The notes under the pieces are model-generated. The model did not search any database. It had not been told where the DNA came from and saw nothing but the letters and a program-made list of their open reading frames with translations. A program made the translations under genes and the position numbers. Of a stretch of 61,823 bases of DNA, positions 1 to 61,823 are shown in pieces; the stretch's first letter is position 1, and every line of letters starts with the position of its first letter. Source of the stretch: an uncultured Mycoplasmatota bacterium (lineage in GTDB: Bacteria; Bacillota_I; Bacilli_A; RF39; UBA660); assembly GCA_947649355.1 (NCBI GenBank), contig CANSRG010000002.1, positions 1 to 61,823 of the forward strand, read 5' to 3'.

Positions 1-120
1 GATCAACTTTACACTTTTTCTTACATAATTCCAGTTTCTACTTGAAATTTAGCATTTTTTATTTGCTTTCACAAGATATATTTTCTTATTTTTCATTTTT
101 TTATCTTGAATAGAAATTTT

Positions 121-417
121 TGTGCATAACATCATTTTATTATTGTGGATAAATTGAACTACTTTTTTCTTTTTTCCTATCCTATTTTTTTTATTGTGGA
201 TAATTCTTTTTCTATTTTCCTTTTTTTAATGTCTATTTTATAAAGCTTTTTTTACTTTTATTCACATATCCACTTTGTTGTGAATAACTTTTTCCACTTT
301 ATCCTCATATTCACACTCTAAATACTTTATAAAATGTTAATAATGTGGATAAGTGTATTTTTTCCTTATTTAATGTGACTATTTTTGTGCATAACTTGTG
401 AATATTTATGTGGATTC
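121..417. promoter_or_regulatory. oriC left DnaA-box cluster / dnaA promoter region
   Basis: Perfect TTATNCACA-consensus 9-mers (read as TGTGNATAA) at 121-129, 144-152, 195-203, 279-287, 344-352 and 386-394, and in the opposite orientation at 258-266. Boxes with 1-2 mismatches at 307-315, 397-405 and 409-417. Lies directly 5' of dnaA. Confidence 0.85.
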
Positions 418-495
418 GAAATTTATACTTTCCATTCTAGATAAAAAAGTGTAGAATATGTTTAGAAATGTTTTGGCAGGAAGTGGGGTGGTTAC

Positions 496-1893
496 ATGAC
501 TGATAAAGATCTTTGGAATGCTGTACTTGAAGAAATTAAACCAGATTTGAATGTCATGTCTTACCGAGCCTGGTTTCAAAACTTAAAACTTATTAAAATT
601 AAAGATAATAAAGTAATTATTCAAGTTCCTTTAGAAGCTCATAAACACGTGATGAAAACAATTTATACTAATTATTTAGATGATGCTTTTTATAAACTTA
701 CTAACAAAAATTATGAATTTGAATTTTTACTACAAGAAGAACTTGATGATTCTTTATTTCAATCTTCTTCTATTGTGGATAATGTGGATAACTTTTCTAA
801 AAAAGAGGTTGTAGTTACTCCAACTGTTCCTATTATTGAAGAATTATGGGAAACAAATTTGATTCCTGAACTGAATTTTGACAATTATATAGTAGGGGAT
901 TCTAATCGACTTGCTAAAACTGCTGGTATGATTGTAGCTGAACAACCTGGAAAAGTGCATAACCCTTTATTTATTTACGGAAAAAGTGGACTAGGGAAGA
1001 CACATTTAATGCATGCGATTGGAAATTATATTGTTAATCACTCTAAGAAAAAAGTTCTTTATGCGACTAGTGAAATGTTTAAAGATGACTATATCAATAT
1101 ATCGAATAACGATAATAAAGATAATAATATTCAAGTTGCGGCTAATTTTAAACGAAAATATCGTGATATTGATGTTTTGATTATTGATGATATTCAATAT
1201 TTAGTGGGAGCAGAGAAGACTCAACAAGAATTTTTCCATACTTTTAATCATTTACATCAGTCTAATAAACAGATTATTATAAGTAGTGATCGAAGTCCTG
1301 AAGACTTAAAACTCCTAGAGGAACGATTACGAAGTAGATTTATGTGGGGTCTTCCTGTTGATATTTATCCACCTGATTTTGAATTAAGATGTAAAATTAT
1401 TCGAGCAAAACTTAAAAATATGACGATTTCTGCAAAGATAGATGAAAATGTTATTGAATATATTGCTAATAGTTGCCAAAATGATATTCGTTTTTTAGAA
1501 GGTATTTTAAATCGTTTAATGGCTTATACGGCTATGATTGTTCCAAATAAAGTTGATCTTAATTTTGCGATTGAAGCCCTTGCAGATTTTGTGAATAACA
1601 ATATTTATAAAGAAAAAAGTATTGAAAGTATTCAAAAGGCTGTCGCTGATTATTATAAAATTCGGGTTGAAGATTTAAAAGGGAAGAGGAGAAGTGCTGA
1701 TATTGCTTATCCAAGACAAGTCGCGATGTATTTATCTCGCGTTCTTACTGAGGAAAATTTAAATCGGATTGGTTTAGAGTTTGGTGGTCGTGATCATTCT
1801 ACTGTTATTCATGCTTGTGATAAGATTACAGAGGAATTAAAGACCAATAAAGTTCTTGACAATCAATTAAAAGAGATTCAAAATAAGATATAA
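496..1893 (+). CDS. dnaA: chromosomal replication initiator protein DnaA
   Basis: 465-aa ORF with AAA+ Walker A GKSGLGKTH, Walker B LIIDDIQ and the C-terminal DnaA DNA-binding signature (RQVAMYLSR...GGRDHSTV). Flanked on both sides by DnaA boxes. Confidence 0.97.
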   Translation: MTDKDLWNAVLEEIKPDLNVMSYRAWFQNLKLIKIKDNKVIIQVPLEAHKHVMKTIYTNYLDDAFYKLTNKNYEFEFLLQEELDDSLFQSSSIVDNVDNFSKKEVVVTPTVPIIEELWETNLIPELNFDNYIVGDSNRLAKTAGMIVAEQPGKVHNPLFIYGKSGLGKTHLMHAIGNYIVNHSKKKVLYATSEMFKDDYINISNNDNKDNNIQVAANFKRKYRDIDVLIIDDIQYLVGAEKTQQEFFHTFNHLHQSNKQIIISSDRSPEDLKLLEERLRSRFMWGLPVDIYPPDFELRCKIIRAKLKNMTISAKIDENVIEYIANSCQNDIRFLEGILNRLMAYTAMIVPNKVDLNFAIEALADFVNNNIYKEKSIESIQKAVADYYKIRVEDLKGKRRSADIAYPRQVAMYLSRVLTEENLNRIGLEFGGRDHSTVIHACDKITEELKTNKVLDNQLKEIQNKI

Positions 1894-2035
1894 GTGGACA
1901 AGTTTTTCTTAATGTGGAAAGTTATCCACAGGAATTTGTAGTGATTTTTCCTTATTCTACAATAGTTTTAGGAGTTATCCACATTATCCACCGTATTATT
2001 ATTATGAATATATATTATATAAAAATAAGAAAGAA
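1891..2035. promoter_or_regulatory. oriC right DnaA-box cluster plus candidate AT-rich unwinding element (dnaA-dnaN spacer)
   Basis: TTATCCACA at 1922-1930 and 1975-1983, TTATCCACC at 1984-1992, and weaker box-like 9-mers at 1893-1920. Followed by ~40 nt of almost pure A/T (1994-2035) just before the dnaN RBS. Confidence 0.75.
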
Positions 2036-2045
2036 GGAATGTTGT

Positions 2046-3164
2046 ATGAAATTTGCAATTGAAAAAAATGTTTTATTAGAAAATTTAAATAATGTTGTTA
2101 GAGGTATTTCTACTAAGAATGTTATTCCTGTTTTAAATGGAATTAAGTTTGAATTAACGGAGAATGGGTTAACTCTTATGGCTAGTGATTCTGAACTTAC
2201 TGTAGAAGCTTTTATTGAAAATAAACTTATTAAAAATATTACTAGTACAGGAACTGTAATCATTAGTAGTAAATATATATTAGATATTATAAGAAAGATG
2301 CCAAGTGATGTTATTAACTTTGAAATGCAAGAAAGTTTAAAAATTCGTATTTATTCTGATTTTAATCAATATAATTTAAATTGTTTAGATCCAAGTGATT
2401 ATCCAAATATTAAACTTATTAGTCATAAAGATCCTGTTTTGATTCGTGCGGATATTTTAAAAGAACTTATCAATCAAACTTCTTTTGCTATTTCTACGCA
2501 AGAGTTACGACCTATTTTAACTGGTTTAAACATTAAAATTAACGGAGATTTACTTGAATGCTTAGCAACTGATTCTTATCGTTTAGCTAAGAAAAATATT
2601 AAAATCGATACCCCTGCTGAAGGAGATGTTAACATTGTTATTCCTGGTAAAAATGTTACAGAACTTGAACATATGTTAGTTGATGAAGAACCTGTTTATA
2701 TGCATGTGTTTAATAATCGTGTTTTATTTCAATATAAAAATATTAAGTTTCAAACTAATTTGCTTTCTGGAACTTATCCAAATACTTCAAATTTAATTCC
2801 TACTGAATTTGAAATTGTTGTACAAGCTAAAAAAAGTGATTTTATGGGAGCAGTTGATCGTGCAGCTTTATTAACACAAGGAAAAGATAAAAATATTATT
2901 AAAATGAAAGTAGAAAATAAAGAAATGGTTATCAATTCTTATGCTTCTGAAATTGGAAAAACGGAAGAACGTTTACAAGTTGCTACAGATGAAAAATCTA
3001 ATATTGATATTTCTTTTAGTGCAAAATATATGATGGAAGCATTAAAAACAATTAAAGATGATGATATTTTAATATTACTTAATAATGATGTAAAGCCTTT
3101 GGTTATTAAATCTTTGACCGATGAATCTTTAATTCAACTTATCTTACCAATTAAGACTTATTAG
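2046..3164 (+). CDS. dnaN: DNA polymerase III beta sliding clamp
   Basis: 372 aa from ATG 2046 (MKFAIEKN..., RBS AAGAAGGAA). Three-domain clamp-like length and dnaA-dnaN synteny. The ORF-track start at 1914 would read through the DnaA boxes and the AT-rich element, so I reject it. Confidence 0.93.
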   Translation: MKFAIEKNVLLENLNNVVRGISTKNVIPVLNGIKFELTENGLTLMASDSELTVEAFIENKLIKNITSTGTVIISSKYILDIIRKMPSDVINFEMQESLKIRIYSDFNQYNLNCLDPSDYPNIKLISHKDPVLIRADILKELINQTSFAISTQELRPILTGLNIKINGDLLECLATDSYRLAKKNIKIDTPAEGDVNIVIPGKNVTELEHMLVDEEPVYMHVFNNRVLFQYKNIKFQTNLLSGTYPNTSNLIPTEFEIVVQAKKSDFMGAVDRAALLTQGKDKNIIKMKVENKEMVINSYASEIGKTEERLQVATDEKSNIDISFSAKYMMEALKTIKDDDILILLNNDVKPLVIKSLTDESLIQLILPIKTY

Positions 3165-3276
3165 GAGTAGAAATACTTCTTTTTTTATTTTGTGTTAAAA
3201 ATTCTTTTTTTCGACAATTTTTTTCTTCTTCGTATGTTATTCTAGTGACAATTTTACTTTTTGAGGGGGAATTATT

Positions 3277-3759
3277 ATGAAAAAAATTATGCAAAAAGAG
3301 GCTTATGAAATCAATGAAGAGACATTAGCAATTTTGCCTCTTTCTGATAATCGTGTTTTAGTATATGAGCTTGAGGATTCTTTTGAACTTTGTAATAGCT
3401 CAACTCAAATAATGGAAGATAGTTGTCTTTATTTTGGAAGTACTTTAGATGGAAGAAGGAAAGCAACTGCTTCTTTAATTGGTGTGAATTATAAAGCACC
3501 GATTATTGTGGAAGAAACGAAAGAACTTATTTTTTTTCCTATGGCTTCTACACGGTTTCGTGATACCACTTGGATTGGTCTTAAAAATCTAAAAAGTTAT
3601 TATCGTAGTGATGATGGGATTGTCATTGAATTTCAAAAAGGACAAAAAATTACTTTAGATTCTTCTTTTGGTGTTGTGGATAACCAAATTTTGCGCGCTA
3701 CAAGGCTTGAAAGTGCTTTAAGGGGGAGAAAAACAGGAAAAAAACGTTTAAAAATGTAA
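3277..3759 (+). CDS. comK: ComK-family competence transcription factor homologue
   Basis: 160 aa. Aligns by eye with the B. subtilis ComK core: YEINEETLAILP / SCLYFGSTLDGRRKAT / YKAPIIVEE..ELIFFPMAS.R..DTTWI versus YEVNGATIAVLP / SCRFFGSSYAGRKAGT / HKPPIMVDP..QIFLFPTLS.R....GWI. Confidence 0.75.
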   Translation: MKKIMQKEAYEINEETLAILPLSDNRVLVYELEDSFELCNSSTQIMEDSCLYFGSTLDGRRKATASLIGVNYKAPIIVEETKELIFFPMASTRFRDTTWIGLKNLKSYYRSDDGIVIEFQKGQKITLDSSFGVVDNQILRATRLESALRGRKTGKKRLKM

Positions 3760-3842
3760 TTTTTTATGATATAATTTTAACTAGGTATAGGAGTATTAAA
3801 TATACCGTATTTGTTCTCTAAATTTAAATTAAGGGGGATATC

Positions 3843-4949
3843 ATGAGAATTGATTTTTTAAAATTGATAAATTTTCGAAATTATGAACGTTTAGAAATTT
3901 CTTTTCATCCTCATCTTAATCTTATTTATGGACCGAATGGATCTGGAAAAACTAATTTAGTAGAAGCTATTTATGTACTTGCTCTTACAAGAAGTTTTCG
4001 ACTTGTTGGTGAACGAACCCTTTTATATGATGGGGTAGATGCTTCAAGAATCGAAGGAAATGTATTTTTAAAGAGTAATACAAATTATTGTGTATACCTA
4101 AGTAAAGAAGGAAAAAAAGTAAAAATAAATCATAATAATGTTGCGAGAGTAAGTGATTATATTTCTAAAATAACAATTGTATTATTTCATCCAGATGACT
4201 TACGTTTTATTAAAGATGCCCCTAGTACCAGAAGAAAAACTTTAAATATTTCTATTTCTTTAACAGATATTACTTATCTTCGGTATTTAAATCAATATAA
4301 AATTCTTTTAAAACAAAGAAATTCTTATTTAAAGCAAATGTCTATAAATGCTAATTCTTCTTGTCAATATTTAGATATTTTAACAGAAAAATTAGTGGAT
4401 TATGGAATGTATTTATATCAAAGACGAAAAGAGTTTGTAGATTCTATTTCTAAATATTTAGGAAACATTTTTGAAAAAATTACTGGTATGAGTGATTTAG
4501 AATTTCATTATATTTCTCATTATGAACATTTAAGTCGTGAAGAAATTTTAGCTCTTTATCAGAAAAACTTTGATAGGGATTTACGTCTTTCTAAGACTAA
4601 TATTGGTATTCATATGGATGATTTTAAATTTTTTTTACAAGGAAAAGATTTGAAGGAATATGGAAGTGAAGGTCAACAAAAAAATGCGATTATTGCTTAT
4701 AAGTTTAGTGAATTAGAGATATTTAAAGATTTAAAGGGAAGTTATCCAATTTTTATTTTGGATGATTTATTTAGTGAACTTGATAAGGAAAAAGTACAAA
4801 ATATATTAAATTTGTTACGAAGTGATGTACAAACATTTATTACTACGACTGATTTAGAACGTTTTGTGTCTTTAAATGATTTTTCTTATAAAAGTTTTCA
4901 TATAACAAATGGGAAAATTGTAGAGGAGAGTGAACATGAAAGAGGATAA
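3843..4949 (+). CDS. recF: DNA replication/repair protein RecF
   Basis: Walker [16 protein letters not shown] signature GSEGQQK, Walker [12 protein letters not shown]. Conserved position before gyrB. Confidence 0.95.
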
Positions 4950-6855
4950 TATTCATGAATATGGCGATAGTGATATTCAGGTTTTAGAGGGATTAGAAGC
5001 AGTTCGTAAACGTCCTGGTATGTATATTGGAAATACGAATGAAGCAGGTCTTCATCATTTAGTTTGGGAGATTGTGGATAATGCTGTGGATGAAGCTTTG
5101 GCTGGATATTGTGATGATATTGAAGTTGAAATTGGCAAAGGTAATGTAATTACTGTAAAAGATGATGGACGAGGCATGCCAACTGGTACAAATGCTAAAA
5201 CTGGTTTATCTACTGTAGAAACTATTTTTACTGTTTTACATGCAGGTGGAAAGTTTGGTGGAGGCGGTTATAAAGTATCTGGTGGTCTTCATGGTGTTGG
5301 AGCTAGTGTTGTTAATGCTATGAGTGATTGGCTTGAAGTAAGGGTTTATCGTGATGGTAATGTTTACATGATGCGTTTTGAAAATGGTGGTAAACCTGTC
5401 GAACCTTTAAAAATTGTGGATAAGTGTAGTGAAGAGCGAACAGGAACTACAGTATCTTTTCATGCTGATCCTACTCTTTTTGAAACTACTGTATTTAATT
5501 GGGATATTTTATATAAACGTCTTCAAGAAATGGCTTTTTTAAATAAAGGAATTCGTATTCAACTTATTGACCATAGAGAAGATGAGAAAAAAGCTATTTT
5601 TCATTATAATGGTGGGATTATTGAATATGTTAATATGCTTAATAAAAATAAGACTCCATTGTTTCAAGATGTCGTTTATGTTGAGGGTCGAGAAGAGGAT
5701 ATTATTATTGAAGTTGCTATGCAATACAATGATTCATATAATGCTTCTATTTATTCTTTTACCAACAATATTCACACGACGGAGGGTGGAACGCATGAAG
5801 ATGGTGTAAAACAAGCTTTAACACGTGTTATTAACAATTATGCTAAAAATAATAAGATTTTGAAAGATAATGATGATAGTTTAATGGGTGAAGATGTTCG
5901 TGAGGGTGTAGTTATGATTATTTCTTGTAAACATCCTAATCCTCAATTTGAAGGTCAAACTAAAACAAAACTTGGAAATAGTGAAGTACGTAAGATAGCA
6001 AGTGATGTTTTTGCTAATGGTTTTGAAAGATTTTTACTTGAAAATCCAGAGATTGCTCGTCTTATTATTGAAAAATGTTTGACTGCTTCAAGAGCTAGAA
6101 TTGCTGCTAAAAAGGCACGTGAAATTACTCGTCGTAAAAGTGATTTAGATGTAGTTAATTTTGCAGGAAAACTAGCTGATTGTAAAAGTAAGGATTCTAA
6201 AGAATGTGAAATTTTCTTAGTCGAGGGAGATAGTGCAGGTGGGTCTGCTAAAAAAGCTCGTAATAGTATGACACAAGCGATTCTTCCTTTACGTGGTAAA
6301 ATTTTGAATGTTGAGAAAGCAAGACTTGATCGTGCGTTATCTAATGAAGAAATTCGTACAATTATTACTGCTTTTGGTACAGGTATTGGGGATGAATTTG
6401 ATTTATCGAAGCTTCGTTATGATAAGATTATTATTATGACTGATGCCGACGTGGATGGTTCTCATATTAGAGTTTTACTTTTGACTTTATTTTATCGCTT
6501 TTTTAGACCGATTGTAGAGGCGGGACACGTTTATGCGGCTAATCCTCCATTATTTTCTATAAAACACGGTAAAACAACTAAATATGTGCTTTCAGAGGAA
6601 GAAAAGTTAGAGTATTTGGAAACGTTACCTGCTTCTGCTAAACCTGTGATTGGTCGAATGAAGGGGTTAGGTGAAATGGATGCTGATGAACTTTATGAGA
6701 CTACTATGGATATTGAACAAAGAGTTTTAAGGCAAATTACTGTGGAAGATGCAATGATGGCTGATGAAATGTTTTCTACTTTAATGGGAGAAGAAGTTGA
6801 ACCAAGGCGTAAGTTTATTGAGGAAAATGCATCTTATGCAGATTTGGATATATAG
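4930..6855 (+). CDS. gyrB: DNA gyrase subunit B
   Basis: GHKL ATPase motifs ([23 protein letters not shown]), Toprim [21 protein letters not shown]. The start overlaps the recF end by 20 nt; ATG 4936 is an alternative start. Confidence 0.97.
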
Positions 6856-6865
6856 GAGGTAACTT

Positions 6866-9319
6866 ATGGATAAATTGATTCAAAACAATATAGTGAAAGA
6901 GATTAGTGATTCTTTTATTGATTATTCTATGAGTGTCATTACTTCACGTGCATTACCAGACCTTCGAGATGGTATGAAACCTGTTCATCGTCGTATTTTG
7001 TATTCTATGTATGAATCTGGTTATACATCTGATAAGCAACATCGTAAATGTGCACGTATTGTAGGGGATGTTATGGGTAAATACCATCCTCATGGAGATT
7101 CTTCTATTTATGAAGCTATGGTACGTATGGCTCAAGATTTTAGTTATCGTTATATGTTAGTTGATGGTCATGGAAATTTTGGAAATATTGATGGAGATGG
7201 CGCGGCAGCAATGCGTTATACGGAGTCTCGTTTAGCTAAAATCTCTAATGAATTACTACGTGATTTAAATAAAGACACGGTTAATATGAGAGATAATTTT
7301 GATGCAACAGAGAAGGAACCAGAGGTTCTACCAAGCCGTTTTCCAAATATTTTGGTAAATGGTACGATGGGAATTGCAGTAGGTATGGCTACTAATATTC
7401 CACCTCATAATTTAGGGGAGGTAATTGATGGATGTATTGCATATATTGATAATCCTCTTATTGATACCGAAGGTTTAATGCAATATGTTAAAGGACCAGA
7501 TTTTCCTACAGGAGCTATTATTTTAGGAAATTCAGGTATTAAAAAGGCTTATGAAACTGGTCGTGGAAGTATTACAATACGTAGTAAAGCAAGAATTGAA
7601 GAGAAAAATGGTCGTTTTTCTATTATTATTGATGAGGTTCCGTATGGTGTAAATACGTTATCTTTAAAAAATAAAGTAGCAGAGCTAGTTCATAATAAAA
7701 TTATTGATGGTATTTCTGATTATCATTCAGATATGAAAAATGGTATTAAGATTACTATTACTTTAAAGAGGGATGCAAATCCTCAAGTTGTTCTTAATAA
7801 TTTATATAAGCATACTGATTTTCAAACTAGTTTTGGTATTATTTTCTTGATGATTGACCAAGGTGTTCCAAAGACTCTAGGTTTAAAAGATATTATCGCT
7901 AAATATATTGATTATCAAAAGGAAGTAATTATAAGAAGAACTCGTTTTGACTTAAAAAAAGCTGAAGATAGAGTTCATATTTTAGAAGGTTTAAAGATTG
8001 CTTTAGATCATATTGATGAAGTTATTAAGCTTATTCGTGGTAGCGAGACAGATGAAGAAGCTCAAAAAGGTTTGATGAATCGATTTGGACTTAGTGAAAT
8101 TCAAGCAAATGCGATTTTGGAAATGAGATTGCGTCGTTTGACTGGTTTATCGAAGGTTCAAATTGAAACTGAATTAAATGAATTGTTAAAGAAAATTGAA
8201 GATTTACGGGCAATATTAGCTAGTGAAGCACGTATTCTTGCCATTATTAAAGAAGAAATGTTTGAAATTAAAGCAAAATATGCAGATGAACGTAGAACTC
8301 ATATTGATATGACCGCGATTGAATATATTGAAGATGAGTCGTTAATACCAGAAGAAAATATTATGATTGCTTTAACTAATAAAGGTTATATAAAAAGAAC
8401 GAATGTTGATACTTTTAAATCACAAAATAGAGGTGGTGTAGGTGTAAAAGGAATGGGAACAAATGATGAGGATTTTGTTGAACATTTACTTAACTTATCC
8501 ACACATGATTATGTTCTATTCTTTACAAATAAAGGAAAAGTTTATCGTTTAAAAGGTTATGAGATTCCTGAATTTAGTCGTCAATCTAAAGGAATACCAG
8601 TGATTAACTTACTTTCGATTGATAAAGATGAATCTATCAATTCTATTATCCGTATTAGTAAAGATAATGAATATAAATATTTATTATTTGCTACAAAGAA
8701 AGGTATTGTTAAGAAAACATTGGTTTCTGAATTCGATAATATAAGGGCAAATGGTAAGATATGTATTACTTTACGTGAGACTGATGAGCTTATTAGTGTT
8801 AGAAAGACTACTGGTAATGATATGATTCTTTTAGGGGCAAGTTCTGGTCGTATGGTGAAGTTTAATGAAGAGACTTTACGAGTTATGGGTCGAACTGCAA
8901 GTGGAGTAAGAGGTATCAATTTGGAAGATAATACTTGTATTGGGGCAGAAATTGCTACTGATGAAGATAAGATTCTTATTGTAACCGAAAAAGGATACGG
9001 AAAACAAACAAACGTTTGTGATTATAGACAAACCAGTAGAGGAAGTAAAGGTGTAAAAGCCCTTAATGTTACAGAAAAGAATGGTACTATTGCGGCATTT
9101 AAGATTGTAGAGGAAAATTCTGATGTTGTTATTATTACAAATACTGGTATGATCATTCGTTTACCTCTTGAACAAGTTTCTACTTTAGGTAGAGTGACTC
9201 AAGGTATACGTTTGATAAATTTAAAAGATAATCAATCTGTATCGACAATTAGTATTGTTGAGCATGAAGTAAAAGAAGATTCTACTATAGAAAATTCTAC
9301 TGATGAAGCTTCTGAGTAA
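6866..9319 (+). CDS. gyrA: DNA gyrase subunit A
   Basis: 817 aa with [15 protein letters not shown] N-terminus ([14 protein letters not shown]), active-site region [11 protein letters not shown], and repeated C-terminal beta-pinwheel blades (GKGY.KR-type repeats). Confidence 0.97.
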
Positions 9320-9329
9320 TTCCTAGATA

Positions 9330-10220
9330 ATGTTTCACGTGAAACATTGGGGAGAAATTAGAAACTTCTAGAGTGTGGATAACTATGTTTCACGTGAAAC
9401 ATAGTTTTTTTTATATATAAATATATGTGTATAAATAATTATTTATAATCTATTTATATATATTGTTTAATCTTTTAATAATTGAATAATGTAATTTACT
9501 CTATAAAACTAGAAATTTGTGTATAAATTATATTCTACTTGTTTTAAACTTCTAACTATATTTATCATATAAATCATAAAAAATGTTCAACCAATAGTTA
9601 TAATAAAAATAATTATCTTTAAATATTAGATTGATTTTAGTATCAATGTTTCACGTGAAACATTGTGAATAACTTGATATTTGTAATGTAATAATAGAAA
9701 AAATTCAATTATTGTTAATAAAAAAACTATTTTTTATATAATATTTTGAGAAATTAAGTAAGTTGTAAAAAGTTATATCTATCAGTGAAATATAAATTAT
9801 TTTTAAAAACTAAATAATATAACAAAAAAAGAATTAAAGTTTATATAAAAATTTAATGTTGCTTATAATCTAAATAAAATAAAGTGAATAACTATGTTTC
9901 ACGTGAAACATATATTTTAAAATTATAATATGTAAAACAGTACTTATTTTACTTTTTATACTAAAAATTAGTTAAATATTTTAAATAATTATTTATTTTT
10001 TAGTGATATTTATTAAAATACTAAATATTTATAAAAAACTATATAAAAGTTACTTTTTTAATTTAACTTTTATGACACTTTAAGCAATGTTTCACGTGAA
10101 ACATTGTGTATAACTCTATTATTTAGGCCTATTCATTTAATTTAGTGTTAATAAAGTTAAAAATACTAAATTTTTATATCAAATTTTAATTAGTGAATAA
10201 GTATGTTTCACGTGAAACGT
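9330..10220. repeat. array of six parS (ParB/Spo0J-binding) palindromes with abutting DnaA-box-like 9-mers
   Basis: TGTTTCACGTGAAACA at 9331-9346, 9386-9401, 9647-9662, 9895-9910 and 10088-10103; TGTTTCACGTGAAACG at 10204-10219. Exact fit to the B. subtilis parS consensus TGTTNCACGTGAAACA. Adjacent boxes: TGTGGATAA 9374-9382, TGTGAATAA 9664-9672, aGTGAATAA 9884-9892, TGTGTATAA 10105-10113, aGTGAATAA 10192-10200. Free-standing TGTGTATAA at 9426-9434 and 9518-9526. No ORF of 60 aa or more in 9320-10354. Confidence 0.8.
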
Positions 10221-10227
10221 TGAATAC

Positions 10228-10256
10228 TTGCATTTTATTAAAAACTTTGTTATTAT
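10228..10256 (+). promoter_or_regulatory. sigma-A-type promoter for the SRP RNA
   Basis: TTGCAT (10228-10233), 17-nt spacer, TATTAT (10251-10256), placed 6-7 nt before the predicted RNA 5' end. Confidence 0.55.
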
Positions 10257-10262
10257 TTATTC

Positions 10263-10340
10263 GTGCAACAAATATAATGTAAATTGGTCAGGATCGGAAG
10301 ATAGCAGCCACGTCATTCCCTGTTTGTGTGCACTTTTTTT
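10263..10340 (+). ncRNA. ffs: small (4.5S-type, ~71-78 nt) signal recognition particle RNA
   Basis: Universal SRP domain IV at 10286-10309: GGUCAGG-AUC-GGAA-GAU-AGCAGCC (E. coli 4.5S has GGUCAGG-UCC-GGAA-GGA-AGCAGCC). Closing helix GUGCAACAAA (10263-10272) pairs with UUUGUGUGCAC (10323-10333) with one bulge, followed by a U7 tract (10334-10340). Sits next to tadA/dnaX, as scr does in B. subtilis. Confidence 0.85.
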
Positions 10341-10354
10341 ATGGAGTGATATAA

Positions 10355-10786
10355 GTGAATAATAATCGATATTTTGAAGAATGTATTATTGAATCTCATA
10401 AATGTTTAAAATATGCTGATGTTCCAATTGGAGCAATAATCGTTAAAAATGATAAGATAATTGGAAGAGGTTTTAATACTCGTGAAAAAGATAATAATAT
10501 ATTAGGACACGCAGAAATCAATGCGATTTTAGAGGCTTCTAAATCATTAAATAATTGGAATTTATCAGATTGTGATTTGTATGTTAGTTTACAACCATGT
10601 TCCATGTGTAACGAAGTAATTAAGCAATCAAGAATTCGTAATGTTTATTATTTATTAGGAAAATTATCCTTTAAAAAGGAGTATAATAGGACTATTTTTC
10701 ATGAATTTCAAGAAAATGACACTTTTTATATCAAACAAATGTACGCTAAAGAATTATCTGATTTTTTTAAAGAAAAAAGACAATGA
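10355..10786 (+). CDS. tadA: tRNA-specific adenosine deaminase
   Basis: 143 aa with CDA-fold zinc motifs HAEINAI and PCSMCNEVI. GTG start 8 nt after GGAG. Confidence 0.9.
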   Translation: MNNNRYFEECIIESHKCLKYADVPIGAIIVKNDKIIGRGFNTREKDNNILGHAEINAILEASKSLNNWNLSDCDLYVSLQPCSMCNEVIKQSRIRNVYYLLGKLSFKKEYNRTIFHEFQENDTFYIKQMYAKELSDFFKEKRQ

Positions 10787-10835
10787 TTTTAGGGGATTTT
10801 GTGGTATAATTTAAGTACGTAGAGGAGAATTTCAA

Positions 10836-12449
10836 ATGAATTATAAAGTATTATATCGTAAATATAGGCCACAGTTTTTTAAGGATGTTGTGGGGCAGGA
10901 TTATACCATTAAAATGATTCAAAATGCTTTTGTTTCTGATAAAATTTCTCATGCTTATTTATTTACTGGGCCTCGAGGAACAGGAAAGACTTCAACAGCT
11001 AAGATTTTTGCAAAAACGATTAATTGTTTATCACCAGTTCAAGGAGAGGCTTGTGGGGAATGTAGCAATTGTGTTCATTTTTTAGAAAGTCCTGATATTA
11101 TTGAAATTGATGCTGCTTCAAACAATGGAGTGGATGATATTCGTGAACTAATTAACAATGTTAAAATTGCTCCTTCAGAGGGAAAGTATAAAATATATAT
11201 TATAGATGAAGTTCACATGATGACTACTAGTGCATTTAATGCTTTATTATTAACTTTAGAAGAGCCTCCTAAGCATGCTATATTTATCATGGCTACTACA
11301 AATGTAGAAAATGTTCCTATAACGATATTATCGAGGTGTCAGCGTTTTAATTTTCAGAAAATTTCTTTTGAAGATTTAAAAAAACAAATTTCTTTTGTCT
11401 GTAGTCAAGAAAATATATCTATTACAACAGATGCAACGGAAGAAATTGCTTATTTATCTGAAGGTGGGATGCGTGATGCATTAAGTTTGCTAGATCAACT
11501 ATCTTCTAGTGGAGATGAAATTACGATTGAGAAAATTTTAACTAATTATGGTTCTATTTCTTCTAAATTTATAAAGGATATTATTGAAATGATAAATAAT
11601 CAAGATGTTGAAGGTATTACAACAGCCTTTTTGGAATTAGAAAATACCTCTAGTGATTATAAAATTTTTATAAAAAAACTAATTCAAGAATTAACAAATA
11701 TTTGTATTCAAATTAAATTGGGTAACTACGTTGGAAATTTAACTTATAAACAAATTAAAACTATAATATTTGAGTTGAATGATATCATGAACAAAATAAA
11801 TATTCATATCAATCCTTATATTTTAATTAAACTTGTTTTATTAGAAGAAATAACTATTCAAAATACATCTGTTGTAAAAGTTTCAATTCAAGAAGTACCA
11901 AAAGAGTTATCTATAGAAAAACAAGAAGGGGAAAAAGAAGTTGAAGTTTCAAGTGAAAGTGAAAAAGAAATTTTAATTTCTAATGAATATTTTGAAGAAC
12001 GTAAAAAAATAAGAATTAATAATTGTTTTTTTGGAGCTAAAAAAGAATATTTGACTAAGTACCAAAGTCTATGGTCTTCATTAAAGAATGATTTAACTTT
12101 AAAACCAGATTTTTTATCTTTTTTACTAGATTCTTCCTTGGTTGCGGCTTCTGTAGACTATGCAATAATCTCATCTAAATTAGAGAGTACTGCAAATTTA
12201 ATTAACTCGCGTTTAGATGAATTTGAAGAAACTTTAAAGAGTTATTTTAAAACCAAAGTACATTTTATTGCTCTTAGTGAACAACAATGGAATCAAGAAA
12301 AACAAAAATATATTGAAAATTTGAAATCAAACTATAATTATCAGTTAATGGAAGAAAAAAATATTCCTAAAAATGAAGAAAATATTGATACAAAAATGGA
12401 ATCTATGGCGACAAATGTTTTTAATCGTGATAAAATAGAAATTGTTTAA
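10836..12449 (+). CDS. dnaX: DNA polymerase III subunit tau/gamma
   Basis: Clamp-loader AAA+ motifs GPRGTGKTS, IIDEVHMM, SRCQRFNF, and a Cys cluster CGECSNC. Synteny dnaX-ybaB-recR. Confidence 0.95.
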   Translation: MNYKVLYRKYRPQFFKDVVGQDYTIKMIQNAFVSDKISHAYLFTGPRGTGKTSTAKIFAKTINCLSPVQGEACGECSNCVHFLESPDIIEIDAASNNGVDDIRELINNVKIAPSEGKYKIYIIDEVHMMTTSAFNALLLTLEEPPKHAIFIMATTNVENVPITILSRCQRFNFQKISFEDLKKQISFVCSQENISITTDATEEIAYLSEGGMRDALSLLDQLSSSGDEITIEKILTNYGSISSKFIKDIIEMINNQDVEGITTAFLELENTSSDYKIFIKKLIQELTNICIQIKLGNYVGNLTYKQIKTIIFELNDIMNKINIHINPYILIKLVLLEEITIQNTSVVKVSIQEVPKELSIEKQEGEKEVEVSSESEKEILISNEYFEERKKIRINNCFFGAKKEYLTKYQSLWSSLKNDLTLKPDFLSFLLDSSLVAASVDYAIISSKLESTANLINSRLDEFEETLKSYFKTKVHFIALSEQQWNQEKQKYIENLKSNYNYQLMEEKNIPKNEENIDTKMESMATNVFNRDKIEIV

Positions 12450-12466
12450 GAAAGGAATGAATACTT

Positions 12467-12763
12467 ATGAATATGCAAAGTATAATGATGCAAGCACAAA
12501 AAATGCAAAAAGATTTACAAAAAAAGAAAGAAGAAATAAATGTAAAATTATTTCCCGGGAAATATCAATTTGTGGAAGTTACTTTGAATGGTAAAAAAGA
12601 GATGGTACGTTGTAAAATTGATAAAGAAAGTTTGACTCAAGAAGATATTGAAATGTTAGAAGATTTCTTAGTATTAGCGGTGAAAGATGCAATAGAAAAA
12701 ATTGATAAAGAATTTCAAAGTAAAATGGGGCAATATGCTGGAATGCTTGATGGTTTGATGTAA
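12467..12763 (+). CDS. ybaB: YbaB/EbfC-family nucleoid-associated protein
   Basis: 98 aa with an N-terminal MQ.AQKMQ..LQK motif. Invariant position between dnaX and recR. Confidence 0.9.
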   Translation: MNMQSIMMQAQKMQKDLQKKKEEINVKLFPGKYQFVEVTLNGKKEMVRCKIDKESLTQEDIEMLEDFLVLAVKDAIEKIDKEFQSKMGQYAGMLDGLM

Positions 12764-12764
12764 T

Positions 12765-13385
12765 ATGATAACCACATATCCAGAAAAGTTAGAGCAACTT
12801 ATTGAATTTTATAAAAAACTTCCTGGTGTCGGAGAAAAAAGTGCTGAGAGAATGGCCTTAGCGACTCTTTTAATTCCATTAGAAGAAATTGAAATGGCTA
12901 GTAAAGTTTTAGTAGAGGCAAAAAAAGAGTTACATCCTTGTCCTAATTGTGGGAATTTAACAGATTTAGATATTTGTAATATTTGTAGTGATGAAGATCG
13001 TGATCAAAATACAATTTGTGTAATAGAAGATTTTAAGAGTGTATTTGCTTTTGAGAAAAGTAGAAAATATCGTGGTGTTTATCATGTATTAAATGGTTTA
13101 ATTTCTCCTATGGATGATATTGGTGCTGAAGATATAAATTTATCTTCATTAGTAAAAAGAGTTCAAAGTTTAGATAATCCAGAACTTATCTTAGCTTTAA
13201 AAGGAACTATTGAAGGTGAGACAACAACCTTATATATAAAAAAGATTTTTGAAGAAAAAAATGTTATTATTTCGCGATTATCTTATGGGTTACCTATTGG
13301 TGCTGAAATTGACTATTTAGATATGATAACTATAGATAAAGCTTTAAGTGATCGGAAGAAGATTTTTGATGGTAAAGAATCATAA
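12765..13385 (+). CDS. recR: recombination protein RecR
   Basis: HhH N-terminus (LPGVGEKSAERMA), C4 zinc finger CPNCGNLTDLDICNIC, Toprim-like core. Confidence 0.95.
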   Translation: MITTYPEKLEQLIEFYKKLPGVGEKSAERMALATLLIPLEEIEMASKVLVEAKKELHPCPNCGNLTDLDICNICSDEDRDQNTICVIEDFKSVFAFEKSRKYRGVYHVLNGLISPMDDIGAEDINLSSLVKRVQSLDNPELILALKGTIEGETTTLYIKKIFEEKNVIISRLSYGLPIGAEIDYLDMITIDKALSDRKKIFDGKES

Positions 13386-13425
13386 TTTTTAAAATATTAT
13401 CATATTCTTTCTTAGAGGAATGTCT

Positions 13426-13614
13426 ATGATAAAGAAAATTACTGCAGTTTTACGTAAGATTTTACTTGCGTTTTTATTGTTATATGGTTTGAATTATTTT
13501 ATTTCTTCCTTACATATTTATATTCCTATCAATATTTTTACTGTAGGAATTGTAAGTATCCTTGGTATTCCTGGTCTTTTTTCTTTGATTATTTTATTTT
13601 TTATAGTAAAATAA
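13426..13614 (+). CDS. bofA: BofA-family pro-sigma-K processing inhibitor
   Basis: Small two-TM protein. HIYIPINIFTVGIVSILGIPGLFSLIIL matches the B. subtilis BofA motif GIHIPINLVTTAISGFLGIPGIAALVVI. Same neighbourhood (after recR) as in Bacillus. ATG 13426 has better RBS spacing than 13420. Confidence 0.8.
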   Translation: MIKKITAVLRKILLAFLLLYGLNYFISSLHIYIPINIFTVGIVSILGIPGLFSLIILFFIVK

Positions 13615-13630
13615 GATTAGGTGAAGTGAT

Positions 13631-14467
13631 ATGCAGGAAAGTGGTGGAATGCAAGAATTAAAAAAGCAATATCATGAGAATAGATTGTCTCATGCTTTTT
13701 TGATTGAAACAAATAATCAAGAATTGTGTTTAAAAAATTTGTTAGATTTTTTATCTTACATCAATAAAACTGGAAATGAAGCAGAAAATGAAAAATTAAA
13801 TTCGCTAATTTTGAATGATAGTATACCTAGTTTAAAAATAATAAGGCCTGATGGTCAAAATATAAAAAAAGAACAAATTTTAGAATTGAAGCATTTTTTT
13901 CAAACAAAGCCAACTTTCTCGCGATATAATATGTATATCCTATTAAATTCAGAGTCTTTAAATTCTTCTAGTGCAAATACGATGCTTAAATTTTTAGAGG
14001 AACCCGAGGATAATATTTTAGGTTTTTTTATTACAAATAATAGAGAAAATATTATTCATACTATTAAAAGTCGTTGTCAAATACTAATAGATTATTATGA
14101 AGAATCTTCTAAATCTATAATACCTATGGTTTGGCAAACTTTGGCAGTAAATTATGTGAAAGAATATGAAACTATTCATGATGAAACCTTATTATATAAT
14201 AAAGACGTGATTTTACCACTTTTACATGATAAAAAGGAATGTTTCTATTTTTTTGAAAGTATTTTTCAAATATATCAAGCTTTTTTTCAATGTAAAATTT
14301 TTTCTAAGTCTTTATCTTCTCAGTATGAATCGTTAAATTTTTTAATGAAAAAGGATGCTAAATACTTTTTTTTGCAAATGAATTATTTAGCAAAGTTATT
14401 AGATGATATGAATTATAATTTGAATACTACATTGCTTTTAGATCGTTTTGTTTTAGAGAGTAGGTGA
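13631..14467 (+). CDS. holB: DNA polymerase III subunit delta'
   Basis: 278 aa. Degenerate clamp-loader fold with SHAFLIE in the P-loop position and sensor motif SRCQ. Precedes yaaT as in Bacillus. Confidence 0.85.
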   Translation: MQESGGMQELKKQYHENRLSHAFLIETNNQELCLKNLLDFLSYINKTGNEAENEKLNSLILNDSIPSLKIIRPDGQNIKKEQILELKHFFQTKPTFSRYNMYILLNSESLNSSSANTMLKFLEEPEDNILGFFITNNRENIIHTIKSRCQILIDYYEESSKSIIPMVWQTLAVNYVKEYETIHDETLLYNKDVILPLLHDKKECFYFFESIFQIYQAFFQCKIFSKSLSSQYESLNFLMKKDAKYFFLQMNYLAKLLDDMNYNLNTTLLLDRFVLESR

Positions 14468-14471
14468 AAAA

Positions 14472-15254
14472 ATGAATGTTTATGAAGTTGTTTTTAAAGA
14501 AAAAGGTAAATCTTATCATTTTATTAGTCAAAACTCACAAATTGCAAATCGTGTGACTGTAATTGTTGATACTGAAAGAGGATTACAATTTGGTCGCGTG
14601 GTAAAAAAGGTTTTAAGACCAAAAATACATGAGAATATGAGAGAAATTATTCGAATTTCTACAAAAAAAGATTATGAACAATATTTAAAAAATTTGAAAG
14701 ATGCAGAAGATGCTTTAGAAAAGGCTCGTAAGTGTAGTCAAGAGCTTAAGTTGCCTATGCGTTTTATTGATGCTAGTTTTACTTTTGATCGAAAGCAGTT
14801 ACTATTTAATTTTTATGCTGATGAAAGAATTGATTTTCGAGAACTTGCTAAAAAGCTTGCAACAATTTATAAAACTCGAATTGAACTTCGTCAAATTGGA
14901 GCTCGTGATAAAGCAGAACAAATTGGTGGTATAGGGATATGTGGTAGAAAACTTTGTTGTTCTAGTTGTTTGAAAAAATTGGAGTCTGTTTCTATGAATA
15001 TGGCTAAAAATCAAAATTTGGCATTAAATCCTTCCAAAATCAATGGTGCTTGTGGTAGGTTGTTATGTTGTCTTACTTATGAAGATGCTTTATATACCAA
15101 GTGTTCTGTTGGATTACCTACAGTTGGTTCTATTGTTTCTACAGAATATGGAGAAGGACAAGTTGTAAGTTTGGATATTTTAAATCGTAAATATAAAGTA
15201 AATATAAATAATGAAATAAAGGAAATAGTTTTACAAGATGAAGAAGTCTCTTAA
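14472..15254 (+). CDS. ricT: PSP1-domain protein YaaT/RicT (stage 0 sporulation / RNase Y maturation complex)
   Basis: 260 aa. PSP1 C-terminal domain with the typical Cys clusters (GICGRKLCCSSCL, GACGRLLCCLTYE). Synteny after holB. Confidence 0.88.
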   Translation: MNVYEVVFKEKGKSYHFISQNSQIANRVTVIVDTERGLQFGRVVKKVLRPKIHENMREIIRISTKKDYEQYLKNLKDAEDALEKARKCSQELKLPMRFIDASFTFDRKQLLFNFYADERIDFRELAKKLATIYKTRIELRQIGARDKAEQIGGIGICGRKLCCSSCLKKLESVSMNMAKNQNLALNPSKINGACGRLLCCLTYEDALYTKCSVGLPTVGSIVSTEYGEGQVVSLDILNRKYKVNINNEIKEIVLQDEEVS

Positions 15255-15948
15255 TTGGTTGTTTGATTATCCAAATTTACAAGTTTATCAGTATGAAGAA
15301 GCTTTTAAATTTTCTTTAGATTCTATTTTATTGGCAGAATTTGCTGATATTAAAAAAAATGATGAAAATATATTAGATATGTGTACTGGTAATGGTGTTA
15401 TTCCTATTCTTTTAAATTATAAGTATCAAAAAAAAGTATTTGGAATTGAAGTACAAGAAGAAATTATAGAACTTGCTCGTGATTCTATTTTGTTTAATAA
15501 TATGTCAAATGCGATTACTTTGATTCAAGATAATGTGGCTAATTTAAAAAATTATTTCCCGGGAAATAATTTTGATGTTATTTTATGCAATCCACCTTAT
15601 TTTAAATATCAAAATGATTCGCATGTGAATGAAAATATTTTAAAAAGAATCGCGCGACATGAAATTTTGATTACTTTAGAAGAAATTTTTCAAGTTGCTA
15701 GTTATTTATTGAAAGACAAAGGGAAATTTTATTTAGTTCATGTTCCTGATCGGATAGATGAAATTTTTGTTTATGCATTTTTAAATGGAATGGCTGTAAA
15801 AGAAGTTCAATTTATTCATTCTAAATTAGAAGAAAAACCAATTATTTTGTTAGTTACTTTAGTGAAGAGTGGAAAATTTGGTACTAAAATTTATTCGCCG
15901 ATATGTATTCAAAATTTAAAAACTTACCAAAATATATTTAGAAAGTGA
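15238..15948 (+). CDS. SAM-dependent N6-adenine methyltransferase (YabB / tRNA m6A37 TrmN6-like)
   Basis: 236 aa. SAM-binding ILDMCTGNG and catalytic NPPY (LCNPPYF). Occupies the yabB position after yaaT. Confidence 0.8.
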   Translation: MKKSLNWLFDYPNLQVYQYEEAFKFSLDSILLAEFADIKKNDENILDMCTGNGVIPILLNYKYQKKVFGIEVQEEIIELARDSILFNNMSNAITLIQDNVANLKNYFPGNNFDVILCNPPYFKYQNDSHVNENILKRIARHEILITLEEIFQVASYLLKDKGKFYLVHVPDRIDEIFVYAFLNGMAVKEVQFIHSKLEEKPIILLVTLVKSGKFGTKIYSPICIQNLKTYQNIFRK

Positions 15949-15955
15949 TGATTGT

Positions 15956-16522
15956 ATGAAATTAGTGGTTGGATTAGGAAATCCTGGTAAAGAATATGAA
16001 AATACAAGGCATAATGTTGGTTTTATGGTTCTTGATTCTTTTGTAACTGGTTTTTCTTTAGAAAAAAAGTTTGAAGCAATGATTAAAAAAGAAAAGATTG
16101 GTATGGAAGATGTTTTATTTGTAAAACCATTAACCTATATGAACTTAAGTGGTAATTCTGTTAGAAAAGTTATGGATTATTATCATATTATGGTAACGGA
16201 TATTTTGGTTATTCAAGATGATTTGGATTTAAAATTTGGATATTTTAAATTGAAAGAGAAAAGTTCTTCTGGGGGGCATAATGGAATAAAGTCTATTATT
16301 TCTTCTTTAAATTCTCAAGATTTTTGTCGTTTAAAAATTGGTATTAGTCATGAAAAAAGTATTTCTACGATAGATTATGTTTTACAAAAATTTTCAAAAT
16401 CAGAAATGGATTATTTTAAAAATCATATGTTAGAATTTCAAAATATTATTCTTTCTTTTATTCAGGATGGTTCATCAATAACAATGAGAAAATATAATAG
16501 AAAAGGAGAGTCACATGAATAA
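15956..16522 (+). CDS. pth: peptidyl-tRNA hydrolase
   Basis: GLGNPGKEY..TRHNVGF N-terminal signature and GGHNGIKS motif. Confidence 0.95.
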   Translation: MKLVVGLGNPGKEYENTRHNVGFMVLDSFVTGFSLEKKFEAMIKKEKIGMEDVLFVKPLTYMNLSGNSVRKVMDYYHIMVTDILVIQDDLDLKFGYFKLKEKSSSGGHNGIKSIISSLNSQDFCRLKIGISHEKSISTIDYVLQKFSKSEMDYFKNHMLEFQNIILSFIQDGSSITMRKYNRKGESHE

Positions 16523-19500
16523 ATTTGAAGATTTTTCTTTTTTAGATGGAACGATTATAGAGGGATTAACTAATGAATTATCTGTTTTTTATATTCTTAA
16601 TTGTCTAGAACATTTAAAGCATTCTATTGTTGTTGTGACAGCTAATTTGTACGAAGCTAATAAACTACATCGTTCTTTAGAAACTTATACAGACAATGCT
16701 TTTTTATTTCCAATGGATGATTTTTTTACTTCTGTTGCCTTAGCAGTTTCTCCTGAATTTAAGTTAAAACGATTAGAAACTTTAGAAAAAATAGGAGATA
16801 AGCCTTCTATAATCGTTACTAATTTAATGGGATATTTAAAATTTCTTCCTCAAAAAAGTGTTCATGAAAATTTAAAAATAGAACTTAAATGTGGTATAAA
16901 AATTTCTAGAGATAAATTGGTAGAAACATTAGAAAATTTAGGATATCATCGGGATTCTATGGTTACTTCTACGGGAGAATATGCGGTTCGAGGTTTTGTC
17001 CTTGATGTTTTTTTAGTTCAACAAAATAATCCAATTCGTATTGAATTTTTTGGAGATGAAATAGAGTCTATTCGGTATTTTGATGAAGAAACTCAAAGAA
17101 CAACAGAACAAGTATCCTCTATAATTTGTCAGCCTATTGATGAAGTTGTTACTGATTTAAATAGTAGTTTGTTAGATTATTTAAAAGTTAGCACGACTAT
17201 TTTTTTAGAATATCCTCAAATAGAAGTGGGTTATACTAAATTAGTAGAAGAGTCGTTATTATTTAATGAGGAACAACAAACTTTAAATAAAAAACATTTT
17301 TGGTATTTAGAAGATTTTCATCCTTCTTCAACTATTTATTTAAATTCTATTACAAATACTCTTCAAAAAGATAATGTTTTTCGGTTTCATACAAGTGAAA
17401 TTGAAAATTTTAATGGAAATTTTGAAAAATTAAAAGATGTTGTTTTGGGATATATTTTTCATAAAAAAACAGTTTTATTTGTGTTACCAAATATGAATCA
17501 AATAAAGGAAATAAAAGATTTGTTTGATGGAAATGTAGTGTTATTAAAGAATAAAGAGTTACATTTAGGTGAAATCAATTTATATCAAGGAAATTTAAAT
17601 AAAGGTTTTATATGGGATAATCTTGTAGTTTTTTCGTTGTATGATTTAGAAGAGATTAAAACTGAAATAAAATATAAAAATAATTTGCATATTGGTAAGA
17701 AGGTACAAAATCTTGATGCACTACAAACTGGAGATTATGTTGTGCATCGAACTCATGGTATTGGTGTTTATTATGGAGTTGTAACATTAGAGACAAATGG
17801 AATTAAAAAAGATTATGTTCAAATCTCTTATTTAGGAAATGATAAGGTGTATATTCCTGTTGAAAAGATTTCTACGATTTATAAATATAGTGATAAAGAC
17901 GGATTAAAACCTCAAGTCAATAAATTAGGGTCTACGAATTGGATTAAAAAAAAGCAATCTATTCAAAAGAAAATTCGTGATATATCAAAAGAGTTGATTC
18001 AGCTATATGCTAAACGAAAAAGTATAGAGGGAGAAGCTTTTAAAGATTATCCTGAAGAAGATGTTTTCGCTGAAGAATTTCTTTATGAAGCTACAAAAGA
18101 CCAAAAAAGAGCAATAGAAGATATATTAAAAGATTTAGATTCTAAAGTTCCTATGGATCGTCTTTTGTGTGGAGATGTTGGTTTTGGAAAGACAGAAGTT
18201 GCTTTTCGCGCAATGTTTAAAACTGTATGTAATAATAAACAAGTATTATATTTATGTCCGACTACTATTTTATCTAAACAACAATATGAATCTGCTATAG
18301 AACGTTTTAAAAGTTATCCTTTGGAAATTCGTTTGTTTAATCGCTTTACATCTTTAAAAGAGGCAAAAGAAATCGTGGAAGGTTTAAAAAGTGGAAAAAT
18401 AGATATTGTTATTGGAACTCATCGTTTACTAAATGATGCAGTTATACCTAAGAAATTGGGATTGCTTGTTATTGACGAAGAGCAAAGATTTGGAGTTACT
18501 CATAAAGAAAAAATTAAAAACTTAAAATCTGATGTTAATGTTTTAACTCTTTCTGCAACTCCTATTCCAAGAACACTTAAAATGAGTTTGTCTGGTCTTC
18601 GTGACTTATCTATTATTGATACACCGCCTGTTAATCGTTATCCTATTCAAACCTATGTAGTTCAAGATAGTGATTTGCTTGTAAAAGATGCGATTTATAA
18701 GGAGCTTTCAAGAAATGGTCAAATTTTTGTTTTATATAATTGGGTTGAAACGATTGAAGAGAGAATGTATCAATTGCAAAAATTAGTTCCAGAAGCAAGA
18801 ATTAAGTATGCACATGGACAAATGAATAAAAAAGAGTTAGATGATATTATGAGTTCTTTTATTGCTCACGATTTTGATATTTTAGTGAGTACTACCATTA
18901 TTGAAACTGGTATTGATATTCCAAATGCTAATACTTTGATTATTTATGATGCTGATCGTTTTGGTCTTAGTCAGCTTTATCAGTTACGAGGAAGAGTTGG
19001 ACGTAGTAATAAGATTGCTTATGCATATCTTTTATATAATAAAACGAAAATGCTAAATGATATTGCAGTAAAAAGGCTTCAAGCTATTCGAGATTTTACT
19101 GAACTTGGAAGTGGTTATAAAATCGCTATGCGTGATTTATCTATTCGTGGAGCAGGAGACATACTTGGAAGTGAACAGGCTGGGTTTGTCGATACTGTTG
19201 GAATTAGTCTATACATGAAAATGGTGGAAGAGGAAATGAAACGTCTTCGTGGCGAATTTGTAGAAGATGAAGAGCAAAACGATACTCTAATTAGTGTAGA
19301 AACACATATTGAAGACAGTTATGTATCCGATGAATCCGTAAAAATTGAAATTCATAAAATGATTAACGAAATTGATTCTTATGAGAAATTAGAAGAAGTT
19401 AAAAGTGCTTTAATTGACCGTTTTGGTAACATTACTTCTAATATGGAAATATATATGTATGAAGAATGGTTTGAAAAATTGGCAGAAGAATTAAAGGTAC

Positions 19501-19733
19501 GTAGTGTGAAACAAGATACAAAAATGATTCAAATTTATTTACCTGAAGAGGTTTCTTCACGTATCAAAGGAGACAAATTATTTTTAGAAGCATATAGTGT
19601 TCATCCAAAATTTCAATTAAAGTATGAGCGAAAAGAAATAGTTATTTGTTTACCTCTTATGAAGTTAGAAAAACATTTTATTTATTATGTTGTTTCTTTG
19701 TTACAAAAAATTCGTGATGATTTAGAAGTATAA
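16515..19733 (+). CDS. mfd: transcription-repair coupling factor
   Basis: 1072 aa. CarD/RNAP-interaction domain (GDYVVHRTHGIGVY), SF2 helicase motifs GDVGFGKTE and DEEQRFGV, TRG motif region. pth-mfd-spoVT synteny. Confidence 0.96.
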   Translation: MNKFEDFSFLDGTIIEGLTNELSVFYILNCLEHLKHSIVVVTANLYEANKLHRSLETYTDNAFLFPMDDFFTSVALAVSPEFKLKRLETLEKIGDKPSIIVTNLMGYLKFLPQKSVHENLKIELKCGIKISRDKLVETLENLGYHRDSMVTSTGEYAVRGFVLDVFLVQQNNPIRIEFFGDEIESIRYFDEETQRTTEQVSSIICQPIDEVVTDLNSSLLDYLKVSTTIFLEYPQIEVGYTKLVEESLLFNEEQQTLNKKHFWYLEDFHPSSTIYLNSITNTLQKDNVFRFHTSEIENFNGNFEKLKDVVLGYIFHKKTVLFVLPNMNQIKEIKDLFDGNVVLLKNKELHLGEINLYQGNLNKGFIWDNLVVFSLYDLEEIKTEIKYKNNLHIGKKVQNLDALQTGDYVVHRTHGIGVYYGVVTLETNGIKKDYVQISYLGNDKVYIPVEKISTIYKYSDKDGLKPQVNKLGSTNWIKKKQSIQKKIRDISKELIQLYAKRKSIEGEAFKDYPEEDVFAEEFLYEATKDQKRAIEDILKDLDSKVPMDRLLCGDVGFGKTEVAFRAMFKTVCNNKQVLYLCPTTILSKQQYESAIERFKSYPLEIRLFNRFTSLKEAKEIVEGLKSGKIDIVIGTHRLLNDAVIPKKLGLLVIDEEQRFGVTHKEKIKNLKSDVNVLTLSATPIPRTLKMSLSGLRDLSIIDTPPVNRYPIQTYVVQDSDLLVKDAIYKELSRNGQIFVLYNWVETIEERMYQLQKLVPEARIKYAHGQMNKKELDDIMSSFIAHDFDILVSTTIIETGIDIPNANTLIIYDADRFGLSQLYQLRGRVGRSNKIAYAYLLYNKTKMLNDIAVKRLQAIRDFTELGSGYKIAMRDLSIRGAGDILGSEQAGFVDTVGISLYMKMVEEEMKRLRGEFVEDEEQNDTLISVETHIEDSYVSDESVKIEIHKMINEIDSYEKLEEVKSALIDRFGNITSNMEIYMYEEWFEKLAEELKVRSVKQDTKMIQIYLPEEVSSRIKGDKLFLEAYSVHPKFQLKYERKEIVICLPLMKLEKHFIYYVVSLLQKIRDDLEV

Positions 19734-19781
19734 AAAAGTAAGATTTTCTCCAAACTAGAAAAGAGAATGGAGTGAATTGTT

Positions 19782-20297
19782 TTGAAAGAAACTGGTATTA
19801 TACGAAAAATTGATGAATTAGGAAGAATTGTTTTACCTAAAGAGATTAGAAGAACTTTAGGAATTAAAGATGGCGAAGATTTAGAAATATTTGTAGATAA
19901 AGAAGGAATTTATTTACAAAAACATTCGCGATTGTTACCATATGATGAACTTGTAAAAAAATTATGTGAGTTTACTTTAGAAGAGATGAAATTAGATTTG
20001 TTTATTACAGATCGTGAAAAGGTAATTACTAGTAGTATTTTAGAATTTTCTAAACATACATTAGGTTATAGATTAGCAAAGTGTTTAGAAGAAAGAGAAA
20101 CTTATGAGTCTAGTAAGATGGAAAATATATTTGAGGATACATCTAAACAAGGTTATTTTCTTGTGATTCCCATTATTGTATTATCTGATGCTGTTGGTCT
20201 TTTAGTATTATATAATGATCAACCATTTCTCTCTTATATGAGGAATTTTGCTAATTTTTTAGTTAAAATTATTGTAAATAAAATTGACATTTTGTAA
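19782..20297 (+). CDS. spoVT: stage V sporulation regulator SpoVT (AbrB family)
   Basis: TTG start 7 nt after GGAGTG. N-terminal swapped-hairpin GIIRKIDELGRIVLPKEIRRTLGI plus a ~120-aa GAF-like C-domain. Follows mfd as in Bacillus. Confidence 0.88.
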   Translation: MKETGIIRKIDELGRIVLPKEIRRTLGIKDGEDLEIFVDKEGIYLQKHSRLLPYDELVKKLCEFTLEEMKLDLFITDREKVITSSILEFSKHTLGYRLAKCLEERETYESSKMENIFEDTSKQGYFLVIPIIVLSDAVGLLVLYNDQPFLSYMRNFANFLVKIIVNKIDIL

Positions 20298-20311
20298 GTT
20301 TGTGTTAGAAT
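20284..20311 (+). promoter_or_regulatory. sigma-A promoter for the metG leader
   Basis: TTGACA (20284-20289), 16-nt spacer, TAGAAT (20306-20311) with an upstream TGt extended -10. Embedded in the 3' end of spoVT. Confidence 0.6.
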
Positions 20312-20317
20312 TATGGT

Positions 20318-20522
20318 AATCAAGCGATGAAAGAAAAGAGTATATAAATTATCTTTTTAAAGAGAGTCTATGTGGGTGAAAGTAGATAAGAGGTATTTAT
20401 AGAAGATGGTTTCTAGAGTTTGAACGGAAATTCCCGTTATTGAATTGAAAGTGCATGTTAAGTCATGAATAAAGGTGGTACCACGCGAATTTGCGTCCTT
20501 TTGTTCATGACTTTTTATTTTT
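20318..20522 (+). promoter_or_regulatory. T-box riboswitch leader, Met specifier
   Basis: Stem I GA/K-turn AGCGATGA, AGAGAG box and distal GGTGAAAG. AUG specifier at 20406-20408. T-box sequence AATAAAGGTGGTACCACGCG at 20467-20486 (UGGU would pair with ACCA). Terminator arms AGTCATGAA / TTCATGACT followed by a T-run ending ~20522. Confidence 0.85.
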
Positions 20523-20539
20523 TAGAAAGAAGGTTAATC

Positions 20540-22087
20540 ATGGAAAATAAAAATTATTATATTAGTACTGCGATTGCTTATGCATCTAGTAAACCACATA
20601 TAGGAAATACTTATGAGATTGTTTTAGCTGATGCCATTGCGCGTTTTAAAAGAAGTAGAGGTTTTCATGTTTATTTTCAAACTGGTACAGATGAACATGG
20701 AGAAAAAATTGAATTAAAGGCAAAGGAAGCAGGTGTAAAACCTCAAGAATATGTAGATAATATTTCCCGGGAAATAAAAGGGGTTTGGGATGTGATGAAT
20801 ACTAGTTATGATAAGTTTGTTCGAACTACTGATTCTCATCACAAAGAAGTAGTAGAACGAATATTTGAAAAATTATATCAGCAAGGTGATATTTATCTTT
20901 CTCAATATGAAGGACTTTATTGTACTCCTTGTGAATCATTTTGGACAGACTCTCAGCTTATTGAAGGAAAATGTCCTGATTGTGGAAGAGAGGTTTTGAA
21001 AAGAAGTGAAGAAGCATATTTCTTTCGTTTATCAAAATACCAAAAGCAATTAGAAGAACATATTCTTACACATCCAGAATTTATTCAACCAGCTGCACGT
21101 AAGAATGAAATGATAAATAATTTTTTAAAGCCTGGTCTACAAGATTTATGTGTTTCTCGTACTTCTTTTGATTGGGGAGTGAAAGTACCATTCAATGAAA
21201 AACATATTGTTTATGTTTGGATTGATGCTTTATCAAATTATATTACAAATATTGGCTATGATGTGGATGGTGGAAACGAACAATTTCAAAAATGGTGGCC
21301 TGCAGATTTGCATTTAATAGGAAAAGATATTTTGCGTTTTCATACTATTTATTGGCCTATTCTTCTAATGGCTTTAAATTTACCTTTGCCTAAACAAATT
21401 TTTGGACATCCTTGGCTGTTGTATGGAAATGATAAAATGAGTAAAAGTAAAGGAAATATTTTGTATGCTGATGATTTAGTGAAACAATTTGGAGTAGACG
21501 CGATTCGTTATTATGTTTTACATGAAATTCCATTTCAAAATGATGGAACTATTTCTTATGAACTTATTATGGAACGAATCAATGGTGATTTAGCGAATGT
21601 TCTTGGAAATTTAGTACAAAGAACTATTTCAATGGCTCAAAAATATTTTGACGGGAAGGTTTTAAATTTGAAGGTAAGAGAATCTTTAGATGATGAGTAT
21701 CTTCAAAGTATAAATTCTCTATCTTCCTTAGTAGATTTAAAAATGGAGAAATTGGAAATTGGTCAAGCTTTGGATGTTATTTTTGATGTTTTAAGAAAAT
21801 CTAATAAATATATTGATGAAACATTACCATGGGTTTTAGCAAAAGAGGAACATACAAAAGATAGATTAGAAACTGTTTTATATCATTTATTAGAAAGTAT
21901 TCGTGTTTGTGCACTTGAATTAAGTCCATTTATGCCTGAAACTAGTACTGAGATATTAAGACAACTTCATTCAGAAGATTTAGAACATAACTTTGTCGAA
22001 GATCATATTTATCAGGTTTTAAATCCTAGTCCTTTATTTCAAAGAATTGATATAACAAAAAAATTAGAAGAACTTGGTGTAAAGTGA
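20540..22087 (+). CDS. metG: methionine--tRNA ligase
   Basis: 515 aa from ATG 20540 (MENKNYYISTAI). HIGH-type PHIGN, KMSKS, and zinc knuckles CTPCESF / CPDCGRE. The ORF-track start 20465 lies inside the T-box terminator. Confidence 0.95.
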   Translation: MENKNYYISTAIAYASSKPHIGNTYEIVLADAIARFKRSRGFHVYFQTGTDEHGEKIELKAKEAGVKPQEYVDNISREIKGVWDVMNTSYDKFVRTTDSHHKEVVERIFEKLYQQGDIYLSQYEGLYCTPCESFWTDSQLIEGKCPDCGREVLKRSEEAYFFRLSKYQKQLEEHILTHPEFIQPAARKNEMINNFLKPGLQDLCVSRTSFDWGVKVPFNEKHIVYVWIDALSNYITNIGYDVDGGNEQFQKWWPADLHLIGKDILRFHTIYWPILLMALNLPLPKQIFGHPWLLYGNDKMSKSKGNILYADDLVKQFGVDAIRYYVLHEIPFQNDGTISYELIMERINGDLANVLGNLVQRTISMAQKYFDGKVLNLKVRESLDDEYLQSINSLSSLVDLKMEKLEIGQALDVIFDVLRKSNKYIDETLPWVLAKEEHTKDRLETVLYHLLESIRVCALELSPFMPETSTEILRQLHSEDLEHNFVEDHIYQVLNPSPLFQRIDITKKLEELGVK

Positions 22088-22150
22088 AGGATGTAATATT
22101 TCCTTTTTTTTCTTTTTCTTGTATAATTTTGGTTAGAATAGGGTGATACT

Positions 22151-24085
22151 ATGTTTGGAAAAATTTTATATATTAGTGATAATATTGCTTTTATTGAAAA
22201 TAAAATGACAGAAGATGTTGGAGCAGATTTATTAAATCTTCATTTAGTGTTTGAGCAAGGGGAGCATAAAGTATTAAGTGAGATTACAGAAATTAAAGAT
22301 GATGAAATTCGTGTAAAGTTTTTAGGTGAGTTTGTCGATGGTCATTATCGTAATGGTATTTTAAGAAAGGCTAGTTTATCTAGTACTATTCGACCTATAA
22401 AACCAGAAGAATTGATTTTGTTAGTTGGAGAGCAATCCAAACAAAATTTTGTGTTAGGTCAAAGTGCTACTTATAAAGATGCTTTAATATGTCCTAATAT
22501 TAACGATTTATTAGCAAGTCATTTTTGTATTTTTGGAAATTCAGGTGCTGGTAAATCTTGTGGTGTCGCAAGAATTGTTCAAAATCTTTTGTCTAATAAA
22601 TTTTCTTTAGCTTATAATGCAAATTTATTGTTTTTTGATTCTTTTGGAGAATATAAAACGGCTTTTAATAGTATCAATACTATTAACCCTTATTATAGTT
22701 ATAAATTTATTACTTCTCGGATAAAAGATAATGATGATCAACTTATAAATATTCCTATGAATTTACTTAAAGTAGATGATTTGGCAGTATTACTTCAAGC
22801 GGATAAGCATTCTCAGTTAACTATTATTGACCGTGCAATGCAGTTAGCTAAAATCTTTTCTTTAGATACAACTGATTCTCATCGTTATAAAAATAATATT
22901 ATTGCAAGTGCTTTAATTACTGTTTTATATAGTTCTCAAACGACAGATAAGAAAAAAGATGAAATATTTCGCATTATAAATACTTGTCATACTCCTGAGT
23001 TTAATTTAGATACTGATATTCCAGGTGTTGGTTATACAAGAACTTTTGCAGAATGTTTTCAAATTGATTCTCGAGGAAAATTTGGAGAAGAAGTGTTAAT
23101 TACAGAATATATTTTGAAATTTATTGATGAATCTTTAATTATAGATGCAAATTTAAATACAACAACTTTTACTTTGAATGACTTTTCAAAAGCGCTTGAT
23201 TTTGCACTTATTAGTGAAGGATTTCAAAATAATCAAAATTTACTGGATGATGCTCAGTTATTAAAGGTTCGTTTATATTCTTTAATTCATGGTCCTGTTG
23301 GTAAGTTATTTACTGGTGATAAAGTTATTACTCCTGGGGAATTTATTACCTCTTTAGTAAGTAATAATAATAAAAAAGCTCAAATTATCAATATCAATTT
23401 GGAAGGGTTAGATGATGCGGTTTCTAAATCTATTGTTAAAATTTATTCTCGTTTGGTTTTTGATTTTTCAAAAGATAATGCAAATCGAGCTACAATTCCT
23501 TTTCATTTATTTTTAGAGGAAGCACATAGATATGTTCAAAAAGATAATGATGTATTTTTACTTGGATATAATATATTTGATCGTATCGCGAAAGAAGGAC
23601 GTAAATACGGAGTATTACTTGGCATTATTTCACAAAGGCCGATGGAAATTAGTGATACTGTTATTGCTCAATGTTCAAATTTCTTGATTTTTAAAATGAC
23701 ACATCCAAAAGATATTAAATATATTGAAGAAATGCTACCTAATATTAGTCAAGATGTTATTGAGAAAATGAAAATTTTACAACCTGGTACTTGTGTTGCT
23801 TTTGGAAGTGCATTTAAGATTCCAATGATTGTTAAACTTGATATGCCAAACCCAAGGCCTTATTCTTCTTCTTGTGATGTGTCGACTTACTGGGATTCTA
23901 AGACTGATATTTCTGAAGGAATTTCTAAAGAAATGATGGGAAATCAATTTGGGGCGATGAATACTAGTGTTGCAGTTTCTCAGTTAGAAAGCGGTTCTGT
24001 AGATATGGGAATTCCTATTAAAAAAGAAGAAGTGGTTGTTTCTGAAAATAAATTTTTAAGTTCAGATGATATTGAAACTTTGTAA
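22151..24085 (+). CDS. HerA/FtsK-superfamily (DUF87-type) P-loop ATPase, orphan
   Basis: 644 aa. N-terminal beta-barrel-like segment, Walker A GNSGAGKS (~22535-22558), Walker B FHLFLEEAHRY, and HerA-like ISQRPMEISDTVIAQCSNFLIFKM. Own extended -10 TGTATAAT at 22120-22127. No NurA, Sir2 or other usual partner gene adjacent. Confidence 0.75.
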   Translation: MFGKILYISDNIAFIENKMTEDVGADLLNLHLVFEQGEHKVLSEITEIKDDEIRVKFLGEFVDGHYRNGILRKASLSSTIRPIKPEELILLVGEQSKQNFVLGQSATYKDALICPNINDLLASHFCIFGNSGAGKSCGVARIVQNLLSNKFSLAYNANLLFFDSFGEYKTAFNSINTINPYYSYKFITSRIKDNDDQLINIPMNLLKVDDLAVLLQADKHSQLTIIDRAMQLAKIFSLDTTDSHRYKNNIIASALITVLYSSQTTDKKKDEIFRIINTCHTPEFNLDTDIPGVGYTRTFAECFQIDSRGKFGEEVLITEYILKFIDESLIIDANLNTTTFTLNDFSKALDFALISEGFQNNQNLLDDAQLLKVRLYSLIHGPVGKLFTGDKVITPGEFITSLVSNNNKKAQIININLEGLDDAVSKSIVKIYSRLVFDFSKDNANRATIPFHLFLEEAHRYVQKDNDVFLLGYNIFDRIAKEGRKYGVLLGIISQRPMEISDTVIAQCSNFLIFKMTHPKDIKYIEEMLPNISQDVIEKMKILQPGTCVAFGSAFKIPMIVKLDMPNPRPYSSSCDVSTYWDSKTDISEGISKEMMGNQFGAMNTSVAVSQLESGSVDMGIPIKKEEVVVSENKFLSSDDIETL

Positions 24086-24147
24086 AAAAGCTTTAATAGT
24101 AAATGTTCTTTTATTAGAAAAAAGTTCTTTTTTTCTTTTTTTTTTCA

Positions 24148-24156
24148 TGTTATACT
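24148..24156 (+). promoter_or_regulatory. extended -10 element upstream of the T7SS-like operon
   Basis: TGtTATACT 33 nt upstream of ATG 24189, after a long T-rich tract. No clear -35. Confidence 0.4.
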
Positions 24157-24188
24157 GGATATATAAAATAGGAAAAGGGGTTAGAGTT

Positions 24189-24428
24189 ATGTCACAATAC
24201 AAATGTCCTTTTTGTGGGAAAGACATTCATCCTGGAGATCAGGTTTGTCTTTTTTGTGGAAAAAAAATTCCTAATGTTACTATGACAATTCAAGATTTAA
24301 ATTCTAAAAATAGTATGAATATAACCACCAAAAAAAATAAAACAATTTTTTATTTATCTGTTAGTTTAGTATGTGTTATGATTTTAGTTTCATTTCTCAT
24401 AGTATGGTTTGGTATTATAAAGGGGTAA
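24189..24428 (+). CDS. zinc-ribbon, single-pass membrane protein (first gene of the T7SS-like operon)
   Basis: 79 aa from ATG 24189 (RBS AAAGGGG). CPFCGK...CLFCGK zinc ribbon and a C-terminal TM FYLSVSLVCVMILVSFLIVWFGII. The ORF-track start 24066 overlaps the upstream gene. Confidence 0.6.
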   Translation: MSQYKCPFCGKDIHPGDQVCLFCGKKIPNVTMTIQDLNSKNSMNITTKKNKTIFYLSVSLVCVMILVSFLIVWFGIIKG

Positions 24429-24430
24429 AT

Positions 24431-24685
24431 ATGAAAAATAAAATATATGTAATTGTATCAGTTCCAATGATTGAACAAGATTTTGATATGTATCTTCCTA
24501 CTCAAAAAAGAGTTGGTTCTATTAAGTCTTTAATTATAAAAATTGTTGAAGAAGAAAGTGATTTTAATTTTATAGATGATGGGTGTAAATATTTATATTA
24601 CAAGTCAACAGGGGAAAAGATTGACGATAATGAGTTTTTGAAATATAGTCAAATTAAAAATGGTACAAGGCTCATTTTATATTAG
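24431..24685 (+). CDS. esaB: YukD/EsaB-like ubiquitin-fold T7SS protein
   Basis: 84 aa from ATG 24431. Beta-grasp-like pattern ending LKYSQIKNGTRLILY (B. subtilis YukD ends LSDCGITNGDRLEIL). Immediately precedes essC. Confidence 0.7.
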   Translation: MKNKIYVIVSVPMIEQDFDMYLPTQKRVGSIKSLIIKIVEEESDFNFIDDGCKYLYYKSTGEKIDDNEFLKYSQIKNGTRLILY

Positions 24686-24700
24686 AAGGGAAGTTCCTTT

Positions 24701-27700
24701 ATGCAAATTACAGTAATTAAAAAAAATAAATTAAATGTTTTTACTTTGCCTAAAGTTGTAAATGGTAATTTTTGGATTACTGATTATGAAAATGGACGTA
24801 AAATCAATTTGATAAATATTGAAGCCACAGAAAATGGATGGCAAATTATTAGTAATCAAAATGCTTTTGTTGTAGACAATAAAGATATTATGATTCCTTA
24901 TGTTTTATTAAAAGATTATTCCTTTTATTTGTTAAAAAATAATTATAAAAATGAAAAGTATTATATCTATTGTAGCCCAGTTTATGAACAAAATTATATG
25001 GAGCTTGGGTTTTTACCAAATGATATCTTAGAAGTAGGAAGTGGCAAAGGAAATTCCATTAGTTATTCTTTATCTGGAGTACCAGATAAATCGTTTACTA
25101 TTTCTAAAAAAGAAAATGATTTTTATCTTACTATTACTGATAATAAATCTGCTGTTTATGTAAATCATCAAAGAGTTTTTCATTATAAAATGATTACATA
25201 TGGAGATATAATCTTTACATTTGGTTTAAAAGTTATACTAATGCGTAAAGAAAGTACAGATTATTTTTTAGTAAATAATCCTGGTAATTTGTTACAATTT
25301 AATGCAGCGATGGTTAATGTTGTTGCAAATAAAAGTCAGTTTTTAGATGATCATCAAATTTTAAACGATGATACTTTTGGTACAACTGATACTTTTTATC
25401 GTACACCTCACTTTTATAAATCTTTAAAACATTTTACTTTAGAGATTGATGCTCCTCCTCAAAAGAAAGATGATAACGATACACCTGTTTTATTAACTTT
25501 AGGGCCAATGCTTACAATGTCTACTACTTCTGTGATGATGTTATTAACCCAATTTAATTCTGTAGCTAAAGGAGAAAAAGACTTAGATTCTTCTATAACG
25601 TCTATGATAAGTGCAGGTGTTATGCTTGCTAGTTGTTTACTATGGCCACTTTTAACGAAAGCTTATAAAAAATATTCTGATAAAAGGTATGAAAGAAAAA
25701 GACAGAAAGCTTATCGTAAATATATTGATAAAAAAGAAATTGAAATTACAAATGAATTGCAAAATCAAAGAAATGCGTTAATAGATAATTATTTTTCTGT
25801 TTCGAAGTGTCAAGAAATTATAAGAGCACATAATGTTCAACTTTGGCAAAAACGTATTACTGATGATGATTTTTTAACATTGCCTATTGGAGTTGGAAAT
25901 GTTCCAATGCAAATTGATATAAAATATCCAGAAGAGCATTTTTCTTTAGAAGAAGATAATCTTTTGGATATGGTTCATGAATTAGGACAGAAGAAGCGAA
26001 TTTTACAAGATGTACCAATTACTTATTCTTTTTATGAAAATATTATTACAGGAATAGTAGGAGAAAATACAGTAACAAAAGCTTTTATTGACCGTGTGGT
26101 TTTACAAATTATGGCAAATTATAGTTATGATGAAGTTAAAATTGTTACTTTTACTTCCATGGATAATGAAAAAAGTTGGGATTATATTAAGACAATTCCT
26201 CATAGTTGGTCTAATGACAGAACTTTACGTTATTTTGGGGCTTCTAATGAAGATTATCGTGAAATGATATATTCTTTAGATAAAATTTTTCAAGAACGAA
26301 AAGAAATGAATTATAAAAGTAAAATCATGCCTCATTATATTATTATTACAGATGCAATTAAGTCTATTGATACTTATGATTTTATTAAAAATTTAATGAG
26401 TTTTTCTAATTTTATTGGATTTAGTATGATTTTGTTAGTGGATAGAATTTCTGCTTTACCAAATGAATGTAAAAATTTTATGGAAGTTAGTAAGCAAGAA
26501 TGTAATATTTTTCAAAGTGAATTAAATGCTGAAGTGCAGAAATTTACTATTGATTTTTCTTCTACAGATTCTATTTATCGATGTGCAGAAGAATTAGCTA
26601 ATATTAAAGTAGATATTAAAACAGAAGTGGAAGCAAGTTTACCAGATACTTATCAGTTTTTAGAGATGTATCAAGTAGGTAAGGTAGGGCAGTTAAATTC
26701 TTTAGAAAGATGGAAAAAAAATAATCCTGTTCTTTCTTTACAAGCACCGATTGGAATTGGAAAAAGTGGAGAAATTATTACACTTGATTTACATGAAAAA
26801 TATCATGGACCACATGGTCTAGTTGCTGGTACTACAGGTTCTGGTAAATCAGAATTTATTATTAGTTTTGTATTATCATTAGCAGTTAATTATCATCCTT
26901 ATGAAGTACAAGTCATTTTAATAGATTATAAAGGTGGTAGTTTAGCTGGAGCATTTTTAAGTGATCGTTATCAACTTCCGCATCTTACAGGTACAATTAC
27001 AAATTTAGATGGAAATGAATTAAATCGTTCTTTGGCATCGATTGAAAGTGAAGTGAAAAGAAGACAAAGGGAATTTAATGAGGCTAGAGAAATTGCAAAT
27101 GAAAGTACAATAGATATTTATAAATATCAAAGACTTTGGCGAGAAGGTAAATTAAAGGATAAAGAACCAATAGCTCATTTATTTATTATTAGTGATGAAT
27201 TTGCGGAGTTAAAAGAACAACAACCAGAATTTATGGATAAACTAATTTCTGTAGCGCGTGTGGGAAGAAGTTTGGGAGTTCATTTGATTTTAGCTACTCA
27301 AAAACCAGGTGGTGTGGTAAATGCTCAAATATGGTCAAATACAAGATTTCGTGTTTGTTTAAAAGTTCAAGATACAGGAGATTCTCAAGAAGTATTAAAA
27401 AAACCTGATGCAGCTTATTTAAAAAGAACAGGACGCTTTTATTTGCAAGTTGGTTATGATGAAGTGTATACTTTAGGACAATCTGCGTGGGCAGGTGGAC
27501 AATATTATCCTAATACAACTTTTCAAAAAGAAGTAGATACTAGTGTAAATACTATTAACAATGTTGCTTATATTACAACTTCAAAAGAGAACGATGTGAA
27601 AGAAAAGTCGGAGTCTTTAGGAGAAGAACTTCCTAATATTGTAAAATATTTAAGTGATATTGCAAGAGATGAAAATATTCATGTACGTAAATTATGGCTT

Positions 27701-29299
27701 GATAAGATTCCAGCATATATTTTTATTGATTCTTTAAAAAGTAAGTATCATTTTGTACGAACAAATTTTGAAATAAATCCAATAATTGGAGAATATGATG
27801 ATCCATCAACTCAAAAACAATTTTTGTTAAATGTTCCTTTTTCTTCTAATGGAAATGCAATTGTTTATGGAATTGCAGGAAGTGGAAAAGAACAATTTAT
27901 TAGTTCGTTAATTTATTCTTGTATGACTACTTATGCACCAGAAGAAGTAAATTTTTATGTTATGGATTTTGGAGCTGAAACACTTCGCATGTTTAAAGAT
28001 AGTCCTTATGTTGGCGATGTTGTTTATGTTAATGATACAGATAAAGTAGTTAATCTTTTTAAAATGCTTACAGATGAGCTTACTAAAAGAAAACAACTAT
28101 TTGCTAATTATGGTGGAAATTATAATTCGTATATTAAAAGTAAAGTGGGTTATTTGGCAAATTATATTGTAGTTATTAACAATTTTGAAGCTTTTACAGA
28201 AAATTATGAAGAAAAGATGGAGTTATTAAATCAACTGTCAAGAGACTCATTTAAGTATGGTATATTTTTTCTTATTTCTGCAAGTAACGATAGTGCAGTT
28301 CGTTTAAGAACTCGTCAAAATTTTTCTTTGATTTATGCTTTACAACAAAATGATGAATCAGATTATTCTTCTCTTTTAGGGAATGCTCGTGGAAAAACTC
28401 CAGCAAAAATTAAGGGACGTGGACTTTTCAAAAAGGAGACAATTTATGAATTTCAAACGGCAAGTATTGTAAAAGAAGAGGAAGATTTGGGACATTATAT
28501 TAAAAAATATTGTGAAGCATTGTTAACAAAAACTACTTATCGTGCTAAAAGAATTCCTATTTTACCAGAAGTTGTAGATTATGAAGTTATTAAAAATGAT
28601 TTTGTTTATGACTATAATTTAGTAGTTGGAGTAAATAAAAATGATTTATCTATTGAAAAATATAATTTTAAGAAAAATGTTGCTCATTTAATTTCTAGTT
28701 ATGAAATTGAAGATACTTATCATTTTGTAAACGCTTTAGCAAGAGAGGCAATGGATATTAAAAATGCTGATTTCTTATTTATGAATTCGACAGACTTTTC
28801 TTTTGTAGATTCTCCATTTCAAAATAAACTTTATTCTAAACAATTTGATATAGTATTTGAAAAAATTGCTTCTTTTGTAGATACTGTTTATGAGAAATAT
28901 GAAGCAAGTGATTTTTCTGATGAGGTTTTAATGAACCACAAGAGTATGATTTGTTTTGTTTATGGTATGTATGATATTTTCAATAAATTAAAAGACGATA
29001 CAAAGAAATTGTTAGCTCCGATGATGAAGAAGAATGCTCAAATGAATTTGGTTTCTTTTGTAATGATTGATAGTCCAGATTTAATTCGTACCTTTCTTTA
29101 TGAAGAGTGGTTTAAGGTTGGTGTAGATACTTCAAGAGGTATATGGATTGGTAGTGGAGTTGGTGAGCAATCTTTAATTCGTGTTTCTAAATTGGCTCGT
29201 GAAGATAGAGAAGATATTCCTAAAGATTACGGATTTCTTATTCAAAATTCTAAAGCTGCTCGGATTAAATTGTTACAAGAATACGAAAAAGAAAGCTAG
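24701..29299 (+). CDS. essC: type VII secretion FtsK/SpoIIIE-family ATPase EssC
   Basis: 1532 aa. FHA-like N-terminal domains, two TM segments (aa ~265-320), ATPase D1 with GTTGSGKSE (aa 710-718, nt 26828-26854) and DEFAEL. D2 has GIAGSGKE (aa 1057-1064) but a non-acidic Walker B position (VVINNFEAF). D3 has no recognisable P-loop. Confidence 0.92.
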   Translation: MQITVIKKNKLNVFTLPKVVNGNFWITDYENGRKINLINIEATENGWQIISNQNAFVVDNKDIMIPYVLLKDYSFYLLKNNYKNEKYYIYCSPVYEQNYMELGFLPNDILEVGSGKGNSISYSLSGVPDKSFTISKKENDFYLTITDNKSAVYVNHQRVFHYKMITYGDIIFTFGLKVILMRKESTDYFLVNNPGNLLQFNAAMVNVVANKSQFLDDHQILNDDTFGTTDTFYRTPHFYKSLKHFTLEIDAPPQKKDDNDTPVLLTLGPMLTMSTTSVMMLLTQFNSVAKGEKDLDSSITSMISAGVMLASCLLWPLLTKAYKKYSDKRYERKRQKAYRKYIDKKEIEITNELQNQRNALIDNYFSVSKCQEIIRAHNVQLWQKRITDDDFLTLPIGVGNVPMQIDIKYPEEHFSLEEDNLLDMVHELGQKKRILQDVPITYSFYENIITGIVGENTVTKAFIDRVVLQIMANYSYDEVKIVTFTSMDNEKSWDYIKTIPHSWSNDRTLRYFGASNEDYREMIYSLDKIFQERKEMNYKSKIMPHYIIITDAIKSIDTYDFIKNLMSFSNFIGFSMILLVDRISALPNECKNFMEVSKQECNIFQSELNAEVQKFTIDFSSTDSIYRCAEELANIKVDIKTEVEASLPDTYQFLEMYQVGKVGQLNSLERWKKNNPVLSLQAPIGIGKSGEIITLDLHEKYHGPHGLVAGTTGSGKSEFIISFVLSLAVNYHPYEVQVILIDYKGGSLAGAFLSDRYQLPHLTGTITNLDGNELNRSLASIESEVKRRQREFNEAREIANESTIDIYKYQRLWREGKLKDKEPIAHLFIISDEFAELKEQQPEFMDKLISVARVGRSLGVHLILATQKPGGVVNAQIWSNTRFRVCLKVQDTGDSQEVLKKPDAAYLKRTGRFYLQVGYDEVYTLGQSAWAGGQYYPNTTFQKEVDTSVNTINNVAYITTSKENDVKEKSESLGEELPNIVKYLSDIARDENIHVRKLWLDKIPAYIFIDSLKSKYHFVRTNFEINPIIGEYDDPSTQKQFLLNVPFSSNGNAIVYGIAGSGKEQFISSLIYSCMTTYAPEEVNFYVMDFGAETLRMFKDSPYVGDVVYVNDTDKVVNLFKMLTDELTKRKQLFANYGGNYNSYIKSKVGYLANYIVVINNFEAFTENYEEKMELLNQLSRDSFKYGIFFLISASNDSAVRLRTRQNFSLIYALQQNDESDYSSLLGNARGKTPAKIKGRGLFKKETIYEFQTASIVKEEEDLGHYIKKYCEALLTKTTYRAKRIPILPEVVDYEVIKNDFVYDYNLVVGVNKNDLSIEKYNFKKNVAHLISSYEIEDTYHFVNALAREAMDIKNADFLFMNSTDFSFVDSPFQNKLYSKQFDIVFEKIASFVDTVYEKYEASDFSDEVLMNHKSMICFVYGMYDIFNKLKDDTKKLLAPMMKKNAQMNLVSFVMIDSPDLIRTFLYEEWFKVGVDTSRGIWIGSGVGEQSLIRVSKLAREDREDIPKDYGFLIQNSKAARIKLLQEYEKES

Positions 29300-29315
29300 A
29301 AATCTAGCTTTTTTA
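29292..29315 (+). terminator. rho-independent terminator after essC
   Basis: AAAGCTAG-aaat-CTAGCTTT hairpin overlapping the essC stop codon, followed by a T-run. Confidence 0.6.
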
Positions 29316-29416
29316 CATTTTGTTTACACGAAAAACTTGTTTTGTTTGACTTTCATTTTTTCTTTGTGTTATTCTTAGAATGAAAGTACAAAGGTACTTA
29401 GGGAGGAAGAAAGAAA

Positions 29417-30061
29417 ATGTTACAAGATAATGCTAGAATTAGTGTAAATGATATGAGTTCAATTGGTTCTTTGTCTCAAAATTTTAATGAGTCATGTAAT
29501 AAAGGAACTGATATTGTAAAAAAATTAAGTGATGCAATTGATACGATGAAAACACAATGGAAAGGTGATGCTGCAAAAGCTCATATTGATAATTTGGGTA
29601 TTGCACATTATAATTTAGGAGTTACTATTGCTAAAATTGAATCTATTTCTGCTTTGGTTCGTACACAAGTTAGTAGAATGATTGAAGCTGAAAATGCAAA
29701 TGGAGCAAATTATCCTACAGTTTCTGCTGCTACTGTGACAACAGGAACTATTTCAAATAATCCAATTGTTGGAGAATCTGGCTCAGCTGTTATCGTAGAT
29801 ACAGAAGAAGCAGATCAAAATTTAGAGTCATTAAAAGGTATTGCTAATCAATACAATGAATTTAAAAGTGATTATGATGCATCTTTAACAAATATTTTCC
29901 AAGTATGGGAATCAGGTGCAGGAAGAGCAGACATCGAATCTTATAATGTAAAATTTGGAAAGGAATCTGAAGAATTTGTAAGAACATTTGATGAAGTTAT
30001 TAAAGCATATGAAACTGCTATTGCAAATTACAAAACTCTTCAAAGTTCTCCTATCGAATAA
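29417..30061 (+). CDS. WXG100-related secreted-substrate candidate, double length
   Basis: 214 aa. W48-K-G50 (nt 29558-29566) in a helix-turn-helix-like N-half, a Thr/Ser/Gly linker, then a second helical half with W164-E-S-G. Strong RBS GGGAGGAAG. Followed by a strong terminator. Confidence 0.65.
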   Translation: MLQDNARISVNDMSSIGSLSQNFNESCNKGTDIVKKLSDAIDTMKTQWKGDAAKAHIDNLGIAHYNLGVTIAKIESISALVRTQVSRMIEAENANGANYPTVSAATVTTGTISNNPIVGESGSAVIVDTEEADQNLESLKGIANQYNEFKSDYDASLTNIFQVWESGAGRADIESYNVKFGKESEEFVRTFDEVIKAYETAIANYKTLQSSPIE

Positions 30062-30089
30062 TTTTAAAATATTTGATTTGAATATTTTG

Positions 30090-30123
30090 GTTGTTGACAA
30101 ATATATTGTCAGCAACTTTTTTC
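30090..30123 (+). terminator. rho-independent terminator
   Basis: GTTGTTGACAA-atata-TTGTCAGCAAC (one G-U pair) followed by TTTTTT. Confidence 0.75.
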
Positions 30124-46969: not shown

Positions 46970-49900
46970 ATGAAACATAATCGAAAAATAAGTGTGTTTT
47001 TATTACTTGTGGTAATAATGATAATTTCTTTAGGATTAGTGTTATCTTTTAACAATCAATCTTCTTTTGTTGTTAATACTGAGACGACACTTAATGCTAA
47101 TATGACTAGTTTAAAGCTAGGGCAAGAGGTAATAGTAACATTAAATCTAGGTAATTATAGTGATGTTACTAATGGTTATAATGCTTATAAAGCTAAGCTA
47201 ATATATGATAAGAATATATTTGAGCAAGTTTTACAAGATGACTTTATCTCATTAAATGATTGGGAAGAGTTAGAATATAATCCTGATACTTTTGAGTTTG
47301 TAGCTATTAAGAAAGTAGGAAGTAAGACTTTAGAAAATGTTGTTCAAGTTAGATTGCGAGTAAAAACAACAGCGAGTGCTGGAACAACTACTATAAAAAT
47401 TAACAATCTTGTTACTTCTGAAGGACACAAAGATATTTTTGTGGAAGATAAGAGTGTAGATGTTAATGTTATCAAAGATCAAGTAGTTATTCCTGATAAT
47501 ACAAATCCAGGAAATTCTTCTAATAATAATTCTGATACTATACATACTAATAAACCTTCTTTAGATAGTTCTAATAAAGTTGATGATAATACTACTGACA
47601 TTGATAAGGATGATAATAAGACAGATACAGATATAGATGAAGATAAAGATAATCAAGAAGAAACATTTAAACCAGTAGATGATAATAAAGAAGACAAGGT
47701 TGAAGAACAGAAAGTAACTAATATTAAACGTAATTCTTTTTTGATATTTATCATAATAATACTTATATTGCTTATTATTTTTACTATTATATACCGTAGA
47801 AAAAAGAATGATAATAATAAAAATGCTAATAAGTTGTTTATGTTTGTTCTTATGGGTGTATGTTTTTTAGTATTTGCAGGTTCTGTATATGCTTATAGTT
47901 TGTTTAAAGGTGAACTAAACGAGGATGGTCAAATCAATTATGATGATTTAAAATTATTGGAACTTTATTTAATCAATAAGAAAACTATTCCTTCTTATTT
48001 ATTAGAAAATGCAGATATGAATAACGATGATAAAATTACGATAACTGATTTAACTCTTTTAGTACAAAAGTTAGAAAAGACATTAGATTATGAAGTTGAA
48101 TTTGATAAAATCAATCAAGAAAATCAATATATACAAAAAAATAGTAATTTTACATTAAGCTTTAAAGCTACTGTGCTTTATGGAGCTAAAATAGAAAAAG
48201 TTAAAATCAATAATGTTTATTATGATGTTTTAGAAGATAGTGAAAATGATATTTATCGTGTTGTTCTAAATTCTTCTAATAAAGCTGGATCTATTAGTTA
48301 TCATTTTAGTGAAGTAATATTGAATAATAATCAAAAAGTAGATGTTGATTTTACAGAATCAATAGAAGTATTAAAAGATAAGCCAAGTATTACTAATTAT
48401 GTAGTTAAAGATAGTCTTAATGATTCAACGCTTAATATACTATTTACTTTGGATGATTTTGATTCAGCAGTTACTTATGGTAAGATTTTAATTACTGATG
48501 AATCTGGTAATACTCTAAAAGAACAAGATATTAAAGTTGGTTCTAATGACATTATGATATCTGTTATGGAAGATAAAATTTATACTGCTAAGTTTAGTGT
48601 AGGTTATAATTTAACAAATAATAAAGATTTAGATGATAGTAATCTAGTTGGTAAAATTGAAGAAGTAAAAGAATTGCATTTAAAAAGTGATTACCAATTT
48701 GAAATATCTAATTTTGTAACTGAAAAAGATACTTACTTTGTAACAGAAAAGGTTAAATTATACTTTGATAGTTCTAATACTAGTAAATATGTTCCTAGTA
48801 AAATTAGAATAAATGGTCAAGACTATGATGTTAATACTGAAAATGGAAAATATGTTGTAGTTTTACCTGAATTTAAAGAGTTTGGTAAAAAAAGTATAAA
48901 ACCTGAGATGATTACTTTAAGTAATGGTAAGGAATTTAAAATAGAAGATAACTTTGATTTAACTGTTAATATTTTTAAGAGAGTTCCAACTGTTTCAGAG
49001 TTAATGTTAGAAGAAGATGAAGAAAATGGTGAAGTAATCATTGATTTTGATGTTAATGATGAAGATAATGCATTATCTCAGATGTTTATTGAAATTAAAG
49101 ATAATCAAGGTAATTTACTTGAAAAAATTGATTTAAATAGTTCTGATTTAACAGGTTCTAAACATATTACTAAGGTATTTAAAAATTTAGGTTCAGTTTC
49201 TGGTTATCATGTAAATGTTATTGCGAGTTATTCTCAAACTGGTGATGACTCAGATTCTAAAGAAGATATTGTTTTATGTCAGAAAGATTTTATAACATCT
49301 TTTAAAGCTAATATTGTTTCTGTAAGTAGCGATAAAAAGTATTATGAAAAAGGTGAAAATGTAACACTTACATATCAAATCACTACGAATGGAGATTATG
49401 ATATTTCTAAGATTCTTATCAATGAACAAGTTTATCCTGCAGTAAAACTTGAAAAAGATTTATATAAAGTAGATTATAAAGCTTCTACAAATGCTATTGT
49501 TGAGGATATTCGTACTAGTAAAGTTATTTCTGTTAGTGGAAATGTTTCTAAAGTTTCTAATACTGTGCAAATTGAAGTACTTAAAGATGCTCCAAAGATG
49601 AGTGATTACAAGGTTACAAGTAATAATAAAGATGCAAAAGTTGTATTAGACTTTGATATCATTGATAATGATAATAGTTTTGTAGAGGGTAATGTAGTAC
49701 TTCTTCTAAAAGATGGTACAGTTGTAATGAATAAACCTATTCAAAAAGGAAAAAATAAAGTAGAATTTGATGTTGAGCTCTTTACTAAATACGATGTAAA
49801 AATTGATGTTACTTATGATAGAGATAGCATATTAGATTCTACTAATAAATTTACTACTGTTCTTTCTCAGGAAATGTTTGAAATTCTTGCTGAAGAGTTT

Positions 49901-52900
49901 TCTATTACTAATGTTAATACTATTAAAAATAATCAAAGCTCTAAATACTTTTTAAAAAATGAAAAGATTCATTTAGAATTTGATGATGCTAATTCATATG
50001 TTTCTACTATTGTTGCAGTTATTATAAATAATAAACAATATGATGTACAAAAAGATGGTAATACTTATTCTGTTATTGTTGATGGATACTTAGAAAGTGG
50101 TTCTAAAACATTGACAATTTCTAAAGTAAAATTAGCTACTTCTCATGAATTAGAAATTACCTCTAATAATCAAGTTCAAATAGAAGTATTGAAGGCTAAA
50201 CCTGTTATAGAAAATTATAAAACTTTGATAAATAAAAATGATTCAACAGCAAATATTTCATTTGATATTCTTGATAATGATCATGCTTTTGCAAATGGTA
50301 ATATTATAGTTGTTGATAAGAATAATAAAACAATTATTGATAGTGTTATTAAAAGTGGGGCTAATAATGTAAAAATATCTCTTGAAGAAGATATGGATTA
50401 TACAGTTAAGATTAGTGCAAATTATAATTTGACTTCTGATTTAACTATCACTGATAAAGATGTTACCGGTGTTGTTAGTTTAGATGAAGGATTCAAATTT
50501 AGTATTGATTATGATTTTAAAGCGACTAATTTTAAAACTTATAATAATGATTTGGAAAGTGTAAAATTTCACAAAGATAAAGACATTAAAGTTATATTTG
50601 ATAGTTCTAACTCAACTTCAAATATTCCATCTAAGATTAGAATAAACGATAACGATTATGATGTAAAAGCTGAGAATGGAAAATATGTTGCAGTTCTTTC
50701 AGGTTTTAGTCAAATTGGTTTAAATACTATTAACATTCAATCAATTACCTTATCGAATGGTAAAAAGTTTGATGTTAACCAATCTTTAGAGGTTACAATA
50801 TTAAAGGATATTCCGGTTATTTCTAATTTAAATGTAGTTGAAGATACAACCAATAATCAAGTAAAAGTAGATTTTAATATTCAAGATGAAGATGATACTT
50901 TAACACTTATTACTATTAACTTATTGAATGATAAGAATGAAATAGCAGAACAAATTATATTACCTGATGAAGCAATTCATAATAATAGTTGTATTTCTAA
51001 AGTATTTAATGGTGTATTAACATCAAAATACAAAGTAGAAATTTTAGGTAATTATACTTTGGGTTCTACTGATAGTGATGTATCTGAAAATGTTGTTTTA
51101 GCAAGTAAAGAAATTGAAGCTAGTGCAAGAGCCGAAGTGATTCTAGCTGTTAGTGATAAAGTATATTATGAAAAAGAAAGTAATGTAACACTCATTTATA
51201 CAATCTCTACTAATAAAACAGACAATATCTCTAGTATTACTGTAAATGGAAAAGATTATGCAGTAACTCAACTTACAGATGGTAGATATCAAATTTCTTA
51301 TAAAATTGATAATAATAGTGGTGTTAAATCTTTGGAGGCAACGAAGGTTACTTATAATAATGGTTTAACTGCTACCATCAATAATACTTTGAAAGTTGAA
51401 GTATTAAAAGATGCTTTAACTGTTACTAATTATAAGCAAATTGATGATGTTCAAAATTCGAAGGTTACTTTAAACTTTGATGTTGTTGATTCTGATGATA
51501 GCTTTATTAGTGGGGAAGCTATTTTAACAAAAAAATCTGATAATACTGTAGTTACTAAAAATATTACTAAAGGTTCTAATAGTTTAGAATTTGATGTAGT
51601 TGAACTTGAAAAGTATGATTTTGTAATAAAAGCTACATACGATAGAGATACTAACGCTTTAACAGAATCTCTTGATAATCGAATTGAAAGTAGTTTACTT
51701 ACTCAAGAAATTCAATTAGTATTTGATTATAATATTACTGTTAGTGATATTACAACTAGTAAAAATAATACGAATACTAAGTACTTTGAAAAAGATGAAG
51801 ATATAGTCGTTTCATTTAAAAGTTCTAATAAAGTAAACTATGAAGTAACAGAGGTTACTATCAATGATAAAACCTATACTGTAACTAAAGTAAATGATTG
51901 TTATCAAGTAACTCTTGATGGTTTTGATAGTGTAGGAGTTCACACAATTACTATTGGAAAGATAAAATTATCTAATACAAAAGAATTTGATATTAGTAGT
52001 AATAATACTGTTCAAATCGAAGTACTAAAAACTGCTCCATTAGTGAGAGAATTCAGTTATACTGAAGATAATTATGGTGATGTTTCAGTAAAATTTGATG
52101 TCATTGATACTGATAAATCAATAGATCATGGTAAGGTAATTATTAGTAATGATTCTGGTAATATAAAAGAACAAGATTTAATTATTGGTAGCAATGTCAT
52201 TAAATTTACTCCAAAAGAACAAGAAAATTATTTTGTAAAAGTTGTTGCTAGTTATGATTTAGATTCTAATCAATTAGATAATGATTCTAACTATTTTGAA
52301 GATGCTCTTTTATTAGAAAATGAAATATCATTTGGAAAACGTCAATTCCAAATTAAAGATATTGTTTCATCAACTGTTTATGTACAAACAGCAGATGGTG
52401 TTAAAGAAGCATCAAGTATTAAAATAGCTGATTTAAATAATTTAGATAATTATATTGTTAAAGTAAAAGCTAAAGATATGCCAGTATTCTATACAACTAT
52501 AGAAGAATATAGAATTGATAATAATGTATTAAAATTTGTTTTAAAATATGATGATATAATTCAATATAATGGTAATTTAAAACAAAATAAATTAGAAATA
52601 GAATATGGTGATGTAAAAGATGGTGTGGTTGAAGGTACAAGCTTAGATTTACTTATTAAAAAAATAGAAGCAAATCCTAGTGGCACATTTGAACTAACTA
52701 AGGATTATGATGCATCATTTATTTCTGATGGACAGTTAAGTGTTATTTCAAGTAAATTTACTGGAACTTTAAATGGTAATGGTTATAAAATTCGCAACTT
52801 GAATAAACCTTTGTTTAACGAATTAGAAGGTGCTACTATTAAGAATTTAATATTTAGTGATGTAAATCTATCAGGGGCTAATAGCAAAGGTACTATTGCT

Positions 52901-55900
52901 AACGTAGCAACTAATTCAGAAATTACAAATGTTCATATTAAAGGTCTTAAATATGTTACTGGAGCTGACCATTCTGCTGGTATGATTGGTGAAGCAACTA
53001 ATACTAATGTTAATCAAAGTAGTGTTACTGACTTTGCCATTACAACATCAGGTAAAATTAGAATTTCAGCGATAATTGGTAAACTTACTGATGGAACTAT
53101 CATAAATAGTTATGTTGAAGGAAGTATAAATTCTACTCAATCAAAAGATGGAAATGGTCTTGGTGGAATATTAGGACATGGTTTTGGAACTGTTCGTATT
53201 GAAAATTGTATTAGTAAAGTTTTAATTACGAATAATATGGGTCCTCGATTAAATGGTGCGATTGTTGGAATATTTGCTAGTAGTAGTTCTGTTTTAAAAA
53301 ATAATGTAAGTTTATCTACAGGAACAAACTTCTATAGTATTCATGGAAATGAGCCAGGTTCTACTGCAACGAATAACTATGAATTACTAGATTCTGGATT
53401 AAGTTCTAATGCTTCTGCAAATAGAGTTATTTCTATATCTAAAAACAGTATCAATAGTGACTTTTATAAAAACAATGCTAACTTTGATGAGACTATATGG
53501 GATTTGTCTGGAACTTCTTTTGATAAATTGCCAATTCTAAAAAATGATGACCCAAATAGTGTTGATACTGAAGTTGTTGAAAATGGAAGTGTTTATATTC
53601 CTGATTATAATAGAATTAAAAAAGTCTCTGGATATAGTAGTTCTAAAGAGATTCTATATCATAATATCTTTAAGCTAATGCCTTATTATGATGCTAAGTA
53701 TTTAGTAGAAGATGGTTCTAAATTTTTAGATAATCATATTTTAAATACTAAAGTGATTAGATATGTAATGCCATATAGTAATGGAAAACTATTAACATAT
53801 TTAACTAGTGAAAACTATAATACTATTACTGATATTAAAGTTGTGTTTGATGATTATACGATTAGTAATTATAAAGTTAATTTTAGTGAATTAAATCAAA
53901 ATATTTCAATTTATAATATAGAAGAATTAGGTATTTCATATGCTCCTAATAAATATGTTATAAAAAATGATTCTCCTATTATTGAAACTTTAAAAGATCG
54001 TATTGCACAATTAGATTATGCTACGGTTCTTGAACCATTAACTACAGCAGCTGATGCAAGACATTATAAAGATCATTATAATGAGGTTATTAAATCTTCA
54101 GCGTTAACTATTGCATTACAATTATTACAAAATGATGAAGAAAATGTCTTAACTATCAATAATGAAGTACTTAATAATAAAATCAGAGAACAACTAATTG
54201 ATGGTGGCAGATTTGATAAGATGATTTATGCTTATAACTATTTTGATAGATGGTATAGCTTTGAAATAGGTGGAGCTAGAGTGTCCGATATTTTGTTATT
54301 TGAAAATAAAATGTTTAAGGATACTAATACTCTTGATAATATTGTTAATGAAGTACTTGTTGGTAATCTTGGTGTCAATGTTACTGATAGTTTCTTTAAA
54401 AGTAATATTGCTAAGTATACAGCTAGTTCAGAATTAAAATATTTCTTAGATTATATTATTACTAATATTGGTGGTTATAGTGATGTTAATGATTGGTTTA
54501 CTGAATATTTTAGTGCAAGAAATATTTTAGCTGAATTTGGAGTAGACAAAAATCCTAATATTTTATATCGTGCTTGGTATCAGATTAAGAAAAATAGTAG
54601 AATGATACTTCCAATTATTACTTTACCATCTGATTGTACATATATCATTAGTGGACCTGCTCATTTACAAATTGGTCCATCACAGTTGTATCATAAAGAT
54701 GTAAATACTGCTGCGGGAAAAGCTGCAGTTCAAAAAACCGTTAATAATCATGTAACTCTTGTAAAAAGACATTTGAGTACATTAGCTGGTTCATTTGATC
54801 CAAACAAGTGGAATAATTATTGTATTATGGTTTATGACTGTACTAAAATCATTACAGGTTATAAAAATTCATATTTTCCAGGTACTAATATTGTAATAGG
54901 TACTTCACCTGTATATACTCAAGGAAAAGTTGGACAAAATTATTCATTCTTCAAAAACTTTAGTGAGGTATTAGGTTTATGGCAACCAGGTGGAAGTGCT
55001 GCTGGTGTTGGAAATACTGCAGGATTCTTATGGTTCATAGCTAGACCGGGTCTTACTAATTTTGATACTTGGACTCATGAATTTGAACATGCTTTATTTG
55101 ATAAAATTATGTTATTCCAAGCTGGAACTAGATTTAAATATGGTCTTGAAACTCTTACTGAGGGTAATGTTGAACAAAATGGTGTTTGGAGTGAAAATAA
55201 CCTTGTACAAGATGTTGGTCCATATTATTTCAACACAACTTATGATTTAAATAAGGAAGGAAATGCAACTCAAAATTTAAGTCCTGATAGAATTGATACT
55301 AGAGAAAAATTAGAAAATTATTTTAAAGGACAACAGAATGCGTTAGACTTGCTTGATTATATTGAAGGTAAAGCCTTTATAAGATTAACACCAGAGCAAC
55401 AAGCAAGAGTTGCGACAAGAATGTCTCAATCTGGATCGTGGTCTTCTTGGGGAGCGATTACTGCAGCTCAAGCAGAACAAATGAATTTAACCTCATTAGA
55501 GTCTTTATATGATAATAGAATCATTATACGTCCAGAAAACGCATGGGGTGTCAGTGTAAGAGGTCTTAGTGTAATTAATAGTATTGGTCAAAATGATTAT
55601 GGATTTGAGTCTGTTTGGGTAAATCGTTGGTATATCGGTCATAATGATAATGGTATTCCAGATGCATTCTCAGCAAAACGTAATTATTTCGAAATGCTTG
55701 GTTATGCAGGAGTTGATGGATATGTTACTTACGGAAGAGGAAGTACGAAAACAGATCTTGATGCTATTCAAAAAATTACAAAGTCTGTTACTGGAACAGC
55801 AATGAATTGGAAAGAATATAAGATGAGTAGATATGCTGCTGTTGAAGAAAATATAAGAAACAATAAGTATATTGATGTCGATTATATGATTGAAAGATTC

Positions 55901-57424
55901 TATCAAGCTTTATCAAGTGATACGAATAGAAATGCGACTTCAAGAACAAATCTTAGAAAAATATATTATCATTATTTAAAGAGTGTTACGAATGACTTTG
56001 TCGATGATCCATTAGGAACAACAGTTGAAGTAAATCATATTAAAACCGCAGAAGAATTAGTTGAAAAGATTAATGCTCAACCATATGGTTATTATGTATT
56101 AGATAATGATATTGATTTTTCTCATATGACAAAGAATGTTACTCAAACATTTATGGGAAGATTAGATGGTAATGGTCATAAGATTAGTGGAAATACTTTA
56201 CCTATCTTTAATAAGATAAGATATGGTTATGTAGGAAATATTAAATTTGATGGAACAAATATTCCTAAAACTATTAGTAATGCTGGTGCTTTATCTTATA
56301 AATCAGAGATGAGTACAGTTGAAAAGATTAATGTTACTAATTTAAAGATGAATTTTGGTGGACGAAATGATTTAAGCTTAATTGGTGGAGCTGTAAGTAA
56401 TGTGGTAACAAGAGATTGTACTGTTGAAAAACTTACTTATCATATCAGAAGTGCTGAAGATATGGCTAAACTTAATGAAGATACTGGTGGTATATTTGTA
56501 ATAGATAATGATATAGATTTTGCTGGTAAAAATTATAATGGTACTGTTATAAGTAATATATTTACAGGAAAGATAGATGGTCAAGGACATACACTTTCTA
56601 ATTTAACAGATGCTAGTTTGTTCGCTAACTTTAGAGGTACAGTTGAAAATCTTAAGATTAAGAATTTTAGTAATACTAGTTCAGGTCGAGGTAATGGCGA
56701 CTATGTTACAGCATTTACACAAGAATCATTTACAGCAACGTTTAGAAATTTAAGATTTGAAAATATTACTTTATCTGGAAGAAATAATGTTGCAGTTGTG
56801 TCTGGTGCTGATGCAAGAGATAATGCAAATTCTGTATTTGAAAATATTAGTGTTAAGAACGCTAATGTTACAGGAACTGGTGTTTATGTCTCAACATTTA
56901 TTGGACGTAAATATGGTGGAAGAATATCTAATGTATTTGTTCAAGGTAAACTTACTATTAATTCTACAGAAAACGGAGGTCTTGTTGGTTCACTACAACA
57001 AAATGGAACTGTAGTTGAAAATGTAGTTACTGATGTTTCAATTACAAAAACTCATAATACTTATGGAAATGCTAGTCTGGCTGAAATAAATGGTTCTATG
57101 TTTGGAAATATTTATAATACTCCAGTTATTAGAAATTCTATTGCATTTGGTAATATGAGTGGATATACAAACAATGCAGGAGTAGAATTAAAACCTTATA
57201 AATTTGCTGGTGCAAGTGAAGCTCAAGTTATAGCAACAATGACTAAATGTTTTGAAGTTGATGAAGAAATAGGATCAACTAGAGTTAGTGAAAATACTAA
57301 TGGAAAACTAAATAGTGTTGCTCGAGCAAATTTAAATAAACAATTTTATAAAGATTTAGGTTTTGATGAAGCTATTTGGAATTTGGATAATATTTCTTCT
57401 AAAGGATATCCAGTTCTTAAATAA
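46970..57424 (+). CDS. giant surface protein: cohesin-like + dockerin + repeat stalk + ZmpB/IgA1-protease (M26)-like zinc metalloprotease
   Basis: Uninterrupted 3484-aa ORF with an N-terminal signal/anchor. Domains are listed separately below. Three FTG.L[ND]G.G[YH].I/L.NL beta-helix-type motifs (nt ~52755-52800, 56150-56195, 56559-56603), as I recall for the M26 N-terminal domain. Confidence 0.85.
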   Translation: MKHNRKISVFLLLVVIMIISLGLVLSFNNQSSFVVNTETTLNANMTSLKLGQEVIVTLNLGNYSDVTNGYNAYKAKLIYDKNIFEQVLQDDFISLNDWEELEYNPDTFEFVAIKKVGSKTLENVVQVRLRVKTTASAGTTTIKINNLVTSEGHKDIFVEDKSVDVNVIKDQVVIPDNTNPGNSSNNNSDTIHTNKPSLDSSNKVDDNTTDIDKDDNKTDTDIDEDKDNQEETFKPVDDNKEDKVEEQKVTNIKRNSFLIFIIIILILLIIFTIIYRRKKNDNNKNANKLFMFVLMGVCFLVFAGSVYAYSLFKGELNEDGQINYDDLKLLELYLINKKTIPSYLLENADMNNDDKITITDLTLLVQKLEKTLDYEVEFDKINQENQYIQKNSNFTLSFKATVLYGAKIEKVKINNVYYDVLEDSENDIYRVVLNSSNKAGSISYHFSEVILNNNQKVDVDFTESIEVLKDKPSITNYVVKDSLNDSTLNILFTLDDFDSAVTYGKILITDESGNTLKEQDIKVGSNDIMISVMEDKIYTAKFSVGYNLTNNKDLDDSNLVGKIEEVKELHLKSDYQFEISNFVTEKDTYFVTEKVKLYFDSSNTSKYVPSKIRINGQDYDVNTENGKYVVVLPEFKEFGKKSIKPEMITLSNGKEFKIEDNFDLTVNIFKRVPTVSELMLEEDEENGEVIIDFDVNDEDNALSQMFIEIKDNQGNLLEKIDLNSSDLTGSKHITKVFKNLGSVSGYHVNVIASYSQTGDDSDSKEDIVLCQKDFITSFKANIVSVSSDKKYYEKGENVTLTYQITTNGDYDISKILINEQVYPAVKLEKDLYKVDYKASTNAIVEDIRTSKVISVSGNVSKVSNTVQIEVLKDAPKMSDYKVTSNNKDAKVVLDFDIIDNDNSFVEGNVVLLLKDGTVVMNKPIQKGKNKVEFDVELFTKYDVKIDVTYDRDSILDSTNKFTTVLSQEMFEILAEEFSITNVNTIKNNQSSKYFLKNEKIHLEFDDANSYVSTIVAVIINNKQYDVQKDGNTYSVIVDGYLESGSKTLTISKVKLATSHELEITSNNQVQIEVLKAKPVIENYKTLINKNDSTANISFDILDNDHAFANGNIIVVDKNNKTIIDSVIKSGANNVKISLEEDMDYTVKISANYNLTSDLTITDKDVTGVVSLDEGFKFSIDYDFKATNFKTYNNDLESVKFHKDKDIKVIFDSSNSTSNIPSKIRINDNDYDVKAENGKYVAVLSGFSQIGLNTINIQSITLSNGKKFDVNQSLEVTILKDIPVISNLNVVEDTTNNQVKVDFNIQDEDDTLTLITINLLNDKNEIAEQIILPDEAIHNNSCISKVFNGVLTSKYKVEILGNYTLGSTDSDVSENVVLASKEIEASARAEVILAVSDKVYYEKESNVTLIYTISTNKTDNISSITVNGKDYAVTQLTDGRYQISYKIDNNSGVKSLEATKVTYNNGLTATINNTLKVEVLKDALTVTNYKQIDDVQNSKVTLNFDVVDSDDSFISGEAILTKKSDNTVVTKNITKGSNSLEFDVVELEKYDFVIKATYDRDTNALTESLDNRIESSLLTQEIQLVFDYNITVSDITTSKNNTNTKYFEKDEDIVVSFKSSNKVNYEVTEVTINDKTYTVTKVNDCYQVTLDGFDSVGVHTITIGKIKLSNTKEFDISSNNTVQIEVLKTAPLVREFSYTEDNYGDVSVKFDVIDTDKSIDHGKVIISNDSGNIKEQDLIIGSNVIKFTPKEQENYFVKVVASYDLDSNQLDNDSNYFEDALLLENEISFGKRQFQIKDIVSSTVYVQTADGVKEASSIKIADLNNLDNYIVKVKAKDMPVFYTTIEEYRIDNNVLKFVLKYDDIIQYNGNLKQNKLEIEYGDVKDGVVEGTSLDLLIKKIEANPSGTFELTKDYDASFISDGQLSVISSKFTGTLNGNGYKIRNLNKPLFNELEGATIKNLIFSDVNLSGANSKGTIANVATNSEITNVHIKGLKYVTGADHSAGMIGEATNTNVNQSSVTDFAITTSGKIRISAIIGKLTDGTIINSYVEGSINSTQSKDGNGLGGILGHGFGTVRIENCISKVLITNNMGPRLNGAIVGIFASSSSVLKNNVSLSTGTNFYSIHGNEPGSTATNNYELLDSGLSSNASANRVISISKNSINSDFYKNNANFDETIWDLSGTSFDKLPILKNDDPNSVDTEVVENGSVYIPDYNRIKKVSGYSSSKEILYHNIFKLMPYYDAKYLVEDGSKFLDNHILNTKVIRYVMPYSNGKLLTYLTSENYNTITDIKVVFDDYTISNYKVNFSELNQNISIYNIEELGISYAPNKYVIKNDSPIIETLKDRIAQLDYATVLEPLTTAADARHYKDHYNEVIKSSALTIALQLLQNDEENVLTINNEVLNNKIREQLIDGGRFDKMIYAYNYFDRWYSFEIGGARVSDILLFENKMFKDTNTLDNIVNEVLVGNLGVNVTDSFFKSNIAKYTASSELKYFLDYIITNIGGYSDVNDWFTEYFSARNILAEFGVDKNPNILYRAWYQIKKNSRMILPIITLPSDCTYIISGPAHLQIGPSQLYHKDVNTAAGKAAVQKTVNNHVTLVKRHLSTLAGSFDPNKWNNYCIMVYDCTKIITGYKNSYFPGTNIVIGTSPVYTQGKVGQNYSFFKNFSEVLGLWQPGGSAAGVGNTAGFLWFIARPGLTNFDTWTHEFEHALFDKIMLFQAGTRFKYGLETLTEGNVEQNGVWSENNLVQDVGPYYFNTTYDLNKEGNATQNLSPDRIDTREKLENYFKGQQNALDLLDYIEGKAFIRLTPEQQARVATRMSQSGSWSSWGAITAAQAEQMNLTSLESLYDNRIIIRPENAWGVSVRGLSVINSIGQNDYGFESVWVNRWYIGHNDNGIPDAFSAKRNYFEMLGYAGVDGYVTYGRGSTKTDLDAIQKITKSVTGTAMNWKEYKMSRYAAVEENIRNNKYIDVDYMIERFYQALSSDTNRNATSRTNLRKIYYHYLKSVTNDFVDDPLGTTVEVNHIKTAEELVEKINAQPYGYYVLDNDIDFSHMTKNVTQTFMGRLDGNGHKISGNTLPIFNKIRYGYVGNIKFDGTNIPKTISNAGALSYKSEMSTVEKINVTNLKMNFGGRNDLSLIGGAVSNVVTRDCTVEKLTYHIRSAEDMAKLNEDTGGIFVIDNDIDFAGKNYNGTVISNIFTGKIDGQGHTLSNLTDASLFANFRGTVENLKIKNFSNTSSGRGNGDYVTAFTQESFTATFRNLRFENITLSGRNNVAVVSGADARDNANSVFENISVKNANVTGTGVYVSTFIGRKYGGRISNVFVQGKLTINSTENGGLVGSLQQNGTVVENVVTDVSITKTHNTYGNASLAEINGSMFGNIYNTPVIRNSIAFGNMSGYTNNAGVELKPYKFAGASEAQVIATMTKCFEVDEEIGSTRVSENTNGKLNSVARANLNKQFYKDLGFDEAIWNLDNISSKGYPVLK
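47081..47480 (+). other. cohesin-like domain
   Basis: LKLGQEVIVTLNLGN....GYNAYKAKLIYDKNIFEQV ... VVQVRLRVKTTASAGTTTIKINNL follows the cohesin type I pattern (PGD.V.V.V......I.A.DF.L.YD...L..V ... I.FKVK..A..G...I). Confidence 0.5.
47735..47893 (+). other. internal TM helix + basic loop + second signal-peptide-like segment
   Basis: FLIFIIIILILLIIFTIIY (aa 256-275), RRKKNDNNKNANK, then LFMFVLMGVCFLVFAGSVYA/YS (aa 288-308), which ends in an A-x-A-like cleavage context. Confidence 0.6.
47909..48073 (+). other. dockerin type I-like module
   Basis: Two EF-hand-like repeats, ELNEDGQINYDDLKLLELYL and DMNNDDKITITDLTLLVQKL, with dockerin spacing. Confidence 0.7.
48092..52340 (+). repeat. diverged tandem coding repeats (about seven A/B two-domain units of ~200 aa, with a ~605-aa super-period)
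   Basis: Type A units start [IV]EVLK[DAT].P at aa ~467, 670, 868, 1070, 1277, 1476 and 1683. Type B units contain ...FDSSN....PSKIRING.DYDV..ENGKYV.VL... A1-B3 (aa 467-1069) parallels A4-B6 (aa 1070-1682). Confidence 0.8.
55076..55090 (+). other. HEXXH catalytic motif of the metalloprotease domain
   Basis: TWTHEFEHALFD (H2703-E-F-E-H2707) with downstream GLETLTEGN as the candidate third-ligand region. Confidence 0.6.
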
Positions 57425-57429
57425 TTAAA

Positions 57430-57453
57430 GGATGGTTTTACCATTCTTTTTTT
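57430..57453 (+). terminator. rho-independent terminator of the giant gene
   Basis: GGATGGT-ttt-ACCATTC (7 bp including one G-U) followed by T7. The T-run runs into the TAGTCTA of the right yabG promoter copy. Confidence 0.65.
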
Positions 57454-57501
57454 AGTCTACTTTTTTTTAAATTGTCATATAGTTTAAAGGGAGATGATTA
57501 A

Positions 57502-58281
57502 TTGAACTTTAAAATAGGTGATTTAGTAAGCAGAATTTCTTATAATCATGATATTGTTTTTAAAATTACTAGAATTGTAGATAATAAAGTTTTTTTAAAA
57601 GGGCTTGATTTTAGACTTTATGCAGATGCTAATATAGATGATATTGTAAGTGTTAGTAACTTTTCTCATAGTGATGAGGACATAATTCAAAAAAATGTAA
57701 GAGATATAAAAATAGATAGAAGTAACTATTTTTATTTACCTGGACGTGTACTTCATATTGATGGTGATAGTGAATATTTAGATAGATGTATGAAATTTTA
57801 TGATAGTATGGGAATTCAAGCTAATGGCATTTCATTAGCAGAAGCTGTTATATCTTCTAAAATTTTTGATTTAGTTAAGGAGTATCGTCCTGATATTGTT
57901 GTAATTACTGGACATGATGCATATTTTTCGAAAAAAAATGATAAAAAAGATATAAATAATTATGAAAATACAGGAAACTTTATTTCGGCTATTAAAGAAG
58001 CACGAAAATTTGAAAAAAGTCAAGATAAATTAATTATAATTGCTGGAGCGTGTCAATCAAATTATGAGGAATTAATTAAAGCTGGAGCTAATTTTGCTTC
58101 TAGTCCAAAAAGAATTAATATACATGCTCTTGATCCTGCGATTATTGCATCTTCTATTGCTTTTGCAGATAAAAATCAAAGTATAGATTTAATAAGTATG
58201 ATTGATAAGACAAAATATGGTAGTGAAGGAATGGGTGGAATTATTACTAATGGAACTATGTATGTGGGGTATCCTAGATGA
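57502..58281 (+). CDS. yabG: sporulation-specific protease YabG (intact)
   Basis: 259 aa, TTG start after AGGGAG. Matches B. subtilis YabG by eye: IGD.V.R.SY..D..F.I, YF.[LM]PG[RK]VLH[IL]DGD.EYL, YRPDI[VL]VITGHDAY, GACQS.[YF]E.LI.AGANFASSP.R[IV]NIHALDP. Confidence 0.9.
   Translation: MNFKIGDLVSRISYNHDIVFKITRIVDNKVFLKGLDFRLYADANIDDIVSVSNFSHSDEDIIQKNVRDIKIDRSNYFYLPGRVLHIDGDSEYLDRCMKFYDSMGIQANGISLAEAVISSKIFDLVKEYRPDIVVITGHDAYFSKKNDKKDINNYENTGNFISAIKEARKFEKSQDKLIIIAGACQSNYEELIKAGANFASSPKRINIHALDPAIIASSIAFADKNQSIDLISMIDKTKYGSEGMGGIITNGTMYVGYPR
57754..57767. repeat. right junction core (candidate attR crossover region)
   Basis: CATATTGATG then gTGA inside yabG codons for H-I-D-G-D. Partner of 43020-43033. 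Confidence 0.55.
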
Positions 58282-58490
58282 ATATAGATATTGCAAAAAA
58301 GATAGTTGAAGAAAATTTGTTTGTTAATCATAAATTCTTGTATAAAGGTAATAGGAATCAAAATGAAGAGTTTTCTGGTAAAATTAGTAAGATGTTTCCA
58401 GCAATTTTTATAATAGAATTAGATAATTCTATTATAAAAGCTTTTAGTTACAATGATTTATTAATAGGAAATATTAAAATTTTATCTTAA
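58278..58490 (+). CDS. veg: Veg-family small protein
   Basis: 70 aa. ...G.I...[FY]P.[IV]F[IV]I[EQ]LD......SY.Y.D[IL]L pattern as in B. subtilis Veg. The ATG overlaps the yabG stop (ATGA). yabG-veg synteny. Confidence 0.75.
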   Translation: MNIDIAKKIVEENLFVNHKFLYKGNRNQNEEFSGKISKMFPAIFIIELDNSIIKAFSYNDLLIGNIKILS

Positions 58491-58574
58491 AGATGAAAAA
58501 TATTGATTTTTCAGAAATAGTATTATAAAATTATTTTATAAAGTGGTTACGCTTTAAGAGGGAGGAAATCAGTT

Positions 58575-58853
58575 ATGAAAATTACATCTGTAAATGTACG
58601 TAAAATCGAAAAGGAAGGTTCTCGTATGAAGGGAATTGCATCTGTATTATTAGATGACAGTTTTGCAGTACATGATATTCGAATCATTGAAGGAGATAAC
58701 GGACTGTTTATAGCAATGCCTAGTAGAAAAACTACTACTGGTGGATATCGTGATATTGCTCATCCAATTAATCCAGAAGTACGTTCTATGTTTGAAGATG
58801 CTATCATAGAAGCTTATAATAATGCTGAAGATGAAGTAAGCGAAGAAGAGTAA
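58575..58853 (+). CDS. spoVG: septation/sporulation regulator SpoVG
   Basis: 92 aa. [11 protein letters not shown]......KGIASV.LDD.F.VHDIR[IV]IEG..GLF[IV]AMPSRK...G.[YF]RDIAHPIN...R is the highly conserved SpoVG signature. Confidence 0.95.
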
Positions 58854-58875
58854 GATGCATAAGCATCTTTTTTTG
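58852..58875 (+). terminator. rho-independent terminator after spoVG
   Basis: AAGATGC-ataa-GCATCTT hairpin overlapping the stop codon, followed by a T-run. Confidence 0.7.
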
Positions 58876-58920
58876 TTCTAAAGAAGAAGTCTTTATCATA
58901 TTATTTTTTAGGAGGACAAT

Positions 58921-59214
58921 ATGGATAAAGATACAGTTGGAATTAATAATTATAATCATAGTTTAAGTTTACTTGAGAGAAAGACTTTAGTTATAACAGG
59001 TGTTAAAAAAATAGAAAATTTTGATAACTTGCATTTTATTTTAGAAACAACAATGGGGTTTATGGTTATTAAAGGAGAAGAGTTAGAATTAATAAAACTA
59101 GATACTTTGGCTGGTAATGTATCAATAAAAGGAACAATTAATTCAGTTGAATATGTAATGGAAAATAATAAAAAAAATAAAGAAGAAAGTGTTTTAGCAA
59201 GGTTATTTAAATAG
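58921..59214 (+). CDS. yabP: sporulation protein YabP
   Basis: 97 aa. L..R..L.[IV]TGV..[IV]..FD...[FI].LET..G.[LM].[IV]KGE.L.[IL]..L pattern. Followed immediately by a yabQ-like gene and divIC, as in Bacillus. Confidence 0.85.
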   Translation: MDKDTVGINNYNHSLSLLERKTLVITGVKKIENFDNLHFILETTMGFMVIKGEELELIKLDTLAGNVSIKGTINSVEYVMENNKKNKEESVLARLFK

Positions 59215-59478
59215 ATGGAATTGAAAGTCCAATTATTAAGTTTGTTTGTTTCTTTTTTATTTGGTATTTTCCTTTTTTTTATGATTAAACTGAATTATAA
59301 ATATTTATTTTCTAAATCTAGTAAAAAGAAAATTATTTTTAGTTTTATATTTTGTTTCGACTTATCTCTACTTTATTTCTTGATATTATATTACCTGAAT
59401 AATGGAACTTTACATTTATATTTTTTACTTTCTATTATATTTGGATTTTTAATTACATATAATTTTTCTAAAAAATAA
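59215..59478 (+). CDS. yabQ: spore cortex biosynthesis membrane protein YabQ
   Basis: 87 aa, three hydrophobic segments. Starts directly after the yabP stop. Confidence 0.75.
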   Translation: MELKVQLLSLFVSFLFGIFLFFMIKLNYKYLFSKSSKKKIIFSFIFCFDLSLLYFLILYYLNNGTLHLYFLLSIIFGFLITYNFSKK

Positions 59479-59564
59479 TGTAAAAACATGTAAATTTATT
59501 TGTTTTGTTGTTTATTAGTATTTCTTGCGTTGTATAATATATGTTGAAAAGGTAGGTAAGTGAT

Positions 59565-59864
59565 ATGGTTAAGAAGAATGGTAAGGCTAAAACTAGAAGA
59601 AGATTGTTTATTTTAGGTTTTGCTTCTATTATTACAATTATTGCTATGTCATTTACTATTGGTAAATATTGGGTAGAAATATTTGAAAAATATAAGGAAA
59701 AAAATTTACTTGATAAAGAATTAACTAATTTAAAAGAGAAAGAGGAAGAATTAAAAGTTGATGCTAATAAATTACAGAATCCAGATTATATAGCTAGATA
59801 TGCTAGAGAAAAATATCTATATTCTAAAGATGGTGAATTTATTTTACAAATTCCTGAAGAATAA
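59565..59864 (+). CDS. divIC: septum formation initiator (DivIC/FtsB family)
   Basis: 99 aa. Basic N-terminus, single TM, coiled coil (LTNLKEKEEELKVDANKLQN) and PDYIARYAREKY motif. Confidence 0.85.
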   Translation: MVKKNGKAKTRRRLFILGFASIITIIAMSFTIGKYWVEIFEKYKEKNLLDKELTNLKEKEEELKVDANKLQNPDYIARYAREKYLYSKDGEFILQIPEE

Positions 59865-59929
59865 TATGATATTTTCTTTTTTTCTTTTAAATTGTGTTAT
59901 AATTATTTTAACTAGATGGAGGAATTTAG

Positions 59930-61243
59930 ATGCAGAAAATTGATGATATTTTTGAATTTAGGCAAAATGATAGAATAGTTATTGGGTGTTCTTCAGGACC
60001 TGATTCAATGGCTCTTGTTGATATGCTTTTAAAAATAAGAGATAAATATAATTTGTTTTTAGTAATTGCTCATGTTAATCATAATGTTCGTAAAGAAAGT
60101 TATGAAGAAGCAGAATTTTTAAAAGACTATTGCTTTATGAACAAATTACTTTTTGAAAGTATGATTATAGAAGAGTATGGAGATGATAATTTTCATAATG
60201 AAGCAAGAAATATTAGATATAATTTTTTTGAAAATTTAGTTCATAAATATGATGCAAATTACTTAATGACTGCTCATCATGGTGATGATTTAATAGAAAC
60301 AGTAATGATGAGAATTGTTAGAGGATCTAATTTAAATGGTTATGCTGGATTTAGAAATATAGTAGATATGGATGGTTATAAAATAGTAAGACCACTTATT
60401 AACTATACAAAAAAAGAATTAGAAGAATATGATCAAGAAAATGAAGTAAAATATTATATAGATAGTTCTAATGATAAAGATAAATATACAAGAAATAGGT
60501 ATCGTAAATATCTTTTACCATTTTTAAAACAAGAAGAAAGTGATGTTCATTTAAAATTTTTAAAGTTTAGTAATTTTTTGAATGATGCAAGTAAATTTAT
60601 TGAAAAAGTTAGAGATAAAACAATAAAAAAAGTAATGGAAGATGAAAAAATACTGATTGATAGGTTTTTAGAAGAAGATCAGTTTATTCAAAAAGAAATA
60701 CTTTATTATTTACTTAGTGAGTTTTATCAAGACGATTTGATATTAGTTGGAGATAAACATATAGATATAATTTTAGATTTGATAAATAGTAGAAAAAGTA
60801 ATTCATTTATTAATTTACCAAATGATGTTATAGGTAAAAAGAATTATAATTATTTCGTTTTATCTAGACAAACAAAGATTATTTCTAGTTATGAAATTGA
60901 ATTTGATAACTATGTTTTATTACCGAATAATCATTATATTGAAAAAATAAGTGATATTAGTGATAACAGTAATAATATCTGTAGACTTGATAGTAATGAT
61001 ATAACACTTCCACTCATAGTTAGAAGTAGAAGAATGGGAGATAAAATAAAAGTTAAAGGGTTAAATGGTACTAAAAAGGTAAAAGATATCTTTATTGATA
61101 AGAAAATGTCTCTTGCTAATAGAGATATTTGGCCCATAGTTTTAGATTCAAAGGGAGAAGTAGTTTGGATTCCGGGAATAAAAAAATCTAAATTTGATAA
61201 GAAAAAAACAGAAAAATATGATATAATATTAAAATACAATTAA
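59930..61243 (+). CDS. tilS: tRNA(Ile)-lysidine synthetase
   Basis: 437 aa. PP-loop VIGCSSGPDSMAL, HVNH, AHHGDD, and the C-terminal TilS substrate domain (RRMGDKIK..G...KVKDIFID). Confidence 0.92.
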   Translation: MQKIDDIFEFRQNDRIVIGCSSGPDSMALVDMLLKIRDKYNLFLVIAHVNHNVRKESYEEAEFLKDYCFMNKLLFESMIIEEYGDDNFHNEARNIRYNFFENLVHKYDANYLMTAHHGDDLIETVMMRIVRGSNLNGYAGFRNIVDMDGYKIVRPLINYTKKELEEYDQENEVKYYIDSSNDKDKYTRNRYRKYLLPFLKQEESDVHLKFLKFSNFLNDASKFIEKVRDKTIKKVMEDEKILIDRFLEEDQFIQKEILYYLLSEFYQDDLILVGDKHIDIILDLINSRKSNSFINLPNDVIGKKNYNYFVLSRQTKIISSYEIEFDNYVLLPNNHYIEKISDISDNSNNICRLDSNDITLPLIVRSRRMGDKIKVKGLNGTKKVKDIFIDKKMSLANRDIWPIVLDSKGEVVWIPGIKKSKFDKKKTEKYDIILKYN

Positions 61244-61255
61244 GGAGGCAAATAT

Positions 61256-61823
61256 ATGAATAATAATTTAAATAAAAAAACAATTAAAAAGGGTTTTTTA
61301 CCATATTTATTTTTATTTGTTATAATGCTAGGAGTTTTTTATACTTTTAATGTTTTTAACAGAAATATTCATGAATTAACTTATAATGAATTTATTTCAA
61401 AGATAGATAATGGTAAAGTTACAGAATTAAATTTAGTAGCTAGGGGTAGTGGATATGTTTATGAAGTATCTGGTTCATTAAAAGGATATGAGGAAAATGA
61501 ATCTTTTGAAGCTTTGCTTCCATTAAGTGAAGAAGTAATTAAAAAAATTGTTGATGCGAGTGAAGATCAAGAATTTAAATTAAATGTTTCACCTGATCCT
61601 GAATCATCATCATTATTATTAATAGTTGTTAATGTTTTACCAATTGTTTTACTTGTTGCTGTTGCATTTTGGTTTTTTAATAAACAACTTGCTGGAAATA
61701 AAAGTTCTATGGATTTTGGAAAAAGTAGGGCTCGTTTAAATCCTGATAATAATAAAATTACTTTTAAAGATGTAGCAGGTTTAAAAGAAGAAAAAGAAGA
61801 AGTTAAGGAATTAATTGATTTCT
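61256..61823 (+). CDS. ftsH: ATP-dependent zinc metalloprotease FtsH (5' part, truncated by the window end)
   Basis: ATG 61256 after AAGGAGG. Two TM segments flank a periplasmic-type domain. Ends in FKDVAGLKEEKEEVKELIDF, the entry to the AAA module. Follows tilS. Confidence 0.9.
   Translation, partial: MNNNLNKKTIKKGFLPYLFLFVIMLGVFYTFNVFNRNIHELTYNEFISKIDNGKVTELNLVARGSGYVYEVSGSLKGYEENESFEALLPLSEEVIKKIVDASEDQEFKLNVSPDPESSSLLLIVVNVLPIVLLVAVAFWFFNKQLAGNKSSMDFGKSRARLNPDNNKITFKDVAGLKEEKEEVKELIDF

Follow-up and report, generated by a model that had tools for sequence, protein, structure and literature searches.

What is the function of the gene-free, A+T-rich stretch behind gyrA in this uncultured bacterium, in which parS palindromes alternate with DnaA boxes in the vicinity of oriC? 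Judging from the sequence comparisons described below, the spacer that separates gyrA from the small SRP RNA gene is probably a dedicated array of ParB centromere sites, which serves at the same time as an oriC-proximal cluster of DnaA boxes.

The spacer extends from position 9320 to 10258 of the window, which is the whole stretch of 61,823 bases that was analysed, and its G+C content is 16.9% as compared to ~27% for the window. No open reading frame of at least 40 aa is present in the spacer before position 10228, which bears out a preliminary description of this interval as gene-free and A+T-rich. That description took the interval to reach from gyrA to tadA and omitted the small SRP RNA gene (ffs) at 10259–10339; the spacer is therefore bounded by gyrA and ffs. 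SRP RNA was the only RNA family matched in the region by Rfam. The possibility that the spacer is an rRNA remnant can be discarded, as no match to rRNA, tRNA or another RNA family was obtained within it. A tandem-repeat structure was likewise not found in the array of the window. The features of the region are as follows:

6866–9319, plus strand: gyrA, which borders the array on the left in all relatives
9331–9346, unstranded: parS 1, perfect copy of TGTTTCACGTGAAACA, preceded by the gyrA stop codon 12 nt before; same in the conspecific genome L148
9374–9382, plus strand: DnaA box TGTGGATAA, a perfect TTATCCACA on the opposite strand, 3 nt upstream of parS 2; kept in L148
9386–9401, unstranded: parS 2, perfect
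9426–9434, plus strand: free DnaA box TGTGTATAA with no adjoining parS; disrupted in L148
9518–9526, plus strand: free DnaA box TGTGTATAA; kept in L148
9647–9662, unstranded: parS 3, perfect
9664–9672, plus strand: DnaA box TGTGAATAA, 1 nt downstream of parS 3
9883–9891, plus strand: DnaA box AGTGAATAA with one mismatch, 3 nt upstream of parS 4
9895–9910, unstranded: parS 4, perfect
10088–10103, unstranded: parS 5, perfect
10105–10113, plus strand: DnaA box TGTGTATAA, 1 nt downstream of parS 5
10192–10200, plus strand: DnaA box AGTGAATAA with one mismatch, 3 nt upstream of parS 6
10204–10219, unstranded: parS 6, one mismatch, with G as the last base
10259–10339, plus strand: small SRP RNA gene (ffs; Rfam, 52 bits), which borders the array on the right
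10355–10786: tadA, directly after ffs
12550–12563, unstranded: perfect Noc-binding site (NBS) ATTTCCCGGGAAAT inside ybaB

A motif scan of the window recovered five perfect copies of TGTTTCACGTGAAACA and one copy with a single mismatch, all between 9331 and 10219, in agreement with the palindromes previously placed at 9331, 9386, 9647, 9895 and 10088 and the variant at 10204. Elsewhere in the 61,823 bases no parS was detected at up to two mismatches (shuffle expectation 0.02). The full palindrome comprises 18 nt, ATGTTTCACGTGAAACAT, in five of the six copies. The sites match the parS-type 16-bp consensus TGTTNCACGTGAAACA, and among relatives parS varies only at position 5 and its mirror, where either T or C is found. 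The variant G at the end of parS 6 is also present in L148, and this site is located shortly before the promoter region of the SRP RNA gene, which is conserved.

Exact matches to the DnaA box TGTGNATAA are located in the spacer at 9374, 9426, 9518, 9664 and 10105, including the two free perfect boxes at 9426 and 9518 that had been noticed before. In total, the window contains 23 exact boxes, 21 of them within the first 10.2 kb, and those of the array make up five within 740 bp, whereas 4.8 are expected for all 61.8 kb. When one mismatch is allowed, the spacer harbours nine boxes on the plus strand and none on the minus strand, isolated from one another by 40–250 bp. Five of these nine abut a parS, confirming the adjacency claimed earlier for five of the six palindromes, with one box start corrected from 9884 to 9883. 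The gap between box and 16-mer is 3 nt when the box lies upstream (parS 2, 4 and 6) and 1 nt when it lies downstream (parS 3 and 5).

The chromosomal origin itself is readily recognised in the window and consists of two parts:

121–394, plus strand: left part of oriC, located upstream of dnaA and containing seven exact DnaA boxes, of which six are on the plus strand
1894–2046, unstranded: right part of oriC, the dnaA-dnaN spacer of 153 bp, with TTATCCACA at 1922 and tandem TTATCCACA/TTATCCACC boxes at 1975–1992

In the right part, TAT repeats and then an A+T-rich stretch succeed the tandem boxes (1975–2030), and this is likely the unwinding region. The start of dnaN is given as 1914 in the ORF list, but reading of the sequence places the true start at 2047. 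We also considered that the lineage lacks a dnaA-dnaN spacer and uses the array as the second half of its origin; this idea was ruled out by the dnaN start at 2047 and the normal 153-bp spacer with its tandem boxes. The array is 7.3–8.3 kb away from the dnaA-dnaN unwinding region and 8.9–9.8 kb away from the boxes upstream of dnaA, and the combination of tandem boxes, trinucleotide repeats and unwinding element typical of oriC was not encountered within it. Because a normal two-part oriC is present 7–9 kb away, the array is not the origin.

The array is not a peculiarity of this genome. All 17 related species recovered via GyrA (64–88% identity) carry 2–11 parS sites directly after gyrA, and the order of their genes between dnaA and yaaT is unchanged. 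A post-gyrA array is also present in L019–L021 and L148; more than 20 relatives were examined and all were positive. One named relative is Candidatus Ventrenecus, whose placement is given as 'Bacteria incertae sedis'. In 378 kb of origin-proximal DNA from the lineage, all 95 exact parS copies fall inside arrays that total 11.8 kb. Thus, parS sites are indeed concentrated in this interval, as suspected from the window, where all of them lie in the spacer. The comparison across relatives that had been proposed for the post-gyrA interval yielded a parS array in every case, in which the motif is kept while the intervening DNA has diverged: the stretches between sites could not be aligned even at 87–88% GyrA identity, yet parS and boxes persist. 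Within the species, the 1035-nt spacer of L148 shows 28 differences, none of which affects the six parS sites or the five abutting boxes. At the level of sequence, these data support the view that the spacer is a dedicated, conserved parS array.

Juxtaposition with DnaA boxes recurs in the closest relatives of the window. In this genome set, 41 of 97 parS sites have a DnaA box (at most one mismatch) at abutting offsets of 0–4 bp, as compared to ~2 expected from the spacer background of 20 boxes in 7542 positions. The adjacency recurs in at least seven species with unalignable spacers, and all 41 boxes are on the plus strand (41 versus 0). Boxes occur in the arrays of the window, L001, L010, L013, L017, L019–L021, L148 and several metagenome relatives, and those of the window are of the same type as the boxes in its own oriC. 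As most parS sites of this species and its closest relatives are abutted by such oriC-type boxes, the spacer also qualifies as an oriC-proximal DnaA-box cluster. In contrast, DnaA boxes are absent from the arrays of L002, L003, L011, L012 and L014–L016, and since many relatives have box-less arrays, the boxes are dispensable for the centromere. The co-orientation of boxes stated in the preliminary description holds for the window and within each genome; between genomes it does not, as the orientation is reversed in some related branches. Together with the mixed geometry (three boxes upstream, two downstream), these flipped branches argue against one fixed DnaA-ParB contact. In L017, DnaA boxes also abut Noc-binding sites, and L029 and L060 contain repeated box-parS-NBS triple modules. 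Finally, a metagenome scan for box-N2-4-parS revealed the juxtaposition in unrelated lineages as well; the box-parS arrangement is therefore not unique to this lineage. Among the metagenome matches listed, the free base of the box is G in 27 of 45 distinct sites, and because it is mostly G, the sites follow the perfect TTATCCACA consensus rather than a pattern of base composition. This bias towards G is the sole argument that the juxtaposition seen in metagenomes would exceed chance.

Which protein would read the parS sites? Firmicutes normally keep parA and parB next to the noc gene. In this species and its relatives, the sole ParB-family gene near oriC is of the Noc type, with Q, K, N and R at the four specificity positions and nucleoid_noc as its best NCBIfam match; its product has a long acidic C-terminal extension and is devoid of an N-terminal membrane helix. 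Loci reached via searches with DnaA and the Noc-type protein show the order gidB, Noc-type gene and then unrelated genes to the left of oriC, and neither parA nor parB was found beside the Noc-type gene in the neighbouring DNA of the lineage loci. A parS-type ParB gene was not found in the window, in 9.5 kb to the left of oriC in L148 or in 20 kb to the left of oriC in relatives, the search thus covering ~80 kb around oriC. Similarly, tblastn searches for ParB, ParA and YabA in the window and all fetched loci, for which approximate B. subtilis sequences served as queries, returned only the Noc-type gene; the best YabA match had an unconvincing E-value of 0.1. The earlier remark that yabA is missing from its usual place after yaaT is correct for that position, at which the PSP1/yaaT gene (14472–15254) overlaps the next gene, encoding a methyltransferase. 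As there is no parA beside the Noc-type gene, the Soj(ParA)-DnaA route of Bacillus may not apply, and with neither parA nor yabA seen, the lineage may lack the routes by which partition proteins are known to act on DnaA in Bacillus.

Apart from the Noc-binding site in ybaB, further perfect copies of ATTTCCCGGGAAAT are located at 15554 and 20762, and the genome thus carries two types of ParB-family sites. No such palindrome occurs inside the array of the window, and NBS are interleaved with parS in L017, L029 and L060. Across the 378 kb, 102 sites are purely of the parS type and 27 purely of the NBS type. A single promiscuous protein reading both palindromes was considered and rejected, as there is no hybrid among these 129 sites. 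The lack of hybrids implies a separate, parS-reading ParB; given that the only ParB-family gene is of the Noc type, this reader is a protein that we infer rather than see. The proposal of a dedicated centromere or ParB platform combined with a DnaA cluster is partly supported: the array is exclusive, conserved and endowed with boxes above chance, but a matching ParB gene was not found in the region searched.

The explanation that comes closest to the preferred one is a plain parS centromere array, in which the DnaA-box-like 9-mers are functionless and are carried along when parS blocks duplicate. Block duplication is indeed seen: L019 and L020, whose gyrA genes are 99.8% identical, differ by one 708-bp block with four parS sites, and the arrays of L013 and L019 are built from two alternating unit types. 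Arrays expand by block duplication, and copies within one genome are therefore not independent. The box-free arrays of several relatives, the varying box orientation between branches and the loss of box 9426 in L148, which marks this free box as weakly constrained, fit the same scheme. However, passive hitch-hiking does not readily account for an adjacency that recurs in at least seven species with unalignable spacers, for two geometries that are not interconvertible by simple duplication, for the 41-to-0 strand bias in the genome set or for abutting boxes without any substitution between conspecific strains. The juxtaposition in unrelated lineages, with a free base enriched for the perfect DnaA consensus among the matches listed, likewise speaks against it, and we regard functionless boxes as unlikely. 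A reading of the repeats as terminators of transcription, as RNA hairpins or as copies of a miniature mobile element with no more than a likeness to parS is, in our view, hardly credible. The extended palindrome of parS 2 (9381–9406) together with a T-run does score as an intrinsic terminator for gyrA, but only one of the six copies has a T-run, all copies fit the 16-nt ParB consensus, and variation in relatives is restricted to the known degenerate position. Moreover, the sequences next to the parS copies show no conservation and contain neither terminal repeats nor target duplications, and SRP RNA is the only Rfam match in the region.

If the palindromes are parS-like, they might still be read by something other than a canonical ParB, that is, soj-spo0J may have been lost and the array be bound by a Noc-type or an as yet unknown protein. 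The Noc-type character of the sole ParB-family gene near oriC and the absence of parA/parB from their normal Firmicutes place next to it would agree with such a scenario. ParB proteins of the parS type carry R173 and G201 (Caulobacter numbering) as specificity residues. Q173 and R201 specify NBS bases rather than parS bases (PMC7383237). Moreover, 102 parS-type and 27 NBS-type sites without hybrids are the pattern expected of two readers, and the search covered ~80 kb around oriC, so that a ParB gene could be located elsewhere. A non-canonical reader thus appears improbable. Still less probable is a role of the spacer as an additional or alternative origin of replication or as an unwinding element, even though 0.94 kb of gene-free DNA with 17% G+C and nine co-oriented DnaA-box-like sites might suggest one: the two-part oriC with seven boxes upstream of dnaA and the dnaA-dnaN spacer is complete, the boxes of the array are spread at 40–250 bp instead of forming tight tandem pairs beside an unwinding element, and in relatives there are box-free arrays down to a length of ~265 bp. 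The GC skew is positive from the start of the window and too coarse to resolve 9 kb.

A centromere array combined with DnaA boxes has precedents for its parts. B. subtilis has eight to ten single parS sites, which are dispersed over the origin-proximal region and many of which are intragenic. The 16-bp palindrome is identical (TGTTNCACGTGAAACA), origin-proximal in both cases and expected to nucleate ParB-CTP clamps and to load SMC, whereas here every site observed falls within a single gene-free spacer behind gyrA and no soj-spo0J operon adjoins noc/gidB. Myxococcus xanthus possesses 22 parS sites in 3 kb, ~4 kb upstream of parA (PMC3899335), Corynebacterium glutamicum has 10 in 35 kb (PMC7083940), and contigs from gut metagenomes carry four-site arrays upstream of soj-spo0J. 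These clusters likewise consist of multiple intergenic sites with variable spacing near the origin, but they lie near parAB, whereas the present array is flanked by gyrA and ffs, parAB is not seen nearby, and most of its sites have an abutting DnaA box.

On the side of DnaA, the extra-oriC box clusters of B. subtilis are functionally comparable to datA of E. coli. They restrain initiation, and their action is synergistic with that of Spo0J (Okumura et al. 2012, PMC3245932). Like the array, they contain several TTATNCACA boxes within a few hundred bp outside but near oriC; however, they are not interleaved with parS, whereas here the boxes touch ParB sites, are 40–250 bp apart and share one orientation. 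On chromosome II of Vibrio cholerae, RctB binds at rctA/parS2. DnaA binds boxes at the centromere of Caulobacter crescentus (Mera, Kalogeraki and Shapiro 2014, as cited in PMC6399470), and there, as by analogy at rctA/parS2, initiator sites inside a parS region link initiation to segregation. Caulobacter belongs to another phylum, though, has few boxes and no repeated box-parS module, and its ParA-driven segregation is not evident here. With the Noc/NBS system (Jalal et al. 2020, PMC7383237) the lineage shares a Noc-type ParB paralogue and perfect ATTTCCCGGGAAAT sites, but the array of the window contains only parS, and the lineage protein is without the N-terminal membrane helix of B. subtilis Noc. 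As dense parS arrays and box-parS juxtaposition already occur in other lineages, the arrangement is a variant of known arrays.

How could a centromere array with embedded DnaA boxes operate? We infer from the motifs that both ParB and DnaA bind to it and may influence each other. A parS-specific ParB would form CTP-dependent clamps at the six sites and spread from them across the origin region, and in this way the complex for partition and SMC loading would be assembled as it is in Bacillus subtilis. DnaA held at the array would be kept from oriC, similar to the DnaA-box clusters of B. subtilis, and the cluster would be duplicated within seconds of initiation. Positioned beside the ParB loading sites, DnaA might obstruct sliding clamps or compete for the neighbouring DNA, and this mutual effect would tie initiation to segregation in cis. 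That partition is coupled to the titration of DnaA is a hypothesis. A more far-reaching and rather doubtful version sees in the gyrA-ffs spacer a cis hub, in which the sites for DnaA and ParB, joined in some species by those for Noc, would deliberately be kept 0–4 bp apart, so that DnaA would gate loading or sliding of ParB/Noc clamps, or the reverse. Such a hub would replace the control of DnaA by Soj/YabA, and the box-parS module in unrelated phyla would then reflect a general, undescribed design principle.

How bacteria coordinate the start of replication with segregation is only partly understood, and the known links are either protein-protein interactions (Soj-DnaA in Bacillus) or single cases such as DnaA at the Caulobacter centromere. 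In the lineage described here, which appears to be without parA and yabA at their usual loci, the link would be encoded in the DNA: sites for the initiator repeatedly touch centromere sites and, in some species, nucleoid-occlusion sites too. The array thus offers a natural substrate of less than 1 kb to ask whether bound DnaA blocks, competes with or helps loading of ParB-CTP clamps, and whether DnaA can be sequestered by a DNA element that is at the same time a centromere. It also provides a reliable landmark of the origin region in metagenome-assembled genomes of this uncultured group of gut bacteria.

The window begins at the replication origin and has a G+C content of ~27%. The genes dnaA (496-1893), dnaN, comK, recF, gyrB and gyrA (6866-9319) lead up to the spacer, and tadA, dnaX, ybaB, recR, holB and the PSP1/yaaT gene lie to its right. 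The comK-family gene (3277-3759, + strand) is located between dnaN and recF in place of yaaA/rlbA, a position kept in all relatives whose loci extend that far. The spacer itself has a G+C content of 16.9%, and none of its ORFs reaches 40 aa. The following elements are present in the spacer and at its right border:

9331, 9386, 9647, 9895, 10088: perfect parS sites (TGTTTCACGTGAAACA), parS 1 to 5
10204: parS with one change, parS 6
9374, 9426, 9518, 9664, 10105, + strand: exact DnaA boxes (TGTGNATAA)
9883, 10192, + strand: DnaA boxes with one mismatch
10259-10339: small SRP RNA gene (ffs), right border of the spacer

No further parS with up to two mismatches was detected elsewhere in the 61.8 kb (shuffles give 0.02). 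Counting boxes with at most one mismatch, the spacer carries nine, every one of them on the + strand. All parS sites except parS 1 have an abutting box, with a gap of 3 nt where the box is upstream (parS 2, 4 and 6) and of 1 nt where it is downstream (parS 3 and 5). The motif positions and gaps of the preliminary description, which reported six parS sites, five of them with abutting boxes, were reproduced, except that the box placed at 9884 starts one base earlier, at 9883. Its gene-free spacer after gyrA indeed lacks ORFs of that length; the SRP RNA gene at the right border had been overlooked. We also observed that parS 2, with its lengthened stem and eight consecutive Ts (9381-9416), matches an intrinsic terminator for gyrA, and a T-run likewise flanks the first post-gyrA parS in several relatives, so that a centromere site may at the same time serve for termination.

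To assess conservation, we scanned with GyrA, taking one genome per species, and obtained 17 loci with 64-88% GyrA identity. Their sources are all uncultured gut bacteria, which carry the label Bacilli, Erysipelotrichaceae or 'Tenericutes'. Gene order is identical in all 17, and each carries 2-11 parS sites directly after gyrA. The array is also present in three loci retrieved via DnaA homologues (L019-L021) and in the conspecific strain L148, whose gyrA is 99.35% identical. In 378 kb of origin-proximal lineage DNA, which takes in 10-20 kb left of oriC for several genomes, all 95 exact parS sites fall inside post-gyrA arrays totalling 11.8 kb. The inter-site spacers are unalignable even at 87-88% GyrA identity; retained despite this divergence are the parS sites and the boxes, the final parS together with the promoter of the SRP RNA gene, and that gene itself. 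Between the window and L148, the spacer shows 28 differences in 1035 nt, ~4 times the gyrA rate, none of which falls in the six parS sites or the five abutting boxes. The comparison of the post-gyrA spacer across relatives envisaged in the preliminary description reveals a parS array in every locus examined, with motifs that outlast the spacers. Copy number shifts fast: L019 has 11 sites and L020 has 7, although their gyrA genes are 99.8% identical. Their arrays (L019 18847-20525; L020 18847-19818) differ solely by one 708-bp block with four parS, reflecting either within-species copy-number variation or repeat collapse in metagenome assembly.

Across 20 genomes, 41 of 97 parS sites have an abutting box with at most one mismatch, all on the + strand, as compared to ~2 expected by chance from the spacer 9-mer frequency (20/7542 positions). 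This adjacency is concentrated in the window's nearest kin (L001, L010, L013, L017, L019/L020, L021 and L148); none was found in L002, L003, L011, L012 and L014-L016. The box variants of the array are those of the genome's own oriC (seven boxes at 121-394; TTATCCACA boxes in the dnaA-dnaN spacer). In the distant metagenome branches L075, L043, L077 and L093, the boxes next to parS point the other way along the chromosome, so that orientation is uniform per genome and not lineage-wide. The window itself shows two geometries, with either the TAA end or the TGTG end of the box toward parS, which argues against one fixed DnaA-ParB contact and favours simple close proximity of box and parS as the selected property. 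Two adjoining perfect boxes (TGTGGATAATGTGGATAA) are also present within the dnaA coding region (774-791), a position shared with L019, L020 and L148.

As regards the origin proper, a mechanical ORF list starts dnaN from a GTG at 1914, implying that there is no dnaA-dnaN spacer. This reading was rejected, as a ribosome binding site and an ATG are found at 2047. Read directly, the DNA has a spacer of 153 bp (1894-2046) with three TTATCCAC-type boxes, namely TTATCCACA at 1922 and a tandem TTATCCACA/TTATCCACC at 1975-1992, after which the sequence continues with TAT-TAT-TAT-TAT and an A+T-rich tract; the TAT-repeat stretch is the likely unwinding element. The B. subtilis origin comprises tandem boxes, DnaA-trios and an unwinding element, and we take the spacer here to be the usual Firmicute arrangement. 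The array was rejected as an origin: it is 7-8 kb away from the dnaA-dnaN spacer and has isolated boxes only. Arrays of relatives are as short as 265 bp, without any box. Two independent assemblies of the species (position 1 of the window and of L018) end at the identical base upstream of dnaA, and the third, L148, reads past that contig end (9506) into rpmH.

Left of oriC, L148, L019, L023 and L145 carry rpmH, rnpA, yidC, jag, trmE, gidA, gidB and a single ParB-family gene of ~405 aa (L148 290-1516, L019 376-1590, both - strand). Neither parA nor a second parB was found left of oriC in these four loci, and unrelated genes lie beyond the ParB-family gene. According to Jalal et al. 2020 (PMC7383237), ParB is characterized by R173 and G201, and Noc by Q173, K179, K184 and R201; adenine 1 is recognized by Q173 and cytosine 6 by R201, so long as position 179 or 184 is a lysine. 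At the four specificity positions, the ~405-aa protein shows Q, K, N and R, and its best NCBIfam match is nucleoid_noc with 283-287 bits (curated cut-off 315), as compared to 180 for the generic ParB domain. Unlike B. subtilis Noc, this Noc-type protein lacks the N-terminal membrane-targeting helix. It has an acidic C-terminal extension of ~200 aa with a conserved 'IPNKFFNFLEDEAANM' stretch, which could be a relocated amphipathic helix. The window contains three perfect Noc-binding sites (NBS, ATTTCCCGGGAAAT):

12550-12563: inside ybaB
15554-15567: inside a methyltransferase gene
20762-20775: inside metS

Relatives have NBS too, often at the same position within ybaB or dnaX; their occurrence at partly the same gene positions shows that a Noc-type system is active in this genome of 27% G+C. 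In the array of L017 (5696-6804), five NBS alternate with parS and DnaA boxes abut NBS as well, and the L029 and L060 arrays repeat a box-parS-NBS triple module. The 378 kb of lineage DNA hold 102 pure parS-type, 27 pure NBS-type and no hybrid sites, which fits two separate readers and implies a parS-specific ParB. Its gene was not found within ~80 kb around oriC, which leaves the principal gap in this line of reasoning.

The remainder of the window has further features. A T-box leader (20318-20503) precedes the methionyl-tRNA synthetase gene. A type VII secretion-like cluster (22151-40489) encodes a HerA-like ATPase, an FtsK/SpoIIIE (EssC-like) protein of 1532 aa, a WXG100 protein, a DUF4176 protein and a probable polymorphic toxin of 2784 aa that combines ADP-ribosyltransferase and HD domains. 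Downstream of ksgA, the region 42768-58281 contains a fragment of 94 aa from the YabG N-terminus. Behind this fragment come two large serine recombinases (43431-46572), a protein of 3484 aa that has M26 peptidase and dockerin domains, and full yabG (57502-58281), which shares only 46% identity with the fragment. The arrangement has the appearance of an element of ~14.5 kb inserted in or beside a sporulation gene.

Box-parS juxtaposition is clearly not unique to the window, as scanning public metagenome contigs for TGTGNATAA-N2-4-parS matched at least 120 contigs. Among the matches listed, G+C ranges from 19 to 63%; a large group has four parS upstream of the soj-spo0J operon and retains 'TGTGGATAA-tcag-parS' across differing array architectures; a marine high-G+C group also has the module; and the unconstrained box base is G in 27 of 45 distinct sites, which gives the perfect DnaA consensus TTATCCACA and is not expected from base composition. 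Distinctive in the window is the repetition of the module at most sites of one array. Dense parS clusters occur in M. xanthus (22 sites in 3 kb; PMC3899335) and C. glutamicum (ten sites in 35 kb; PMC7083940). DnaA-box clusters outside oriC, and DnaA at the centromere in one alphaproteobacterium, are likewise known. New are the array position, fixed between gyrA and ffs with no parAB nearby, the repetition of the box-parS module, to which some relatives add NBS, and its conservation in uncultured, apparently spore-forming gut Bacilli (spoVT, spoVG, yabG and yabP in the window; spoIIR in L023).

The parS sites very probably are a bound centromere, the boxes are likely to bind DnaA, and a regulatory role of their proximity is proposed tentatively. 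The array would represent the chromosome's ParB loading zone. Clamps of CTP-bound ParB are loaded onto DNA at parS and travel outwards over some 10-20 kb. From the array, they would reach gyrBA, dnaN, dnaA and oriC, and SMC would be recruited. With its abutting boxes, the array DNA is also a DnaA-box cluster close to oriC; clusters of this kind in B. subtilis hold back initiation, synergistically with Spo0J (PMC3245932). Initiators bound at centromeres are described for Caulobacter (Mera 2014) and Vibrio chromosome II (PMC6399470). With a distance of 0-4 bp between box and parS, DnaA on the box would be expected to block clamps exiting parS on the box side, or to compete with ParB for access.
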